Positions 1 through 64,000 of a stretch of DNA of 64,000 bases are shown one piece after another (position 1 is the stretch's first letter; every line of letters starts with the position of its first letter). This stretch comes from Candidatus Nomurabacteria bacterium. GTDB lineage: Bacteria > Patescibacteriota > Minisyncoccia > Phycocordibacterales > UBA918. Made by a program: the position numbers and the translations under genes. The notes under the pieces are model-generated. The model worked only from the letters and a program-made list of their open reading frames with translations. It did not search any database and had not been told where the DNA came from. The stretch spans positions 936,470-1,000,469 of the forward strand of contig JACKGH010000001.1 in NCBI GenBank assembly GCA_020632075.1. The letters run 5' to 3'.

Positions 1-1210
1 GGGTGAGTTCGATGAGTTCGGACTCGGTGACTGCGAAGAGTCGTTCACCACTGCGGAGTACGGTGGTTGCCGTAAGTGGCACCGAAAGCATGCTTTCGGT
101 GCCTTGCCGAGAGACGAAGCGCCATAGCCAGTTGCCATTATGCTCTTCCACGATGACCCAGCCGTTGTCACGACTTACCACCGCGACGCGTCCGCTGCTG
201 GTTTGTCTGATGGTGCGCTTGGTAGCGACATCGACCAGTGTGCCAGCATTGGTACGGACTACGCCACACGGCCAGATCGATACGACCTGTTCGCCATGTA
301 CCTCGAGCAATCGCTCGAAGATGAGTCCACCACTTTGCGTGGTGACGACGCGCATGATCTGACCGAGGTTGGTATTGGCTTTGCCGGTCGCTTGCGGCGA
401 GGGTGGCAGCGTCCGTTCACCTTGCGTGAACGTCGCTTGGTACCAATCAAGGAGTGGACCTGGGATGATCCCAAAGTCGCGAACTGCCTTGTTGAGACGA
501 ACGCCTGGTACAAAGACCGACGCGTTGTCTTTCATGCGCTGCTCCAGTTCACCCGGTTTGTAGCCGTCAAGTTTGCCTTTGTACGGGTGGATCCCGGTGT
601 ACAAGAGGAACGTGACGATACCCCAGGAGAACCAATCTGAAGCCTCGCTGATACTTCCGTGCCAATCTCGAATGGATGGCATGATAACGGAAGCTTTGAA
701 GCGGTCGATCTGCCAGGAGTCTACGTCGATGACGTAGGGAGTTGGCTGGCGGACATCTTTGATGTCCGCCAGCCAATTGAGCTCGTTGGCATCGACCAAG
801 AGGGCTCCTTGCCCGTGCGCGTATCCCACGACCTCGTGCATCTTCGTAGCCAGGTGGGTCACACCGGGTGTGTCGATGCCGTTTTGGTTGCGGAAGTCGT
901 TGGTGAAAAGCCTTGGATACGCCTCGCCAGTCACGTAGGGCATGTAGTATCCGATGGCTCCTTTGCTGCCGATCACCAATCCTTTCGGCGTGACGATCGA
1001 CGGATGTGTCAGCGACGATCCCAGGAGACGAACCTTCTCGGGCATGTTGTCTTGCTGCATTTTCTGTGGGTCATGATAGAGCTTGATGATATGGTTTCCT
1101 TTGCGGTAGATCGCTCCTTCGCCACCTTCAGTGACATAGTCAGCTGTCCGCAAGGTGAGGTCACCATGACCTTCAAGCGTTACTTTCGTCGGTCGTTTGA
1201 TCGCTGGCAT
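1..1210 (-). CDS. Hanks-type Ser/Thr protein kinase-like; continues past the window's left edge (stop not in window); absent from supplied ORF track
   Basis: Manual translation of the minus strand in the frame of codons 1208-1210 downward gives an open frame of more than 400 codons with no stop: MPAIKRPTKVTLEGHGDLTLRTADYVTEGGEGAIYRKGNHIIKLYHDPQ...SDWFSWGIVTFLLYTGIHPYKGK... It has a Gly-rich loop (GGEGA), a beta3-like Lys (IIKLY) and a subdomain IX-like DxWSxG (SDWFSWGIV). A perfect AGGAGG lies 6 nt upstream of the ATG at 1208-1210; an earlier in-frame ATG is at 1223-1225. The gene overlaps the 3' end of the PP2C gene. Confidence 0.6.
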   Translation of the reverse strand, partial: MPAIKRPTKVTLEGHGDLTLRTADYVTEGGEGAIYRKGNHIIKLYHDPQKMQQDNMPEKVRLLGSSLTHPSIVTPKGLVIGSKGAIGYYMPYVTGEAYPRLFTNDFRNQNGIDTPGVTHLATKMHEVVGYAHGQGALLVDANELNWLADIKDVRQPTPYVIDVDSWQIDRFKASVIMPSIRDWHGSISEASDWFSWGIVTFLLYTGIHPYKGKLDGYKPGELEQRMKDNASVFVPGVRLNKAVRDFGIIPGPLLDWYQATFTQGERTLPPSPQATGKANTNLGQIMRVVTTQSGGLIFERLLEVHGEQVVSIWPCGVVRTNAGTLVDVATKRTIRQTSSGRVAVVSRDNGWVIVEEHNGNWLWRFVSRQGTESMLSVPLTATTVLRSGERLFAVTESELIELT

Positions 1211-2063
1211 GATCTGCCTCCTCATTGTCTAGGTGAATGACGGCGTACGCGATATCGTCTATCGGTCCGCGGCCGCGTTTCTTGGCGTCTTGCATGAACC
1301 GGTTCATTCGCCGGACCGCGAATTGCCCGCTGACACTCTTGAAGGACAGGAGTGCCTTGATTGCCGGTATGGTTTCGACTTGATCGATCTGCTCGACACC
1401 ATCAGAGAAGAGTGCGACGGTGCGAAGCTTTCCATACTCGGGATGCTCCAAGGCGCCATACACACGCATGCCTTCCATGCCTCGTTCCACGATGAAGCTG
1501 CCAGACTTTGATGTGACTGTGTTGTCAGCATGGATGATGTCATCGGTACGTGTGAAGGGCTCTTGCGAAAGAGCGTGTGCCATTTGGAATTGCTGATCCA
1601 ATTTGCCGAGTCGGTAGGCCGGATAGTACGGCTGATTGTTGTTCCAGTTGAGTGTGGTTACACAGAGTGCGTGTTCGTACTCTAGAGCAACGACACCATC
1701 ACCAGTGACATGCACTGCTGCGCTTCGTTCGTTCACCACTGCCCACATGCTGGTGGCAAGGAGGTCGGCAGTCTCGAGTTTCAGTGAAGTGCGGTATGAC
1801 TCGAGGTACGCGTCACGCGATGGTGCGTTGACCAGGTCGTGGTACATGTTGAACAGTGCACCTTCTTCAAGCGAACGCAGGGTAGCGAGTGCTACCAGCC
1901 GCGAACCAATGTCGGTCATGCCGCCTGAGGAACAGCCGTCACTGACGATCGCGTAGGCAGTTTCACGCCCGAGGTTGCCCGAAAGGGCATAGTCTTGGCA
2001 AGGTTTGCCTTGGCGTAAGTGTTGCTCCCCAATGTGGAAGCTGTGGTCGGTAGAGAGTTTCAT
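1173..2063 (-). CDS. PP2C-family Ser/Thr protein phosphatase
   Basis: A 296-aa ORF with PP2C-like motifs (GEQHLRQGKPCQDYA; SDGCSSGG; LFSDGV). An AAGGAGA RBS precedes the ATG at 2063. Confidence 0.6.
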   Translation of the reverse strand: MKLSTDHSFHIGEQHLRQGKPCQDYALSGNLGRETAYAIVSDGCSSGGMTDIGSRLVALATLRSLEEGALFNMYHDLVNAPSRDAYLESYRTSLKLETADLLATSMWAVVNERSAAVHVTGDGVVALEYEHALCVTTLNWNNNQPYYPAYRLGKLDQQFQMAHALSQEPFTRTDDIIHADNTVTSKSGSFIVERGMEGMRVYGALEHPEYGKLRTVALFSDGVEQIDQVETIPAIKALLSFKSVSGQFAVRRMNRFMQDAKKRGRGPIDDIAYAVIHLDNEEADHASDQTTDESNA

Positions 2064-2144
2064 AGGTTTCTCCTTCGTGTACTTTGTACAATAAAAGGAG
2101 GCGCGAAGCGCCTCCGGTAAAAGAACATGTAGCCGAAGGCTACC

Positions 2145-2900
2145 TCAGATGGTGGCCGAGATGTTTTGGCTCGGTCCGCCGGTTCCCAGTGCCTGGGAGG
2201 TAGACGAGATCGACTGCGAAACAAACTCTGCCAGTTTCGCGAGTTTGCTCTTGGTCGCTTCGCCGGCCCAGATGAACTGGCTCATACCTGCATCACGCTG
2301 GAAGTTGGCGAGGTTTTGTTTATCCCCGCTGTATCCAGTGTCGATCCCGATGAGGATCGACAGATGTGACTCCATCACTTCGCCGGTCACCGATTTCTTC
2401 AGTTCGTCCTTGACCATCTTCGCCGTTGCGACCGAGGCGTTTTCGCCGCCGTCGCTAATGACGAAGGTGATGCCGTTAACGGCAAAGTCGAGATCGACCA
2501 GGCTTTCAGCGTACTGGTTCATAGCGCCAACCGATGAGTAGACACCGTCATTGAGCGGTGTTGCACCACCGCCACGCAGATTGGGGTAGGCGTTCACGTC
2601 GATCTCCGAGAGCGGCTTGAAGCCGTGGATCTCGTCGACGCCGTTGCCATTCTGACGGCTGTACTGTGAGCCGAAACGGATCACACGAATGAGCAGGTTG
2701 TTCGAGTATGGTGAACTGAAGCATGCGCCAACGGCGGCCTTCAGCATGTCCTCGATCTGCGATTCGAATCCACTGATCGAGCCGCTCTCATCGAGGGCGA
2801 TGGTGACCAGGGTGTACTCGGAGGCTTCGAGGTTATCGATGGTGGCGCCAGAGAACTGGAAGCCACTGCCAAAGGAAAAGTCATTCATTGAATCGTTCAT
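2145..2900 (-). CDS. vWA-domain protein (TerY-like), with MIDAS motif DxSGS
   Basis: LVTIALDESGSISG is a MIDAS motif and the protein has a vWA fold-like composition. The ORF track starts it at a GTG at 2960; the ATG at 2898-2900 (MNDSMNDF) has an upstream GAGGA and is preferred. Confidence 0.6.
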   Translation of the reverse strand: MNDSMNDFSFGSGFQFSGATIDNLEASEYTLVTIALDESGSISGFESQIEDMLKAAVGACFSSPYSNNLLIRVIRFGSQYSRQNGNGVDEIHGFKPLSEIDVNAYPNLRGGGATPLNDGVYSSVGAMNQYAESLVDLDFAVNGITFVISDGGENASVATAKMVKDELKKSVTGEVMESHLSILIGIDTGYSGDKQNLANFQRDAGMSQFIWAGEATKSKLAKLAEFVSQSISSTSQALGTGGPSQNISATI

Positions 2901-2967
2901 GGTAGGTTCCTCTTGATCGGAAGTGGTTGTGTGGGCGGCGAGCGTTAGCTCGCCGCCCACTTCAGTT

Positions 2968-3798
2968 TCAGGCCAGAAAGTCGACCGTGCTCGACAGCTT
3001 CATGCCGCGGCTGGCCATGTCCTTGAGGAACTTGTCAGCGATGGCAGGGAAGTCGACAATGATCGAACCATCTGGTGCGGTCACGGCGCCGACCGGTGAC
3101 ATGGCGTCCGTCAGCAGGTGGAACTTTTTGATATGTTCCGCGCCGATGTTATCGGCAACCTGTTCGACGGTCGCTTTCACGCAGTGGCTTGATGCCTCGC
3201 CAGCGACGGCGATAACATCCGCTTCTTGCAGCATCTGCAGGAAGCGGCCGTTGAGTTGTGTCGAAGGATCGTTCGGAATTGGCACTTCAGCCATGAGTGC
3301 GCCGTAGTGCTCCGTGAGCACATTGGTACCCTTGGTGACGTAGTCGATGTTGCGAACACGAGCCTCGCTCCAGCGATCCAGTGCGGCGGAGAGGTCAGCC
3401 TGAATGTTGTGGCCCCAGCTGCCAATGAGGCAGTGGGGCGGCCACACCATCAACTGATATTTTCCGCCGCGTTCCAGATCTTCGGCATAGCCGATAGCGT
3501 AGTCGCGCAGTTCCGGGCGACGCGGTACCCAGGTGCCGTCCTTGATGGCGTCAGACGAGATGATGGTCAACGGATTCGGTGACACACCATTTCCGTCGCG
3601 CCAGAAGGCCGGGTGAGCGATGTCCACCAGGTGGTGGCTGTCGAGGGTCACGTGGATCTTCTGCAGCTTCGCGCCGACGCGGTCGACCATGGCGGCCAAC
3701 CGCTTCATGTCATTCATGGCCCCGGTAACCGGCAGTGCGGCGTTCGGTTGATCCATGAAATCGTTCTGGGGGTCAATGACCAGCAGGTGTACTTTCAT
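2968..3798 (-). CDS. isochorismatase-family cysteine hydrolase (nicotinamidase-like)
   Basis: LLVIDPQNDF N-terminal motif and a VAGEASSHCV catalytic-Cys region. The start is taken at the internal ATG with a GGAGA RBS (MKVHLLVID). Confidence 0.6.
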   Translation of the reverse strand: MKVHLLVIDPQNDFMDQPNAALPVTGAMNDMKRLAAMVDRVGAKLQKIHVTLDSHHLVDIAHPAFWRDGNGVSPNPLTIISSDAIKDGTWVPRRPELRDYAIGYAEDLERGGKYQLMVWPPHCLIGSWGHNIQADLSAALDRWSEARVRNIDYVTKGTNVLTEHYGALMAEVPIPNDPSTQLNGRFLQMLQEADVIAVAGEASSHCVKATVEQVADNIGAEHIKKFHLLTDAMSPVGAVTAPDGSIIVDFPAIADKFLKDMASRGMKLSSTVDFLA

Positions 3799-3944
3799 TA
3801 TCGTTCTCCATTTGAGAAGTAGTGAGGCTACAGCCTCGTTAGGGAAGTGTTGTATGCGGTATGTGATTTTCAAAGAACAGCCTCACCCTTCCGGTGAGGT
3901 GGAGCGCCTTGGGTGAAAAACCCCAAGCGCGCCAGCTCACAAGA

Positions 3945-4130
3945 AGTGTATTACTTACACTAAGTATTCTGATAAAGTATGGTCTCGCTTGAGACCGGCA
4001 TCAGATGACTTATTAACGTATAAAGTACACTAAGTTACGGGAAGATGTGAGGCTGCCTTTGTGGCAACCTTTAGTCTTTTGTAACTGTCTGTAGGTTAGC
4101 AAAGTACTAACTTAGTGTCAAGTATACACA
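3945..4130. promoter_or_regulatory. AT-rich divergent intergenic region carrying three copies (two direct, one inverted) of a TAC(T)NCACTAAGT motif
   Basis: tacttacactaagtat (3953-3968), aagtacactaagttac (4023-4038), and inverted tacttgacactaagttagt (4105-4123). A ggtctc...gagacc palindrome lies at 3980-3995. The region is about 330 bp with no ORF, between divergent genes. Confidence 0.35.
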
Positions 4131-4197
4131 AAGAAAAAAATAATGCAAGTGGGTTATAGGCTTTACACTCACGCAGGGTAGGTACATACTTACATAT

Positions 4198-4500
4198 ATG
4201 AAGCTGTGGAATGATTACCTGGTGTATATCAAGGATAATCCTGAGGGGTATTGGTTCAAACGCAAGCTTTATGGCTACGGTTGGACACCAGCGACACCAG
4301 CTGGTTGGGCGGTACTCTGTGGGTATTTATTGTTTATTCTTATTGCGGTGTTGTACACAGAGTACTCTGGTGGAGTTGAAACTGATCCAACCAAATTCAT
4401 TACACTCGTAGTGGCTGCGACGGTTTTGTTGCTGGTTATTACCTGGAAGACTGGTGAGCCACTGAAGTGGCAGTGGGGTCGAGATCGTGATGAAGAGTAA
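4198..4500 (+). CDS. small membrane protein (two TM helices)
   Basis: A 100-aa ORF with a hydrophobic core (WAVLCGYLLFILIAVLY; LVVAATVLLLVITW). Confidence 0.4.
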   Translation: MKLWNDYLVYIKDNPEGYWFKRKLYGYGWTPATPAGWAVLCGYLLFILIAVLYTEYSGGVETDPTKFITLVVAATVLLLVITWKTGEPLKWQWGRDRDEE

Positions 4501-4762
4501 AGAGCATTTTGTCTACATATTGCGCTGCGCGGACGGTAGTTTGTACACTGGCTATGCTACTGATCTCGAGAAACGAGTGGCTGAGCATAATGGAGAAGGG
4601 CAGACGAAGACCGCGCGGACGGCGGGCGCGCGTTACACGCGCGCCCGCCGTCCGGTCACGTTGGTCTACTCTGAATCCTTCCCGACTCGCTCTGAGGCTA
4701 TGCAGCGTGAAGCAGCGATAAAAAAACTTTCACGCAAGGAGAAGATCGAGCTTGTTGGGTAG
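4487..4762 (+). CDS. GIY-YIG nuclease family protein (YhbQ/UPF0213-like)
   Basis: FVYILRCADGSLYTGYATDLEKRVAEHN is a canonical GIY-YIG core. The protein is 91 aa. Confidence 0.7.
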   Translation: MMKSKEHFVYILRCADGSLYTGYATDLEKRVAEHNGEGQTKTARTAGARYTRARRPVTLVYSESFPTRSEAMQREAAIKKLSRKEKIELVG

Positions 4763-4830
4763 CGGGTGTTGGTGGTTACACAGGCGGACGGCTTGCGCCG
4801 CCCGCCATCGACAGGCATCATAGAGGTACT

Positions 4831-5682
4831 ATGAAAAACAAATTCGAACTCTTCTCCGGATTCATCATTCTTATCTTTATTGGCTATGTCTTTATGCGCG
4901 TAGTTACAACCCCGCCAGTTCCAGAGCCAGTGGTGCCGCAGCCAGTTCCTTCGCCTAGTGAGCCTGCAACAGCACCAAGTGCTGCCTTCAAATTTGAGGT
5001 TGAAGAGGCGGTTCGTATCGAGATCGGAGCGCCGATCGAAGGGTATGAGCCAGCGATGCTGATGCAAGTGTTTCCGGGATTGGTCGCAGCAGATTTCAAT
5101 GAGGTAGACGCGGTGATCGGAAATTACTTTTATGATGCATCGCATGATGAGGTGCGTTACGTTGCGCCAATGAATGAACCAATGCATAGTGCTGGGCCCA
5201 GTATTTCCGAAGCCGGTTTCGATCAATTATTCCAAAATGTAACCGGACGTTTTTTGTCATATTATCCAAACGGAGATGTTGAGACCATGATGGAGTGGCT
5301 CAAGGATGCAGAGTATGGCGTCTTGACGCAACCGCCACTGCTTGAACCAGAGCCAGCGTCACCGCCAGTAGTGGCGTGTACGATGGACGCCAAGATGTGT
5401 CCTGACGGCTCATTTGTTGGTCGTGTCGGACCGAATTGTGAATTTGCTGCGTGTCCTGAGTCTGTCAATGATGAAGTTACGTATTGTCCTGATCGTCCGA
5501 AGGGAGAAGAAATTGCGTGTATCGATCTGTATGCTCCCGTCTGTGGGCAGGTGCAGGTAGAGTGTATTACTACGCCGTGTGACCCAGTTTCGGAGACGTT
5601 CAGCAATAGCTGTTACGCCTGTGCAAATGATCGTGTGGTCTCATATACAGAAGGTGCGTGTGATGATGCATCAGATCAGTAA
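4831..5682 (+). CDS. membrane-anchored exported protein with Pro-rich linker and C-terminal Kazal-like Cys-rich domain
   Basis: N-terminal TM helix (FSGFIILIFIGYVF), a PVPEPVVPQPVPSP linker, and a C-terminal C...APVCG...TFSNSCYACAN pattern resembling Kazal-type inhibitor domains. Confidence 0.45.
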   Translation: MKNKFELFSGFIILIFIGYVFMRVVTTPPVPEPVVPQPVPSPSEPATAPSAAFKFEVEEAVRIEIGAPIEGYEPAMLMQVFPGLVAADFNEVDAVIGNYFYDASHDEVRYVAPMNEPMHSAGPSISEAGFDQLFQNVTGRFLSYYPNGDVETMMEWLKDAEYGVLTQPPLLEPEPASPPVVACTMDAKMCPDGSFVGRVGPNCEFAACPESVNDEVTYCPDRPKGEEIACIDLYAPVCGQVQVECITTPCDPVSETFSNSCYACANDRVVSYTEGACDDASDQ

Positions 5683-5986
5683 CGTGAAATCTGCAGTCTA
5701 CAAACTACAAGAAAAGGTATTCATCTATCCCGGTGATGCCGCGTGGCACTTCTTTCCGATTCCGAAAAAGGTCGGTATTGATATCAAAGAGAAGTACGGC
5801 AAGTATGCAAAAGGCTTTGGTTCGTTGCCGGTCGTAGCTACTGTTGGAAAGACGACCTGGCAAACTTCCATCTTTCCCGAGAAGACATCTGGTTCATACA
5901 TTCTTCCCGTCAAAGCTGCGGTGCGAAAGGCGGAGGCTATCCAGGCGGGAGAGCGAGTCTCGTGCACGATCGAGTTGCGAATTTAA
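5663..5986 (+). CDS. DUF1905-family (YdeI-like) small protein
   Basis: The YKLQEKVFIYPGDAAWHFFPIP motif is typical of DUF1905. The start is taken at the ATG at 5663, overlapping the upstream stop. Confidence 0.4.
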   Translation: MMHQISNVKSAVYKLQEKVFIYPGDAAWHFFPIPKKVGIDIKEKYGKYAKGFGSLPVVATVGKTTWQTSIFPEKTSGSYILPVKAAVRKAEAIQAGERVSCTIELRI

Positions 5987-6018
5987 AAGAGCGTTTGCTG
6001 TACAGCAAACGCTCTTAT

Positions 6019-6570
6019 TTATTCCGGCAACATTTCGCCCGGGTGATCCCAGTCGAAGAAGTGTACGTTTTCGCGATCGGTCACGTCACCATCGAGTTCG
6101 CCGACGTCAGCGCCGGGATACATCGTATGGACCAAGATGATCAGTTTGTTTTTCTGTTCACGAATACTGAACACCAAGGTTACTTCGTTGGTCAGTGGCG
6201 CGAGGACGTCGCTGTTGTACCTGAAGCGCCACGCGATCGCGTGCGCATTCAACATGAACGGTTCGGTCTGGGCGCGCAGTTCAGGGTCAACGGGAATCGT
6301 TGCGCTCCAGCCATAGACTTCATCAAGGTCAAAGAAGGTCTCGCTGAACGTACCTTCGCCATAGCGGAGGAACAGATCTTCGATCGTCTCCATAAGCTCT
6401 GGCAGAAAATGCTGGATGACCTTGTACGGGTGGGTAAAATCAGGGTGGCAAAAATTGCCGGCACAAGCGCAATCGCGCCCACGAAAGTGTTTTTTGGTGA
6501 GATCACCGATTCTTTCTTTGGGAACAATGATGCGTGCCGGTCGGCCTTTAATGTTGATGTCGATCGGCAT
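6019..6570 (-). CDS. hypothetical protein (Cys cluster CACAGNFCHPDF)
   Basis: A 183-aa ORF with no recognizable family. Confidence 0.35.
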   Translation of the reverse strand: MPIDINIKGRPARIIVPKERIGDLTKKHFRGRDCACAGNFCHPDFTHPYKVIQHFLPELMETIEDLFLRYGEGTFSETFFDLDEVYGWSATIPVDPELRAQTEPFMLNAHAIAWRFRYNSDVLAPLTNEVTLVFSIREQKNKLIILVHTMYPGADVGELDGDVTDRENVHFFDWDHPGEMLPE

Positions 6571-6701
6571 CGCGATCTCCTGTGTTGCAGATTAAAATAT
6601 GTAAGAACAGGGAACTAGATTGGTACTACAATACAAGTACTTGTACATTTGTCAATCTTTGGCGTCTTGTAACGTTTTGTAAAACCTGTCACATTGTATA
6701 G

Positions 6702-7235
6702 GTGAATGACACCATGGAGTCAGTCGAAATAAAAGCATTGATAGATCACGCAGTGGCTGATACCAGTCAGGGGTTTGCTGCGCTCTATGAACACACTGTC
6801 GATCGTGTCTTCTCTTTTGTAGCGTTTCGCACGAACAATCATGAAGACGCGAGCGAGGTTACCCAGGACGTGTTCGTAGAGCTCTACAAGTCCCTGTCAC
6901 GATTTACATATCAGTCCGACGCAGCGTTCTACGCGTTTCTCTTTACGATCGTACGCCGGCAACTAGCCTCGTACTACGCGAAGACCAAGAAACATGAAAC
7001 AACCGAGCTCACAGAAGAAGTGCATGGTAGAACTGATTCTCCGGTAGAACAAAATTGCTCGGTCGCGCAGGCACTCGAAACGCTCGATGAGGTTTCGCGC
7101 GAGATCGTTGTGTTGCACCACTGGTCGCGGTATACCTTTGCTGAAATAGGAACCATTATTAACATGACAGAATCGGCAGTACGAGTGCGTCATCATCGGG
7201 CACGCGCGGCACTTGCTTCTATTCTTAACGCATAA
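6702..7235 (+). CDS. ECF-subfamily RNA polymerase sigma-70 factor
   Basis: A region-2 motif (ASEVTQDVFVELYKSL) and a region-4 HTH (YTFAEIGTIINMTESAVRVRHHRA). Confidence 0.75.
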   Translation: MNDTMESVEIKALIDHAVADTSQGFAALYEHTVDRVFSFVAFRTNNHEDASEVTQDVFVELYKSLSRFTYQSDAAFYAFLFTIVRRQLASYYAKTKKHETTELTEEVHGRTDSPVEQNCSVAQALETLDEVSREIVVLHHWSRYTFAEIGTIINMTESAVRVRHHRARAALASILNA

Positions 7236-7237
7236 CT

Positions 7238-8578
7238 ATGTCGAACGATAATCTAGACAACCGAATAGAACAGGAACGACCGACACTCACTGCTGATGAG
7301 AAGGCTGCGATGCTGCGTGCGATTGAAGCAAAAGTAGTTGCGCCAACACTGTCACCGTATTCTGTCTTTCTTTATTTACAAACAAAAACTATGACGGGAG
7401 TACTTGTAGCATTAGTATTGATAGTCGGCACGACGGGGACGGTCGCTGCCTCAAATGACGCGAAACCAGGAGATCTCTTATTCCCGATCGAGCGTGCAAC
7501 CGAACGTGTGCAGCTTGCCTTTGCTGGGGAGGCGCGCGAAGCGGAGCTTCGCGCGCAGTTCTCTGCTGAGCGCTTGGCCGAACTGCGCGAAATTATTGAA
7601 GAAGAAACCGAATCAACCGAAGTCGAAACAACTGCCTCTTCAAGTGCGTCGACTTCAGCTTCAGTGACGGTACGCGAAAGTGGCGAAGAGCGGATCGCAA
7701 GGGCGATCACCGCAGTGCTAGATTCACTCGAGGGATACGAAGATGCTGATGCACGTGTAGAGGTGCTTACTAAACTGCAGACAGATATTGATCACGTGAA
7801 AATTGCCGGCCGCAGTGACAGTACAGTGAACGTAAAAACCGAAGACGGCGCGCGCGTGCAGATCAAGGATGACCGTATTGAGGTACGCGATGATGGCTTC
7901 CGTTTGCGAATTGACGGTGATGGGGAAGTGCGTCTACGAGTAGGTGACGATAGCGATGATGATTCACGTGGTCGAGGCAGCGATGACGACGATGACTCAG
8001 ATGACGATAGTGAAGATGAGTTTCGATCATCGAATTCATTACAGTTTGAAGCTGAAGCAGACGTTTTCTTTGACACGACGATTGTAGAGATTGAAATTAA
8101 TGATCGAAAGAGTACATTTGAAACGACTGCAGATACTCGCTCTGAAGTGATTGATGAAATCGTGAGTCGATATGATGTCGACCGAGCTGCGGTCGACGCA
8201 GTACTTGATTTTGAGATCGAAGACCGGAACAGTCGATCAGATGATTCGGATGATGATGAATGGGAGGGTGAAGACGAATGGGAAGACGAGGATGATCATC
8301 ATAGCGGTCGTGGGAGTGACGACGATGACGAATGGGAAGACAACGATGACTTTGATGACGATAGTGATGATCGGGACGAAGATGAAGGAGTGGCGGTAAA
8401 GAAATTCGAGGTTCGAGTTGAAGGCAGTACGGCAGAAGTGCGAGTCGAGTATGGTAACAAGAAGTTGGAGTATGACACGGTGTACACCACAAAGGCTGCA
8501 TTGATCGCTGAAGTAGCGCTGCGTACCGGACTGACTTCTGCTGAGCTTGGGTCGACTCTTGATCTGGAGATCGACTAG
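7238..8578 (+). CDS. putative anti-sigma factor / DUF5667-like membrane protein with long D/E-rich repeats
   Basis: Immediately downstream of the ECF sigma factor. It has a single TM helix (GVLVALVLIVGTTG), a KPGDLLFPIERATE motif resembling the DUF5667 signature, and an extensive DDSDDDSEDE / DEWEDEDD low-complexity region. Confidence 0.5.
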   Translation: MSNDNLDNRIEQERPTLTADEKAAMLRAIEAKVVAPTLSPYSVFLYLQTKTMTGVLVALVLIVGTTGTVAASNDAKPGDLLFPIERATERVQLAFAGEAREAELRAQFSAERLAELREIIEEETESTEVETTASSSASTSASVTVRESGEERIARAITAVLDSLEGYEDADARVEVLTKLQTDIDHVKIAGRSDSTVNVKTEDGARVQIKDDRIEVRDDGFRLRIDGDGEVRLRVGDDSDDDSRGRGSDDDDDSDDDSEDEFRSSNSLQFEAEADVFFDTTIVEIEINDRKSTFETTADTRSEVIDEIVSRYDVDRAAVDAVLDFEIEDRNSRSDDSDDDEWEGEDEWEDEDDHHSGRGSDDDDEWEDNDDFDDDSDDRDEDEGVAVKKFEVRVEGSTAEVRVEYGNKKLEYDTVYTTKAALIAEVALRTGLTSAELGSTLDLEID

Positions 8579-8590
8579 TGCAACGCCAAT

Positions 8591-8621
8591 AAAAAAAGCC
8601 CGGATCTGTTCCGGGCTTTTG
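8591..8621. terminator. bidirectional intrinsic terminator
   Basis: aaaaaaagcccggatctgttccgggcttttg: a hairpin flanked by an A-tract and a T-tract, between convergent genes. Confidence 0.6.
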
Positions 8622-8636
8622 CGTCACGTTGCTTGC

Positions 8637-8975
8637 TCACGAAGCTGATTTGATCGATTGGTAGTTCATGTAGAGAAACGCCAGCGCGATAGCGGAGATG
8701 ACTCCAAGCAGTCCATGTTGGACATACAGCCAGATCATACAACCGAAGTAGAGCAAGGCGAGTAGAACGGTGAACGCTGCACTGATGTATTTGTCGGAGG
8801 CACTTTCTGCCTCTTTCCCTTTTACAAACAGTGTAGCTACACCGACTGCCAGCGCTACGTATTCCCATAAGCTCATGTTCAGGTAAATGAGCAGGGCAAT
8901 GAAGACAATCCCAACTGCTCCCTGGATCATCATCTCAGGGCGCAGTGATTCTTCACTTTTCTTTGACGTGACCAT
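8637..8975 (-). CDS. small membrane protein (4 TM)
   Basis: Hydrophobic throughout. The start is taken at the internal ATG (MVTSKK) preceded by a GGGGGTG RBS. Confidence 0.4.
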   Translation of the reverse strand: MVTSKKSEESLRPEMMIQGAVGIVFIALLIYLNMSLWEYVALAVGVATLFVKGKEAESASDKYISAAFTVLLALLYFGCMIWLYVQHGLLGVISAIALAFLYMNYQSIKSAS

Positions 8976-9145
8976 GTGCACCCCCGTGCGTTTTTCAAAA
9001 GGTAAAGATCTTGTTATTTTTATAATAACACGAAGTATACTATAAGTCAATTCAGACCCATAGATCTAGCCATACTCCGAGATAGTGTACTGCCACGTAC
9101 AAGAAAAAGGTGTAGTTAAGTACTCACCATTCTCCCTGACACTGT

Positions 9146-9514
9146 CTAAAAATTAGTATCTCCATACCAGTGGCACAGTGTCTTGGTGGCGACGACGAGC
9201 ACGAGCACGTACACGATCTCTGGATAGACCATACCCATCGTGAGGATCTGGTGCGCGATGATCGCGACCAGGCCTGAGACGCTCACAATGTATGATGCAC
9301 GGTGCGCAAATGCTCGCACCTGCACGTCGCGTTCATCGCGCACCTGCTCCTTAAACAGAAGTGCACCATACGCAATGGTCGCGAGCGCAAGTAGTCCGAG
9401 GATGAATTCGGTTCGCATGCCCGGCATCAGCCAGTCAAAGGGGTCAAGAAACGCTAGTGCCAAGAGTGCGACGATGATAGGGAGTAGTAAATGTAGTTTT
9501 GACATACTGATCAA
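9146..9514 (-). CDS. small multi-TM membrane protein co-transcribed with the XRE regulator (DUF2178-like arrangement)
   Basis: Its start abuts the stop of the XRE gene (tgacat junction), and it has 3-4 predicted TM helices. Confidence 0.5.
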   Translation of the reverse strand: MISMSKLHLLLPIIVALLALAFLDPFDWLMPGMRTEFILGLLALATIAYGALLFKEQVRDERDVQVRAFAHRASYIVSVSGLVAIIAHQILTMGMVYPEIVYVLVLVVATKTLCHWYGDTNF

Positions 9515-9721
9515 TTAGCGTTCATAAAATAATTCTTCAACCGACACTCCAAGTGCGTACGCAAGCTTTAGGGCCAGCCTGACCGATGGCTCGTAGTTGC
9601 CTTTTTCGATCGAGATTATAGTTTGCCTGGTTACGCCAACAACATCGGCCAGATCGACCTGCGTGAGATCATTCTTGGTGCGGAAAGAGTGTACGTTATT
9701 TTGTAACGGTGATTGTTTCAT
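9515..9721 (-). CDS. XRE-family helix-turn-helix transcriptional regulator
   Basis: LTQVDLADVVGVTRQTIISIEKG is a classic XRE HTH. The protein is 68 aa. Confidence 0.75.
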   Translation of the reverse strand: MKQSPLQNNVHSFRTKNDLTQVDLADVVGVTRQTIISIEKGNYEPSVRLALKLAYALGVSVEELFYER

Positions 9722-9940
9722 GCGATTGCCAGTGTAACTTAACGGTCTACTTTTTCATAGTAGCATATTGTTAAGTCAACTTTACATACGATACTTCGTA
9801 AATTTTTCTTTCATAACCATTGCCGTTTTAGTATAGATGGAGTATAGTGTGCGCGTCTGGCCAATTGGCCTATTTTTCTATTGCGGGAGGTAACTGCACT
9901 AGGAGGCAAATTATTACATTAGTTATTATCTATATATTGT

Positions 9941-12121
9941 ATGGCACGAGAATTTCCACTCGAAAAACTACGAAACTTTGGTATCGTAGCCCACGTAGAC
10001 GCGGGGAAGACTACTACGTCTGAGCGCGTACTTTTCTACACCGGTATGTCTCACAAGATCGGTGAGGTGCACGATGGTGCAACCGTGACTGACTGGATGG
10101 AGCAGGAGCGCGAGCGTGGTATCACCATCACCGCAGCTGCGATCTCTTGTAACTGGACCAAAACCATGGAGGCAGATCGAACCTCTAAAGAACTGAAGCA
10201 TACCTTTAACATCATCGATACACCAGGTCACATTGACTTTACCGCTGAGGTAAAGCGCTCAATGCGTGTGCTCGACGGTGCGGTGGTAGTGTTCGACGGT
10301 GCTGCCGGTGTAGAACCACAGACCGAAACTAACTGGGGTTATGCTGACGAGGCGAACGTACCACGTATCTGTTTCATCAATAAGATGGATAAGCTTGGTG
10401 CTGACTTTGATGCATCAGTGAAGTCAATTCACGAGCGTCTTTCACCAAAGGCAGTTCGTATCCAGCTTCCGATCGGTGCTGAAGACAATATGTCAGGTGT
10501 GGTAGATCTCATCACCATGAAGGCGTACCGCTTCGGTGGCACCATGGGTATGGATGTGACTGAAGAAGAGATTCCGGCAGATATGGTGGAAGCAGCTCAG
10601 AAGTGGCGTGCAGAACTCATTGAAAAAGTGGTTGAGCACGATGATGCACTCATGGAAGCATACTTCGGTGGGGAAGAGCCGGCAGTGGAAGACCTCAAGC
10701 GAGTGCTCCGCAAGGCGGTGATCGCGAACGAAATCTTCCCAATTATGACTGGTACAGCGCTCAAGAACATCGGCGTACAGCTCGTACTCGACGCGGTGGT
10801 AGACTACCTCCCATCACCGCTTGATCTGCCACCAGTACATGGTGTTGATCCAAAAGATGAGGAAACAGAACTCGAGCGAAAGCCATCTGATGATGAGCCC
10901 TTTGCGGCGCTTGCCTTTAAGCTCCAGGACGACAAGTTTGTGGGGCAGCTCGCGTTCTTCCGTGTGTACTCAGGTACTGTGAAGGCTGGTTCATATATTG
11001 TGAACTCATCAACTGGCAATAAGGAGCGCGTTGGTCGTATTGTACGACTCATGGCTGACAAGCGCACTGAAGTCGAAGAAGTATTTTCTGGAGAAATTGC
11101 AGCGATGGTGGGTCTTAAGGAAGTGAAGACATCACACACACTTTGTGATGTAGACAAGCCGATCATCCTTGAGCAGATCACCTTCCCAGCTCCAGTGGTA
11201 GCAGTGCGGGTAGAACCAAAGACCAAAAATGACCAGGAGAAGATGGGTGTGGCGCTCAAGCGACTTGCGGACGAAGATCCAACCTTCACCGTATCAACCG
11301 ACGAAGAAACTCTCGAAACGATCATCGCCGGTATGGGTGAACTCCACCTTGAGATCATCGTTGATCGTATGAAGCGTGAGTTCGGGGTTGAAGCCAACAT
11401 CGGTGCTCCGCAGGTAGCGTATCGTGAAACCATACAGCGTGAAGCTGAGGCGGAACACAAGTACATCAAGCAGTCTGGTGGTCGTGGTCAGTACGGTCAT
11501 GTGAAGATTCGCATCAAGCCACTTGAGCCACTTGCGATCGATCCAGAAACTGGTGAACCAGCAAAGGTGGCCAAGAACATCACTCGTGAAGAGCATTTCG
11601 AATTCATCAACAATATCAAGGGAGGTGTAGTTCCTCAGGAATACATTCCAGCGGTGATGAAGGGTGCGAAGGAAGCAATGGGTCGTGGTTTCGTTGCGGG
11701 CTACCGCATGGAAGACGTCTCAGTCGAGCTCTTCGATGGTTCATATCACGATGTAGACTCTTCAGAAATTGCCTTCAAGCTTGCTGGTATCAATGCGTTC
11801 AAGGATGCAGCAGCGAAGGCTGGTGCGGTGATCCTTGAACCGATCATGAAGGTAGAAGTGCGTACGCCAGAAGAATACATGGGAGACATCAACGGAAACA
11901 TTTCTTCAAAGCGTGGTCAGGTAGAAGGTACGGAAGAGATGGGAGGCAAGACTATCGTTCACGCGAAGGTACCACTCTCAGAACTCTTCGGATACACCAA
12001 CACCCTCCGCTCAATGACCCAGGGTCGCGCGAGCATGACTATGGAATTTGATCACTATGAGGTGGTACCACCAAACGTAGCTGAGGAGATCAAGAAAGCG
12101 CGTGGTGTAAAAAGTGAGTGA
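9941..12121 (+). CDS. fusA: translation elongation factor G
   Basis: [19 protein letters not shown] and [14 protein letters not shown]-domain motifs in a 726-aa protein. Confidence 0.97.
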
Positions 12122-12144
12122 GTGACACACAAAGCTTAGGTAAG

Positions 12145-12179
12145 AAAACCGGCCGGCCCCTTCGGGGCCGGCCGGTTTT
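12145..12179 (+). terminator. intrinsic terminator after fusA
   Basis: aaaaccggccggcccc-ttcg-gggccggccggtttt: a perfect GC-rich stem with a UUCG loop and a T-tract. Confidence 0.7.
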
Positions 12180-12181
12180 CC

Positions 12182-12443
12182 TTGCAAAATATCCCGTCTT
12201 TGGTACTATTCTCGCACCGCTCGTTAGTCTATGTATGTAGATTTACGAAAGGAAGGTAATATTTGGCTCTTTCCACACGTGCTCGCGTACAAGCGAGACG
12301 CGCCGTTCTCGCGCCGTCTCATTTGCACACGGGATCAAAACGTTGCGAAAGAGCCTGTTGCTACAAAAGTAGTGCAGGCTTTTTCTAACGTGGTGTGTGC
12401 GGTACAAATTAATTATTTATTTAAGATTAACTAATCTACTAAC
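12182..12443 (+). other. structured leader / candidate regulatory RNA upstream of tuf
   Basis: About 260 nt without an ORF. ggctctttc (12264) and gaaagagcc (12348) form a long-range inverted repeat enclosing nested gagacg/cgtctc repeats. No tRNA-like T-loop is present. Confidence 0.3.
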
Positions 12444-13634
12444 ATGGCAGATTTTGATCGTTCAAAGCCGCACATCAACGTAGGTACCATTGGTCACGTA
12501 GACCACGGTAAGACTACTTTGACTGCTGCTATTCTTACTACCCTTAAGGCTAATGAAGCTAATGGGTACGGAGCAAACGTAAAGGCTGTTGAGGATATCG
12601 ACAAGGCCCCAGAAGAAAAGGCTCGAGGTATTACTATCTCACTTTCTCACTCTGAGTACGAGACCCCAAAGCGTCACTACGCGCACATCGACGCGCCAGG
12701 TCACGCTGACTACATCAAGAACATGATTACTGGTGCTGCACAGATGGACGGTGCGGTACTCGTAGTAGCTGCTACAGATGGTGCGATGCCACAGACACGT
12801 GAGCACGTACTGCTTGCAAAGCAGGTTGGTGTACCAAAGATGATCGTATTCCTCAACAAGTGCGACATGGTCGACGATGAGGAAATGATCATGCTTGTGG
12901 AAGAGGAGCTCCGCGAAATGCTTACTTCAGGTGGGTATGATGGTGAAAATGCACCGATCATCCAGGGTTCTGCGCTTAAGGCACTCGAAGGTGATGCTGA
13001 CTACCAGGCGAAGATCATCGAACTCGTTGACGCGATGGATGAATACTTCCCAACACCAGAACGTGAACTCGACAAGCCATTCCTTATGCCAATTGAGGAC
13101 ATCTTCTCAATTGAAGGACGCGGTACAGTAGTAACTGGTCGTGTAGAACGAGGTAAGGTAAAGGTAGGTGAAGAAGTAGAGATCGTTGGTATCAAGGACA
13201 CTGCAACTACAACTGTTACTGGTGTTGAAATGTTCAACAAGCAGCTCGACGCTGCACAGGCTGGTGACAACGCTGGTATTCTTCTTCGCGGTACTAAGAA
13301 GGAAGATGTACACCGAGGTCAGGTACTCGCTGCAAAGGGTTCTGTAACCCCACACACTGAGTTCGAAGCTGAAGTATACGTCCTTTCAAAGGATGAAGGT
13401 GGACGTCACACTCCATTCTTCTCAGGTTATAAGCCACAGTTCTACGTACGTACAACTGACGTAACTGGCGACGTAACTCTCGCAGAAGGAACTGAGATGG
13501 TTATGCCAGGCGACACTGCAACCTTCAAGGTAAAGCTCGTACAGCCAGTTGCGCTCGAAGAGCAGCAGAACTTTGCTATCCGTGAGGGTGGTAAGACTGT
13601 TGGTGCTGGTGTGGTAACCAAGATCATCGCGTAA
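12444..13634 (+). CDS. tuf: translation elongation factor Tu
   Basis: [14 protein letters not shown] and [26 protein letters not shown] in a 396-aa protein. Confidence 0.97.
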
Positions 13635-13694
13635 GCGATACTTGCTAGCACTTCATCAATTCGTTGGTGAAGTAGAAACATGTAACTTATTACC

Positions 13695-14036
13695 ATGGCA
13701 GACACTACAGCTGAAAAAGCCGGTGCTATCAATAAACTCCGCATTCGAGTTCGTGCCTACGAGCACAAGATCCTCGATGCATCAGTGAAGCAGATCATTG
13801 ACACTGCACAGCGTTTCGACGCTACTGTAGTTGGTCCGATCCCGCTTCCTACGGAGATCAAGAAGTACACGGTGAACCGTTCAACGTTCGTGCACAAGGA
13901 CGCGCGAGAACAATTCGAGATGCGAACCCACAAGCGTGTGATCGACATCCTCAATCCGGGTCCGAAGGTAGTGGAAGCTCTCACGAACCTCTCACTCCCG
14001 AGCGGCGTGAACATTGATGTGAAGATGATGGCGTAA
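13695..14036 (+). CDS. rpsJ: 30S ribosomal protein S10
   Basis: KLRIRVRAYEHKILDASVKQI...RSTFVHKDAREQFEMRTHKRVIDI. Confidence 0.95.
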   Translation: MADTTAEKAGAINKLRIRVRAYEHKILDASVKQIIDTAQRFDATVVGPIPLPTEIKKYTVNRSTFVHKDAREQFEMRTHKRVIDILNPGPKVVEALTNLSLPSGVNIDVKMMA

Positions 14037-14070
14037 TAATAGTCACAGACTATCATTTAGAGCCTCACTA

Positions 14071-14093
14071 AAAAGCCCCTGCGGGGCTTTTTG
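14071..14093 (+). terminator. intrinsic terminator directly after rpsJ
   Basis: aaaagcccctgcggggcttttt: a hairpin plus a T-tract. It uncouples rpsJ from whatever follows. Confidence 0.6.
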
Positions 14094-14162
14094 GTTGGTG
14101 TACAGGTGTGGCTCGAGGTTTGTGTTAGTGTGGTATATTGTGTACAAGTCGCGACTATCTTT

Positions 14163-15779
14163 ATGCATATTGAAAACGCCATACAAGAATGGACGCAGCT
14201 CTTGGGTTCTGAGGCGGTGCTCACCGACGCACCAGCGATGAGCATGTATCGCTGCTCAACAGTTTCAGAGGAACGTGAGGTGCCAGCGGTGCTGGTGCCC
14301 AACACGTGCGAGGTTATTTCAGAGCTGGTTGTCATTGCCCGTCGACATGGAGTCTCGCTGTATCCAGTGAGCACGGGCAATAATTGGGGGTATTCCGATT
14401 CGCTTCCCGACACCGACTATACGGTGATCGTTGATCTAAGTAAGCTACAGAATATTTCCTTCGATGCTGATCTTGGAGTAGTTACTGTAGAGCCAGGGGT
14501 GACACAACAGCAATTGTCGGAATATCTAGAAGCACAGCAGGCTCCTTACCTCGTACCGGTGTCTGGTGCTGGGCCACATTGCAGCCTGATCGGCAATGCG
14601 TTGGAGCGTGGGTATGGCATCACGCCGTACGCCGATCACTGGGGAGCTCTGACGTATCTCAAAGCTGTCTTGCCAGATGGTACTCTGTACCAAAATGCGC
14701 TGGCCGATATGGGAGCGCACCAGGTCGCCAAGCTGCATAAGTGGGGTCTGGGTCCGTACCTCGACGGTATCTTTTCCCAAGGGGCGTTCGGGATAGTGAC
14801 CGAAGCGACCTTCTTATTGAAACGAAAGCCTGAAAAGACCATTGAGTTTTTGTTTAACGTGACCGATGATACCTTTGAGTCAGCCGTGGCTGCGGTACAG
14901 AATATGCTGGCTGAACTAGAAGGGGTGGTGAGCGGGGTTAATTTCATGAATGGTCGTCGGGTGCTTTCGATGATCGATGAACGGCTTGGGTCGACCCTCG
15001 GTCCTGTAGTGGTGCCTGATGAAGAGGTCGCAGCTATGCTGCGCTCTAAGCAGCTGACCGAGTGGTCTGGGGTCGGGGCGCTCTACGGGAGTGCTGAGAT
15101 GGTGCGCGCGGCCAAGAAGATTGTCAAGAAGCATTTGAAGCCGCACGCCAAACGGCTCGTGTTTGTCACTCCTGGTATGCTGCGGCTTGCGGCGGCTGGG
15201 CTCGCGGTGCTCCCGAATGTGCAGCTTGTGCGTGAATTTCGTAATCTCGTCGCTTCGACCCGATTAAGTATGCAGATGTTTCAAGGGCAGCCGAGTCAGG
15301 TGGCGATGCCGCTGGCGTACCTGAAGAATACGTATAAACCTACCCGGTTCGACCTACCGCTTGATCCAGCCGAGGATGGTAGTGGACTGGCTTGGTTTAC
15401 CCCGCTCTTGCCAATTAAGCCAGCGGCGGCTCGGGCGTACGTAGAAATTGTGGATCGGGTGTGCAAGAAACACGGCATTGAGCCACTTATCACACTCACT
15501 ACCATTTCTACCGTGCTGTTTGATAGTAGTGTGCCACTCTTGTACAGCAAAGACGATCCTGATGGACTGCAGCGGGTGCGTGATTGTTACGCAGAGCTGG
15601 CATCCGAATGCCTTAAAAATGGTTCGTACGTGTATCGGCTTGGAGTACATTCGATGCGTGCCGTCGCAGATTCAGATGATCACTTTTGGGATATTGTTGC
15701 CGCCATTCAGCAGGCACTCGATCCACAACAAACAATCTCACCGGGACGATATGCCCCGTTGCAACAATCTGATGTCTAA
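14163..15779 (+). CDS. FAD-binding oxidoreductase (PCMH/VAO-type FAD-linked oxidase)
   Basis: VISELVVIARRHGVSLYPVSTGNNWGYSDS is an FAD_binding_4-like motif. The start is taken at the ATG at 14163, downstream of the rpsJ terminator. Confidence 0.65.
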   Translation: MHIENAIQEWTQLLGSEAVLTDAPAMSMYRCSTVSEEREVPAVLVPNTCEVISELVVIARRHGVSLYPVSTGNNWGYSDSLPDTDYTVIVDLSKLQNISFDADLGVVTVEPGVTQQQLSEYLEAQQAPYLVPVSGAGPHCSLIGNALERGYGITPYADHWGALTYLKAVLPDGTLYQNALADMGAHQVAKLHKWGLGPYLDGIFSQGAFGIVTEATFLLKRKPEKTIEFLFNVTDDTFESAVAAVQNMLAELEGVVSGVNFMNGRRVLSMIDERLGSTLGPVVVPDEEVAAMLRSKQLTEWSGVGALYGSAEMVRAAKKIVKKHLKPHAKRLVFVTPGMLRLAAAGLAVLPNVQLVREFRNLVASTRLSMQMFQGQPSQVAMPLAYLKNTYKPTRFDLPLDPAEDGSGLAWFTPLLPIKPAAARAYVEIVDRVCKKHGIEPLITLTTISTVLFDSSVPLLYSKDDPDGLQRVRDCYAELASECLKNGSYVYRLGVHSMRAVADSDDHFWDIVAAIQQALDPQQTISPGRYAPLQQSDV

Positions 15780-16449
15780 GTCTTTTTCCAAGAAAAACCC
15801 ATACGTCGCCGCACTTATCCAGCTACTCGGTACGCTACTGATACTGTGGTTTGCTCCGAATGATGCGGTTGCGCTTGGTGTGCTGCTGGTGTTTTGGTTT
15901 GTGACCTTTCGGCCGATTACGAGGTTTGAAGGAGCGCTTTTTGCGGCTGCTTCGGTGGTTATGGCCGGCGCACAGATTCTGACGCCGGTGCCAACAATAT
16001 TCTATTTTACGCAAGAAACGCTTGGCAACATACCGCTGTATGAGACGGTGATGTGGGGGTTCTATGTACTATTTGTATTTCGGTTAGTGGGTACTCGGTT
16101 TACGTGGGCTGCTTGGTGGAAGTATGTCTTGGCTGTAGGGTCGCTACTTGGGGCATTCGTACTCTGCGCCGGCTCACAGCAGAGCATTTTACCTGCGCTA
16201 CTGGTCGCGGTGGCGCTCATTGTGGCTTTGTTTCACACAAAGTCAGACTGGCAGTACATCACTGTTTTCGTAGTACTGTGTGTCGCCATTGAGGTAGTGG
16301 GTACGGCGCGTGGTCTCTGGGTATACCCCGGTGTCGCAACCAGTGTGCATGTAGGTGGATTGCTGCCAGTATGGATGTTTCTGTACTGGGCGGGGGCTGG
16401 TCTCTTGCTTCTGCGTATACTGCCACCACTCCTGCATCGAGTACGGTGA
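15772..16449 (+). CDS. polytopic membrane protein (6-7 TM)
   Basis: The ATG at 15772 overlaps the oxidase stop by 8 nt, suggesting translational coupling. Hydrophobic throughout. The ORF-track start at 15448 is rejected because it would overlap the oxidase by more than 300 nt. Confidence 0.5.
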   Translation: MSKSFSKKNPYVAALIQLLGTLLILWFAPNDAVALGVLLVFWFVTFRPITRFEGALFAAASVVMAGAQILTPVPTIFYFTQETLGNIPLYETVMWGFYVLFVFRLVGTRFTWAAWWKYVLAVGSLLGAFVLCAGSQQSILPALLVAVALIVALFHTKSDWQYITVFVVLCVAIEVVGTARGLWVYPGVATSVHVGGLLPVWMFLYWAGAGLLLLRILPPLLHRVR

Positions 16450-16473
16450 TAGTAACGTGATGTCGTAACGAGC

Positions 16474-16980
16474 GTGGGTATAATAGATCACATGAAACAC
16501 GTAGAAAAAATATGGGCAGTGCTTCGACTGTTGTTCGGGTGGACTTTTTTGTGGGCGTTTACCGACAAGGTGTTTGGTCTCGGCTTCGCGACTGAGCCAG
16601 GGAAGGGCTGGATCGACGGCGGGTCACCGACGTATGGCTTTCTGCAGTTTGCGACCAAGGGCCCATTCGCTGAATTTTACCAATCACTGTCTGGCAGCGT
16701 CGTGGTGGAATGGTTGTTTATGCTCGGCTTGTTGTTTGTTGGTGTTACGTTACTGCTCGGTATTATGGTAAAGCTGGGTGCATTGGCTGGTATGGCCCTG
16801 TACCTATCATTCTATACGGCGGGATTTATACCCCCTGAACACAACCCGTTCATCGACGAACACATCATCAATGCCGTCATCATGCTTGGTCTCTTTGTCA
16901 CCGTGCCGAGTGAATTCTTGGGGCTTGGTAAATCGTGGAAGCGACAAGCTCTAGTACGACGTTACCGCTGTTTGGTGTAG
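16474..16980 (+). CDS. DoxX-family membrane protein
   Basis: LLFGWTFLWAFTDKVFGLGFA ... LGLLFVGVTLLLGIMVKLGALAGMALYLSFY resembles the DoxX/TQO small-subunit family. Confidence 0.55.
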   Translation: MGIIDHMKHVEKIWAVLRLLFGWTFLWAFTDKVFGLGFATEPGKGWIDGGSPTYGFLQFATKGPFAEFYQSLSGSVVVEWLFMLGLLFVGVTLLLGIMVKLGALAGMALYLSFYTAGFIPPEHNPFIDEHIINAVIMLGLFVTVPSEFLGLGKSWKRQALVRRYRCLV

Positions 16981-17054
16981 GCTGAAGTGGCGGATCGACT
17001 GTTATCCACAGGTGCCCCTTGCATGATTTGATGAAGGGTTCATAATGTAATTAA

Positions 17055-17117
17055 CAGGAGGCGAATCGCGCAAGCGATTCGCCTTTCTCGTCGTTATCGT
17101 CGACGCGATTCGCCTCC
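17055..17117 (+). promoter_or_regulatory. palindromic element/terminator: AGGAGGCGAATCGC-gcaa-GCGATTCGCCT followed by a second direct copy GCGATTCGCCTCCT
   Basis: Arm A (17055-17068) can pair with the near copy B (17073-17083; 11 bp, GCAA loop, followed by tttctcg) or the far copy C (17104-17117; 14 bp). The A:B hairpin probably terminates the DoxX gene. Confidence 0.4.
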
Positions 17118-17457
17118 TGTGCTTGCTCCACTCCCCCTCGGGAATACAGCAGGTATTAGTAAATTGTTCTTTTAGAAAGAAGTTGCCTAAGTTCTCACCG
17201 TAGAATCTAAACTCGGTGAGATAAAACAAAGTAAACACCAGAGAAACGTACAACGTAGACTCATGGTGAGAGTTTAGGTAACTTCTACAGTTCTTTTAAC
17301 TTTAAGCTAAGTATGAATGATTTAGCACCAAATAAGATGACCTTCCAGAGCGAAAATGCCTGGATGGTACAGTGTTTGAGTCTTGCCGCAGTCGGCGTAC
17401 TCGCATATCTACATATGGCACCGATCTTCGCTGCCTAGTCATCTTATCAACTAATCA

Positions 17458-17487
17458 AAGCCGGACCGAACAGGTTCGGCTTTTTTG
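17458..17487 (+). terminator. orphan plus-strand terminator-like hairpin plus T6 with no upstream plus-strand CDS
   Basis: agccggaccgaacaggttcggcttttttg. The nearest plus-strand gene ends at 16980, which suggests an unannotated small transcript in 17120-17460. Confidence 0.35.
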
Positions 17488-17510
17488 TACGACACGACAA
17501 TTGTCAGATC

Positions 17511-17540
17511 AAAAAAGCCCGAGTTGTACTCGGACTTTCG
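17511..17540 (-). terminator. intrinsic terminator for minus-strand gene 17551..18588
   Basis: The minus strand reads cgaaagtccgagtacaactcgggctttttt. Confidence 0.5.
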
Positions 17541-17550
17541 TGCATAATGT

Positions 17551-18588
17551 TTATCCTTGAGTAGGCGGCGGAAGAGTAGGGATGGTTGTGATGAGTTTCT
17601 GCACTAGGTCAGGTCGAGCTTCCAAGTACTTGTATCGGCCGAGTGAGAGACCTTCGTACTCGGTGATGTATGCGCGGATCATAGGACGAAGGTCACTGGC
17701 AAGGAATTCGTCAATTGCCTCTTCAGCTTGTTCAGTTTCACCGATCTTGAGCAGGTAGTCGATTCGAGCAATCTTGATAAAATCTCGCGTGGTACAGCGT
17801 GGTGAAATATACACTGATGCGTCACACATACTCTCGCCTTGATCGTAGAGACTAAGTACATTCTCAGGTACTACGACACTCACTGGGATGCTGACATTAT
17901 CGATGAGGGAGATCAAATTACCAGCATGCATGTAGAGGTCTGGGGTCAGGTTTGCGAGATGTGGATGCTTCATGTACTCCTCAACATCAGCATCAAGTTT
18001 CTCATAGGTGTCCATGTAGATAGCGTGACGGTTGAACTCATCGCCACGGAGAATCTCATGTAGTCGAAGGTCCATGTAGACAATACCCATTGGGTACAGG
18101 TCATAGATCTTTTGATTCATGAGATAGTTTTTTGCACCAGGTTCCAGTGTACTTGCTTCCGGTGGTAAGAATTCATCAAGTAGATCAAAACGATTGTACC
18201 CGTTTGCCTGCTGGGAGATCTTGAAGAGTGCGAGAGCTCTCTCTTGGTCGTTGAGATCTGAGTTGTTGTAGATATTCCGATATGCTGATACAAGTCCTTC
18301 GAGATCGTATGGGTCAACACGCTTTGCGAGGTCTACGATGCGCAGTAAATGATTAGCTTTATGCTCTGGGTCTGTTGTTTGAGCTGCGAGTTTCGCGACT
18401 TCTTCTGTCGGCAATGTCCAGTAGTTTGCGTTGCTTGGTAAGCCGTCACTGCCGATGATGTAGCCAACTTCAGCAACCTCCTGTTCTAGTGCGGTCTCAC
18501 GCTGTGTGTATTCGTAGACAAATAGAAAGAGTATGGCCAAAATAACTACCACGAGAAGCGCTAGGGTATATTTTATGATTTGATTCAT
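17551..18588 (-). CDS. N-terminally membrane-anchored exported protein, unknown function
   Basis: A 345-aa protein with an N-terminal TM helix (ALLVVVILAILFLFVY) and the remainder hydrophilic. Confidence 0.5.
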   Translation of the reverse strand: MNQIIKYTLALLVVVILAILFLFVYEYTQRETALEQEVAEVGYIIGSDGLPSNANYWTLPTEEVAKLAAQTTDPEHKANHLLRIVDLAKRVDPYDLEGLVSAYRNIYNNSDLNDQERALALFKISQQANGYNRFDLLDEFLPPEASTLEPGAKNYLMNQKIYDLYPMGIVYMDLRLHEILRGDEFNRHAIYMDTYEKLDADVEEYMKHPHLANLTPDLYMHAGNLISLIDNVSIPVSVVVPENVLSLYDQGESMCDASVYISPRCTTRDFIKIARIDYLLKIGETEQAEEAIDEFLASDLRPMIRAYITEYEGLSLGRYKYLEARPDLVQKLITTIPTLPPPTQG

Positions 18589-18614
18589 AGATCGATGTTT
18601 ATGTACTTGTAAAG

Positions 18615-18830
18615 TTAGATGCCTCCACCATCATCGTCACCATCACTGGTACCCCATAAGTCAACGAATGCGTCAGCAGACACGTCTCGTACTTCGGGTG
18701 AGAAATCAGTTGATAGTTCTGTTGAGAATTCCTTTTTTTTAAGGAATGGAATTAAAGCGATCAGTGCTCCAACAACTACAATAAAGCCATAGACTGCTAC
18801 TCGGATAACTTTTTTAAGGTTTACGTCCAT
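18615..18830 (-). CDS. small membrane protein with acidic C-terminus
   Basis: 71 aa; one TM helix (VAVYGFIVVVGALIALIPF); the C-terminus is DGDDDGGGI. Confidence 0.4.
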   Translation of the reverse strand: MDVNLKKVIRVAVYGFIVVVGALIALIPFLKKKEFSTELSTDFSPEVRDVSADAFVDLWGTSDGDDDGGGI

Positions 18831-19035
18831 AATGCTGATTAGTTTTTTTAAGGTCTCGCAATGTAGGGATAATTATATAGTAGGTCGCGAGAATCACAAT
18901 GACCGTAAGCCACACTGTCCACCAGAGAACAATAAGAATATCTACGTATGGTGCAAGCCAGGTCTGAGTAGGAAGGAGTGAAACCGGGTCGTTACCAGCG
19001 AGCATATCCGGGATATAGTATATTTTTTCGTCCAT
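18814..19035 (-). CDS. small membrane protein
   Basis: 73 aa; TM helix VDILIVLWWTVWLTVIVILATYYIII. It overlaps the downstream gene and lies in the same operon. Confidence 0.4.
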   Translation of the reverse strand: MDEKIYYIPDMLAGNDPVSLLPTQTWLAPYVDILIVLWWTVWLTVIVILATYYIIIPTLRDLKKTNQHYGRKP

Positions 19036-19046
19036 AATTAAGGTGT

Positions 19047-20378
19047 TTAGAAGTAAAGGTTTTTAACAGGATAAGCGATTATCTCAGGTGTGTCTTTTGG
19101 TAATTTGATCCACTCATTATGGGAGAAAGGTTGATACTGAATCTCGCACGCATTGTTAATGTCTACAATTCGGTAAAATGGTCCCCCGTTAATTGAGTGG
19201 TCAAATTGCCAGGCAACTGATTCAATCTGGTCATTTCGCTTGCAGAGTTGGTTGATACGAAACCAGCTTTTGTATAGGTCGCATCGACTTCGTGATGATA
19301 CGGTTTCTCTTCGGAGATCGGCAATACTGCCGTTTTTATAGTGCACTTGAGCTTGAGAGAGACATTGGTGGTTTGCCTCAAACATAAAGAGGCCAATACG
19401 GTTGCCTTCCTGCGTCATGCGATGGTCACCTTCAATAGTGTATGGAAAGAGTTGCCAACAGAGAAGTAGTAGGAAAAAGAACCATGCCACTATCGATCGC
19501 CTGTCACGAGGGACTGGTGATGGCCTGAAGGCTGGTCCGAACAAGATCATCAAGAGTGGAATGGTTGATAATAAATAGCGGTAGTGCACAATTAGTCCTG
19601 AATACAAGTGAAATGTTAAAAAGTAGACCACCGCGCCACGTTGTAGTAGCTTGTTTGAACTGAGAAGAAACCAGGTGCCAATGATCTGCATGAAGATCAC
19701 AAAATTAGTAATAAATGGTGTGGCGATGTCAGGGAAAATCGGTAATCCGGTTTGAAGCGACGAGAAGTATGTTCCCAACACCCAACCCTCATCCAATTTT
19801 ATGGTTGCAGCTAAAAAGTACAGGAAGACAAAGCCTAGTCTTAAGAAGAAGATCTTATACGGCAGTGCCAGCAGAATGATAGAAAAGATAAGGTCAAAAT
19901 AATCGTAGTTTCCGCCAAAGCTAGCGGTGAGAAAGAAGGTGAGTACAAATTTCCAGATAAAAAGCACACTTAAAAGCATGTGTGCAAGGACCCAATCTTT
20001 CCGCCACATAAGATACGTGATGACGCCCATTATCCCCAAAAAGAAGACATAGAGTAAGGGCTGGGTGTGACCATAAGGTAAGTTAGAAAGAAAAAAATAT
20101 TCACCACAATTTTGAAAATATGGCCAGCATAAATATGCGTTGTTCAGATAAGCCTCCACGGTGGTATAGTGGGATTCTGCGTAGAAAGCAAAACTGATTA
20201 CATAGGTAAGCAAAAGAGCGCCAAAAGACCATTGAAGTGTGCCGCTTCTTTCAATTTCAAAAATTGAGAAAAAAGATCGATACCAACACAAGAAACGTTG
20301 CTCAATTTTGTGGGTAAAAATTTGATCTCGTAAAGGGGTGATGTTGGAGTCACTACTGCTTGTTTGTTCTCTGTCCAT
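19047..20378 (-). CDS. large polytopic membrane protein (8 or more TM) with a C-terminal Cys-containing soluble domain; possibly HTTM-like (speculative)
   Basis: A 443-aa protein with multiple hydrophobic helices and a soluble C-terminal region of about 130 aa. It is the first gene of a four-gene minus-strand operon. Confidence 0.5.
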   Translation of the reverse strand: MDREQTSSSDSNITPLRDQIFTHKIEQRFLCWYRSFFSIFEIERSGTLQWSFGALLLTYVISFAFYAESHYTTVEAYLNNAYLCWPYFQNCGEYFFLSNLPYGHTQPLLYVFFLGIMGVITYLMWRKDWVLAHMLLSVLFIWKFVLTFFLTASFGGNYDYFDLIFSIILLALPYKIFFLRLGFVFLYFLAATIKLDEGWVLGTYFSSLQTGLPIFPDIATPFITNFVIFMQIIGTWFLLSSNKLLQRGAVVYFLTFHLYSGLIVHYRYLLSTIPLLMILFGPAFRPSPVPRDRRSIVAWFFFLLLLCWQLFPYTIEGDHRMTQEGNRIGLFMFEANHQCLSQAQVHYKNGSIADLRRETVSSRSRCDLYKSWFRINQLCKRNDQIESVAWQFDHSINGGPFYRIVDINNACEIQYQPFSHNEWIKLPKDTPEIIAYPVKNLYF

Positions 20379-20398
20379 ATACGGGTATTATAGGACAG

Positions 20399-22045
20399 AT
20401 GTTAGACAAAAAGACAGCCCGTTTGAAACAATTGATTGAAGCTGAGGTCTTCGTGACTAAAGAACGGCAGCGAATCGTGTCAGCTCAGGGTACCGAATCA
20501 AACTGGCTGTTTGATTTTCGTCGTATTCTCATGCGCGGGGAAGTTTTGGAATTGTTGGGAGATGTGTTTTGGGAACGGTACAATAGCAAGTTTCCACTTC
20601 AGCTCGGTTGTCTTGAAGTGGCTGGGATTCCAATGGTGACTGGGATTGCTTGCCGTCTGCATGCGTTAGAGCATCCGGTGAATGCATTTTTCATTCGTAA
20701 ATCACGAAAGAAGCATGGATTACTTAACATGATCGAAGGAGAGATTGATGACACCAAAATCATATTGGTCGATGACATTATCAACTCTGGCAAGAGCTTC
20801 ATGCGTCAAGTAGAAGTGCTTGAGTCACTCGGAAAAAAAGTTGATACAATTTTTACGATATTGCAGTTTCGTGATGAAAGCTTCTATAGTTATTTTCTTG
20901 AAAAGGGAATTGCCGTCGAGTCTTTGTTCACGTTGGATGATTTTTCCGATTCTCTCGGTTTACACAACCTAGGTATCAGAGAAGAAAAGCGAGTGTCGAC
21001 GCCGTTTACGGTGGAGTGGTACTTCAAGAGCGAGAACCCAAATTATTTTTACGTGGTACCTAAATCTGCCCCTGCAGTCGATGATACAAAATTATACTTC
21101 GGCAGCGACTCAGGTAATTTCTGGGCATTGAACCAGCGTGATGGTTCAGTTACCTGGAAATTCAAAGTTGGCCTACATGCAAAAGGGAAAAATATCTTCT
21201 CGTCACCGGTCGTACATAAAGGGGTAGTGTATTTTGGTGCGTACGATGGTAATTTCTACGCCCTCGATACTGCAACAGGAAAGCCAAAATGGATATTTAT
21301 GGAGGCCGACTGGATTGGTTCTTCGCCGGCAATTGCGCCTAAGCTAGGGTTGGTGTTTGTGGGGCTTGAGTTTGGGTTTTGGAAAAAGAAGGGCGGAATC
21401 GTGGCGCTTCGTGTCGATACGGGAGAAAAAGTGTGGGAGTACACAACACCGGACTATGTACATTCTTCTCCCGCGTATGACACAAAGAGTGCTCTGGTAG
21501 TTTGCGGTTCGAATAATAATGCTACATATGCTTTGCATGCTAAGACGGGCAAAGTGGTTTGGAAATTTCAGACTGAAGGTGAAGTGAAGGCCTCCTTTGC
21601 ATTCTATGATAAGAAAAAGTACGTAGTATTTGCCTCCCATGATTCATACATATACATACTGAAAGTGAAGACGGGTGAGTTGGTTAAGAAGATCAAGACT
21701 GAATTTGCGATCTATTCGACCCCGTTAGTGTACGGCGATCGTGTGTATGTTGGGGCTCTCGACAAAAAGTTGTATTGTATTGATCTGAATACTCTAGAGA
21801 TCTCATGGGAGTTTCTGACCAGTGGTCGAATCTTCGCTTCCCCTTTTGAGTGGCGTGGGCACATCTACATTGGCTCGAATGATGCTCGATTGTATGAGCT
21901 AGATCCTGTGTCAGGCAACAACACCGCGGTATTCCAAGCGACCGAGCGGATCACCAACGCGGCAACCGTAAGTTCGGACGGCAAAAGATTGTTGTTGCCG
22001 ACGTTTGCAAACGAGATCTTTTGCTTGAAGCGAGACGAATTGTAG
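20399..22045 (+). CDS. fusion protein: type-I phosphoribosyltransferase (OPRTase-like) N-domain plus PQQ-repeat beta-propeller (BamB/YfgL-like) C-domain
   Basis: PRTase PRPP-binding motif KIILVDDIINSGKS. At least five PQQ-like blades follow (FYALDTATGKPKWIF, YALHAKTGKVVWKFQ, LYCIDLNTLEISWEF, LYELDPVSG...). There is no signal peptide. The start is taken at the ATG at 20399. Confidence 0.6.
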   Translation: MLDKKTARLKQLIEAEVFVTKERQRIVSAQGTESNWLFDFRRILMRGEVLELLGDVFWERYNSKFPLQLGCLEVAGIPMVTGIACRLHALEHPVNAFFIRKSRKKHGLLNMIEGEIDDTKIILVDDIINSGKSFMRQVEVLESLGKKVDTIFTILQFRDESFYSYFLEKGIAVESLFTLDDFSDSLGLHNLGIREEKRVSTPFTVEWYFKSENPNYFYVVPKSAPAVDDTKLYFGSDSGNFWALNQRDGSVTWKFKVGLHAKGKNIFSSPVVHKGVVYFGAYDGNFYALDTATGKPKWIFMEADWIGSSPAIAPKLGLVFVGLEFGFWKKKGGIVALRVDTGEKVWEYTTPDYVHSSPAYDTKSALVVCGSNNNATYALHAKTGKVVWKFQTEGEVKASFAFYDKKKYVVFASHDSYIYILKVKTGELVKKIKTEFAIYSTPLVYGDRVYVGALDKKLYCIDLNTLEISWEFLTSGRIFASPFEWRGHIYIGSNDARLYELDPVSGNNTAVFQATERITNAATVSSDGKRLLLPTFANEIFCLKRDEL

Positions 22046-22049
22046 TATC

Positions 22050-22787
22050 ATGTACAGCATGCTTCTTACTGGCGGTCGCATTCTTATTGTTAAGCAAATT
22101 ATCGCTATAAGCTTTCTTGTGGCTGTTGCGTACGTGCTCACCGCACCTGCTACGTACTATAAGCTCGGAAAGGTGGTGTTTGGTGATGTGCCGGAGTTTT
22201 ACAATGTCGAGTTGGCACACTATCTATTTTCCTATGCTGCGTATCCACCAATTGGTACAGCACCTGAATTTGCACACTATCAGCTTTCGCGCACCTACTT
22301 TATTAGGGGGCAGCTCATTGCGGCAGTGAAGGAGGCGAAGAAGGAGCTTGAGCTGTATCCTGACAATAAACGAACCTACTACATCCTGGGCCTTACCTAC
22401 GGATATCTAGAGTTGCGACAGGAAGCGGTGCTTTCTTTCATGCAGTTTATTGAAGCGTATCCGAATTCTTGGGCGGCACGCAATGATATCGCGTGGATCC
22501 TTTTCCAGTCAGGAGATATTGCGGGGGCACGATACTACATAGAGCCAGTTGCAACCGTACACAACCCTTGGGTACAAAATACGTACGGTACCATTCTTCT
22601 GAATCAGGGTGAGTACGACAAAGCAAAGGAAGCGTTCCTGATCGCCGAACGTGAAGCAGCAGCCATGACAGAGGAAGAGTGGGGTAGTGCATATCCAGGC
22701 AATGACCCACGTATTTACGGAACGGGTCTTTCGGCGATGCGTAGATCGATCGCGGCCAACCTAGCACTGCTCGAAGGATTGAAATAG
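22050..22787 (+). CDS. TPR-repeat protein with N-terminal TM anchor
   Basis: An N-terminal TM helix (IIAISFLVAVAYVLTA) is followed by TPR-like repeats (YYILGLTYGYLELRQEAVLSFMQFIEAYPNSWAARNDIAWILFQSGD...). Confidence 0.55.
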   Translation: MYSMLLTGGRILIVKQIIAISFLVAVAYVLTAPATYYKLGKVVFGDVPEFYNVELAHYLFSYAAYPPIGTAPEFAHYQLSRTYFIRGQLIAAVKEAKKELELYPDNKRTYYILGLTYGYLELRQEAVLSFMQFIEAYPNSWAARNDIAWILFQSGDIAGARYYIEPVATVHNPWVQNTYGTILLNQGEYDKAKEAFLIAEREAAAMTEEEWGSAYPGNDPRIYGTGLSAMRRSIAANLALLEGLK

Positions 22788-22898
22788 GTATTACACAGTT
22801 ATTGCTGAACCTGACAAAATCACATGGTATGCTTTTTGTAAGGAAGTATATCCGGCAAATTTTACTACTGGCTATTAAGCCGAGTCATCTATTACAAC

Positions 22899-24452
22899 AT
22901 GATCAATCCATTTCGTTCACTATCTACAAAGCCACTGCTCTCACTGGTGGTACTGACGCCTATCGCGGTACTGCTTTTGTTTGCAGCTCTCACCGCAGCA
23001 TATTTTGCAACTCATGCTACCGATCCATACGCAGCTGAGCTTGCCTTCATTGAGTACTCAAGCGATGATAATGTTGAAGGCTCGCTTGTGCCAGCGAGTT
23101 GTGAAAGTTCCGATGCAGTCAATCACTTCCCAGGTGATTGTGCTTGCAGTATTGGGTATTCTGATCCGTGTATTGGAGCGGCTTGCAACCGTACTATCAC
23201 ATGGAATGTGGGAGTAGCCGGCTCGTTTAATCTATGGATGACCGGTGCTGGTAATTTAGGTCCTAAAATACCTAATGGTAACCAGTTAATTGCAATTCCG
23301 CCTGGAGGTGCGACTTTTAGAGCTCGTCGTGCAGATATGACAGTACTATGTAGCCAGTTTGTCCCAGGATACCCGGCGCCAACACTTGTCTTCACTGGTA
23401 CAGACGGTGTGGTGAGTGGACCAAACATCACTGCTGATCCGTTCGATGACATTCAGTTGAATTGGACAGTCACAAACGCAGCTACCTGTAACGCTAGCAA
23501 CGGCTGGGCTGGTGCACAAGCAGCTGCAGACGGTGCGCACTCAAGTCCATGGTTTATCCCGCCGGGAGACAGTACCTATACCCTGACCTGTACTGGTCCA
23601 GGAGGTTCCGTTTCACGATCAGTGGTAGTAGATGTGCGTTCACCAGTGGTGACATTGAATGCGGTGCCGGATCATATTGGGCCTGGTATGGTTTCAAATC
23701 TCAACTGGACGGTTTGGGGAGCTACTAGCTGTTCAAAAGCAGAAACTACTCCTACAGGTTTTATGGGTCTTACACCACCGGTTGACGATAACCAAAATGT
23801 TTCACCACTCCTAACAACTAATTATACTTTGACCTGTACTGGGCCAGGAGGTGTTACTCCTGCAACAGAGCAAGTATTAATGCCGTCTGGCATACTCACT
23901 GCAACTGACTGTGTAGTAGCAGATTTTGACACTTCGTGTGATAGTACGGTGTTTTGGATTGCAAATAATTTTCTTGGTGCACCCTCATTGTTGCAAGGAG
24001 CTATCGAGTTTTCAAATGCGGTGACTGATACAATGCCTATACCAGTAAATCCATCGAGTCACACGGTGAGATTGGAAGATACTGGAAGTGCATTCTTCCT
24101 GGAACGAAATCCATTGGCTGAATGTTTGCCAGACTCTGTGTGGGCGGGCGGTCGTTGTTGGCCGCGTCCTGATATCAGTCTGCCTATCGATAGTGTGATC
24201 CGAAGTGGCTCGCAGTTTGAGATTGAGGCAGAGATCACAGCCAATTACCCAACAACCTGTACGATGGATGATGGTGTTCCGCAAGGATTTGTGCACGCAG
24301 CGTCGGCAGGCCCAGTCGTACATACTTTAACAACTCGAGTGCTCCGAAATGCACAAGTGGTCACTTTCGAATGTCATCACACTTTGTACCCGACAGTGAA
24401 TCGACAGGCGAGTATGCGAATCGAAGTGGTGCCAAATGTCCAAGAGATCTAG
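22899..24452 (+). CDS. large membrane-anchored exported protein with repeated Ig-like domains (YTLTCTGPGG repeats)
   Basis: An N-terminal TM helix (LLSLVVLTPIAVLLLFAALTAAYF) and repeated modules carrying STYTLTCTGPGGSVSRSVVVDV and TNYTLTCTGPGGVTPATE. Confidence 0.5.
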   Translation: MINPFRSLSTKPLLSLVVLTPIAVLLLFAALTAAYFATHATDPYAAELAFIEYSSDDNVEGSLVPASCESSDAVNHFPGDCACSIGYSDPCIGAACNRTITWNVGVAGSFNLWMTGAGNLGPKIPNGNQLIAIPPGGATFRARRADMTVLCSQFVPGYPAPTLVFTGTDGVVSGPNITADPFDDIQLNWTVTNAATCNASNGWAGAQAAADGAHSSPWFIPPGDSTYTLTCTGPGGSVSRSVVVDVRSPVVTLNAVPDHIGPGMVSNLNWTVWGATSCSKAETTPTGFMGLTPPVDDNQNVSPLLTTNYTLTCTGPGGVTPATEQVLMPSGILTATDCVVADFDTSCDSTVFWIANNFLGAPSLLQGAIEFSNAVTDTMPIPVNPSSHTVRLEDTGSAFFLERNPLAECLPDSVWAGGRCWPRPDISLPIDSVIRSGSQFEIEAEITANYPTTCTMDDGVPQGFVHAASAGPVVHTLTTRVLRNAQVVTFECHHTLYPTVNRQASMRIEVVPNVQEI

Positions 24453-24469
24453 AGGAGATTGAGACGATG

Positions 24470-24500
24470 AAAACGGCCGCCCCGAAGGGGCGGCCGTTTT
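24470..24500 (+). terminator. intrinsic terminator
   Basis: aaaacggccgcccc-gaag-gggcggccgtttt. Confidence 0.7.
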
Positions 24501-24581
24501 GCTTGCCAAAAGGTGAAAAATCAGTATACTGTGCGCAGCTTTTTAAGACCTATGTACGGAGCATGCTCCGGACCAATGGGC

Positions 24582-24644
24582 ACAAACCGCGCGAAATTTT
24601 TTAGTGCGAGCTGTGCTCGCGCCAAAAAATTTCGCGCGGTTTGT
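24582..24644 (+). promoter_or_regulatory. long perfect hairpin in the rplC 5' leader (21-bp inverted repeat plus nested 6-bp palindrome)
   Basis: acaaaccgcgcgaaatttttt (24582-24602) and aaaaaatttcgcgcggtttgt (24624-24644) are perfect reverse complements. The central agtgcgagctgtgctcgcgcc contains a gcgagc/gctcgc palindrome. The hairpin lies about 45 nt upstream of the rplC ATG. Confidence 0.5.
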
Positions 24645-24687
24645 CGTATGGGTCTAAAGCTACTTTATTCACTCATACATATAAATA

Positions 24688-25308
24688 ATGAAATTTATTG
24701 TAGGAACTAAGACCGGTATGACACAAGTCTTCGATGCAGAAGGTGTGTGTCGTGCAGCAACCGTTCTCAAGGTTACACCAGCGACTGTGTCACAGGTGAA
24801 GACTGAAGAAAAGGATGGCTACGCTGCAGTCCAGCTTGCCTTTGGTGAGCAGAAGGACCACCGTGTCAACAAAGCAACAAAAGGTCACTTCGGCGCGTCA
24901 GTTGCTGGTGCTGTCGAGTTTCGTCCACGTGAAGTGTACGGCGAGACGATCGACGGTGTCGAAAAGGGCGCAACGCTCGATGTGACTGTGTTCGAACCAG
25001 GTGATGACATCTCAGTCTCTGCTACCTCAAAGGGTAAGGGATTCCAGGGTGTCGTGAAGCGTCATGGCTTTGCTGGTGGTCGCCGATCACACGGTCAGAA
25101 GCATTCTGAGCGTGAACCAGGTTCAATCGGAGCAACCGGTAACAATCGCGTTCTCAAGGGAACACGCATGGCCGGACGCATGGGTAGCGATACTGTTACC
25201 GTGAAGGGACTTAAGGTCCTTCAAGTTAATGCAGCCGAAAATACCCTCGTGGTGTCAGGTGCTGTACCAGGTCGAAAGGGAACATTAGTAGAGGTCTACG
25301 GGGCCTAA
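24688..25308 (+). CDS. rplC: 50S ribosomal protein L3
   Basis: FQGVVKRHGFAGGRRSHGQKHSEREPGSIGATGNNRVLKGTRMAGRMG. Confidence 0.95.
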   Translation: MKFIVGTKTGMTQVFDAEGVCRAATVLKVTPATVSQVKTEEKDGYAAVQLAFGEQKDHRVNKATKGHFGASVAGAVEFRPREVYGETIDGVEKGATLDVTVFEPGDDISVSATSKGKGFQGVVKRHGFAGGRRSHGQKHSEREPGSIGATGNNRVLKGTRMAGRMGSDTVTVKGLKVLQVNAAENTLVVSGAVPGRKGTLVEVYGA

Positions 25309-25322
25309 GTAACAAATAGAAT

Positions 25323-26003
25323 ATGGACGCAAAAGTATTTTCTAAAGATGGAAAAGAAACTGGTAAGGTGACCCTTCCAGAAGCAGTGTTCGGGGTTGCT
25401 TGGAATCCAGATCTCGTACACGAAGTAGTTGTTGGTATGCAGGCAAATGCCCGCGAAGGCAACGCACACACAAAGGATCGTTCTGAAGTACGCGGTGGTG
25501 GTAAGAAGCCATGGCGTCAGAAGGGTACCGGTCGTGCTCGTCACGGTTCACGTCGATCTCCGATCTGGACTGGTGGTGGTGTGACTTTTGGACCACGTAA
25601 CGAAAAGGATCATTCAGTGAAGATCAACAAGAAGGTAAAGGCCAAGGCGCTTGCGTCTGTCCTCACCAAGAAGTTGGCTGATGCTGAAGTGATCTTCGTT
25701 GATTCACTCAAGATGGATGAGCCAAAGACCAAGGATGCAAAGGCAGTATTCACTGCAATTGCAACTGGTTCAGGTAACGAAGCAATGGCGCGAAAGCGCA
25801 AGAACGCTGCAGTGGTAGTGCTCGCGGAGCGCAATCTTGCAACTGAAAAAAGTTTCCGAAACTTCGGCAACATCGAAGTCATCCAGGCAAAGGATGTTAA
25901 CCCAGTTGACCTCCTCACTTACAAGTACGTAGTGGTCGCAGATGCACCAGCTGCAGTCGAAGTACTCGCTGGACGTATCGCACCAACTACTAAGTCAAAG
26001 TAG
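25323..26003 (+). CDS. rplD: 50S ribosomal protein L4
   Basis: GGGKKPWRQKGTGRARHGSRRSPIWTGGGVTFGP. Confidence 0.95.
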   Translation: MDAKVFSKDGKETGKVTLPEAVFGVAWNPDLVHEVVVGMQANAREGNAHTKDRSEVRGGGKKPWRQKGTGRARHGSRRSPIWTGGGVTFGPRNEKDHSVKINKKVKAKALASVLTKKLADAEVIFVDSLKMDEPKTKDAKAVFTAIATGSGNEAMARKRKNAAVVVLAERNLATEKSFRNFGNIEVIQAKDVNPVDLLTYKYVVVADAPAAVEVLAGRIAPTTKSK

Positions 26004-26004
26004 T

Positions 26005-26376
26005 ATGGCTCTCTTTGGAAAGAAAAAAGAAACCAAGGAAGAGGCGTCTGTTGAGGCTCCAAAGGCAACTGCTCCAAAAGCACTTGCAACTGACCGAGAC
26101 CTCGCGACTGTGATCGTTGGTCCTCGCATCACTGAGAAGTCAGTGATGATGGGTGACAACAATGTGTACACTTTTACGGTTCGCCGTGATGCAACTAAGT
26201 TTGATGTACGCGATGCAGTGAAGGCCCTCTACAACGTGACGCCGATGAAGGTAAACATCGTGAACAAAAAGCCAGCCAAGCGCATGGTGGGAAGCCGCAA
26301 TCGCGCAAAGCATGTAAAGGGAGTAAAGAAGGCGTACGTGTACCTCAAGAAGGGTGACACGATCAACCTTGTCTAA
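26005..26376 (+). CDS. rplW: 50S ribosomal protein L23 (with Lys/Ala-rich N-terminal extension)
   Basis: VIVGPRITEKSVMMGDNNVYTFTVRRDATKFDVRDAVKALYNVTP. The start is taken at the ATG at 26005 (MALFGKKK). Confidence 0.9.
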   Translation: MALFGKKKETKEEASVEAPKATAPKALATDRDLATVIVGPRITEKSVMMGDNNVYTFTVRRDATKFDVRDAVKALYNVTPMKVNIVNKKPAKRMVGSRNRAKHVKGVKKAYVYLKKGDTINLV

Positions 26377-26463
26377 TCTCTAATTACCAGTTAGGAAGAT
26401 AAGGAGGTAGGGGCGGCGGCTTCGCCACCGCCCAGGCCACCACTATTTTCTAACCATTCAGTT

Positions 26464-27324
26464 ATGAAAAAATATAAACCAACATCAGCGGGTCGTCGTG
26501 ACGGCTCGGTGATCGAGTACAAGAAGAAGCTTTCTTCTACCAAGAGCAATCCGCTCAAGTCGCTCACCAAGGGTAAGCGAAGTACTGGTGGTCGTAACAG
26601 CGCTGGTCGCATTACTACTCACTACCGTGGGGCAGGTAACAAGCGAACCTTCCGCGAGATCGACTTCAAGTACAACAAGAAGGATGTTCCTGCTAAGGTA
26701 GAGACTATCGAGTACGATCCAAACCGTTCAGGTTTCATTGCGCTCGTATGTTACGCCGACGGTGAACGCAGGTACATTCTTGCACCTCGCAACCTCGAGG
26801 TAGGTGATGAGATCATTGTCTCAGAAAAGGCAAAGGTCAAGACAGGTAACCGTTTGCCACTTGCAGCTATCCCAGTTGGTACCTTCGTATACAACGTGGA
26901 GATCAACCCAGGAGCAGGTGCAAAGCTTGGCCGTTCTGCTGGTAACGCGATTGAAGTCGTTGCACAGGACAGCAAGCACACCACCCTCAAGATGCCATCA
27001 ACTGAAATCCGTAAGGTGCTAAACACTGCATGGGCTTCAATCGGTGAGGTGTCAAACGAGGAATACCGTCTCGTGAGTATTGGTAAGGCAGGACGCGCAC
27101 GTCACATGGGTCTTCGTCCGAAGAACCGTGGTGCGGCTCGTAACGCCGTAGACCACCCACACGGAGGTGGTGAAGGACGCTCACCGCGTGGTCATCGCCG
27201 ACAGCGAACCAAGCAGGGTCGTCCAACCGGAAAGGGTCAGAAGACTCGTTCACCAAAGAAGTACTCAAACAAGCTTATTGTTTCTCGCCGCAAGCCAGGT
27301 CGCTTGATGCGGGGAAATAAGTAA
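26464..27324 (+). CDS. rplB: 50S ribosomal protein L2
   Basis: HYRGAGNKRTFREIDFKY... and RNAVDHPHGGGEGRSPRG. Confidence 0.95.
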   Translation: MKKYKPTSAGRRDGSVIEYKKKLSSTKSNPLKSLTKGKRSTGGRNSAGRITTHYRGAGNKRTFREIDFKYNKKDVPAKVETIEYDPNRSGFIALVCYADGERRYILAPRNLEVGDEIIVSEKAKVKTGNRLPLAAIPVGTFVYNVEINPGAGAKLGRSAGNAIEVVAQDSKHTTLKMPSTEIRKVLNTAWASIGEVSNEEYRLVSIGKAGRARHMGLRPKNRGAARNAVDHPHGGGEGRSPRGHRRQRTKQGRPTGKGQKTRSPKKYSNKLIVSRRKPGRLMRGNK

Positions 27325-27329
27325 AACTA

Positions 27330-27355
27330 AAAAACACCCATCTAGGGTGTTTTTT
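27330..27355 (+). terminator. intrinsic terminator after rplB
   Basis: aaaaacaccc-atcta-gggtgttttt. It separates rplB from rpsS, which lies 5.5 kb downstream. Confidence 0.65.
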
Positions 27356-27465
27356 AGTTTTAGCACCTGAACTGTTTCAGGTGCGTACTTATTTCCCGGC
27401 CGGAGCTATGTCGGACGAAGCGAAGCGAGTACGACGAGCGGTGAAAAGTGACATTGAGTCACTTT

Positions 27466-27810
27466 TCACGGATCGCGAGTCCAGAAAATAACGACGAAGG
27501 AGTATATTTTCTGAGAACTTGTGATGTAACAAGTAGTCGTTAGAGATTCTATACAAAACAGCCGCGGGCCCATAGGGCCCGCGGCTGTTTTGTGCTCGTT
27601 CGCTGCCAAGTGTTCTATCTGATCAACTAAGCAAGGCTCAGGTGGTGTTTGCGGTAAATGATATGGCTGTAAGTGGGAGAATTGCACTGAATCTACTGCA
27701 GTACAGCTGTGTGTGGCGACAAATTCAGTCAGGGCGCCATTTAGTCCCTTTGCGAGTCCGAACACGGTAAACAGTAATAACAGAAAAAGAATGCGAATAA
27801 GTGATTTCAT
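27466..27810 (-). CDS. possible small secreted protein (low confidence; ORF reads through a palindromic terminator)
   Basis: A convincing signal peptide (MKSLIRILFLLLLFTVFGLAKG), but the 3' half of the ORF overlaps the GC-rich hairpin at 27558-27588. Confidence 0.25.
   Translation of the reverse strand: MKSLIRILFLLLLFTVFGLAKGLNGALTEFVATHSCTAVDSVQFSHLQPYHLPQTPPEPCLVDQIEHLAANEHKTAAGPMGPRLFCIESLTTTCYITSSQKIYSFVVIFWTRDP
27553..27593. terminator. bidirectional GC-rich hairpin terminator
   Basis: aaaacagccgcgggccc-atag-ggcccgcggctgtttt, with an A-tract upstream and a T-tract downstream. Confidence 0.5.
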
Positions 27811-28027
27811 GCGACAAGGTGATCATGGTGTGGGACCGATCTGGTAAGTGGGAGGTATATAGAGTAACAAGAGGTTGTTTAAATCGTAATCAAATCACCG
27901 TTGATAACCACTATAAACATTGAGTGCGATACACAAAACGCTGCCGTCAATATCATCTGAAGCGGGGAGTGAGTGGTATCTGAATAATCTGATACAATAG
28001 TACTAACTACAAAGTAATTAGTTTTTT

Positions 28028-29539
28028 ATGAACGCGTCAGTATCTTTTCGATCACTTCTTGTTTTTATCAGTGTGGCAGTCATTGCTACTTTCTTAGTAC
28101 CGTTTGTGTCGCATGCTCAAACGACCTGTACTTTCACTCGTACACTATCGCTTGGTGATGAGGGTGAGGATGTGCTCTGTCTTCAGAAGTATTTGAATAC
28201 GACTGATCACAAGATCGCGGCGGCTGGTGTTGGCTCGCCAGGAAACGAGACGACTTCGTATGGAAGTCTCACCGAAGCGGCTGTGCTAGCCTGGCAACAG
28301 GCAAATGGTGTAGCAGGAGCAAATGGAAACTTTGGACCTGGCTCACAAGCAAAGTACAAAGAGGTTAGTGCTGCCGCTCCGGTAGCTCAAAACGAAAGTG
28401 AAGTCGATCACCTGCTGAGCATTGTTAGTGGCCTCCAGGCGCAGCTTGACGCGGCTACACCACAGCCAACTGTTCCAGCAACGGTGACTACGCCAACTCC
28501 ACAAGTGGCAGGAGCTTCAACCTACGCGAAAAGCGAAGCGCAGAAGGGAGCTGAGAAGCGCATCATGGATGCGGTCGAGATGATCCTTGACGCGTTTGGT
28601 GAAGTTGATGATCTCCGAGAAGATGATCCAGACGAAGCGTCTGACATTGACGAAGACGTACGCGACGCGATCGAAACGCTCTTTGACTCGCTTGAAAGTT
28701 ACTTTGATGAAGACTACTCTTCGGCCGAAGAAGACGCTGATAGTGCACTTGACGACGCAACAAGTGCCTTTGAAGATGCTGGTGGCGAATCTGATGCGAC
28801 TGAAGCCGAGGATCTGCTTGACGACGTAGAAGATCTCTATGACGACGTGGTAGATCTCTTTGAAGAAGCCGAAGATAAAGATGAAGATACTGGCGATGCA
28901 GAAGATTTGATCGACGAAGCTGCTGATCTCCTTGATGATGCGCAGGAAGCGTTTAAGGACAAGGTGTATCGACAAGCGATCAGTGATGCACTTGATGCGC
29001 AGGAGCTTCTTGAGGATGCAGAAGATGAGATCGATCTCGTTTCCGACAAAGATGCAGAAAAGTATGTTGAAGACATCTGGGATATGTACGATGATGCTGA
29101 AGAAGAGATCGATGATGCAGATGCTGATGGAGAAGATGTTGATGATTCACTCGACTTACTCGATGATGCGAAACGAGCGTTAAAGCGAGCAGATATAGCT
29201 GTCGATGAGGAAGAGTTTGAAGATGCGATCGACGAAGCTGAAGAGGCAGAGGATCTCATTGATGAAGCGCTTGATGCGATCGGTGGTTCAAAGGGAGACG
29301 AGAGTGATGCAGAAGAGGCGCTTGACGATGCATGGAAAGAATACAAGGATGCGCGAGATGAACTGTACAACGCGGAAGACGATGATGAAGATGTTGGTGA
29401 CGCGTGGGATTACCTCGGTGACGCCAAGGATGCACTCAATGACGCAGAAGATGCAATGGAAGATGAGGACTATGATGAAGTAATGGATCTCGTCGACGAT
29501 GCGCTCAAGGCGATCGAGGATGCACTTGATGAGCTCTAA
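28028..29539 (+). CDS. secreted peptidoglycan-binding-domain protein with about 330 aa of D/E-rich helical repeats
   Basis: A signal peptide/TM (LLVFISVAVIATFLVPFVSHA), a PG_binding_1-like motif (LSLGDEGEDVLCLQKYLN...GSLTEAAVLAWQQANG), and then degenerate DD(A/V)EDLxDDxxDxF repeats through the C-terminus. Confidence 0.6.
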   Translation: MNASVSFRSLLVFISVAVIATFLVPFVSHAQTTCTFTRTLSLGDEGEDVLCLQKYLNTTDHKIAAAGVGSPGNETTSYGSLTEAAVLAWQQANGVAGANGNFGPGSQAKYKEVSAAAPVAQNESEVDHLLSIVSGLQAQLDAATPQPTVPATVTTPTPQVAGASTYAKSEAQKGAEKRIMDAVEMILDAFGEVDDLREDDPDEASDIDEDVRDAIETLFDSLESYFDEDYSSAEEDADSALDDATSAFEDAGGESDATEAEDLLDDVEDLYDDVVDLFEEAEDKDEDTGDAEDLIDEAADLLDDAQEAFKDKVYRQAISDALDAQELLEDAEDEIDLVSDKDAEKYVEDIWDMYDDAEEEIDDADADGEDVDDSLDLLDDAKRALKRADIAVDEEEFEDAIDEAEEAEDLIDEALDAIGGSKGDESDAEEALDDAWKEYKDARDELYNAEDDDEDVGDAWDYLGDAKDALNDAEDAMEDEDYDEVMDLVDDALKAIEDALDEL

Positions 29540-29544
29540 GTGGT

Positions 29545-29578
29545 AAAAAACCGGCGGCCCTTCGGGCCGCCGGTTTTT
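29545..29578 (+). terminator. intrinsic terminator
   Basis: aaaaaaccggcggccc-ttcg-ggccgccggttttt. Confidence 0.7.
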
Positions 29579-29605
29579 AATGCGTGATAGTATATCTGTA
29601 TAGTT

Positions 29606-30892
29606 ATGGAAGAAATGAATAATAGCCAGACACCAAGGATCGAAGGTGGACCAGACACTTCTGCAAAATTTGATCAGAATGATCTCCAGGAAGTACAGGC
29701 GGGGGAGGGTAAACATGTAGATGCGGAGCTAGAAAGAGATGAACCAGATGAAGTGAGTAGAGAAGTATCGTATGATCAAGATAATACTAATCTAGAGAAG
29801 GCTGCGGAAATTGAGCGTCAGGAAAGTCTAGACGTGACCCGTATGTGGTATGAACGTGCATGTGATCAGGCGCAATCATATATTGACGCTCACGGGTATC
29901 TGTACGATGTTTCTTATTATGATGCAGAAGTCAAACTAGATAATGGTGAGGTGACAGAAAGTTTGGTACTTCGTTTTTCGCATCGTACTGGAGGCACCGC
30001 TAAAGACTGGACGATGTCGATTAAGATGACTGATGAGTATTTGGACGATCAATTTGAAACAGTGATCGAACACGTTATTCTAAGTAAAAATTTTGAAACA
30101 GAAATAGATGAGCGATCTGAGGGGGGAGATGATGGATTTGGAGAGCAGGAGTTTGAGGAACTAAAGGGTAAAGACCGAGACAAGACAGGAGAAGAGTTGG
30201 CGCTGCTCAAGCAGACGAATGAAGATATAAATCGACTGAGGACTGAATATGGCCTGTCAGAATTTATTGTTCCGGAACGTGCAGTGCATGTGATTAAACA
30301 AGAACATTGGGTCTTAAATGAAAAGGCGATTTATAATCCTCGTCTCAAAGGTATTGGGATAAGAGAGACGCCAGCAAACATTGTTTTTTATGCTCTAGCA
30401 ACACACGAATCGTTACACGCCAATGTCAACAATTATTTACTGCCAATCATGTTAACTGAGGCGTTAGTTGAGGCAACTACTATCGAGATGGTTAGGAATC
30501 AGCGTAATGCTACGATTGACCGCGATAGGAAGAATGCTAATGCAGTAATGTGGCAGCATGAAGATGCTCTAAACGAATATGGTGATCCTCTCTATTCGGA
30601 AGAAACATACTATGCATATGTTGATGATGTTGGTCAGTTGCGATCAATTGAGTTCGGGTATCAATTAGAGCGAGATGCCTTGCAAATGTTGCTGAAAAAA
30701 GTGGTAGAGCGAGATGGTGGAGTAAGGTTCAAAGATGAAAAGGAAGTGCAGAAAGAACTATTACATGCACTCATGGCAGACGATCCTAGTATGCTCAATT
30801 TCATTAATGATCTGTTTGGTTCAGACGCAATGGATAAATTGCAGTTTGCTCAAAGCGCACGTGATCTACTAAGGATCGTAGCTGAATTGTAG
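29606..30892 (+). CDS. hypothetical protein with HExxH motif (candidate zincin-like metallopeptidase); acidic N-terminus, no signal peptide
   Basis: ALATHESLHANVNNYLLPIMLTEALVE contains HESLH, and a Glu about 18 residues downstream is a possible third ligand. The protein is 428 aa. Confidence 0.4.
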   Translation: MEEMNNSQTPRIEGGPDTSAKFDQNDLQEVQAGEGKHVDAELERDEPDEVSREVSYDQDNTNLEKAAEIERQESLDVTRMWYERACDQAQSYIDAHGYLYDVSYYDAEVKLDNGEVTESLVLRFSHRTGGTAKDWTMSIKMTDEYLDDQFETVIEHVILSKNFETEIDERSEGGDDGFGEQEFEELKGKDRDKTGEELALLKQTNEDINRLRTEYGLSEFIVPERAVHVIKQEHWVLNEKAIYNPRLKGIGIRETPANIVFYALATHESLHANVNNYLLPIMLTEALVEATTIEMVRNQRNATIDRDRKNANAVMWQHEDALNEYGDPLYSEETYYAYVDDVGQLRSIEFGYQLERDALQMLLKKVVERDGGVRFKDEKEVQKELLHALMADDPSMLNFINDLFGSDAMDKLQFAQSARDLLRIVAEL

Positions 30893-30906
30893 AGTTTCAG
30901 TATGGT

Positions 30907-31209
30907 TTGAAGGGTCACCGGTTATTTTTATGCATGCTACCATACAGCCACATGAAAAAGTTACTGCAGAAACTGTTTGGTACACATCGTGAGTTTGTGG
31001 GTAATTTTATTGAGACGGGTGAAGCGTTGATTGCATTGGCTGCGTCAAATCAGATCGTCGCAGCAGAGCTTGAAGATTTCTCACAGAAGGCACGCACACT
31101 AAAAAGTGACAACTTATTGGAAGCTGCGGAATTGTCAGCCAATGCGCTTAGTGGTTATGGTATCTCGGTGCGATCAAAGGCATTTTTGGAAACCTTGACG
31201 GAGGAGTAG
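30907..31209 (+). CDS. small hypothetical protein (true start possibly the internal ATG, MKKLLQ)
   Basis: Lies 15 nt downstream of the HExxH gene and is followed by a strong terminator. Confidence 0.35.
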   Translation: MKGHRLFLCMLPYSHMKKLLQKLFGTHREFVGNFIETGEALIALAASNQIVAAELEDFSQKARTLKSDNLLEAAELSANALSGYGISVRSKAFLETLTEE

Positions 31210-31210
31210 T

Positions 31211-31247
31211 CAAAACAGGCCGGTCCCGAAGGGACCGGCCTGTTTTG
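31211..31247 (+). terminator. intrinsic terminator
   Basis: caaaacaggccggtccc-gaag-ggaccggcctgttttg. Confidence 0.7.
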
Positions 31248-31276
31248 ACAGTATTTGCGTGCTACACTAAAAATAC

Positions 31277-31699
31277 ATGCAACGGCTACTTCCATTTCTT
31301 TTTCTGTTTGGTGTCATACTGGTAACGTCTGTTATTTCGCTGCTTGCTTCGTGGCTGCTTACACATGTGGCTGGTGTAAGTACCGCTGCACCACTTCGAT
31401 ACGCAACTATGTTTGCTGAGTTGTTGGCTTGGTTGTTCTCACTCACCGTTGCGTTTTATCTGGCAGCAGAAACAAAACTCTTATACACCCACGCTTTGCC
31501 GAAGGGTTTTGGGCTGTACATTGCATTTGGTTTTCTGTGTGTGCAGCTTGCTTTTTTAATGGTGTTACCGATCACGCTTGGTTCCATGAATGTGTTCGCC
31601 TTTTTTACAGTATCAAGTTTGGTTTACATTGCTGGTTCGTTTGTGATAACAGCTCTGTACACCAGCTTCCTGTTACGAAAATTTCAAGTGAACACTTAA
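31277..31699 (+). CDS. membrane protein (4 TM)
   Basis: A 140-aa protein that is hydrophobic throughout. Confidence 0.45.
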   Translation: MQRLLPFLFLFGVILVTSVISLLASWLLTHVAGVSTAAPLRYATMFAELLAWLFSLTVAFYLAAETKLLYTHALPKGFGLYIAFGFLCVQLAFLMVLPITLGSMNVFAFFTVSSLVYIAGSFVITALYTSFLLRKFQVNT

Positions 31700-32013
31700 G
31701 TCCCCGGTTTTCGTTCGCGCTCTTTAAAGGTAAACTCACGTAATTTCTTGCTGGCTTTGAGTGTCGCGAAGATGGCTTCTGATCGCTTTGTCGTATGTAC
31801 GGCAACTTTCTGCGCACTCTGTCCACTAATAATGAGTTCAAAGCCAGCGTTTGTGTATACACAGGTCACAAACCGTCCGCTGGCGCCACGCGCATTGGTA
31901 CGGATCTCGCCGGGGGCGATCATTTTGATTCCAGGAATTTTCTCAAGCTCACGCACGACAAATGTCGCAGTTTCGGTAAGGGTGCTGTGTTCTCGTCCGC
32001 GGGATCGGGGCAT
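31696..32013 (-). CDS. hypothetical small protein
   Basis: A 105-aa ORF convergent with the previous gene. It is preferred over the overlapping plus-strand ORF 31748..32098 only weakly. Confidence 0.3.
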   Translation of the reverse strand: MPRSRGREHSTLTETATFVVRELEKIPGIKMIAPGEIRTNARGASGRFVTCVYTNAGFELIISGQSAQKVAVHTTKRSEAIFATLKASKKLREFTFKERERKPGT

Positions 32014-32122
32014 ATGGGGTAGGGTAGCACTAATTTATAAAAAAGGTCCAGGAATTTTGCCTAGGAAAGGGCTAAATTCTGACATAAATTCACAATAGTC
32101 GCTGCGCTTGTTTGTTCATTTA

Positions 32123-32155
32123 AAAAAGCCGGAAGCGCGCGAACGCGTTTCCGGA
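32123..32155 (-). terminator. intrinsic terminator for 32162..32452
   Basis: The minus strand reads ccggaaacgcgttcgcgcgcttccggctttttt. Confidence 0.55.
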
Positions 32156-32161
32156 TTTTGG

Positions 32162-32452
32162 TTAGTTTCCTGAGGACTCAAGCTCTCGACTGAGTCTCAC
32201 AAACTCATTGCGATGTTCTTCGATTTGTCCCTTAGACTTTTTGACCAGGAGTTGTAGACTGAGGCCGATGCTAATCATCACGACGCACGCGATGAGATTG
32301 CTTGGCTCTAGAGCATTTTTAGTGAATAGAGCGAGTAGCGCGACCGCACCGCCGCCCAGTAACCCCAGCGAGAAAAGTTCACTCAGGGCGTTCACCCAAA
32401 GCCAGATATTCTTCCCGGTGAGGTGGTGTTTAATCAATTCGTCATTGGTCAT
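32162..32452 (-). CDS. small membrane protein (2 TM)
   Basis: 96 aa. A TTGACA-17-TATAAA promoter lies about 40-70 nt upstream on the minus strand (32490-32520). Confidence 0.45.
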   Translation of the reverse strand: MTNDELIKHHLTGKNIWLWVNALSELFSLGLLGGGAVALLALFTKNALEPSNLIACVVMISIGLSLQLLVKKSKGQIEEHRNEFVRLSRELESSGN

Positions 32453-32539
32453 GACGTACCCCTTTAGTTACGTGCCTTTAAAATTTATATCGTATAATAT
32501 ACTACATGTCAATGTTATTCGGTGTAGATGGTTTGACTT

Positions 32540-32879
32540 TCCAGCGTATTTCCGGTATTCTCATGCCGTTCCAACCTCAAGTCGTTTCCCTGGCAGGAAA
32601 CGCATGAAATACGAACGAAGTAGGTGACCACAAGAGAAATCTGGCCGTTACCAGGATTCTCGGGAATCTCACAAGCCGCCACTGACGGTGCGAATGCACT
32701 AGCTACAAGCGGTATTTACTAACAACAAAGCTACACAAGCATTTTTTGCTGTAGTGCAGCTTTACATTAATTTGGATCGTGGTGGTTTTTGGATTTATGG
32801 TTCCAGGAATCGGCGGCGGGCTAAAGCCGCCGATTCGGAACTAAGTTCTGAATAGTCGCTACGCTCCTTTCATCACTTA
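32540..32879 (+). other. long structured 5' leader of the rpsS-...-rplE operon
   Basis: About 340 nt without a credible ORF. Hairpins cgtttcc-ctggca-ggaaacg and gaatcggcggc-gggctaaa-gccgccgattc (32818-32848). Confidence 0.3.
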
Positions 32880-33206
32880 ATGTCACGATCATTATATAAG
32901 GGACCGTACGTAGACGAACGTCTCCTCAAGAAGATCGCCGGGAAGAAGCCCGGAGAAGGCGGTGTCATCAAGACTTGGGCTCGAGGCTCAGTGATCTCTC
33001 CAGAAATGGTAGGATTCACCTTTGGTGTACACAACGGCCGCGATCACATTGAAGTACTGGTTGCAGAAGAAATGGTGGGCCACAAGTTCGGTGAATTTTC
33101 ACCAACGAAGAAGTTCTGGCGCCACGGAGGTAAGATGCAGAAGGAACTTGATCAGAAGAAGAAGGAAGCTGAAATTGCAGCTGCTAAGGCTGCTAAGGCT
33201 GCGTAA
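32880..33206 (+). CDS. rpsS: 30S ribosomal protein S19 (with Lys/Ala-rich C-terminal extension)
   Basis: [16 protein letters not shown]...[25 protein letters not shown]. Confidence 0.95.
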
Positions 33207-33218
33207 TAAGACTGATAT

Positions 33219-33545
33219 ATGAAAGCAATTCTCAAAAACTATCGTCAGTCTCCACGCAAGGTTCGTCTTCTCGCAGATCTTGTACGCGGTAAAAAAGCAA
33301 CTGACGCACTTACCACACTCCGTTTTGTAGACAAGCGAGCATCTGGTCCATTTGCAAAGGTGATCTCATCAGCGATTGCAAATGCCAAGCAGCATGGCGC
33401 AAAGGAAGAAGAGCTCTTTATCAAGGCTGTACAGGTCAATAAGGCTCCTACTTTCAAGCGCTTCATGCCACGAGCTCGTGGTTCTGCATCACGAATTAAC
33501 AAGCGTAACAGCCACATCTCAGTTGAGCTGGGCGTAAAGAAATAA
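33219..33545 (+). CDS. rplV: 50S ribosomal protein L22
   Basis: AILKNYRQSPRKVRLLADLVRGKKATDALTTLRF. Confidence 0.95.
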   Translation: MKAILKNYRQSPRKVRLLADLVRGKKATDALTTLRFVDKRASGPFAKVISSAIANAKQHGAKEEELFIKAVQVNKAPTFKRFMPRARGSASRINKRNSHISVELGVKK

Positions 33546-33549
33546 GGAT

Positions 33550-34257
33550 ATGACACACGTAGCACATCCATATATTCAACGCATTGGTGTAAACCGTGAC
33601 TGGAAGAGTCGTTGGTTCACAACAAGTCCGGAGAAGTTCCGCGAATACCTCCGCGTTGATGCTGCGCTCCGCAAGATGCTCAAGACACGCCTCAAGGGTA
33701 TGTCAGTTGATGCGGTTGAAATCGAACGCAGCGAAAAAGATATTCGTATTATTATCAAGACTTCACGTCCTGGTCTTATCATCGGACGAAGCGGTGAAGG
33801 TATCTCAAACCTGAAGAAGGAGATCGATCTGTTCTTGCGCAAGCAGAAGATGACCGACAAGCCTGAACTCAAGATCGATATCGAAGAGATCCGTTCACCA
33901 GAATCATCAGCTCGCATCGTGGGCCAGATGATCGCTGAAGGTCTTGAAAAGCGCATGACATTCCGTCGTGTGATGAAGCAGACCGTTGAAAAGGTAATGG
34001 CTAACCGTGACGTTGAGGGTGTACGTATCATCCTTTCTGGTCGACTCGGTGGTGCTGACATGGCGCGCAAGGAGGAGCTTAAGAAAGGACGTATTCCACT
34101 GCAGACACTCCGCGCTGACATTGACTTCGCTCGAGTTGAAGCAAATCTCCCATATGGTGTGATCGGTATCAAGGTATGGATCTACCGTGGAGAAGTATTC
34201 GCAGATCGTAAGGCAGGTCAGGAAGCACAGGAAGCACGCCAGAATCGTAATCGATAA
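33550..34257 (+). CDS. rpsC: 30S ribosomal protein S3
   Basis: A KH domain plus a C-terminal S3 domain (IRIIIKTSRPGLIIGRSGEGI...ILSGRLGGADMAR). Confidence 0.95.
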   Translation: MTHVAHPYIQRIGVNRDWKSRWFTTSPEKFREYLRVDAALRKMLKTRLKGMSVDAVEIERSEKDIRIIIKTSRPGLIIGRSGEGISNLKKEIDLFLRKQKMTDKPELKIDIEEIRSPESSARIVGQMIAEGLEKRMTFRRVMKQTVEKVMANRDVEGVRIILSGRLGGADMARKEELKKGRIPLQTLRADIDFARVEANLPYGVIGIKVWIYRGEVFADRKAGQEAQEARQNRNR

Positions 34258-34266
34258 TCACTGCGT

Positions 34267-34701
34267 ATGTTATTCCCAAAGAAAGTTAAGCACCGCAAGT
34301 GGCAGATCGGTCGAAAGAACGAAGAAAAGCTCAATCGACCAGATACCCGTGGTATCACCGTGTCATACGGTTCATACGGGCTCAAGGCTACTACTGCGTC
34401 ACGTGTGAAATCAAACCAGATCGAAGCTGCTCGTCGTGTGATTTCTCGTACGATGGGTAAGACTGGTAAGTCATGGATCCGTATCTTCCCAGATCGTCCA
34501 GTAACCAAAAAGGCTGCTGAAGTACCGATGGGTAAGGGTAAGGGTGATCCAGATCACTTCGTATTCGAAGTACGCCCAGGCCGAATTCTCTTCGAGATCG
34601 AGGGTGTACCTGAAGACATTGCTCGCGAAGCCTTCCGTAAGGCAACTGCGAAGCTCCCATTACAAGCTAAGTTCGTGCGTCGCGAAGATACAAGAGTGTA
34701 A
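34267..34701 (+). CDS. rplP: 50S ribosomal protein L16
   Basis: MLFPKKVKHRKWQ...KGKGDPDHFVFEVRPGRILFEI. Confidence 0.95.
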   Translation: MLFPKKVKHRKWQIGRKNEEKLNRPDTRGITVSYGSYGLKATTASRVKSNQIEAARRVISRTMGKTGKSWIRIFPDRPVTKKAAEVPMGKGKGDPDHFVFEVRPGRILFEIEGVPEDIAREAFRKATAKLPLQAKFVRREDTRV

Positions 34702-34731
34702 AGACACTCTTGTATCGGGTCTAATTCAAAA

Positions 34732-34938
34732 ATGATTATGACAAAGATGGAAGACATCAAGAAAAAGTCTGATGCAGAATTGACCGAATTGGTTCAGTCT
34801 GCTCGAGAGACCGTGCGTCAGGAACGTTTTAAGGATAAGTTCAGTCGCAAGGCTAGTGTGATCCAGGGCAACAAGCTCGAGATCGCTCGCGCCCTCACTG
34901 AGCTATCTGCTCGCCGACGTAACCCACAAACTAAATAG
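34732..34938 (+). CDS. rpmC: 50S ribosomal protein L29
   Basis: KSDAELTELVQSARETVRQERFKDKFS. Confidence 0.9.
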   Translation: MIMTKMEDIKKKSDAELTELVQSARETVRQERFKDKFSRKASVIQGNKLEIARALTELSARRRNPQTK

Positions 34939-34941
34939 CGT

Positions 34942-35193
34942 ATGAGTACCGAAACAAAAAGTAACGGTCGTGTGCTCCGCGGTACAGTAGTTGCATCTAA
35001 GATGACTGACACCTGTACTGTCGCAGTAGAGCGATACGTGAAGCACCCAAAGTACAAAAAGTTCATGCGTCGCACGAAGAAGTACTTAGTGCATGACGCT
35101 GGGAACACCGCCAAGGTAGGCGACAAGGTCGAAATTGTAGAAGTTAAGCCGATCTCAAAGCGTAAAAGCTTTAAGCTCGTAACCAGCAAGTAG
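34942..35193 (+). CDS. rpsQ: 30S ribosomal protein S17
   Basis: LRGTVVASKMTDTCTVAVERYVKHPKYKKF. Confidence 0.95.
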   Translation: MSTETKSNGRVLRGTVVASKMTDTCTVAVERYVKHPKYKKFMRRTKKYLVHDAGNTAKVGDKVEIVEVKPISKRKSFKLVTSK

Positions 35194-35194
35194 T

Positions 35195-35566
35195 ATGATT
35201 CAGCCACAGACACTCGTGAAGATCACCGACAACTCAGGTGGTAAGATGGGCCGAGTCTTTAAGGTACTTGGCGGTTCAAAGAAGCGCTATGCTGAACTCG
35301 GCGAGATGGTGGTACTTGCGGTCCAGACTGCAGAACCACGCAAGCAGGTAAAGAAGAAGGATGTCGTGTACGGAGTAATTGTGCGTCAGCGCAAGCCATT
35401 CCGTCGTAAGGATGGTTCATATGTAAGCTTCGATGACAACGCCGTAGTGCTTGTCGACAAGGAGAAGAAAGAACCAAAGGCAAACCGCGTGTTTGGTCCA
35501 ATCCCACGTGAGCTCGCCGAAGCAGGTTATCAGAAGATCGTCTCACTTGCCCCAGAGGTGGTGTAA
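35195..35566 (+). CDS. rplN: 50S ribosomal protein L14
   Basis: MIQPQTLVKITDNSGGK. Confidence 0.95.
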   Translation: MIQPQTLVKITDNSGGKMGRVFKVLGGSKKRYAELGEMVVLAVQTAEPRKQVKKKDVVYGVIVRQRKPFRRKDGSYVSFDDNAVVLVDKEKKEPKANRVFGPIPRELAEAGYQKIVSLAPEVV

Positions 35567-35587
35567 CGAATAATCTAAGATAATCCT

Positions 35588-35899
35588 ATGAAGATTCGAA
35601 AAGGAGATACTGTCAAAGTAATCGCTGGTAAGGACAAAGGAAAGACCGGAACCGTGCTGATGACCATCAAGGAGACCGAACAGGTAGTCATTGAAGGTGT
35701 GCACGAAGTGAAGCGTCACCAGAAGAACCGCCGTATGCGTTCACAGGGACAGATCGTTGAAAAGAGCATGCCGATCCACGTTTCAAACGTTGCGCTCATG
35801 GAAGGTGACAAGACCGTACGTGTTGGGTACACCTTTGAAGGAGAAGGCGAGAAGCGAAAGAAGGTTCGTGTTGCACGACCAAGTGGAAAGAAAATTTAA
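35588..35899 (+). CDS. rplX: 50S ribosomal protein L24
   Basis: A KOW motif (KIRKGDTVKVIAGKDKGKTGTV). Confidence 0.95.
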   Translation: MKIRKGDTVKVIAGKDKGKTGTVLMTIKETEQVVIEGVHEVKRHQKNRRMRSQGQIVEKSMPIHVSNVALMEGDKTVRVGYTFEGEGEKRKKVRVARPSGKKI

Positions 35900-35945
35900 A
35901 TTAACATTTAATTTTGGAGCCTGAATGCTGAGTGAATTTCGCGAA

Positions 35946-36006
35946 GCGGTGGCTGCGGACGAGAGAAACGTACAGTTCGTACGATGACCGAGGACGCAGC
36001 CACCGC
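35946..36006 (+). promoter_or_regulatory. stem-loop in an unusual 180-nt spacer between rplX and rplE (12-bp perfect stem, about 37-nt loop)
   Basis: gcggtggctgcg (35946-35957) pairs with cgcagccaccgc (35995-36006). Confidence 0.45.
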
Positions 36007-36078
36007 GAGAAAGTACCCCAGGGTATTTTCTCTTGCTACGCAATTCACCTTAAAATTCGCTGGCAGACAGCTCCCAAA

Positions 36079-36633
36079 ATGGGTATGGAAACAGTACAGA
36101 CTCAATTGAAGACAGTATTCGATTCTCTCAAGGGAGAATTCGGATACGCAAACGTTCATCAGGCACCAACGATCGAAAAGGTAGTGGTGTCTGTAGGAAC
36201 TGGTCGTGTAGACGACAAGCAGAAGATCGCGCTTATCCAGGACCGTCTTGCACAGATCACTGGACAGAAGGCCGCTCCTCGAGCAGCTCGTCAGTCAATC
36301 GCATCATTCAAGCTTCGCGAGGGTGATACGATCGGCTACCAGGTAACCCTTCGTGGTGCACGCATGAATGACTTCCTCAACAAGCTCATCCACATCGCAT
36401 TGCCACAGACTCGTGACTTCCGCGGTCTCAAGACCTCATCGATCGATGAAATGGGTAACTACACACTGGGTATCAAGGAACACACGATCTTCCCTGAAAC
36501 TCACGATGAAGAACTTAAGGATGTCTTTGGTATGTCGATCACGATCGTGACCACTGCCAAGACCAAGCCAGAAGCAGAAGCGCTTCTACGTCATGTAGGA
36601 ATGCCACTCCAGAAGGCAGACGAAGCAAAATAA
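36079..36633 (+). CDS. rplE: 50S ribosomal protein L5
   Basis: ANVHQAPTIEKVVVSVGTGR...TLRGARMNDFLNKLI. The start is taken at the ATG at 36079/36085, not the ORF-track start at 35932. Confidence 0.95.
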   Translation: MGMETVQTQLKTVFDSLKGEFGYANVHQAPTIEKVVVSVGTGRVDDKQKIALIQDRLAQITGQKAAPRAARQSIASFKLREGDTIGYQVTLRGARMNDFLNKLIHIALPQTRDFRGLKTSSIDEMGNYTLGIKEHTIFPETHDEELKDVFGMSITIVTTAKTKPEAEALLRHVGMPLQKADEAK

Positions 36634-36646
36634 TTGCTTTGGAAAA

Positions 36647-36684
36647 GAAACGGCCGGCCCCGAAGGGGCCGGCCGTTTCTTTTC
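36647..36684 (+). terminator. intrinsic terminator after rplE (rpsN does not follow)
   Basis: gaaacggccggcccc-gaag-gggccggccgtttctttt. Confidence 0.7.
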
Positions 36685-36736
36685 TATACATACAAAAACT
36701 CCCCCAAACTGGGGGAGTGAGAACCTGACAGGTTCT

Positions 36737-37342
36737 CTAGGAAAGGTGCTGTCCGACAAACCGGTCGAGGGCATGCATGAGTGACTCACGGCCACGTTCA
36801 GCGCAGCCATCAAGGAATGCGCGGTAGTCGTCGCAAGTGACGGTGTTGATGTCTTCAGGTTGCTGGCGGTCAGTCACGGTGCCAGCATGGTCGTTCTCGT
36901 ACGAGCGCAGCGTCGTGTGCAAGTAGGCGAGCAGTGCCTCGGCTGTCGGATAATCCCACTGTTCTTCTCCGGGGTTCAGGCGAGGTTGGTTGCCCCACGT
37001 GAGCCAGTACTGAATGGCCGGAAGTGGTATCAGGCCAGCTTCACGGCAGCAATCCTGGATCTCTGGCGTGATGCCTGCGGTCGATGTCTCGGTGATCTGA
37101 TCTGGCGGCAACGCGTTTTTAACGGGGACGAATTCCCGATTGTTTGCCTCTGAAATTTGGGTTATCCGCTCGACAGCGGGCGTACCGTCTGCCGACAGGT
37201 AACGGCTCGTTGTCACTCTCATGCCGAGCTGGTCAAACAGGTTGGGGATCTCTTTGGTCGTGTCTTCAGACATCGATTCTATTCTCCATAGTTGTGTTGA
37301 TCGTCCGTAGGTATTTAAAACATTTTTTGATCCATTCCGCAA
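36737..37342 (-). CDS. hypothetical protein
   Basis: A 201-aa ORF with no family recognized. Confidence 0.35.
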   Translation of the reverse strand: MRNGSKNVLNTYGRSTQLWRIESMSEDTTKEIPNLFDQLGMRVTTSRYLSADGTPAVERITQISEANNREFVPVKNALPPDQITETSTAGITPEIQDCCREAGLIPLPAIQYWLTWGNQPRLNPGEEQWDYPTAEALLAYLHTTLRSYENDHAGTVTDRQQPEDINTVTCDDYRAFLDGCAERGRESLMHALDRFVGQHLS

Positions 37343-37383
37343 TGATACAAAAACCCCGGCAAGTATTGCCGGGGTTGTGAAGG

Positions 37384-38448
37384 TTAAGATTCTGCTTGTT
37401 CGGTCAGCCTGATTCGCGTTTGTGCGAGGGTGCCGATCTCTGCTACAGCTGCGAAGGCTTGCTGTAGTTCATCATCAACCTTGGTGAGGTCTTTCCAGTA
37501 TCCAGACAGATCTGACGGATCATTGTCTTCAAGCTGAGTACGAGCCTCGGTGATCACGTCTTCGATATGATCACCATTAGTCGGATGCCGAAGCGTTTCG
37601 ATCATTGTTTCGAGGGACTGTAGATCCTGCTGCACCTTTTCAACGCGTGCCACAACTGTGGCCGGGTCGCCTGTTTGGTGCAGTGTCTCTATCACATTCT
37701 CCTCGAGCACACTCAGCTCATCGAGCTTTGCTTGCAGATCATTCAGCTTATCGCGTAGATCGCGGTATAGGGTAGACAGACTGATGAGTTCTTCTGCATC
37801 TTTTACCGCAGCACTCACATCTACTTCGAGCTGCCATACACGTGCCAGTTCTTCCGTGTAAGCGAGATACCTTTCAGCGATCAGTCCACGGACTTTGGCG
37901 ACATTTTCTTCAGCGTTTCCGAGTGTCCGGAACGAAGTGCGAGATCCTTCGAGCACATCGGTCAGATCGCTCAGTACAGCGTAGACCCCGTCTTTCTCCA
38001 TACGCAACTTCGGCCGCTGCTCGTTCAACAGCTTCAGATGATCGTTTAGGGTACGAGCTGCGTCGAAGGAAAAGTACCGGTCGATCACTTGCTCGCCAAG
38101 CTCGTATCGATCGACTTGCCGCCGAAAAAGTGCGGTTGCGAGAGCTCCGACGACTGTGATCAGAAAGCTAAGGAGACTCACGCCGACCCAGACGAGCATA
38201 TCGCTCGGCTGGTCGGTCAGATCGACTCCCATGCTTTGCGGCAGCCAGCCGCCGAGCATATCGTAGTAGTTGCCCGTCAGAAACGGGGGGTCGACCGCGT
38301 ATGTGTCGAGAGCGATCAGAACGACCATAGCGATGCTGTAGAGTCCGATCGCCAGAAAAGCCCAGGCCAAGGTCTTGGTGAGTGTGTACACACGATTCTC
38401 CTTTTGGTGGTTGCGTAAGGTGCTCAAAAGAGCAAACTGGCAAAACAA
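37384..38448 (-). CDS. membrane-anchored coiled-coil protein
   Basis: N-terminal TM helices (AWAFLAIGLYSIAMVVLIAL; VWVGVSLLSFLITVVGALATALF) followed by a long heptad-like region (LRDKLNDLQAKLDELSVLEEN...). Confidence 0.45.
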   Translation of the reverse strand: MFCQFALLSTLRNHQKENRVYTLTKTLAWAFLAIGLYSIAMVVLIALDTYAVDPPFLTGNYYDMLGGWLPQSMGVDLTDQPSDMLVWVGVSLLSFLITVVGALATALFRRQVDRYELGEQVIDRYFSFDAARTLNDHLKLLNEQRPKLRMEKDGVYAVLSDLTDVLEGSRTSFRTLGNAEENVAKVRGLIAERYLAYTEELARVWQLEVDVSAAVKDAEELISLSTLYRDLRDKLNDLQAKLDELSVLEENVIETLHQTGDPATVVARVEKVQQDLQSLETMIETLRHPTNGDHIEDVITEARTQLEDNDPSDLSGYWKDLTKVDDELQQAFAAVAEIGTLAQTRIRLTEQAES

Positions 38449-38509
38449 TACTATGTTTTCTTAATTAATCAATGCTTTGGCATAAGTTTATGGAGATACA
38501 GAAATACTA

Positions 38510-38537
38510 TTGACTTATGCAAAAAATTTAGTATAAA
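38510..38537 (+). promoter_or_regulatory. sigma70-like promoter TTGACT-16-TATAAA for the small gene at 38601
   Basis: ttgacttatgcaaaaaatttagtataaa, with an AAAGGAGA RBS before the ATG at 38601. Confidence 0.45.
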
Positions 38538-38600
38538 TTAGTTTTAGAAGTAAGCTGGATATGCCAGCAATACACAGCAACGCTCAACCAACAAAAGGAG

Positions 38601-38882
38601 ATGAGCATGGGGAATCCCGAAAAAAACGTGATCGACGCCGGCGACCAATTCCCGGGCGATTCGCATGATGACGAAGTTCAAAAGGGAGGCGGCGGTCGGT
38701 TTTTCTATCTGAAGGAGGCGACGACGTTCCTGATACCGGAAATGGGTGTCAGCAGTGCGTTGGTGCCGCTTCAGGTGCGGCTCAAGAAGTCGATCAGTCA
38801 GACCGGTCGACGCAATGCAGAAGACGGCGAAGCTCGCGTCTTCATCTGTGCGCAACGCACAACGCCGCTAGGTACTCCCTAG
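38601..38882 (+). CDS. small hypothetical protein
   Basis: 93 aa, with its own promoter/RBS and a downstream hairpin plus T7. Confidence 0.45.
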   Translation: MSMGNPEKNVIDAGDQFPGDSHDDEVQKGGGGRFFYLKEATTFLIPEMGVSSALVPLQVRLKKSISQTGRRNAEDGEARVFICAQRTTPLGTP

Positions 38883-38896
38883 CGGTGTTTTTTTGT
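38866..38896 (+). terminator. intrinsic terminator
   Basis: cgctagg-tactc-cctagcg followed by ttttttt. Confidence 0.5.
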
Positions 38897-38900
38897 ATAA

Positions 38901-38930
38901 AAAAGCCGGCGCGCAAGCGCCGGCTATGTT
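38901..38930 (-). terminator. intrinsic terminator for 38939..39370
   Basis: The minus strand reads agccggcgcttgcgcgccggctttttt. Confidence 0.5.
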
Positions 38931-38938
38931 CAACTCTC

Positions 38939-39370
38939 TCACTTTGCGTGAGGTTTGATAGTCATCATCATCCCTTGCCCGAGCTCGTAGAGCGTTTCGG
39001 AAAAGATGATCTGCTCGACAGGATCATCGATTAGTTCCTGGTAGGTGATGGTCACCTCAACCCCGGCTTCATCTTTGCGAGACTGCATGCCGTGGAACTC
39101 CTGCGCTTTTGTATCGTTGCGGGTGATGGTGATCCAGCGCGATGTGCCGTCGATCTTTTCGAGTCCGAGCACGATACCAGGTTGTACCTGCTCAAGCACT
39201 TGTACGAGCCGAGCCCGACGAGCTGCGTCGAGCTCTGCGTTTGTCGGTAGGTTCGCCAGAGAATCCCTATCGACACCTGCCACTATGAGCAGGACGCCGA
39301 GAATGAATACCACCGTTAAGGCAACACCCAAAGTGGTGAAAATCTTATTCATGTGCTCTTGTCGAGTCAT
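38939..39370 (-). CDS. small N-terminally anchored/secreted protein
   Basis: The start is taken at the internal ATG (MTRQEHMNKIFTTLGVALTVVFILGVLLIVAGV). Confidence 0.45.
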   Translation of the reverse strand: MTRQEHMNKIFTTLGVALTVVFILGVLLIVAGVDRDSLANLPTNAELDAARRARLVQVLEQVQPGIVLGLEKIDGTSRWITITRNDTKAQEFHGMQSRKDEAGVEVTITYQELIDDPVEQIIFSETLYELGQGMMMTIKPHAK

Positions 39371-39425
39371 GTTCGTCTCCTTGGCAAAGCCAAAAGTTGC
39401 GATAGTACAGAATTTTGCTTGTAAT

Positions 39426-39453
39426 ATAATACAACTTTTTAACAAAAAGTCAA
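39426..39453 (-). promoter_or_regulatory. promoter TTGACT-16-TATTAT (minus strand) for 38939..39370
   Basis: The minus strand reads ttgactttttgttaaaaagttgtattat. Confidence 0.45.
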
Positions 39454-39457
39454 TAAA

Positions 39458-39483
39458 ATGCCCGAGCTTTTTAGCTCGGGCAT
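39458..39483 (-). terminator. terminator of cassette gene P1 (conserved CCCGAGC/GCTCGGG hairpin)
   Basis: atgcccgagctttttagctcgggcat. Confidence 0.55.
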
Positions 39484-39516
39484 TAGTCTGCGTTGTGTTG
39501 CAGAAAGGGAACTTCT

Positions 39517-40326
39517 TCAGCGAGGTATGGTCGTGTGCCGCTTGCGCCACCACTCCTTAAAGGCAACGATCGGTCTCCGCCACTTTTCTCGGTGTACGAG
39601 TGCTCGGCGGTGTACACCTCGTTTGAACAGATGCCATTCTGTCTGTGGGAGTCGCAGTGCTCGAAAGCGTTTGACACGCATCGGTACTCGCTCCCACAGC
39701 GTGGGTAGAGCTCGATTGTTAAACCAATCTGCGATCTTTCCGAAAACCAGCTTGAGTTCGATATCATCAAGCATCGACAAGAGTCGCCACACAGCTCGGA
39801 AGACTGGCACCGCCACAAAGACCAGCACTGCAACGATCGCATCGTACACATCAAACGCATCAAAGATGAGTATGCTGGCGATGATCAGGATCGTCGCGAG
39901 TACACCGACCACGAACATGATCTGCTGGTGTTCGGTTTTGCCTCGCCACCATGCAGCCGGGCGTTCAAAAGTGTACTTTCGAAATGCTGCCGTCGCTGCT
40001 GCAGTTGCCTCTTCCTTGCCGTGCTTGATCGCTTCTTTTTCGTCTGGGTCGAGCAGCCAACGCGTAGGAATGAATAGCAGCCAGCGTAGCCACCGGATCG
40101 CAAAGGCTCTGGCCATGAGCGAAGGTGCGACTCGGGCGAGTGCAGCACCCCATTCAGGTAGGGTATCGAGCACGAATGCACGAAAGAAGGCTGGCGCCGT
40201 AAAGACGTCCCAGTAGTGATGCACTGCAAATGAGACTGCGCCAACGACACTCAATACAAGTAGTGTTCGCGGCAAAAACAACCAGGTGACTCCTCGCAGG
40301 AGGAGCTCGCGTAGTATCTGTATCAT
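39517..40326 (-). CDS. paralogous membrane protein P1 (novel family; F..TLPxW and ERPxxWW motifs)
   Basis: 269 aa: an N-terminal amphipathic segment, TM helices, FVLDTLPEWG, FERPAAWWRGK, and a basic C-terminal tail. Confidence 0.55.
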   Translation of the reverse strand: MIQILRELLLRGVTWLFLPRTLLVLSVVGAVSFAVHHYWDVFTAPAFFRAFVLDTLPEWGAALARVAPSLMARAFAIRWLRWLLFIPTRWLLDPDEKEAIKHGKEEATAAATAAFRKYTFERPAAWWRGKTEHQQIMFVVGVLATILIIASILIFDAFDVYDAIVAVLVFVAVPVFRAVWRLLSMLDDIELKLVFGKIADWFNNRALPTLWERVPMRVKRFRALRLPQTEWHLFKRGVHRRALVHREKWRRPIVAFKEWWRKRHTTIPR

Positions 40327-40365
40327 GCGTCTCTCTCCTCGAGAGTGTTTGTGAAGAACTATTAT

Positions 40366-40394
40366 GATTATGTCACATTTTGCTAGAAAATCAA
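40366..40394 (-). promoter_or_regulatory. promoter TTGATT-17-ATAATC (minus strand) for P1
   Basis: The minus strand reads ttgattttctagcaaaatgtgacataatc. Confidence 0.45.
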
Positions 40395-40401
40395 TAAAAA
40401 A

Positions 40402-40427
40402 GCGCCCGAGCAGTCCATGCTCGGGCG
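40402..40427 (-). terminator. terminator of cassette gene P2
   Basis: gcgcccgagcagtccatgctcgggcg abuts the stop codon. Confidence 0.55.
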
Positions 40428-41240
40428 TTAGTCTTTGAGGGTGATCATGATCTCGATCTCTAGCACTTCATCTATTTTTTGATGAAGGATCTCCATGAGT
40501 CGGACACGATCATCCAGATTTTTTGCGGTGTTCAGTTTTAGTTCTGCTGCTTTGGCGTGAATCTTTCTCTGGCGCAGCAGCATCGCGCGCAGATTTTTCC
40601 ATTTACGTTTGACTCGCTCTTCAGGAGCGGTGAAGCGATTGCGGACATTGGCAAAGCCTCGCTCGATGCGGTCGACTAGCGCTCCGGCACCGATCCTCGG
40701 CACCACGAACCTGAACGCGCCGACCAGCATTTGCTTCAGAATTGCCAGGGGGATGAGCAGCAAGCCCAAGAAGTGCAGGCTCGGTATCGATATGATGATC
40801 GCACCAATGCCTGCTGCCACCAATATCTTTCCGGTTAGGGTGAGACTTTTCCACCAAAGAACAGGACGTTCAATCAGGTGGTACTTTGCTCGTGCAAAGA
40901 CGTGTCGTTTCCGATGACGGAACCGCAGCTTGTACTCCTTCGCGAGGAAGTGTAAGCCGAGGTAGACTGCGAGCAGCCTAACCGACTTTTTCTTGGCAGC
41001 GTTTGAGATGGCTACTGCAGCTTTCGGGGCGAATTTGACCGCCAGCTTTACACCAGCCTGCCACCACTTAGGTAGTGTTTTGAGCACGAATTTCTTCAGT
41101 GCCACTCCGATGGTGGGGACGTCATAGAGCATCCATGCCACTCCACCGATGATCAAAAAGACGATGATCAACAGAATGATGCGAGGCCGCAAGAGCCAGA
41201 CGATAATTCCCTCAAGGAGGGAAGCGAGTAGTCGCAACAT
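40428..41240 (-). CDS. paralogous membrane protein P2
   Basis: 270 aa: LLASLLEGIIVWLL, FVLKTLPKWW, IERPVLWWKSL, and a basic C-terminal tail. Confidence 0.55.
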   Translation of the reverse strand: MLRLLASLLEGIIVWLLRPRIILLIIVFLIIGGVAWMLYDVPTIGVALKKFVLKTLPKWWQAGVKLAVKFAPKAAVAISNAAKKKSVRLLAVYLGLHFLAKEYKLRFRHRKRHVFARAKYHLIERPVLWWKSLTLTGKILVAAGIGAIIISIPSLHFLGLLLIPLAILKQMLVGAFRFVVPRIGAGALVDRIERGFANVRNRFTAPEERVKRKWKNLRAMLLRQRKIHAKAAELKLNTAKNLDDRVRLMEILHQKIDEVLEIEIMITLKD

Positions 41241-41277
41241 GATTCCTCCTAAAGAGACTGTGAAGAACTATGTTTAT

Positions 41278-41305
41278 ATTATAGCATAAAAATAGAAAAA
41301 ATCAA
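41278..41305 (-). promoter_or_regulatory. promoter TTGATT-16-TATAAT (minus strand) for P2
   Basis: The minus strand reads ttgattttttctatttttatgctataat, then an AGGAGG RBS. Confidence 0.5.
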
Positions 41306-41312
41306 TAAAAGA

Positions 41313-41336
41313 CACCCGAGCATCATTGCTCGGGTG
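41313..41336 (-). terminator. terminator of cassette gene P3
   Basis: cacccgagcatcattgctcgggtg abuts the stop codon. Confidence 0.55.
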
Positions 41337-42155
41337 TTAGTCTGTCTCTTCAACAGTTTCCTGTTTGAGGGCTTTAGCTGCTTTTGCGGCGGTCTGCTTA
41401 TCGCGCCAGGCGCGAATGTGTGTACGAACGACAAGACTCTTCTTGTCGAGCCAACCTTTGATCTTTTCGGTTGTGACGAAATGATGGGTGGCTAAGAAGT
41501 GAATACACCTTGAGTGTTTGACCCAGTTTGGAACAAGGTTGCTCAAAAAGGGCGCGACTCTATCGTGGACAAAGCCAGTGATTGCTGCTGACGTAAACGC
41601 CGGAGCAAATTGCTGAATGATCCAGAGGATAACGCCTGCGATGGAGCGCCAGAAGAAAAATATCGCATAGAGGACAGCTTCAGTCTTTGAAAAGTATGGA
41701 CTGATAGCCAAGACGGTAAGTGTCGCCAGGGTCAGTGTCGACACGATAATCGTGCGGGTGCGCGGTGACTTCCGGCGCCACCAAAGCTGCGGCCGTCTGA
41801 TCGTGTACTTGTGTGCTGCTCTGATCGCTCTGTCCTTGCTGGCCAAGATCTGTCGCTTTTCTTCGCGACTGAGATAGCTCAGTATGACAAAGGCCAGAAA
41901 TGCTCGCAAATACTTCGAGGCGAGTGCTCGTGGTATGAGCGGTAAGCTCGACTTGATCGTGAGCTTGATCCACTGTGGGAAGGTCTTGGTAGCAAAGGCT
42001 TTCACCGAGGTGAAAAATACCGGGGTGAAAAGAATGTGCCAAAATGCCATGGCGACACCGACTGCGGTCAGGAAGACCGTGACCCAGATAATGCCATGGA
42101 GTGAGATTGCCCATGCTGCGATGCCCTCAAGGAGGGCAGCGATAGCTTTGCGCAT
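41337..42155 (-). CDS. paralogous membrane protein P3
   Basis: 272 aa: AIAALLEGIAAWAI, FATKTFPQWI, IRRPQLWWRRK. Confidence 0.55.
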   Translation of the reverse strand: MRKAIAALLEGIAAWAISLHGIIWVTVFLTAVGVAMAFWHILFTPVFFTSVKAFATKTFPQWIKLTIKSSLPLIPRALASKYLRAFLAFVILSYLSREEKRQILASKDRAIRAAHKYTIRRPQLWWRRKSPRTRTIIVSTLTLATLTVLAISPYFSKTEAVLYAIFFFWRSIAGVILWIIQQFAPAFTSAAITGFVHDRVAPFLSNLVPNWVKHSRCIHFLATHHFVTTEKIKGWLDKKSLVVRTHIRAWRDKQTAAKAAKALKQETVEETD

Positions 42156-42194
42156 GCAGCCTCCTTATAGGAACGATGTGAAAGAACCGGAAAT

Positions 42195-42222
42195 ATTATA
42201 GCACAAAAGTGAGTAAAATCAA
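42195..42222 (-). promoter_or_regulatory. promoter TTGATT-16-TATAAT (minus strand) for P3
   Basis: The minus strand reads ttgattttactcacttttgtgctataat, then an AAGGAGG RBS. Confidence 0.5.
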
Positions 42223-42327
42223 TGATATGAAGATAGCAGAATAGATGACTGAAACATTGACTTTTTTACAAAATATGTAATAATACTTCAGGTTCTTTAA
42301 CGTTGCTCAAAAACCGTAGGAGGTAGC

Positions 42328-43278
42328 ATGGCAACAGCTCAGCAAGCAGCGGCAGCACAGCCGCAGGCACGTCGCCAGGGTCCGGGAGCGATTTCTCGCT
42401 TTGTGAGAACTCCCTGGATCAACAACAAGTACTTCTGGCTTTTCGTCAGTACGCTGGTTGCGTTCGGTATCTGGAACCGGTGGAGCTTCTCGCTCACACA
42501 TGCGTTCAAGGAGATTCTCATCAGCATTTACCAGATGAATGAGTCGGCCGACTGGTCGACGATCTTCTCGGCTCATGCTGGAGAGATCATGACCATGATG
42601 GGGATTCTGGGCGTCGTGCTCGGACTCTCCATCTGGTTCGTAGTCTATCAGGTGCGCAGAGAGCAGCATATGAAAGCGATTCGTGGCGCACTGTTTGCCA
42701 TGTCGGTGGCTATCATGCTGATCATCTACGCCTGGAGTAAGGGGATCATTCAGGGTGAGTGGTATGACGTCTTCTTGTTGACGGTCGTCGGTATCCTCAT
42801 CATCGGTCTCACTGGTTTTGGTGCCTGGATGGTCGGTATCGCGATCAATGGCCTCGATTGGGGTCATTTTGCCACCGTAATGATCGGTGGCTTGGTCGGC
42901 ATGCTGATTTTCGTAGCCGCCCCATCCATGCCCATCCTTGCAGACTGGTGGTTCGAGCCGAGTCGTGAAAATATCTCGGTGTATGTACAGATCGTGCTCG
43001 TGCTCTGGCTGACTGCTGGCTTTCGTGCCAAGAAGTTCGAACTGGCAGCGACTGGTCAACGGACCATCAGTTCGTCGAGTGGCGGTGTCACTATCCAGGA
43101 CTTCGGTCGTGATGCTGAGCAGGACTTGCATGCAGGTCACGATCATCATACCCACGATGAGCCGTTCGATCTGGGTAGCATCGGTCATGATCACGACGAC
43201 CAGCAGCTGCTCGAAGATGGCGACATCGTTGACCAGCAGCTGCTGGATCGCGATGACGATGACGACGATCGCCGGTAA
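42328..43278 (+). CDS. polytopic membrane protein with His/Asp-rich C-terminal tail
   Basis: 6-7 TM helices. The tail reads DLHAGHDHHTHDEPFDLGSIGHDHDDQQLLEDGDIVDQQLLDRDDDDDDRR. Confidence 0.5.
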   Translation: MATAQQAAAAQPQARRQGPGAISRFVRTPWINNKYFWLFVSTLVAFGIWNRWSFSLTHAFKEILISIYQMNESADWSTIFSAHAGEIMTMMGILGVVLGLSIWFVVYQVRREQHMKAIRGALFAMSVAIMLIIYAWSKGIIQGEWYDVFLLTVVGILIIGLTGFGAWMVGIAINGLDWGHFATVMIGGLVGMLIFVAAPSMPILADWWFEPSRENISVYVQIVLVLWLTAGFRAKKFELAATGQRTISSSSGGVTIQDFGRDAEQDLHAGHDHHTHDEPFDLGSIGHDHDDQQLLEDGDIVDQQLLDRDDDDDDRR

Positions 43279-43408
43279 CCGGTAAGGAGTAACAACCTGG
43301 CACAAGGAAGTGCCAAGCCCGTCTAAATGACGGGTTTTTTCTTGTCTCAACTTTCAGTTTAAAACAAAAAATCGCTGGCAGACGTGTGTCTACCAGCGGG
43401 TGGATATG

Positions 43409-44095
43409 CTAGATTCTTTCTCTTATTCCTCCACGACGACTCCTGAACGTTACAGGGATCTTCGTTTTTGGAGTAACGACTGCACCAGTGTCGCCGGGTT
43501 TGTCGGCTTCTTCGTCCATCTCTGCGAGCGTGCTTGCGAATTCCTGCAGGCCTTCAGGCAGTTTGCCGCTGGTGTCCAGCAATGCTTCCAAGACCGCGTC
43601 GCGAACCTGCAAAATAAGCGAGTCGTCAGGATCGTCGGTCGAGAGCAGGTCCCGATACAGCGCCTGGTTGAGTCTCTCGGCCTGGTCAGTGTATTGCTTC
43701 AGTACATCTCGCGCCACTGCGATAGCGTCTGCTTGACGTTGCTTCTGCCCATCGCTTGCTGCTTGCAGGTCTGCCTTAAGGCTCATGTTCTCGTTCTCCA
43801 GATTGATCATCCGGAGTTTGTCGAGCTCATCGTCGACCAGGTCACGCAGCCAGTAGCGCACGATGACGAGCACTGCGAGTGCTGCCGGTACTGCCAGGAT
43901 GGTGATGGTTGCCCATGGGTGGGCGGCCAGCCAACCGAACGGATCAGCGTAGTAGGTCGACATGGCGCCGGTCACGGCATTGAACTTCTCACGGATACCA
44001 GCGATCGACACCAAGCCGAAGTGCAAGCCGATAGCGGTAGCGATAGCACCGAGAATAACGAGCAAGCCGAAATTTCTCAGAAATTTTGCCAACAT
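43409..44095 (-). CDS. membrane protein with cytoplasmic coiled-coil region
   Basis: 228 aa with two N-terminal TM helices. Confidence 0.45.
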   Translation of the reverse strand: MLAKFLRNFGLLVILGAIATAIGLHFGLVSIAGIREKFNAVTGAMSTYYADPFGWLAAHPWATITILAVPAALAVLVIVRYWLRDLVDDELDKLRMINLENENMSLKADLQAASDGQKQRQADAIAVARDVLKQYTDQAERLNQALYRDLLSTDDPDDSLILQVRDAVLEALLDTSGKLPEGLQEFASTLAEMDEEADKPGDTGAVVTPKTKIPVTFRSRRGGIRERI

Positions 44096-44281
44096 GGCGT
44101 TCTCCTTCTGGGTGGGTGGAACAGTGTGTACAGCAAATGCTGTAGTTACAACTGGGCAAAATAATACCTAAAAAACTACGTTTGTAAATATTTTGAAAAT
44201 AAAAAAACGACCCAAGCTCATATAGAGCAAGGGCCGTCGTGAGAAGTGTGAGGCTCACGCCCCACGTTGGACTCAGGATGT

Positions 44282-45271
44282 TTACCTGGCGACGATGCTT
44301 TCGGCAGTTTTCATTGCCGACCGGTATGCACGGGCAGCCAGTGCAGCCGGGGTGTCGGCGGGCAGCAGGTCAGGGTCCTGCACGATTTTGGTGAGCTTCG
44401 ACATCACCTCATCGGTCATAACCTTGCTTTCCAGGTTGACGTACACGGATACCGGCGTATGCGGCACACGCACCAGGTCACCTTTACCGATCCACACCAT
44501 CAGTCGATTGCCGCCGATGGTCGCATCCGCGCTGGTGTAGGCCTGATTCCCCTTTTTGTCCTTGATGCCTTCGACAGCAGACGAATCGATGGTCAGCCAG
44601 CTCAGTTGCTTGTCCTGGTTAACCAGGGCGATGAAGCCTTCGGTAGCCAGGGGATCGGGGGTCAGCACCATGCAGACCAGGTCACGCTTGCCGCTTCGCA
44701 GGCGACTCAGTTCACGAGCGACGCCGTACTCACGACCTTTTTCCTCCGGCATGTAGATCTCGGTGGAGGCAGTGATCGCGGGAATGTTGTTTCGGATCGT
44801 GTTGACAGAGAAACGTGTCCCTGAACTGGCCGTGTCAGCACTGATCTTGTAGGCCTTGTCGGGAGCTTCGGTGTCTTCGACCTCGCCCCATTCCTTCAGG
44901 CGACCAGTTGTGTTGTAGGCACAGAGCAGCGCCTCGGATCCAACGACGCCGAGCGAGGCGACAACCTCGCCGAATTCGTCATCAGCCATGGACTTGGCCA
45001 CGTGTACGTCGCCCTGAGCCAGGCCGACATCGATCTCGCCGTTATAGAGTCCGTCCAGGTTCTTGCCGCTGTTGCCGTAGACCAGCTCGATATTGATGCC
45101 GACCTCGGCAGCGCGCTTCTTGATGGCTGCACCGTAGGTATTGGTGTAGGCACTGGTTTTGTTGTTACCTCCCACACCAAGCTTGACGGTCACGGCAGCA
45201 GCGGCCGAGCTGGTCGCCATATAGAGTGCGATGCCGGCAGCAATCGCGAGTTGCTTCAGGTGATTCCGCAT
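44282..45271 (-). CDS. periplasmic substrate-binding protein (TAXI-TRAP / PhnD-like) with no adjacent permease
   Basis: A signal peptide (LAIAAGIALYMATSSAAAA) and LGVGGNNKTSAYTNTYGAAI...VGINIELVYGNSGKNL, resembling the TAXI/PhnD family. Confidence 0.45.
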   Translation of the reverse strand: MRNHLKQLAIAAGIALYMATSSAAAAVTVKLGVGGNNKTSAYTNTYGAAIKKRAAEVGINIELVYGNSGKNLDGLYNGEIDVGLAQGDVHVAKSMADDEFGEVVASLGVVGSEALLCAYNTTGRLKEWGEVEDTEAPDKAYKISADTASSGTRFSVNTIRNNIPAITASTEIYMPEEKGREYGVARELSRLRSGKRDLVCMVLTPDPLATEGFIALVNQDKQLSWLTIDSSAVEGIKDKKGNQAYTSADATIGGNRLMVWIGKGDLVRVPHTPVSVYVNLESKVMTDEVMSKLTKIVQDPDLLPADTPAALAARAYRSAMKTAESIVAR

Positions 45272-45585
45272 GGATATTCCTCCGTTTTGCGGTTTACAGA
45301 AAGTCTTTGCTATTTCACGAAATAGCTTGAGTCCAATAGATTGAAATGTACTAGAGAACCCAAAGCTGCGGAGAACACTATCATACTTTAAAAAAATGTC
45401 AACCCCTTAGGAGGGGTTTGTGGTTGGGGGGGTAACTGGGCGGCGGGCGAAGCCCGCCGCCCTCTCACGAAAAGAAAACGTCACAAAACATTGACAAATA
45501 CTAAATAAATGTTACTCTGTAAGGTAGGATTCTTTGTAAATTCACTATCTTTTTTACCATCGTCAAATTGACATAGGGGGTTGTT

Positions 45586-46899
45586 TTGGAAACTCAAAAC
45601 ACAAATGTAGTCGAGTCGGAGACAGAAAAGTCCTCCGAAGAGGCAGGCCTGCTGACTGAAGCCGTCGAAGAGACGAAGAGTGTCGGCTGGGTTGCGAAGG
45701 CGTACGTGGCATTGGTGGCAACTCTCACTGGTGTGGCAACGTACTATTTTGGTCCGGTCGGACTGATCACGCTGCTCCTCATGGGGCTGATGTCTCGCAT
45801 CGACGCTGGTGATCCGATGTCGATGGCTATCGATAAATGGGTGTACAAGCTCATCGTGAGCACGGTCACCCTACTGCTCGTCTCTGTCTATGGCTTCTGG
45901 TTCCTGCCGCTCTTGCTTCTGCTTGGCGGTCGGAAGCTGCTCGGGTGGGTTGCTACCCTCCAGGGGCAGTTCTGGAAACTCGTGTTGATCGCGATTGCGT
46001 ACAAACCGTTCCCGATAGGGCTAGCCAACAAGCTGGCCTCTAGGAAATCAGTTGAGGAGGTGTTGTTCGGTTCGCCGGCAGACGCCAAGTCATTCCTTCG
46101 CAGTGATGCATGGAATACAACGAAGGAAATGTACGACACGCTGATGCCAGAGCAACAGGGCGATCAGTCTACGTGGGCCAACGTGCTTTCGTATGTGATC
46201 GTTCTCGGTGTCATTGTGCCTGGTACTATCTGGGCAGCTGACTACCACTGGGATCATGTCCTGAAGTTCTACGATCTCCTGTCGGAGTTCGTTTCAGGCA
46301 CGCTCTCGGGTATCGGCGGTGCGGTCTTGGCGATCGGCAGTGGTCATATTCTCGACCTATTTGGCGAGACCTGGAACCTGCTCAAGGTGGTAGCGACAAC
46401 AATCAGTGCTTTTATCGGCCTGATTATCTTCGACTTCACGATCAACATCTTCTTGCACCTGATGATCCTCATTGGTGCGGAACGGCTTTACAGCAAAAGT
46501 GAGTCTTTCCGTAACTGGGTGCATCGGACGTTCAATCAAGTCAAGGAGCTCTTTAAGAAGAGTAAGGGTGGCATCGTGACGTTCCTCCGTCGCCAGCCTC
46601 GGCTGGTGCAAGGGGCTTTGATCGCTATGTCTGGTCCGGCAGTGCTGGTTGTTGCTATGGTCATCTGGCTGTGGCAGGTCGCAAGGCTCTTCGTCTTGAA
46701 GAAGCTGGCGATCGTGCTCATGAAACAGCCGGTCTTGAAGGCTCGCAAGAGCGAACGGCTTCGCAACTTCCTGTCAAAGCAGCGAGAAAATCTGCTGGCA
46801 CGGATCAAGGGCGAATCGTCCACCAAAGAAGATGTTGTAGAACTGTCACCTGACATGCCTGCACATAGAGAAGCGGAGAACAGCTCGGTCTCGAAGTAA
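45586..46899 (+). CDS. polytopic membrane protein
   Basis: A 437-aa protein with many TM helices and an unknown family. Confidence 0.45.
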   Translation: METQNTNVVESETEKSSEEAGLLTEAVEETKSVGWVAKAYVALVATLTGVATYYFGPVGLITLLLMGLMSRIDAGDPMSMAIDKWVYKLIVSTVTLLLVSVYGFWFLPLLLLLGGRKLLGWVATLQGQFWKLVLIAIAYKPFPIGLANKLASRKSVEEVLFGSPADAKSFLRSDAWNTTKEMYDTLMPEQQGDQSTWANVLSYVIVLGVIVPGTIWAADYHWDHVLKFYDLLSEFVSGTLSGIGGAVLAIGSGHILDLFGETWNLLKVVATTISAFIGLIIFDFTINIFLHLMILIGAERLYSKSESFRNWVHRTFNQVKELFKKSKGGIVTFLRRQPRLVQGALIAMSGPAVLVVAMVIWLWQVARLFVLKKLAIVLMKQPVLKARKSERLRNFLSKQRENLLARIKGESSTKEDVVELSPDMPAHREAENSSVSK

Positions 46900-47046
46900 C
46901 ACTCAACGTAAACGAGAGAGAAAGTATTGTGAAGAAGCAGCCCGCGGTGGGGAACACCGCGGGCTTTTTGTTTTTGTATGAAAAATAGAAAGTGGCCAAG
47001 AGCGTTGCTCTTGGCCACTGAAGGTGCTGGTGAGGCGAAGCTGTGT

Positions 47047-47553
47047 TCAGCAGATCTTGTCGATCAGCTTCGATGCAGTCTCTTTGATGCTTTGGAAGGT
47101 GTGCTTGATCTTGTCGATCAAGATCTGACGCGCTTCTTCGCGGGACAGGAACTTGTCCTTGTCTGTCACGATGTCATGGAACGGCTGCTGTGCCGCGATG
47201 AGTGCAGCACGTTGTTCATCGGTGACTTTGCCGAGTGCGACCATCGCGTCTGCGAAGTTGTCTTTGCTACGGTTCTCCCAGATGTTGATTGTCTTCACAG
47301 GCGCGAGTACTGCCAGAATGGCAAGGCCGAAAATTTTGACAGAGCCGTAGAACATTGGCCAGAACGATTTGCTCAAGAGCAGCAGAAAGAAGGCCAGTAA
47401 GCCTTTCAGGCCAAACGCGAAAATCAGAAGTGCCACGAATGCCGCAGTTCCAGCCAGAATGACCTGACACTTGGTGAGGCCGTAGTACAGCTTCTTCTCG
47501 ACGACAGTTGCTTCGACGGCAGAAGTAGTGTCCTGAGTGGTCTCGTCGACCAT
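47047..47553 (-). CDS. small membrane protein
   Basis: 168 aa with two TM helices. Confidence 0.4.
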   Translation of the reverse strand: MVDETTQDTTSAVEATVVEKKLYYGLTKCQVILAGTAAFVALLIFAFGLKGLLAFFLLLLSKSFWPMFYGSVKIFGLAILAVLAPVKTINIWENRSKDNFADAMVALGKVTDEQRAALIAAQQPFHDIVTDKDKFLSREEARQILIDKIKHTFQSIKETASKLIDKIC

Positions 47554-47662
47554 GCTTCACCTCCTCGGTGATGGTTGTTTGAAAGAATCCTGTGTAAATA
47601 ATAACATAAATAACACTTTTGTCAAAGATTTATGTAAGAGTTACACCGCAATTATTTCAATT

Positions 47663-47694
47663 AAAAAGCTCCCAGCCGTGTGGCTGAGAGCTTT
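47663..47694 (-). terminator. intrinsic terminator for 47715..48390
   Basis: The minus strand reads aaagctctcagccacacggctgggagcttttt. Confidence 0.5.
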
Positions 47695-47714
47695 GGTTGC
47701 TTGAACCGCGAGGG

Positions 47715-48390
47715 TCAGAAAATCGGTGTGCTGATGCTCATTCCGACGACCCAGTGCGAATCCTCACGCTCGCGCATCGTGTACGTAGTCTCAAGGAATG
47801 TCAGCGTGGTGTCGCCGAGCGCGATGCTCGGTGCCAGGGAGAGTTCTCCGAACCAGACCTCCTCTTCGTACGTGGTGTCGTACCCGGCACGAATGCTGGG
47901 TGTCAGAGTCACGGTATCGAGCGAAAAGTCCTTGCTGACCCCACCGTGGAAGATGAAGCCGTTGCTGGCGCTGTCGTCGATGATCTTCCAGTACTCGACA
48001 CCGACGAAGCCGGACATGTCCATGAAGTCATGATCGATCCGCGCTGCAGCGACGATCGCATCGCCGGTCGTGTTGTTCATGTCCGGGATGTTGAACCAGC
48101 TGACCGACAGGTCGAGCGAGGTTCCTTCGTCGATCTCGATGATCTTCCCGACGGTACCGTCGATCTCCTCGAAGTCGATGACGTCGTTGAGAGCGAACCA
48201 GCCGTTGAGATAGAAGCCGCTGTCGTGTTCGACGTATGCGTTGGCTTCTCCGAGCGGGTTGTCACGCACCTCGTAGCCGTTGTAGACGTACTTGCTCTTC
48301 CCACCAAGGGAAAGCTCTCCCGACAAATCGGCCAGGGAGGTGAGCGGTGCGAGGATGAGAATTGCAGCTGCAATGATGATCTTGTTCAAG
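47715..48390 (-). CDS. signal-peptide protein with alternating beta-strand pattern and C-terminal Phe (MipA/OmpV-like outer-membrane beta-barrel candidate); TTG start
   Basis: A TTG start at 48388-48390 gives MNKIIIAAAILILAPLTSLA. The protein has alternating hydrophobic residues and ends ...SISTPIF. Confidence 0.4.
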
Positions 48391-48527
48391 AGCGTAGCAC
48401 TCCAGTAGATTTGGGCGAAGTGCCGTTGATTACTATATAACATATTTACAAAAATCAAGTATTTGGCATACTGATACTTTACAAAACATACTTTATGTAG
48501 TTTGATCTTACCTAGATTTTACGGTAT

Positions 48528-49655
48528 TTGCTGAAGGAGGCAATCTTGAAAGAATCACTACCTACTGTGGACAATCAAGTATTGGAAGCGGTGCAAGTTG
48601 TGAAGGAGACGTTCGCGTTTGATTTTTGGGGCACTGATGGCTCCAAGATACTGATCTGCTTTCTGCTCACACTCTTCCTGTTTATCTTGTCTGAGCCGGT
48701 GCGCGCATACCTGCGCAAACGAAACGGTGACGAGGGCAAGACGATCCGCTTGATGCAGGGGAAGGCTGGCTGGGTGTCGCTCGGGATCATCTTGGTAACA
48801 TCGTACGCTGCTGCGTACTACCTCAAGAATGCGATCGATGTGATCGAGATCCCCACCTATCTACTCGGCATCATTGTCTTGGTGCGGTGGATCAACGGTA
48901 TGATCCGTGGTCCGCTGCTCAAGGCAGCTAAGTTGATCTGGGATACGCAAACGAATGATCACTTGCGAAAGGTCGGCATGCTCGCCACGTATGCGGTGAT
49001 ATCGTTTGGGGTGTATTTGGCACTCAGTGTGCTTAGCTACAACATCCAGGATCTGGTCGATCTTGGTCTGCCTGACTGGGTAACAGCGACGGCATCGGCA
49101 CTGGTATTCTTGCCGTTCTTGCAAGCGTTGGTGCAAAGTCTCGCGCTCTCCAATGACCGCAAGATGGAAGTGGGTGAGTGGGTGAAGATCGGCGACGTCG
49201 TCGCAAAGCTTAAGTGGAGCACGTTGCGTGGTTTAGTCCTTGAGGACGCGGAAGGAGTTGAGGTGGTCATACCAAACTCCATAGTGGAGAAAAGTGAATT
49301 CCGCAATCTGAGCAAGCGTAAGCGCTGGCGTGATACGTTCACGTTCTATGTCAGTGCTCAGGTGCCACCGGCCGCTCTCAGTGAACTTCGTAGCAGTGTG
49401 CTCACGCATATTGCTCAAGACTCGGAGTGCAAGCCGCAGCGGTGCTGGTTTCAGCAAGAATATCCTGGCGTGATCACGTTGCGGGTAATCGTCGATATCG
49501 AACCGCCAAGGAATGCGCCAGATCGTGGCGCTCTCCGAGACGAGAAGTACGACAAGGTATTTCAGCTGGTGGGTACGCTGATCGACTCGAGTGGTCAGGT
49601 GAACATGTTTCAACTTCAGCCACCGATCACTGGCGCACTGCCGCAATTGCCGTAA
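48528..49655 (+). CDS. MscS-family mechanosensitive channel
   Basis: VGEWVKIGDVVAKLKWSTLRGLVLEDAEGVEVVIPNSIV matches the MscS beta-domain signature (GDxVxIG...G.VE.I.....IR..DG.....PNS), with TM helices upstream. Confidence 0.7.
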   Translation: MLKEAILKESLPTVDNQVLEAVQVVKETFAFDFWGTDGSKILICFLLTLFLFILSEPVRAYLRKRNGDEGKTIRLMQGKAGWVSLGIILVTSYAAAYYLKNAIDVIEIPTYLLGIIVLVRWINGMIRGPLLKAAKLIWDTQTNDHLRKVGMLATYAVISFGVYLALSVLSYNIQDLVDLGLPDWVTATASALVFLPFLQALVQSLALSNDRKMEVGEWVKIGDVVAKLKWSTLRGLVLEDAEGVEVVIPNSIVEKSEFRNLSKRKRWRDTFTFYVSAQVPPAALSELRSSVLTHIAQDSECKPQRCWFQQEYPGVITLRVIVDIEPPRNAPDRGALRDEKYDKVFQLVGTLIDSSGQVNMFQLQPPITGALPQLP

Positions 49656-49812
49656 GTTCGTTTGTCGACTGTTCGACGAAGCCCCGACCACATGGTCGGG
49701 GCTTTTATATTGACAAAATTGATTTTTATAGTAATTTTTCTGCAGCGTTTGTCGCTATTTAAGACAAAAAGTACACCTGTTCATAGACATCACTGTGTAA
49801 GGAGTGTGAAAT

Positions 49813-51027
49813 ATGCGAACAGATTCAAACCCAGCCAACACGGCAATTTCGCTGACGGTGGTAGCGGTAATCTTTCTATCGATCAGTCTGAAGATCTTCG
49901 CGCCGTATCTGACCCCGGTGGTCGTTGCGGCTACGATGGGTATTCTGACCTGGGGAGCGTTCACGCGGTTGCGTGACCTGCTTGCCAGATCGCGCTGGCT
50001 GAAACCGTATTCGCCTGCTGCCGCAGCCTTCATTATCTGGCTGCTGACGACGAGTGTGGTAATCCTGCCAGGGTTCTTCCTTGGTAATTACGCACTCGTA
50101 AGCGGTATCGGTACGATTCGCGAGTTTATTGGTGACTTCCTGCTCGAGCATGAGTCGATCAATGCCTTCCTGCAAACACAGATCAGCAATCTGGTTTCAA
50201 TGCTGCCTGAAGAGGTGGTGCCAACGGTGCAAGAACGTCTCGGCGAGTTTGCTACCGTCGGTGCGCTGTTCAGTGGCAAGATGGGTGGAGCCGCCTTTGG
50301 TTTCATCTCTTCGGCTTCGGTCAGTGTGCTCGGTGCGGTGGGGACACTCGCGTTCTCGCTCTTGTTGTTTTTCTTCGTACACACCGATGGACCTGCATTC
50401 CTGAAGTGGATGAACGAGAAGCTGTATCTGCGCGAGCGTGGCGATGATATGTTCACCGAGGTGGCTGGTCTGATCAAGGGCATTGTCCTTGGATCAGTAC
50501 TGGTGCAGTTTATTCAAGCTTCGGCGTATAGTCTGACGCTGTTTGGCATCTCGCTGTTCGTGGACATTCCGAACCTCGGTGTGTGGATCGCAGTCATCAT
50601 GATCGCAGGCACCATTATTCCGGTGGTCGCCACTGCCGGAATGGCAATCGCGGTGGGAATGCTGTTCTACTCGGGCGCATTCATCCCCGGCATTGTCGGT
50701 GTGGTGGTCATTGCGATCTTCTCTACCGTCGACGGGATCATCCGTGGCTGGTTCGTGGGTTCACAGGTAAAGATCCCGGTTTCACTGATCGTCTTCTCGA
50801 CGATCTTTGGCCTCGGCTTGTTCGGATTCGTGGGTTTGATCCTTGGTCCGGCAGTTGTCGCCTTGGGTAAATCAGCAGCCGGTCATGCAACTGAAGCGTT
50901 TGCCGAGTGGCGGCAGTTCAACGCTGAACGTGAAGCAGAAAAAATGCAGATCAAAGTCGAACAGCTCGATGAGACACGCAAGCTGCGCGAAACTATGGAG
51001 CGGCTTCTGGAAGCACAAAAACAGTAA
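49813..51027 (+). CDS. AI-2E family transporter (UPF0118/PerM-like)
   Basis: 8 TM helices with a characteristic topology; C-terminal LGLFGFVGLILGPAVVALGKS. Confidence 0.65.
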   Translation: MRTDSNPANTAISLTVVAVIFLSISLKIFAPYLTPVVVAATMGILTWGAFTRLRDLLARSRWLKPYSPAAAAFIIWLLTTSVVILPGFFLGNYALVSGIGTIREFIGDFLLEHESINAFLQTQISNLVSMLPEEVVPTVQERLGEFATVGALFSGKMGGAAFGFISSASVSVLGAVGTLAFSLLLFFFVHTDGPAFLKWMNEKLYLRERGDDMFTEVAGLIKGIVLGSVLVQFIQASAYSLTLFGISLFVDIPNLGVWIAVIMIAGTIIPVVATAGMAIAVGMLFYSGAFIPGIVGVVVIAIFSTVDGIIRGWFVGSQVKIPVSLIVFSTIFGLGLFGFVGLILGPAVVALGKSAAGHATEAFAEWRQFNAEREAEKMQIKVEQLDETRKLRETMERLLEAQKQ

Positions 51028-51138
51028 CGATGTATTCGATCGCCTTGGGGTAACCCGAGGCGATTTTTTATTTATAAACATGTAAAAAGGGCGCATGCGG
51101 ATGCATGCGCCCTTGGTGGTTGGAGAAATGTGAACTGA

Positions 51139-52314
51139 TCAGGCTTGCCGTGCTACCGAAGACTTGGCCGGTTCGGCGGGCTGCAGCTGTACTTCCATGA
51201 TTGGCGGCTTGTGCTTGGTGATCAGAGACAGGCTGCCACGAAGGGCCGCCAGGATACGATCGCGATCGGCAGTGATTCGTCCGAGCTTTTCGGCATCGAT
51301 CCTTGCCTGATAGACGTACCAGTGTTCGTCGACTTGGATCGAGAGCAGATCTCCCTCGAGCGAGAACACGGTTACCGTTGGACGCTTGCGAAACGCACGA
51401 TCACCAAGTCGCACTTCACCATCGTTCTCTTTGTCGCCTGGGTGCGCGATCTGCAGAAGCAGATTCTTGGCGTCTGCCGGCAGCATGCGCGATGGAACAG
51501 TGGTGCGGTAGGTTGTCTTGTAGGCCTGTTCGCCAACACCCCCTTCCGTCGTGACCTGCTCCTGGTCTACGAGGCCGTGGGCCGCGTTGACCATACGGGG
51601 CAGCATGGCACCGAGCTGTGCTTCGAGCACGGTGGACAATTGCGCGATGGCAGCTTCGCCAAACGGAAGTTCGGTCGGGGCTGCTGCCGGTTGCGGAATG
51701 CGGGATACGATCGACTCGATGATCTGATCGACCGGGATCGGCTTGAAGCTGGCGTCTCCCTTGGGGAGCTTGAGCGCTGCGAGGGCTGCTTCGAGACGTT
51801 CGGTCATAAGCGCCTTCGTCTCTTCGTTCCAGTTCCTCATCTCGTCTTCCAGCTGTTTGTTCCGGTCGATTGCCTTCGACAGTTGGAAGTGAAGCGATTC
51901 GTTGGAGGCGTTCAACTTTTGACGCTCTTCAATGAGATTTGCGATTCGCTCATCTGAGTCTCGTTCATTCTTGTCCATCTCCTCAGCTTGCTGATAGAGT
52001 CGCTCGTTGAGCGCCTTTTCGATTCGGCTGCTCGACACTGCGACAGCGATCAGGCTAACCACTGAGATACACACGACCAGGCTACCGAGGATGATCGTTG
52101 TGCCAGGGTGAGCAGTGACCACTTCGGTCGCGCGCTCCCACTGGTTGCGGGCAGGTTGAGTCAGTTCGGCGGTTTTCGTCTGCGCCAAGTTGATGGTATC
52201 TTGAACCGAAAGGCCCTTTTGTTTGGCGTACAGACCACCGATCAGTGCCGTTGTGATCCCTACGACCAACAGAAGCATCAATGCAAAAAAGCTTGCGAGT
52301 AGGATTCTTTTCAC
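51139..52314 (-). CDS. membrane-anchored coiled-coil protein (GTG start)
   Basis: 391 aa; N-terminal TM helices, a coiled-coil region, and an AAGGAGA RBS. Confidence 0.45.
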   Translation of the reverse strand: MKRILLASFFALMLLLVVGITTALIGGLYAKQKGLSVQDTINLAQTKTAELTQPARNQWERATEVVTAHPGTTIILGSLVVCISVVSLIAVAVSSSRIEKALNERLYQQAEEMDKNERDSDERIANLIEERQKLNASNESLHFQLSKAIDRNKQLEDEMRNWNEETKALMTERLEAALAALKLPKGDASFKPIPVDQIIESIVSRIPQPAAAPTELPFGEAAIAQLSTVLEAQLGAMLPRMVNAAHGLVDQEQVTTEGGVGEQAYKTTYRTTVPSRMLPADAKNLLLQIAHPGDKENDGEVRLGDRAFRKRPTVTVFSLEGDLLSIQVDEHWYVYQARIDAEKLGRITADRDRILAALRGSLSLITKHKPPIMEVQLQPAEPAKSSVARQA

Positions 52315-52420
52315 GTATTTCTCCTTGTATAGGAACGGGGGAGCTAAATGTCACCAAAAAGGTGGTGACGACCTGCGCAATTTTTACTGTATGTAAGGCA
52401 CCTTGTCAATGTTAGGTGTG

Positions 52421-52451
52421 GCGCGCGAGGCTTTAGCCGAGCGCGCTTTTT
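52421..52451 (+). promoter_or_regulatory. terminator-like hairpin plus T5 in the leader upstream of rpsN (possible attenuator or small-RNA terminator)
   Basis: ggcgcgcgaggctttagccgagcgcgcttttt; there is no plus-strand CDS upstream. Confidence 0.3.
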
Positions 52452-52624
52452 CTATTGCTTTTTATACATATTCTGGTATTCTTGCCCGCAAGACGAACGG
52501 TCATTGTTCTCATATATATGAGTGACCCGACGTTGAAGGTGAACACGCATGCGTGTAAGCCGGATTTATTCACGAGTAAGTCGTCGATTCTAGGCGATAC
52601 TGCTCACAATTTAATACTTGGTAC

Positions 52625-52810
52625 ATGGCTAAAAAGTCAATGATCATCAAGGCGCAACGAGCGCCTAAGTTCAAGTCACGTGTCGTACGACGCTGTACAC
52701 TTTGTGGACGTCCACACGGCTACCTTCGTGACTTCGGCATGTGTCGTATTTGCTTCCGTGAACAGGCACACGAAGGACATATACCAGGCGTAAGGAAATC
52801 ATCATGGTAG
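52625..52810 (+). CDS. rpsN: 30S ribosomal protein S14, zinc-binding type Z
   Basis: 61 aa; [23 protein letters not shown] has four Cys. Confidence 0.9.
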
Positions 52811-53199
52811 GCGATACTATTGGCGATCTCATCATTCGCCTGAAGAACGCCGGTGCAGTGAATAAGGATACTGTTTCAGCTCCGTATTCAAAGCTCCGTT
52901 TAGCAGTTCTCACAAAGCTTGCAGATGCTGGCTACATTGAGTCAGTAACTGAAAAGGGCAAGCAGGTACAAGAAAAAACCCTCGAAGTGACACTTCGCTA
53001 CGAGAATGGTTCACCACGCATCAGCGGCGTGAAGCGTATCTCAAAGCCAGGTCGACGTCTCTACACGAAGGTGACGGATCTTCATCCGGTTAAGTTTGGA
53101 AAGGGGCACATGATCCTCTCAACTCCAGCAGGTATCCTCACCAATGAGGAAGCCAAGGAGAAGAAGGTGGGTGGTGAGCAGCTTTTCATTATTTGGTAA
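52804..53199 (+). CDS. rpsH: 30S ribosomal protein S8
   Basis: [16 protein letters not shown]...[30 protein letters not shown]. Confidence 0.95.
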
Positions 53200-53203
53200 G
53201 CGT

Positions 53204-53737
53204 ATGTCACGACTAGGAAAACAACCAGTGGCCATCCCAAGCGGGGTTGAGATCAAGCTTGAGAATGGTGTACTGACAGTGAAAGGTCCAAAGGCGACAC
53301 TTTCACGACCAGTGCGTGAGCAGGATGTGACTTTCACGATTGAAGGAAACACCATCACGCTTGAACCAACCAAGACCGAAGCAGCTCCAGCAATGTGGGG
53401 GACCTATGCTGCGCACGTGCGCAACATGATCACTGGTGTTACTGAAGGATACGAAAAGATCCTTCAGATCGAAGGTGTGGGGTACCGCGCTGAGGTAAAG
53501 GGTAACGAGATCGTCCTCAACGTAGGATTCTCACACCCAGTACCACTCACTATTCCAGAAGGAATTTCTGCAGAGGTAGTGAAGAACGAGATCAAGCTCA
53601 CTGGATCAGACAAAGATGCACTCGGACAGTTCGCTGCCAACGTGCGTAAGGTGAAGAAGCCTGAGCCATACAAGGGTAAGGGTATTCGCTACCAGGGAGA
53701 ATTCATTATTCGCAAGCAAGGTAAGAAGGCTGTATAG
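53204..53737 (+). CDS. rplF: 50S ribosomal protein L6
   Basis: [31 protein letters not shown]. The start is taken at the ATG at 53204. Confidence 0.95.
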
Positions 53738-53748
53738 GCTACTCATAT

Positions 53749-54099
53749 ATGGAAAAGTCACAATACAAAACACAGATGCGTGCCAAGCGACACAATCGTT
53801 TGCGTCACAAGGTATCTGGTACAGCTGCACGCCCTCGCTTGGCTGTATTTCGTAGCAATAAGTTTGTGTACGCACAGCTTATTGATGACACAGCAGGAAA
53901 GACCATTGCGTCTGCAGATTCTCGCAAGGGTGCAAAAGGCACCGCAGTAGAGAAAGCAAAGGCAGTTGGTACTGAGATCGCAAAGAAGGCAAAAGACGCA
54001 AAGATCGAAACAGTAGTCTTCGACCGCGGTGGCTTCCAGTACGCTGGAATTGTCGCTGCACTCGCAGACGCTGCTCGTGAAGGAGGACTCCGCTTCTAG
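53749..54099 (+). CDS. rplR: 50S ribosomal protein L18
   Basis: [20 protein letters not shown]...[12 protein letters not shown]. Confidence 0.95.
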
Positions 54100-54136
54100 A
54101 TAGTGCGGAATATTACTAAAATCTAAACATTGCAAA

Positions 54137-54784
54137 ATGTCAGAAAAAGAACAGCAGGAAGCTACAACTGACGTGAAGTCAGATGCTGCTACTACAGCAG
54201 CTGCTCCAACTGAAAAGGGAGCTACCGATGCACCGGCTGCCGAAGGTGATCAGCGTGGTCCACGTCGCCGTGGTCCAGGTGGTCGCCGCGGTGGAAATGA
54301 TCGCCGAGGTGGACGTCGTCCACGTCGCGGTGGTCGTCCCGAGCGAGTGCGTCCAGAATTTGATCAGAAGATCGTCAGTATCCGTCGAGTTACTCGTGTG
54401 ATGGCTGGTGGCCGCCGCTTCTCATTCTCAGTATCAATGGTGATCGGAGACAAGAAGGGTAAGGTTGGTGTTGGTATCGGTAAGGCCGGTGACACACAGC
54501 TTGCGATCGAAAAGGCAGTACGCGACGCAAAGAAGAATATGATCGTGGTACCAATGGACAAGGATGCACGCATCCCACACGATGTACACGTGAAGTATGC
54601 ATCATCAGAAGTGATGATCATGCCAGCACCAGGTCGTGGACTCGTCGCTGGTTCGTCAGTACGTACTGTACTTGAACTCGCTGGAGTAAAGGATGTAACT
54701 GCAAAGATCTTCTCTCGTTCAAAGAACAAGCTTAACAATGCTCGCGCTGCTGTCGAAGCGCTCAAGCAACTTAAGAAAGGCTAG
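54137..54784 (+). CDS. rpsE: 30S ribosomal protein S5 with an Arg/Gly-rich N-terminal extension of about 75 aa
   Basis: The S5 core is IRRVTRVMAGGRRFSFSVSMVIGDKKGKVGVGIGKAG. The N-terminal extension reads RGPRRRGPGGRRGGNDRRGGRRPRRGGRP. Confidence 0.95.
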   Translation: MSEKEQQEATTDVKSDAATTAAAPTEKGATDAPAAEGDQRGPRRRGPGGRRGGNDRRGGRRPRRGGRPERVRPEFDQKIVSIRRVTRVMAGGRRFSFSVSMVIGDKKGKVGVGIGKAGDTQLAIEKAVRDAKKNMIVVPMDKDARIPHDVHVKYASSEVMIMPAPGRGLVAGSSVRTVLELAGVKDVTAKIFSRSKNKLNNARAAVEALKQLKKG

Positions 54785-54787
54785 TCT

Positions 54788-55237
54788 ATGCAACTTCATG
54801 AACTTCAGCCAAGCACCCCGCGAAAGAGCGCAAAGCGCATCGGTCGTGGTGGAAAGCGAGGCAAGACCTCAGGAAAGGGTCACAAGGGACAGAAGGCACG
54901 AGCTGGTAACAGCATGCGCCCAGAAATGCGTGACATCATCAAGAAGCTGCCAAAGCTCCGTGGTCATGGTAAGAACCGTGCTCGTACTGTGAATGCAGAA
55001 AAGGTGCGACCAATGGTAGTAAATCTTGCTGCGCTCGAAACAGCCTTTGAAGCTGGTGCAACTGTTACGCCAAAGACACTCGTGTCTGCTGGTGTGATCA
55101 CTACCAAGGCACGATGTGCTCCAGCAGTGAAGATCCTTGGTAACGGTGAACTTAAGAAGAAACTAGTTGTAGAAGATTGTCAGGTTTCAGGTTCTGCCAA
55201 AGAGAAGATTGAAGCGGCTGGCGGGAGTGTGAAATAA
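54788..55237 (+). CDS. rplO: 50S ribosomal protein L15
   Basis: RIGRGGKRGKTSGKGHKGQKAR. Confidence 0.95.
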   Translation: MQLHELQPSTPRKSAKRIGRGGKRGKTSGKGHKGQKARAGNSMRPEMRDIIKKLPKLRGHGKNRARTVNAEKVRPMVVNLAALETAFEAGATVTPKTLVSAGVITTKARCAPAVKILGNGELKKKLVVEDCQVSGSAKEKIEAAGGSVK

Positions 55238-55254
55238 GCGATAAGATACAGCTT

Positions 55255-56532
55255 ATGCAAACATTCCTTCACAAACTCAAAGTAATCTTCACTGAACCAG
55301 CTATCCGTAACCGTGTACTCTTTGTGCTTGGTGCGTTGGTAGTCTTCCGTGCACTTGCTTCGATCCCGATCCCGGGCATCAATCAGGCAGTGCTCCAAGA
55401 GTTTTTTAACAACAACCAATTCTTTGGTCTGTTGAACATCTTTTCAGGTGGTGGACTCACTAACCTGTCGATCGTGATGCTTGGTGTTGGTCCGTTTATT
55501 ACGGCATCGATCATCATGCAGCTTTTGACGGTAATGTCGCCAAAGCTCAAGAGCCTCTACACTGAAGAAGGAGAGGCGGGGCGTGCACGCTTTACACAGT
55601 ACAGCCGTATGCTCACTTTGCCACTTGCGATCTTGCAAGGCTTCGGTTTCCTTACTCTTTTGCAGAGTCAGGGAGTGATCACAGACCTGACTCAGTTCCA
55701 GATGGCAACAAACATCATACTGATCGTAGCTGGTTCAATGCTCCTCATGTGGATCGGTGAGTTGGTAACTGAGTACGGTGTTGGTAATGGTGTGTCCATC
55801 ATTATCTTCGCTGGTATCGTGGCAACTCTGCCATCGACAGCGAGTCAACTCTTATTCGGATATCAGGCTACAGAGCTGCCGTTCTATGTTGGCTTTGGTG
55901 TTGTCGCTCTTGCGATCATCTACGCTGTCGTGGTCATGACTGAAGCAGAGCGACCAGTGCCGATCACCTATGCGAAGCAGAGTCGTGGGGGAGCGACCTA
56001 TGGAAAGAGTCAGTCATACCTGCCAATGCGTCTCAATCAGGCTGGTGTGATTCCGATCATTTTCGCCCTCTCGATCATTCTCTTCCCGCAGATGGTGCTC
56101 AATATCTTGTCAGCGATAATGACTGGTGAGCCATGGGTAGAGACTGCAACGCTGATGGTGAACAACTTTATGGCTAATCAGTGGGCATACGGAGGCGTCT
56201 ACTTTGTGCTCGTGTTCCTCTTCACCTTCTTCTACACTGCAGTCACCTTTGACCCAGATTCTGTGGCAAAGAACTTGCAGCGAAGCGGTGGATTCATTCC
56301 TGGTATTCGTCCAGGCGGACACACAGCAGAATACCTTGGTAATCTCGTTACCCGACTTACCTTGGTGGGTGCGCTCTTTCTTGGTGCGATCGCGGTACTC
56401 CCAGTGGGTATGCAGATCGCTACCGGTAAGCCACAGCTCGCGATCGGTGGTACTGCGGTACTCATTGTGGTATCGGTGGTGCTTGACCTGATCCGTCGAC
56501 TCGACGCACAGGTATCGATGCGGGAGTACTAA
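55255..56532 (+). CDS. secY: preprotein translocase subunit SecY
   Basis: 425 aa and 10 TM helices; LGVGPFITASIIMQLL. Confidence 0.95.
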   Translation: MQTFLHKLKVIFTEPAIRNRVLFVLGALVVFRALASIPIPGINQAVLQEFFNNNQFFGLLNIFSGGGLTNLSIVMLGVGPFITASIIMQLLTVMSPKLKSLYTEEGEAGRARFTQYSRMLTLPLAILQGFGFLTLLQSQGVITDLTQFQMATNIILIVAGSMLLMWIGELVTEYGVGNGVSIIIFAGIVATLPSTASQLLFGYQATELPFYVGFGVVALAIIYAVVVMTEAERPVPITYAKQSRGGATYGKSQSYLPMRLNQAGVIPIIFALSIILFPQMVLNILSAIMTGEPWVETATLMVNNFMANQWAYGGVYFVLVFLFTFFYTAVTFDPDSVAKNLQRSGGFIPGIRPGGHTAEYLGNLVTRLTLVGALFLGAIAVLPVGMQIATGKPQLAIGGTAVLIVVSVVLDLIRRLDAQVSMREY

Positions 56533-56552
56533 ACTTAAATGTAAAGTTTCAA

Positions 56553-56618
56553 AAAGACCCTTTCGAGGGTCTTTTTGTTTTACCGGCCGGGTCCCCTTCG
56601 GGGACCCGGCCGGTTTTT
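56553..56618 (+). terminator. tandem pair of intrinsic terminators after secY
   Basis: aaagaccctttcgagggtctttttg, followed by accggccgggtcccc-ttcg-gggacccggccggttttt. Confidence 0.7.
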
Positions 56619-56670
56619 AGCCCGGATCACATGCTACACTTTAGGGAGTTATTTCTAACGCAATACATCC

Positions 56671-58431
56671 ATGTTTTCATTTATTCTTTTGATCGCGCTG
56701 GTGGTCGTTTGGATCAAATTCGACCGACGCATCGAGCGCCTCGAAATGCTCTTGCGCCAGCGTGGTAATGCTCCCACTGAGCAGGTGCCAGTACCGCGTC
56801 CGATGCCGACGGCAGAAACTGCATTTACTCGCCGCCTTTCAGAAGAGGAGATCAGTGAATATGGCCCAACGATGTATGAGCCAAGTGGTCCTTCTGCGAT
56901 CAGCCGTTTTATTGACTGGGTCAAGAAAGACTTCATGGTGAAGTTGGGGGCATTTCTCCTACTCCTTGCGTTCGGCTGGTTTGTGAGTTACGCGATCATG
57001 GAAGAGTGGATCGGTCCAGCAGGGCAGATCGCACTTGGTTTGCTGGCCGGAGTATTCTTTCTTGGTCTGGGTGTGTGGCGCATCGAGTCATACCGACACC
57101 AGGGAGGGATCTTCACGGTGCTTGGCGCTTCGATCGTACTCTTTACTTTGTTTGCAGCTCGTGAGATCTATGACATGTTCACGCCAGCGTCGGCACTCTT
57201 TGTGATGTTCATGGCAGTCGTGTTTGTTGCGTTTGTGAGTGTGCGGTATCAGAGTGAGAAGTTGGCACACGCTGGCCTGCTACTGGGTAGTGCAGCACCA
57301 CTCTTTACTGGTGTGCTTGCTGACGCGCCGACACATTTCATGTACTTACTCATCGTGGCCCTTGGTAGCTTGTGGGTGGTCTGGAATACGGGTTGGACAC
57401 GACTTATTCTTGTATCGCTCGTGGTCACGTACTTCTACAGTGTTGCATTTATGATCGATGGATTCCGAGCCGATCGCGACGTTGTCCTGCTATTCTCATT
57501 TATCTTTGTCAGTATGTACTTTGCTGCCAACATGGTCAGCTTGGTTCGTCGACATGTCGAAGGAGTGAAACATATGCTCACTCACACCCTTGTCGCGCTC
57601 GGTACGGCCATCTTCCTCTTTACCTGGATCGAGGTGGCAGTGGATGCTGAGTGGAAGAGTATTCTGTATGTTGCTTGGGCAATGATCTTTGCGGTCGGTA
57701 CGTACATTGTGTATTCGTTCACTGCCAACAAACCAGCTTTTTACCTCTATGGTGCGACAGCAGCAGCTCTCATTGGGGTAGCGACCGCGGCTGAGCTCGA
57801 TGGGCCAGTCCTGACGCTCGCGTACCTCTTCGAGATCTGCGTGCTTCTTCTGGCTGCTGGACGACTCGGTCTTCGGGCTCGGACCCTGTCTCGTATGAGT
57901 CTCTTGCTGACGGTGCCAGTGCTCTTATCGCTTGAGAGCTTTGGTTCATCAGCGTGGCGACAGGGTGTTTTTCATGAAGATTTTGTAGTGCTTGGCCTCA
58001 CGATGTTTGTGCTTGGTACTATCGGATTATTGCTCCATGCCAAGAGTGCTGAAGCCGAAGACGAAGTTGCTTTGATCACTGCACAAGGTCACTTGGCCGT
58101 GTCTGGGCTCTACGCCACAGCACTCGTTTGGTTGATATTGCATGCTGCTGTTGCCTCTGATGATCTGGCAACTATGCTGTCGCTCATTATCTACACCGTG
58201 GTGGGTATTGGACTGTTCGTGGCAGGTACCGCACGATCGATTGATTGGCAGCGATTGGTGGGGAGTATCCTGATCGGCTTTGTGGTGTTGCGGTTGTTGT
58301 TTGTTGAGGTGTGGGATATGAATCTTGAAGGACGTATCATCACCTTCTTGATCATCGGTGTGCTGCTGATCTCGACTGCATTCTTACATAAGAATCGGAA
58401 GCAGACAGATGACGTAATTGTGAGCGAGTAA
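56671..58431 (+). CDS. large polytopic membrane protein (DUF2339-like)
   Basis: 586 aa: an N-terminal TM helix, a short soluble segment, and then about 16 TM helices. Confidence 0.45.
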   Translation: MFSFILLIALVVVWIKFDRRIERLEMLLRQRGNAPTEQVPVPRPMPTAETAFTRRLSEEEISEYGPTMYEPSGPSAISRFIDWVKKDFMVKLGAFLLLLAFGWFVSYAIMEEWIGPAGQIALGLLAGVFFLGLGVWRIESYRHQGGIFTVLGASIVLFTLFAAREIYDMFTPASALFVMFMAVVFVAFVSVRYQSEKLAHAGLLLGSAAPLFTGVLADAPTHFMYLLIVALGSLWVVWNTGWTRLILVSLVVTYFYSVAFMIDGFRADRDVVLLFSFIFVSMYFAANMVSLVRRHVEGVKHMLTHTLVALGTAIFLFTWIEVAVDAEWKSILYVAWAMIFAVGTYIVYSFTANKPAFYLYGATAAALIGVATAAELDGPVLTLAYLFEICVLLLAAGRLGLRARTLSRMSLLLTVPVLLSLESFGSSAWRQGVFHEDFVVLGLTMFVLGTIGLLLHAKSAEAEDEVALITAQGHLAVSGLYATALVWLILHAAVASDDLATMLSLIIYTVVGIGLFVAGTARSIDWQRLVGSILIGFVVLRLLFVEVWDMNLEGRIITFLIIGVLLISTAFLHKNRKQTDDVIVSE

Positions 58432-58433
58432 GT

Positions 58434-59645
58434 ATGATCACTATGTTTCAGAAAAATATTGTCATCACAGGATCACTCCTGTTTGTCGTACTTGGTCTTG
58501 GACTTTGTACCGCAGAAGCGCGGACACCACAGATTGCAGAGATGGAGGAAGCACCCGAAACCGCCTTTATGAAAATGATCCCGGTGCCAGCTGTTGATGT
58601 GGTAGTGCCGACTGTCGTCGAAGTGCCGATCGGCGAGCGGGTCTGGGATGATGAGACTTTCTTAGTCAAAGAGCGAGCAACCGGGCGATATATTGGTTCA
58701 TACTTGTCGTCGAAAACAGCAGTTGGTCTCACGCCAGTGTCAGTCAGTAGTGTGCCAAATGTAACTTCAGTGAACCGGCTAAATGATGGCAAGTTGGATA
58801 CCTTTACTGACTTTGATCTGCCAGCCGAAGGGGTGGGACAGGTGTCACTTACACTTAGTGCAAACAGCCCGATCACGTCATCACAGTTACGATTACGACT
58901 GGCACAGTATGTAGCTCTACCACTTACGGTGCAGGTGCAATACCAACGTCCTGGTGAGGATACCCTGCAGACGGCAGTTGCAACCACACGTATGACTGGT
59001 ACGACCGTGACCTTTCCCGAAGTAACTGCAACTCGATTTGTCGTTACCTTTACCTACGGTCAGCCACTGCGCATTACTGAACTATCGTTCGATCAGAAGA
59101 ATGCAGCTGTTACAGAAGAACAACGACTACGCTTCCTGCTGCAGCCGGGGGAGGACTATGATATTTACTACGATGCCGATCGCTCAGTACGAGTATCAAC
59201 GAGTGAGGTTGGTAACTTGTACAACGATAAGGAGGTGCTCTTGGTGTATGGCGGCTCACCTCGGGCTAATCAGCTGTATGTACCAGCTGACAGTGATGGT
59301 GATGGGGTGCGTGATACATTTGATAACTGTGTACAGATGTCGAATGAAGATCAGGTTGATATCGATGGTAATGGCCGCGGAGATGTGTGTGATGATTGGG
59401 ACCGAGATGGTCGTCTGAACAGTGCAGATAACTGCGTGAATGAGCCAAACCGAGATCAGCGAGATGAAGATCATGATGGTATCGGAGATGTGTGTGATGA
59501 GGAAGAGAGTCGCTTTACCGAAGCAAATCCGTGGGTGCCGTGGGTCGGTATCGGATTTGCAGGGTTAGTGCTGTTGCTACTCTTCACGTTGGTTGCTAAG
59601 CGGCCGGCTATACAAGCTGGTGAGGAAAAGAGAGAGGGAGAATAA
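58434..59645 (+). CDS. exported protein with thrombospondin type-3 (DxDxDG Ca-binding) repeats and a C-terminal TM anchor
   Basis: A signal peptide, then DSDGDGVRDTFDNCVQMSNEDQVDIDGNGRGDVCDDWDRDGRLNSADNCVNEPNRDQRDEDHDGIGDVCDEEE, and a C-terminal helix (GIGFAGLVLLLLFTLVA). Confidence 0.6.
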   Translation: MITMFQKNIVITGSLLFVVLGLGLCTAEARTPQIAEMEEAPETAFMKMIPVPAVDVVVPTVVEVPIGERVWDDETFLVKERATGRYIGSYLSSKTAVGLTPVSVSSVPNVTSVNRLNDGKLDTFTDFDLPAEGVGQVSLTLSANSPITSSQLRLRLAQYVALPLTVQVQYQRPGEDTLQTAVATTRMTGTTVTFPEVTATRFVVTFTYGQPLRITELSFDQKNAAVTEEQRLRFLLQPGEDYDIYYDADRSVRVSTSEVGNLYNDKEVLLVYGGSPRANQLYVPADSDGDGVRDTFDNCVQMSNEDQVDIDGNGRGDVCDDWDRDGRLNSADNCVNEPNRDQRDEDHDGIGDVCDEEESRFTEANPWVPWVGIGFAGLVLLLLFTLVAKRPAIQAGEEKREGE

Positions 59646-59653
59646 GTGGAACT

Positions 59654-59690
59654 AAAACTGGCCGGGCCCCGAAGGGGCCCGGCCAGTTTT
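59654..59690 (+). terminator. intrinsic terminator
   Basis: aaaactggccgggcccc-gaa-ggggcccggccagtttt. Confidence 0.7.
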
Positions 59691-59694
59691 AGTC

Positions 59695-60252
59695 ATGGAC
59701 AAACCACCTTATTTGTGGTTTTCTATCTACGGAAATAGTAGTTTCAGTGTGGAGAGTACCGCTGTGTACAAAATTATAATCACTGCAAAACCAGCCGGTC
59801 ACGCCCTCTTGTATGAGCGTCTTGGCCGGTCTGGTCGTCGGAAGCGAGTGCGCGCGTATGAGGCGATCGTAAGTATGCCGGATGGCACACAACACTCGTT
59901 CATGTTCACGCGTGATGTGTCCGATATAGTCTTTGGTGGTTTGCGGCAGCATTTCGGAGTAGGAGGTGAATGTCCGCCGAATCGAATTGACCTTCCATAC
60001 ACTGGCGTGCTGCATCGATCAGCGAACATTCCGTTCGCGATCAAGTTGTTTGATCAGCCAGATCAGACATTGCTTGGTGCTGGTGTGGTGGTGCGTAGGA
60101 ATCTGTTGATCCATCATGGTCCTGCTCGGAGCGAGGGATGTTTCACGATCGCTGGTGGCAAGAGGCACTTCAAACGGTTCAGGAGGCTACTTGAGCCCAT
60201 ACTGCACCGAGGTGTTCATATCGAAGTCGTTGTAGAACCAAGAGACAAGTAA
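59695..60252 (+). CDS. candidate L,D-transpeptidase-fold protein (YkuD/Tlde1-like His...Ser-x-Gly-Cys), no signal peptide
   Basis: NLLIHHGPARSEGCFTIAGG resembles the catalytic His / S-x-G-C core of L,D-transpeptidase-like domains. The spacing is shorter than in canonical YkuD, so the call is tentative. Confidence 0.35.
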   Translation: MDKPPYLWFSIYGNSSFSVESTAVYKIIITAKPAGHALLYERLGRSGRRKRVRAYEAIVSMPDGTQHSFMFTRDVSDIVFGGLRQHFGVGGECPPNRIDLPYTGVLHRSANIPFAIKLFDQPDQTLLGAGVVVRRNLLIHHGPARSEGCFTIAGGKRHFKRFRRLLEPILHRGVHIEVVVEPRDK

Positions 60253-60281
60253 AAAGCCGGCCCATATGGAGCCGGCCCATT

Positions 60282-60914
60282 TTAATATTGATTCTTTAAA
60301 GAATATCCGAGTGGTACCTCGTGTCGTCGCGGTTCCCACACTTCTGCATCAAGCCATTCCTTATAGGCATCAAAGATAGCGATCGCTACCGACTGGACAT
60401 TTTGACGTGAAGTATCGAGCACGAAGTCAAAGTGATTGGTGTCGTACGGATCGACACCATAGAGTCGTTTAAAACGATTTTGTTCGGTGAGCATTCGTTC
60501 TCGTACTTGTCGTGATACGGTGCCGAGAGAGGTGCTGCTTGTACCGACCGCCGAGCGGCTGGCGTTGGTCACGGCGTCTTTGAAGATGCGCGCGGTGGCG
60601 AGTTCGATATCGAGGTCGAGGTACACTTTGAATGATTCAGGGATCCAGTAGAAGCCAAGACGTGAGTCCACGATGATATCGTCCTTTTCGCGAAGTTTGC
60701 GAAGGGACTCGTCGACCTGATGGTCCATTTCATGGTTCTCAACTGCGCGCTTATTGTACTCCTCAAGAGTCATTTTTTTCTTGGTGAGGATCTGTCGAAC
60801 GAAGTCACCGGAAGAGTGTCGTGTGTAGCCAAGTAGTTCTGCCACACGGTCGGCAGTAGAGGACTTACCGCTACCAGGCTTGCCAGAGATCGTGATGATG
60901 TGTTTCTTTTCCAT
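60282..60914 (-). CDS. cytidylate kinase-like NMP kinase (archaeal-type cmk / AAA-kinase)
   Basis: The start is taken at the internal ATG (MEKKHIITISGKPGSGKSSTADRVAELLGY...SGDFVR). It has a P-loop and an NMP-binding region. Confidence 0.55.
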   Translation of the reverse strand: MEKKHIITISGKPGSGKSSTADRVAELLGYTRHSSGDFVRQILTKKKMTLEEYNKRAVENHEMDHQVDESLRKLREKDDIIVDSRLGFYWIPESFKVYLDLDIELATARIFKDAVTNASRSAVGTSSTSLGTVSRQVRERMLTEQNRFKRLYGVDPYDTNHFDFVLDTSRQNVQSVAIAIFDAYKEWLDAEVWEPRRHEVPLGYSLKNQY

Positions 60915-61049
60915 GCAGAGTATAAGCATACCATGAACGAAACCTGATCATACAACTATTGACAGATTATAGAAATGCGTGTTTACTATTTTCAGTGGCC
61001 AGTCGGCCCATCTGTACACTCACTACTTTGATGATCTTGGAGGTATATC

Positions 61050-61346
61050 ATGGCTCTGGCCAAGAAACTGATCGTTGCTCTGTTCGCAGCTTCGCTGCTC
61101 GGCCTCGGTGGCTGCGCCACTGCGGAAAAAGGCTGGGACAAGACTAAGGCTGGTTTTAACAGCGTCAAGTCTGGTATCAGCAAAACCTTCTCTGGTTCTG
61201 GTTCCACGTCAGGAATCAAGACGCCGTGGAGTGAAGCGAAGAAAGGTATCGTCTGGCCCTGGGACGCACTCCGCGACACCAAGTCGCAGGATGCCTACCG
61301 TCGAGGACTGACACCTGCCGAAGCGGCAGCAGAAATGGGACGATGA
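61050..61346 (+). CDS. small lipoprotein
   Basis: A lipobox (LLGLGGC) follows a signal peptide; the protein is 98 aa. Confidence 0.5.
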   Translation: MALAKKLIVALFAASLLGLGGCATAEKGWDKTKAGFNSVKSGISKTFSGSGSTSGIKTPWSEAKKGIVWPWDALRDTKSQDAYRRGLTPAEAAAEMGR

Positions 61347-61460
61347 GTCCAATGATGCACGCGCTGTGGTTTTACACCACAGCGCGTTCCATGTTTAGAG
61401 TAAAATAACCAATAAAATAAATTGCATTCACTCGCAAAAGTTGGTACTCTCCCTACATCT

Positions 61461-62033
61461 ATGGAACATAATACGAAGTATCTGAGTGTGGTCTTGATGG
61501 GAAAGATCGCGTCGGGTAAGGGGACACAGGCCTCTGAAATTGCGCACGAATTTGGTGGTGTCGTGTACTCAAACGGGAACAAGTTGCGCGAGGTCATCCA
61601 ACACCCAACACCGTTTGGCCGCAAGATGAAAGATATGTACGAGGAAGGCTATCTTATGCCAGAGTGGGTAGCTTCGTATTGGATGACACATGCGCTCGTA
61701 TCTCAGTATGAGAACGAACGGGTGATCTTTGAAGCAGTGGCGCGCAAGCCAAACGAAGCAGAGCTCTTCCATGAGATCCATGAGTGGGTAGAGCGACCAT
61801 ATATTGTATTCAACCTAGATGTGCCTGATGATGTTGTGCGAGAACGAAGCTTGAGTCGTGCGCGTGACGTGGTGGATTCCGCCGAAAAGATCGAGAAGCG
61901 ACTTGATGAATACCGCACGTACACCACGAAGTCGATCGAGTTCTTCCGTGAACAAGGCACCTTGATCGACATTGATGGAACACTATCTCCGGAAGAAGTG
62001 AAGCAACACATTTTTAATCATTTGCAGCAGTAG
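61461..62033 (+). CDS. divergent adenylate-kinase-like NMP kinase paralog (lacks the DGFPR motif)
   Basis: A P-loop (LMGKIASGKGTQ), but the NMP-bind/LID segment reads VIFEAVARKP instead of the conserved LIDGFPRT. The start is taken at the ATG at 61461. Confidence 0.5.
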   Translation: MEHNTKYLSVVLMGKIASGKGTQASEIAHEFGGVVYSNGNKLREVIQHPTPFGRKMKDMYEEGYLMPEWVASYWMTHALVSQYENERVIFEAVARKPNEAELFHEIHEWVERPYIVFNLDVPDDVVRERSLSRARDVVDSAEKIEKRLDEYRTYTTKSIEFFREQGTLIDIDGTLSPEEVKQHIFNHLQQ

Positions 62034-62042
62034 CGATAATAT

Positions 62043-62639
62043 ATGCAACCAACAACCGTTATTTTTATTGGTCCACAGGGAAGTGGAAAGGGGACTCAGA
62101 TCGAGCTTTTGTATAAAGTGATGACCGAGAAAGACCCGGCTCGTCGAGTGGTAGATATCCAAACCGGTCGCCGGTTTCGTGCACTAGCTGCAAAGCATGA
62201 GACCTTTGCTGAACGAAAGATCAATGCGACGCTCGACTCTGGAGTGCTTCAGCCAGACTTTTTAACGCACGTACTTTGGGGACAGGCGATGCTCGATCAG
62301 TTGGACGCAAAGAGTCACTTGCTTATTGATGGTTTTCCACGCACGGTGCCACAAGCAGAAGTGCTTGATGACGCGCTTGCGTTTTTTGAGCGTGATATGC
62401 TTCATGTGATCAATCTCGACACGCCGGAAGAAGTCGTACGGAAGCGCATGTACGAACGGGCGCGAGCAGATGACACTGATGAATCGATCGAAGAGCGCCT
62501 GCGGTGGTATCGTGAAGAGACGTTGCCGGTGCTTGACTACTACCGGGTGCGGCCAGACACTGAAGTGCATGATCTCGAAGGGACTGACACAATTGAAGGT
62601 GTGCACGCACAGATCTTGACTGCGCTCAAGTTAACCTAA
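62043..62639 (+). CDS. adk: adenylate kinase
   Basis: IFIGPQGSGKGTQ P-loop and a canonical LLIDGFPRTVPQAEVLD. Confidence 0.85.
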   Translation: MQPTTVIFIGPQGSGKGTQIELLYKVMTEKDPARRVVDIQTGRRFRALAAKHETFAERKINATLDSGVLQPDFLTHVLWGQAMLDQLDAKSHLLIDGFPRTVPQAEVLDDALAFFERDMLHVINLDTPEEVVRKRMYERARADDTDESIEERLRWYREETLPVLDYYRVRPDTEVHDLEGTDTIEGVHAQILTALKLT

Positions 62640-62644
62640 AACAT

Positions 62645-63418
62645 ATGATTACCAAGAAAACTCCAGAAGAGATCGAGACCCTTAAGGAAGCGGGATCTAT
62701 TCTTGCTAAGATCCTCAAGGGTGTGGCTGCCGAGATCAAACCAGGTGTAACTACCTTGTCGCTAGATGATCGTGCGATGGATTTGGCTGAAGAGTACGGG
62801 GTTGAGCCGGTACTCCTCGGCTATCATCCCGGATTTGCGGATCGTCCGTATCCAGCAGCGATTTGTGTGTCGGTGAACAACTGTGTCCAGCATGGTATTC
62901 CGTCTGAAGATTTCGTGCTCGAAGAGGGCGATGTGGTGAACATCGACATGTCGATCGCACATAAGGACATGATCGTTGACTCAGGACTCACTGTCGGAGT
63001 GGGGGAGATCAGTGATGAGGCGCGCAAACTACTAGCTGTCACTGAGGAGGCGCGAGCGATCGGTATCAAGGAAGCAAAGCCGGGTAATCACATTGGTGAT
63101 ATCAGTGCCGCGATCCAGAAGCATGTGGAGTCGCGTGGTTTCTCGGTCGTGCAGGTGCTCTGTGGTCATGGGGTTGGGTATGCCGTGCATGAAGATCCGA
63201 CGATCCCAAACTACGGCAAGGCTGGAACTGGTCCGCTTATCGAAGTGGGGCATGTGTATGCGATCGAACCAATTGTAAATATCGGCAAGCCCGATGTGGT
63301 ATTTGATGATGAAGGTGATGGCTACAGTGTATATACGACTGACGGTAGCTGGAGCGCACACTTTGAACATACGGTAGCGATCACTGAGGATGGTCCGCTC
63401 ATTTTGACTAAGGAATAG
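62645..63418 (+). CDS. map: type I methionine aminopeptidase
   Basis: VNNCVQHGIPS...VNIDMSIAHKDMIVDSG...LCGHGVGYAVHEDP. Confidence 0.9.
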   Translation: MITKKTPEEIETLKEAGSILAKILKGVAAEIKPGVTTLSLDDRAMDLAEEYGVEPVLLGYHPGFADRPYPAAICVSVNNCVQHGIPSEDFVLEEGDVVNIDMSIAHKDMIVDSGLTVGVGEISDEARKLLAVTEEARAIGIKEAKPGNHIGDISAAIQKHVESRGFSVVQVLCGHGVGYAVHEDPTIPNYGKAGTGPLIEVGHVYAIEPIVNIGKPDVVFDDEGDGYSVYTTDGSWSAHFEHTVAITEDGPLILTKE

Positions 63419-63454
63419 AAAAAGCGGCGGGCCCCAAAGGGGCCCGCCGCTTTT
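63417..63454 (+). terminator. intrinsic terminator after map
   Basis: aaaaagcggcgggcccc-aaa-ggggcccgccgcttttt. Confidence 0.7.
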
Positions 63455-63475
63455 TCACTCAACACCAAACTCACC

Positions 63476-64000
63476 ATGAAAAACTACCAAAGCTACTCTG
63501 GTCGCGGCATGGATATTGCCGAAAATCGCGCCGACGATCTCGATCGTCGATCCTTGGCGTATTTGGCAGAAAAGGACGATCCGTATGTGTTTGAGCTTGG
63601 TAGTGGATCCGGTGGACAGGCAGTGCGCATGGTAGCAGCAGGCGCGTGCGTCGTGGCGCTTGATGTGCACGACTTCACGAGTGACTATCAGGCAAAGCGA
63701 TCTATAAAAAACATCGACGCAGCAAGACTCCGGTTTATCTCGGCTGACATGCGTCATGCGCCACAGCTGTTCAAGGGCATATCATTTGACGCTATCATTA
63801 TGCAGCGCGTCATTCACTATCTTTCTTATCAAGAGGCACTGCAGTTACTCAGCGAACTCCGCGCGCTGACGTCTGGGTCATTATTCATCTCTGTCACCGG
63901 TCTTGATTCGATGGTTGGAGATTCATACCCGCTTCGAGATGAGCCGCTAGAGAGTCGATTCGGGAAAGTGACAGACCTCGGACAAGATATGTTTGGTATT
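63476..64000 (+). CDS. class I SAM-dependent methyltransferase (3'-partial, runs off window; absent from ORF track)
   Basis: The ATG at 63476 opens an ORF that continues to the window end. Motif I is VFELGSGSGGQAVRMV, and an acidic motif-II-like VVALDVHD follows. Confidence 0.55.
   Translation, partial: MKNYQSYSGRGMDIAENRADDLDRRSLAYLAEKDDPYVFELGSGSGGQAVRMVAAGACVVALDVHDFTSDYQAKRSIKNIDAARLRFISADMRHAPQLFKGISFDAIIMQRVIHYLSYQEALQLLSELRALTSGSLFISVTGLDSMVGDSYPLRDEPLESRFGKVTDLGQDMFGI

Follow-up and report, generated by a model that had tools for sequence, protein, structure and literature searches.

A divergent adenylate-kinase-family enzyme beside a canonical adk in a conserved nucleotide-kinase block of Patescibacteria

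The end of the spc ribosomal-protein operon in a Kaiserbacteria-like Patescibacterium with a tiny genome encodes two adenylate kinase (AK) family proteins in succession, a divergent one (here called AKp) followed by a canonical adk. AKp is an uncharacterised variant of a known enzyme family. Judging from the residues that it conserves, it is most likely an active ATP-dependent nucleoside-monophosphate (NMP) kinase rather than a pseudo-enzyme, and we think it somewhat probable that, across its clade, AKp works beside the canonical adk with a shifted acceptor preference or shifted kinetics.

Parcubacteria have no de novo pathway to nucleotides; they are reported to possess adk but to be poorly supplied with canonical cmk, gmk and tmk, and relaxed specificity was suggested as the cause (PMC4508563). 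Which enzymes re-phosphorylate salvaged (d)NMPs in Patescibacteria (CPR) has been unclear since that report. According to a later survey, Paceibacteria generally encode routes to GTP, CTP and TTP, and only Microgenomatia lack gmk (PMC9166423). A literature search on UMP, GMP and other NMP kinases of CPR/Patescibacteria and on the archaeal secY-adk-cmk order returned nothing beyond these two papers.

Results

The window analysed here is a stretch of 64,000 nucleotides. An ORF check recovered all three kinase ORFs of a preliminary description of this DNA, with unchanged coordinates, and the arrangement is identical in two independent Logan assemblies, which excludes an assembly artefact. The genes run in the order secY, three inserted genes, the archaeal-type CMP-kinase-like gene cmkL on the minus strand, a small ORF, AKp, adk and map.

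AKp (61461..62033, plus strand) encodes a divergent short-LID NMP kinase of the AK family, 190 aa in length. Its ATG at 61461 agrees with the start of about 120 homologues; the upstream alternative is a TTG at 61422. The protein matches PF00406 (ADK) at 85.0 bits (E 7.3e-24, GA 26.8) over profile positions 1-150 of 151, and it falls under every NCBIfam adk cutoff, the best model being NF002700 (97.2 bits against 262), with TIGR01351 at 93.0 against 168. An NCBI entry with 100% identity bears the name 'nucleoside monophosphate kinase [Candidatus Kaiserbacteria bacterium]'; among solved or characterised relatives, identity does not exceed about 31%. Its motifs are the P-loop GKIASGKGT, YSNGNKLR, PEWVASYWMTHAL and the LID sequence RARDVVD. 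FEAVARKPNEAE replaces DGFPRTxxQAE, and VIFEAVARKPNEAE aligns at VIFDGFPRTVKQAE of Aquifex Adk.

Active-site residues were tabulated from an alignment of 47 AKp orthologues, with positions numbered as in Adk. K13, R36, R119, R123, R156, R167 and D159 are invariant, as are G7, G12, K13, G14 and T15 of the P-loop, in which G10 is replaced by A, C or S in 47 of 47 sequences. Relative to canonical AK, AKp carries G10A, T31N, D84E, G85A/G, F86V, P87A, R88K, T89K, Q92E and D158V, together with a one-residue insert. E84 and E92 are each found in all 47 orthologues and K88 in 45; the window's own AKp has R88, and its motif reads E-A-V-A-R-K...E in place of DGFPR (D84, cis-P87, R88) and Q92. Since position 88 is always K or R and K89 is invariant, positive charge is preserved in this loop. 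D158 gives way to V, L or A, and a D lies one position earlier (RDVVD).

These results bear on the preliminary description, which had reported an AK paralogue without DGFPR, possibly a pseudo-kinase. Family membership (PF00406, 85.0 bits) and replacement of the motif both held up, but the motif arginine is kept in the window's protein (E-A-V-A-R-K). Whether AKp retains all AK catalytic residues, a question raised in the same place, can be answered about half in the affirmative: the lysine and arginines are retained, and D84E, G85A, F86V, P87A, Q92E, D158V and a family-wide R88K are not canonical. A pseudo-kinase is unlikely, given the catalytic lysine and arginines that are invariant across the 47 orthologues, adk-like conservation of the protein, and the confident closed AK fold predicted by AlphaFold.

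In E. coli Adk, adenine is bonded at N7 by T31 OG1 and at N6 by G85 O and Q92 OE1, and R88 is described as strictly conserved and crucial for AMP positioning (PMC3369945); D158 positions R156 (PMC10778088). By alignment, N31 and E92 of AKp could supply the same donor and acceptor toward adenine N7 and N6. The ATP site, the P-loop lysine and the transferred-phosphate arginines are intact, and the acceptor-nucleotide shell and phosphate-acceptor loop are remodelled. We also considered a GMP kinase in which the E92 carboxylate reads guanine N1/N2, and downgraded this idea because Q92 OE1 faces adenine N6, so that a carboxylate there should repel the 6-oxo group.

The AlphaFold model of AKp shows a confident, closed AK fold (pLDDT 94, pTM 0.89), with the three predicted domains of the family: CORE, NMP-bind and a short LID. 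In Foldseek superpositions, TM was 0.86-0.90 and rmsd 1.9-2.0 Å against Adk structures with bound ligand, and TM was 0.86-0.88 against Aquifex and M. tuberculosis Adk. Each of the best 50 PDB matches was an AK or a UMP/CMP kinase, and TM reached 0.90.

Compared with bacterial short-LID Adk (PF00406; Aquifex aeolicus 2RGX/4JLO, M. tuberculosis 2CDN), AKp has a like fold, is of similar length with neither a zinc nor a long LID insert, shares the P-loop GxxxxGKGT and R36, R119, R123, R156, R167 and D159, and occupies the equivalent genomic position between secY and map. It differs in having EAVA(K/R)K for DGFPR, Q92E, T31N, D158V, a one-residue LID insert, a P-loop in which PG has become IA, and an aromatic-rich NMP-domain helix (PEWxASYWMTHAL). 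Eukaryotic UMP/CMP kinases (Dictyostelium 2UKD, yeast Ura6 1UKY) also match the model (TM about 0.85) and offer a precedent for shifting the acceptor specificity of the AK fold through substitutions at the T31 and Q92 positions, which are A and N there. However, those enzymes retain DGFPR and the DD pair, both of which AKp lacks; by distance AKp is no closer to them than to bacterial Adk, and its score against TIGR01359 (75.6 bits) is far under the cutoff of 207.6.

The neighbouring gene, adk (62043..62639, plus strand), encodes a 198-aa adenylate kinase that scores 98.6 bits against PF00406 (E 4.8e-28). Its motifs are GPQGSGKGTQ, the N-terminal insert TEKDPARR, LLIDGFPRT, Q92 and RADD. It has all of the canonical residues (K13, T31, R36, D84-G-F-P-R88, Q92, R119, R123, R156, D158, D159 and R167), which bears out its earlier description as a canonical adk with a P-loop and LLIDGFPRT. 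Its catalytic residues are invariant or nearly so in 44 orthologues, with Q92 in 36 and E in the remaining eight, and it too falls under NCBIfam adk cutoffs (129 bits against 187; 116.5 against 168). It shares 38-65% identity with the second AK at other two-AK loci and appears to belong to a second Patescibacterial AK lineage.

AKp and adk had been taken for tandem paralogues. They are only 28.5% identical, and we rejected a recent local tandem duplication on this identity and on a bootstrap analysis of 101 sequences (100 neighbour-joining (NJ) replicates, fast Kimura distances), in which the two were never recovered as exclusive sisters (0 of 100). Phylogeny of both proteins, which the preliminary description had proposed, separated them into two clades, with AKp monophyletic in 99 replicates and the adk type in 100. 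AKp and adk therefore look like two separate Patescibacterial AK lineages, as read from NJ trees of highly divergent sequences. The pair may have arisen by acquisition or by an ancient duplication with loss.

Five other lineages (L047, L048, L049, L052 and L057) have a relative of AKp as their sole AK at secY-AK-map, and the second AKs of two-AK loci are all of the adk lineage; the DGFPR-type gene thus appears to be the extra AK in this clade. DGFPR is lost outside second copies as well: the sole AKs at secY-AK-map in other Patescibacteria have DGAVR, SGSGR or EGVAR, and E replaces Q92. R88 is kept in five of five sole-AK lineages and the RxDD LID in four of five. K88 was seen only with a second AK nearby, in the AKp clade and in L056 (two lineages). 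A rule by which an RDxxD LID in a 'W-type' AK marks the presence of a second AK held for the AKp clade, P0134 and P0149, and was dropped because P0126 has RDTTD in the order secY-cmkL-AK-map with no second AK in its 2.9-kb contig.

Of 46 related loci, drawn from 44 species genomes that are without exception Patescibacterial, 45 show the order secY-cmkL(-)-AKp-adk-map-ndk, and 45 of the 46 carry a minus-strand cmkL upstream of AKp; L050 and L051 have the same order. Mean pairwise identity across 33 genomes is 72% for AKp, 70% for adk, 71% for map and 68% for cmkL, and AKp is as conserved as adk and map.

cmkL (60282..60914, minus strand) encodes an archaeal-type (d)CMP-kinase-like protein (Cytidylate_kin2) of 210 aa. 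An alternative upstream ATG at 60929 would give a 215-aa product (60282-60929, minus strand); the start is probably the ATG at 60914, since most homologues have 210 aa and independent assemblies call the 210-aa gene. The protein matches PF13189 (Cytidylate_kin2) in Pfam at 51.1 bits (GA 28) over all positions, 1-176 of 176, and TIGR02173 ('cyt_kin_arch') at 96.3-96.4 bits over positions 2-163 of 169, about 6 bits below the cutoff of 102.1. TIGR02173 was matched by 20 of 20 family members tested (best E 6.7e-30). Bacterial models reach only the P-loop, with 33.9 bits for the cmk model TIGR00017 (cutoff 135.55) and 28.9 bits for Cytidylate_kin PF02224. cmkL thus appears to be of the archaeal, short type and not an ordinary bacterial cmk, in agreement with the preliminary description.

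Like archaeal-type (d)CMP kinases (TIGR02173/PF13189), cmkL aligns to nearly the whole model, and it lacks the long NMP-domain insert of bacterial Cmk. Unlike them, it falls about 6 bits short of the curated cutoff and has an extra Ser/Thr-rich stretch in the LID region and a clade-specific tail. This invariant C-terminal tail of about 25 aa (EVWEP..VPLGYSLKNQY) is missing from the 187-190-aa orthologues in other Patescibacteria. Identity to the top 120 homologues is 72-84%, and most of these proteins have 210 aa. The AlphaFold model is poor (pLDDT 59, from an alignment of 20 sequences with 73-84% identity). PDB sequence and profile searches gave P-loop matches only, to AK1 and one Cmk, and the PDB held no solved structure related to cmkL beyond the P-loop.

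The tail of the archaeal spc operon has the order secY-adk-(membrane protein)-cmk. Here, likewise, secY lies close to an AK and an archaeal-type cmk where a ribosomal-protein cluster ends, and the association recurs in several Patescibacterial lineages. The locus had been said to follow the archaeal order with a convergent cmk-like gene, and neither point stands: the observed order is secY-(inserts)-cmkL(-)-AKp-adk-map, that is secY-cmkL-AK and not secY-adk-cmk, and cmkL is divergent, head-to-head with the AK genes. It lies on the opposite strand in this clade, whereas L057 has it on the same strand (secY-cmkL(+)-AK-map). Further, the AKs are of the bacterial PF00406 type, not archaeal trimeric AdkA, and map comes next, as in bacteria.

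Upstream, the conserved cluster is anchored by secY (55255..56532, plus strand), which is 69-84% identical to secY of the 46 related loci. In most of these it is the gene immediately before cmkL, and PF00344 (SecY) is found at the equivalent position in L001 and L002. In the window, secY and cmkL are separated by an insertion (56671..60252, plus strand) that encodes, by Pfam, a DUF2339 membrane protein, a thrombospondin-type-3-repeat protein and an unknown protein of 185 aa. The insertion is absent at that position in L001 and L002, the 185-aa ORF had no tblastn match in the other loci, and the whole appears specific to this genome lineage. A terminator-like hairpin (60254..60278, minus strand; 10-bp stem with 7 GC pairs, then a T-run) lies just 3' of the cmkL stop codon. 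Upstream of cmkL is a sigma-70-like promoter match (60966..60995, minus strand; CTGAAA-18-TATAAT, 10 of 12 consensus positions), which is weak evidence because such matches are no more numerous in the region than in shuffled sequence.

Between cmkL and AKp, a gap usually of only about 40-180 bp in the 46 related loci, the window carries a small lipoprotein-like ORF of 98 aa (61050..61346, plus strand) with a signal peptide and an LGGC lipobox. Independent assemblies call it as a gene; it had no Pfam or NCBIfam match and no tblastn match in the 46 related loci, and it appears to be genome-specific and outside the conserved cluster. Downstream, spacers are short, with adk beginning 9 nt past the AKp stop and map 5 nt past the adk stop. 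The last gene of the AKp-adk-map unit, map (62645..63418, plus strand), encodes a type I methionine aminopeptidase (TIGR00500, 259 bits against a cutoff of 171; PF00557, 147 bits). Directly 3' of it, the terminator scan found a strong, GC-rich hairpin (63418..63456, no strand assigned; 18 pairs, 13 of them GC), likely a (bidirectional) terminator that closes this unit. An Rfam scan of the window returned nothing at gathering thresholds.

Discussion

We propose that the locus is a conserved nucleotide-phosphorylating block made up of the divergent cmkL, a resident 'W-type' AKp, a second AK (adk) and map, with ndk in relatives. An ancestral Patescibacterial AK would have stood alone between secY and map until a second, canonical AK arrived beside it in the ancestor of the clade. 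The canonical adk could then have taken over housekeeping AMP phosphorylation, leaving the resident copy free to evolve a different acceptor preference or different kinetics. The contacts to adenine N6 and N7 are functionally preserved in E92 and N31, and for this reason the acceptor of AKp would most plausibly be a nucleotide with an amino-bearing base, (d)AMP or (d)CMP. Together, the block would convert salvaged (d)NMPs to NDPs and NTPs in an organism unable to make nucleotides de novo.

AKp might instead be the organism's ordinary, resident-type adenylate kinase, its motif differences tolerated lineage drift and the DGFPR-type neighbour an accessory enzyme with a different donor or different regulation, or simply redundant. 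We regard this as rather unlikely. Its lineage supplies the sole, and so presumably AMP-phosphorylating, AK at secY-AK-map in five lineages with a degenerate DGFPR and E for Q92, so AKp could still be an adenylate kinase; N31 and E92 should still be able to read adenine N7 and N6, the ATP-site and LID arginines are all kept, and R88 is present in the window's own protein. However, those sole-AK relatives keep R88 and, in four of five, the RxDD LID, whereas 45 of 47 orthologues in the AKp clade show R88K, and the clade also has D158V and a P-loop change from PG to IA; these changes coincide with a canonical AK right alongside. Two enzymes for the same job, each at about 70% identity across the clade, would also be unusual in genomes of about 1 Mb.

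Quite improbable, in our view, is a non-orthologous replacement of a missing GMP, dTMP or UMP kinase by AKp, which would explain the 'missing' kinases of Parcubacteria. Such a role would fit the poor representation of cmk, gmk and tmk beside a retained adk and the relaxed specificity suggested for them (PMC4508563), the place of AKp in a block with cmkL, adk and ndk, and its remodelled acceptor side. It would also fit our tblastn searches with approximate E. coli queries, which found no match to Gmk, PyrH or Tmk in the window or the 46 loci, about 0.6 Mb of local sequence only. Yet E92 is a hydrogen-bond acceptor at purine position 6 and should disfavour the 6-oxo group of GMP and the 4-oxo group of UMP and dTMP, and with routes to GTP, CTP and TTP reported in Paceibacteria and gmk missing only in Microgenomatia (PMC9166423), there may be no missing kinase for AKp to replace. 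We give least credence to a catalytically impaired AKp, either a pseudo-kinase or a nucleotide-binding or ATPase protein kept for a regulatory or ribosome-related role. Its kinase activity could be greatly reduced, since R88K, D84E and D158V all lie at the phosphoryl-transfer centre, where cis-Pro87 is lost as well and the otherwise strictly conserved R88 is gone from 45 of 47 orthologues, and the gene sits within a ribosomal-protein operon. That operon is adk's normal place, though, and the other phosphate-handling residues and the P-loop lysine/threonine set are all invariant, charge is preserved by K or R at 88 and by K89, and the predicted fold is closed and substrate-competent.

The reading of AKp as an active kinase with shifted acceptor preference or kinetics has a broader extension, which is speculative and, we think, unlikely to hold in full. 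The 'W-type' lineage would be a broad- or altered-specificity NMP kinase whose AKp branch (R88K, D158V, E92) became dedicated to a non-AMP nucleotide in two-AK genomes and, with cmkL, accounts for the 'missing' NMP kinases of Parcubacteria; the recurrent secY-cmk-AK linkage would reflect a very old operon organisation shared with archaea or an inter-domain transfer into the operon.

For annotation, the locus warns against labelling the divergent AKp a pseudogene and against giving both genes the name 'adk' without further scrutiny. In a whole clade, the ribosomal-protein operon ends in a fixed set of four nucleotide kinases, among them an archaeal-type CMP-kinase-like gene that escapes bacterial cmk models and a highly conserved AK-family enzyme that, in 45 of 47 orthologues, lacks the 'strictly conserved' DGFPR arginine. 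If the acceptor specificity of AKp is new, it would fill a gap in metabolic reconstructions of CPR bacteria and provide a natural experiment on how far an AK active site can be rebuilt (R88K, D84E, D158V).

Three nucleotide kinase genes lie together between secY and map

In the last 9 kb of the window, secY (55255-56532) is followed by genes for a DUF2339 membrane protein (56671-58431) and a 403-aa thrombospondin type-3 (calcium-binding) repeat protein with a C-terminal membrane anchor (58434-59645), and by a 185-aa ORF with no family match (59695-60252). Beyond these lie the CMP-kinase-like gene cmkL, encoding a 210/215-aa Cytidylate_kin2 protein (60282-60914/60929, minus strand); a lipoprotein-like 98-aa ORF with the signal ...LLGLGGC (61050-61346); the divergent adenylate kinase (AK)-family gene AKp (61461-62033, 190 aa); an adenylate kinase gene, adk (62043-62639, 198 aa); and the type I methionine aminopeptidase gene map (62645-63418), with a strong hairpin on its 3' side (63418-63456). 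AKp, adk and map are packed in an operon-like manner, with spacers of 9 nt (AKp/adk) and 5 nt (adk/map), and cmkL has its own promoter-like site and terminator-like hairpin. Three kinase genes side by side had been noted in a preliminary description of this DNA, and this was confirmed by profile matches (for PF00406, 85.0 bits for AKp and 98.6 bits for adk), the tight spacing, and an identical arrangement in independent assemblies. The same description had called cmkL convergent with the AK genes, which was wrong; they are arranged head-to-head (divergent).

Window proteins were mapped by tblastn onto 46 related loci. The order secY-cmkL(-)-AKp(+)-adk(+)-map(+) was recovered in 45/46, with one of the 46 lacking cmkL and two loci stopping before adk. 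Wherever the sequence of these loci reached that far, ndk was found downstream of map; cmkL, AKp and adk, together with ndk in the relatives, are a co-located and co-conserved set. In the window, the gene after map is a SAM-methyltransferase ORF (from 63476), not ndk. Mean pairwise identity among 33 genomes was 72% for AKp, 70% for adk, 71% for map, 68% for cmkL, 74% for ndk, and 80% for secY; judged by these values, on par with those of its neighbours, AKp is under the same constraint as the housekeeping genes. An NCBI entry with 100% identity to AKp bears the name 'nucleoside monophosphate kinase [Candidatus Kaiserbacteria bacterium]'. When one genome per GTDB species was scanned for the AKp signature peptides MGKI[AC]SGK and ASYWMTHA, they were found in 44 genomes, all from Patescibacteria with labels such as Kaiserbacteria, Nomurabacteria, and Paceibacteria.

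The ndk product of the relatives (e.g., L001:10024-10629, with an equivalent gene in 39 related loci) is ~200 aa long; NDK proteins are typically ~140-150 aa. The Pfam NDK domain matches it in two stretches, which suggests that it carries a ~45-50-aa insertion inside this domain.

Insertions and other features of the window

The window has insertions between secY and cmkL and between cmkL and AKp. The first spans 3.7 kb (56671-60252): the DUF2339 gene, the thrombospondin-repeat gene and the 185-aa ORF are all missing at this position in relatives, and the 185-aa ORF has no homologue in the 46 related loci. The second holds the 98-aa ORF, which also has no homologue in the 46 loci but is among the genes called on independent assemblies; in other genomes, the cmkL-AKp gap is usually only ~40-180 bp.

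The spc ribosomal-protein operon carries a further insert of ~16 kb (36737-52314) that separates L5 (35932-36633) from S8 (52804-53199), two genes only ~0.5-1 kb apart in the related loci L001 and L002; in the window, the L5-S8 interval showed no S14 gene. The insert has a GC content of 0.51-0.54, versus 0.44-0.49 in the flanking ribosomal protein genes. It opens with nine consecutive minus-strand ORFs with no credible Pfam match, followed by an MscS-like channel and an AI-2E transporter. Three of the nine encode paralogous ~270-aa membrane proteins (39517-40326, 40428-41240, and 41337-42155), and one ORF (44282-45271) has phrog_6856, of unknown function, as its sole match. Elsewhere, a 561-aa protein (20360-22045) has a strong PQQ/BamB-type beta-propeller and, at its N-terminus, a weak phosphoribosyltransferase-like match below the Pfam cutoff, an unusual domain pairing. 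Rfam at gathering thresholds gave no matches across the 64 kb, including the S10/spc region, and no known ribosomal protein leader family was detected.

cmkL belongs to an archaeal-type family linked to secY

cmkL matched PF13189 at 51.1 bits and scored 96.3 bits (cutoff 102.1) on TIGR02173, the archaeal-type (d)CMP kinase model; its match to the bacterial cmk model TIGR00017 (33.9 bits) covered the P-loop alone. TIGR02173 was matched by 20/20 family members tested (best E-value 6.7e-30). The archaeal type proposed earlier for this gene is therefore supported at the family level, with cmkL ~6 bits short of the equivalog cutoff. The best 120 homologues (72-84% identical) are named 'cytidylate kinase family protein', 'AAA family ATPase' or 'CMP/dCMP kinase'.

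In other lineages, orthologues of 187-190 aa at 39-43% identity adjoin secY; the L048 copy lies on the minus strand, the L057 copy on the same strand (secY-cmkL-AK-map). The archaeal gene order is secY-adk-cmk. The Patescibacterial genes share this linkage but not this order. Neither the 187-190-aa orthologues of other Patescibacteria nor the archaeal model (169 positions) has the invariant C-terminal tail of ~25 aa (...W..EVWEP....VPLGYSLKNQY; window 60282-60350) that is specific to the window's clade and may be an interaction or regulatory motif. The predicted cmkL structure was poor, and no related solved structures were found beyond the P-loop.

AKp and adk represent two separate AK lineages

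AKp and adk had been described as tandem paralogs. A recent tandem duplication was rejected, as the two proteins are 28.5% identical and were exclusive sisters in 0/100 bootstraps of a neighbour-joining tree of 101 sequences. In this tree, AKp was monophyletic in 99/100 and the adk type in 100/100 bootstraps, with a 'W-type' protein as sister to AKp in 98/100. Among 1.84 billion cluster representatives, all of which were searched, close relatives of AKp were few (25 matches at E ≤ 1e-30), but ~190-aa proteins at 30-42% identity were many. These W-type relatives have in common a 'P-x-W-[FLV]-A-x-Y' helix and a Glu at the position of Q92 (E. coli Adk numbering throughout), with a full range of variants of the DGFPR motif (positions 84-88): IDGFPRR, FDGAARK, IIDGAVR, FEGVARK, FSGSGRL, and SEGGAKK.

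In five other Patescibacterial lineages (L047, L048, L049, L052, and L057), secY and map flank a single AK, and it is of the W-type. A second AK occurs in the AKp clade, to which P0121 and P0303 (54-60% identical) also belong, in tandem with P0134, and in the distant lineage of P0149 (L056:311-2420), arranged AK1[K88]-NUDIX-NUDIX-AK2. These second AKs are all of the lineage of the window adk (38-65% identical to it), marked by 'G-x-Q-GSGKGTQ', an N-terminal insert, and [DE]GFPR. Together, the W-type sole AKs, the shared second-AK lineage and the bootstraps suggest that AKp descends from the resident Patescibacterial AK and that the canonical-looking adk is the additional gene.

K88 was seen only with a second AK nearby, in the few lineages represented by the AKp clade and P0149, and R88 was kept in 5/5 sole-AK lineages. 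A rule that an RDxxD LID predicts a paired AK was broken by P0126. The two NUDIX genes between the AK types in L056 hint that hydrolysis of nucleotide pyrophosphates is functionally tied to phosphorylating anew the NMPs that it yields.

AKp has a predicted intact donor side and a rebuilt acceptor side

An alignment combined AKp orthologues (47) and the neighbouring adk sequences (44) with four references, E. coli Adk, M. tuberculosis Adk, human AK1, and Dictyostelium UMP/CMP kinase, whose numbering reproduced the published catalytic positions. The window's adk kept every canonical residue, in agreement with the earlier reading of 62043-62639 as a canonical adk. Invariant among AKp orthologues were G7, G12, K13, G14, T15, R36, R119, R123, R156, D159, and R167. 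Other positions had changed: G10 to Ala (or Cys, Ser), T31 to Asn, M53 and K57 to Tyr, V59 to Met or Ile, D84 to Glu, G85 to Ala or Gly, F86 to Val, P87 to Ala, R88 to Lys in 45/47 (Arg in the window's AKp), T89 to Lys, Q92 to Glu, and D158 to Val with a one-residue insert, giving R-D-V-V-D. Retention of catalytic residues is thus partial, covering K13, R36, R119, R123, R156, D159, and R167 but not D84, F86, P87, Q92, or D158, nor, in 45/47 orthologues, R88.

An AlphaFold2 model of AKp was confident (pLDDT 94, pTM 0.89), and its best PDB matches were ligand-bound adenylate kinases: Aquifex Adk (TM 0.86, rmsd 1.9 Å), M. tuberculosis Adk with two ADP (TM 0.88/0.90), and human AK1 with Ap5A (TM 0.86). 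Adenine is read in E. coli Adk by T31 OG1, which bonds N7, and by G85 O and Q92 OE1, which bond N6; R88 positions the AMP phosphate (PMC3369945), and D158 keeps R156 in the closed state (PMC10778088). From these residues we infer for AKp an intact donor (ATP) side together with a rebuilt phosphate-acceptor loop and LID latch. Because Asn can donate and Glu can accept a hydrogen bond, the ability to read a 6-amino purine is probably retained in function, which argues against 6-oxo or 4-oxo bases (GMP, UMP, dTMP) as preferred acceptors. Taken together, these features favour a phosphotransferase that is active but handles its acceptor differently, over a dead enzyme.

A proposed role for the kinase block in nucleotide salvage

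The preliminary description had left altered specificity and a pseudo-kinase as alternatives. By its residues, AKp shows an apparently intact donor site and an apparently rebuilt acceptor site, favouring the former, and AKp is probably an active kinase. A non-catalytic AKp is highly improbable given the intact donor side and the invariance of the catalytic residues that were kept. We lean slightly towards a main acceptor or kinetics unlike those of the neighbouring adk; that AKp is still a plain housekeeping Adk is rather unlikely. Parcubacteria lack de novo nucleotide synthesis, and it was noted that adk is present in them while cmk, gmk and tmk are seldom recognised (PMC4508563); a later survey credited Paceibacteria with GTP, CTP and TTP routes (PMC9166423). 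AKp as a stand-in for a missing GMP, UMP or dTMP kinase is improbable, since its 6-amino-reading residues would disfavour 6-oxo and 4-oxo bases.

AKp, adk and cmkL belong to known superfamilies and already have generic annotation in public records. In the literature searched, the conserved two-AK system, a strongly conserved AKp subfamily without the DGFPR arginine, and an archaeal-type cmk repeatedly linked to secY and an AK in Patescibacteria are apparently undescribed. We propose that the cmkL-AKp-adk(-ndk) block may re-phosphorylate salvaged (d)NMPs, in which the canonical adk would handle AMP, cmkL would handle (d)CMP, and AKp, having diverged once a canonical adk was present, would handle either another (d)NMP with an amino base or a wider set of acceptors.
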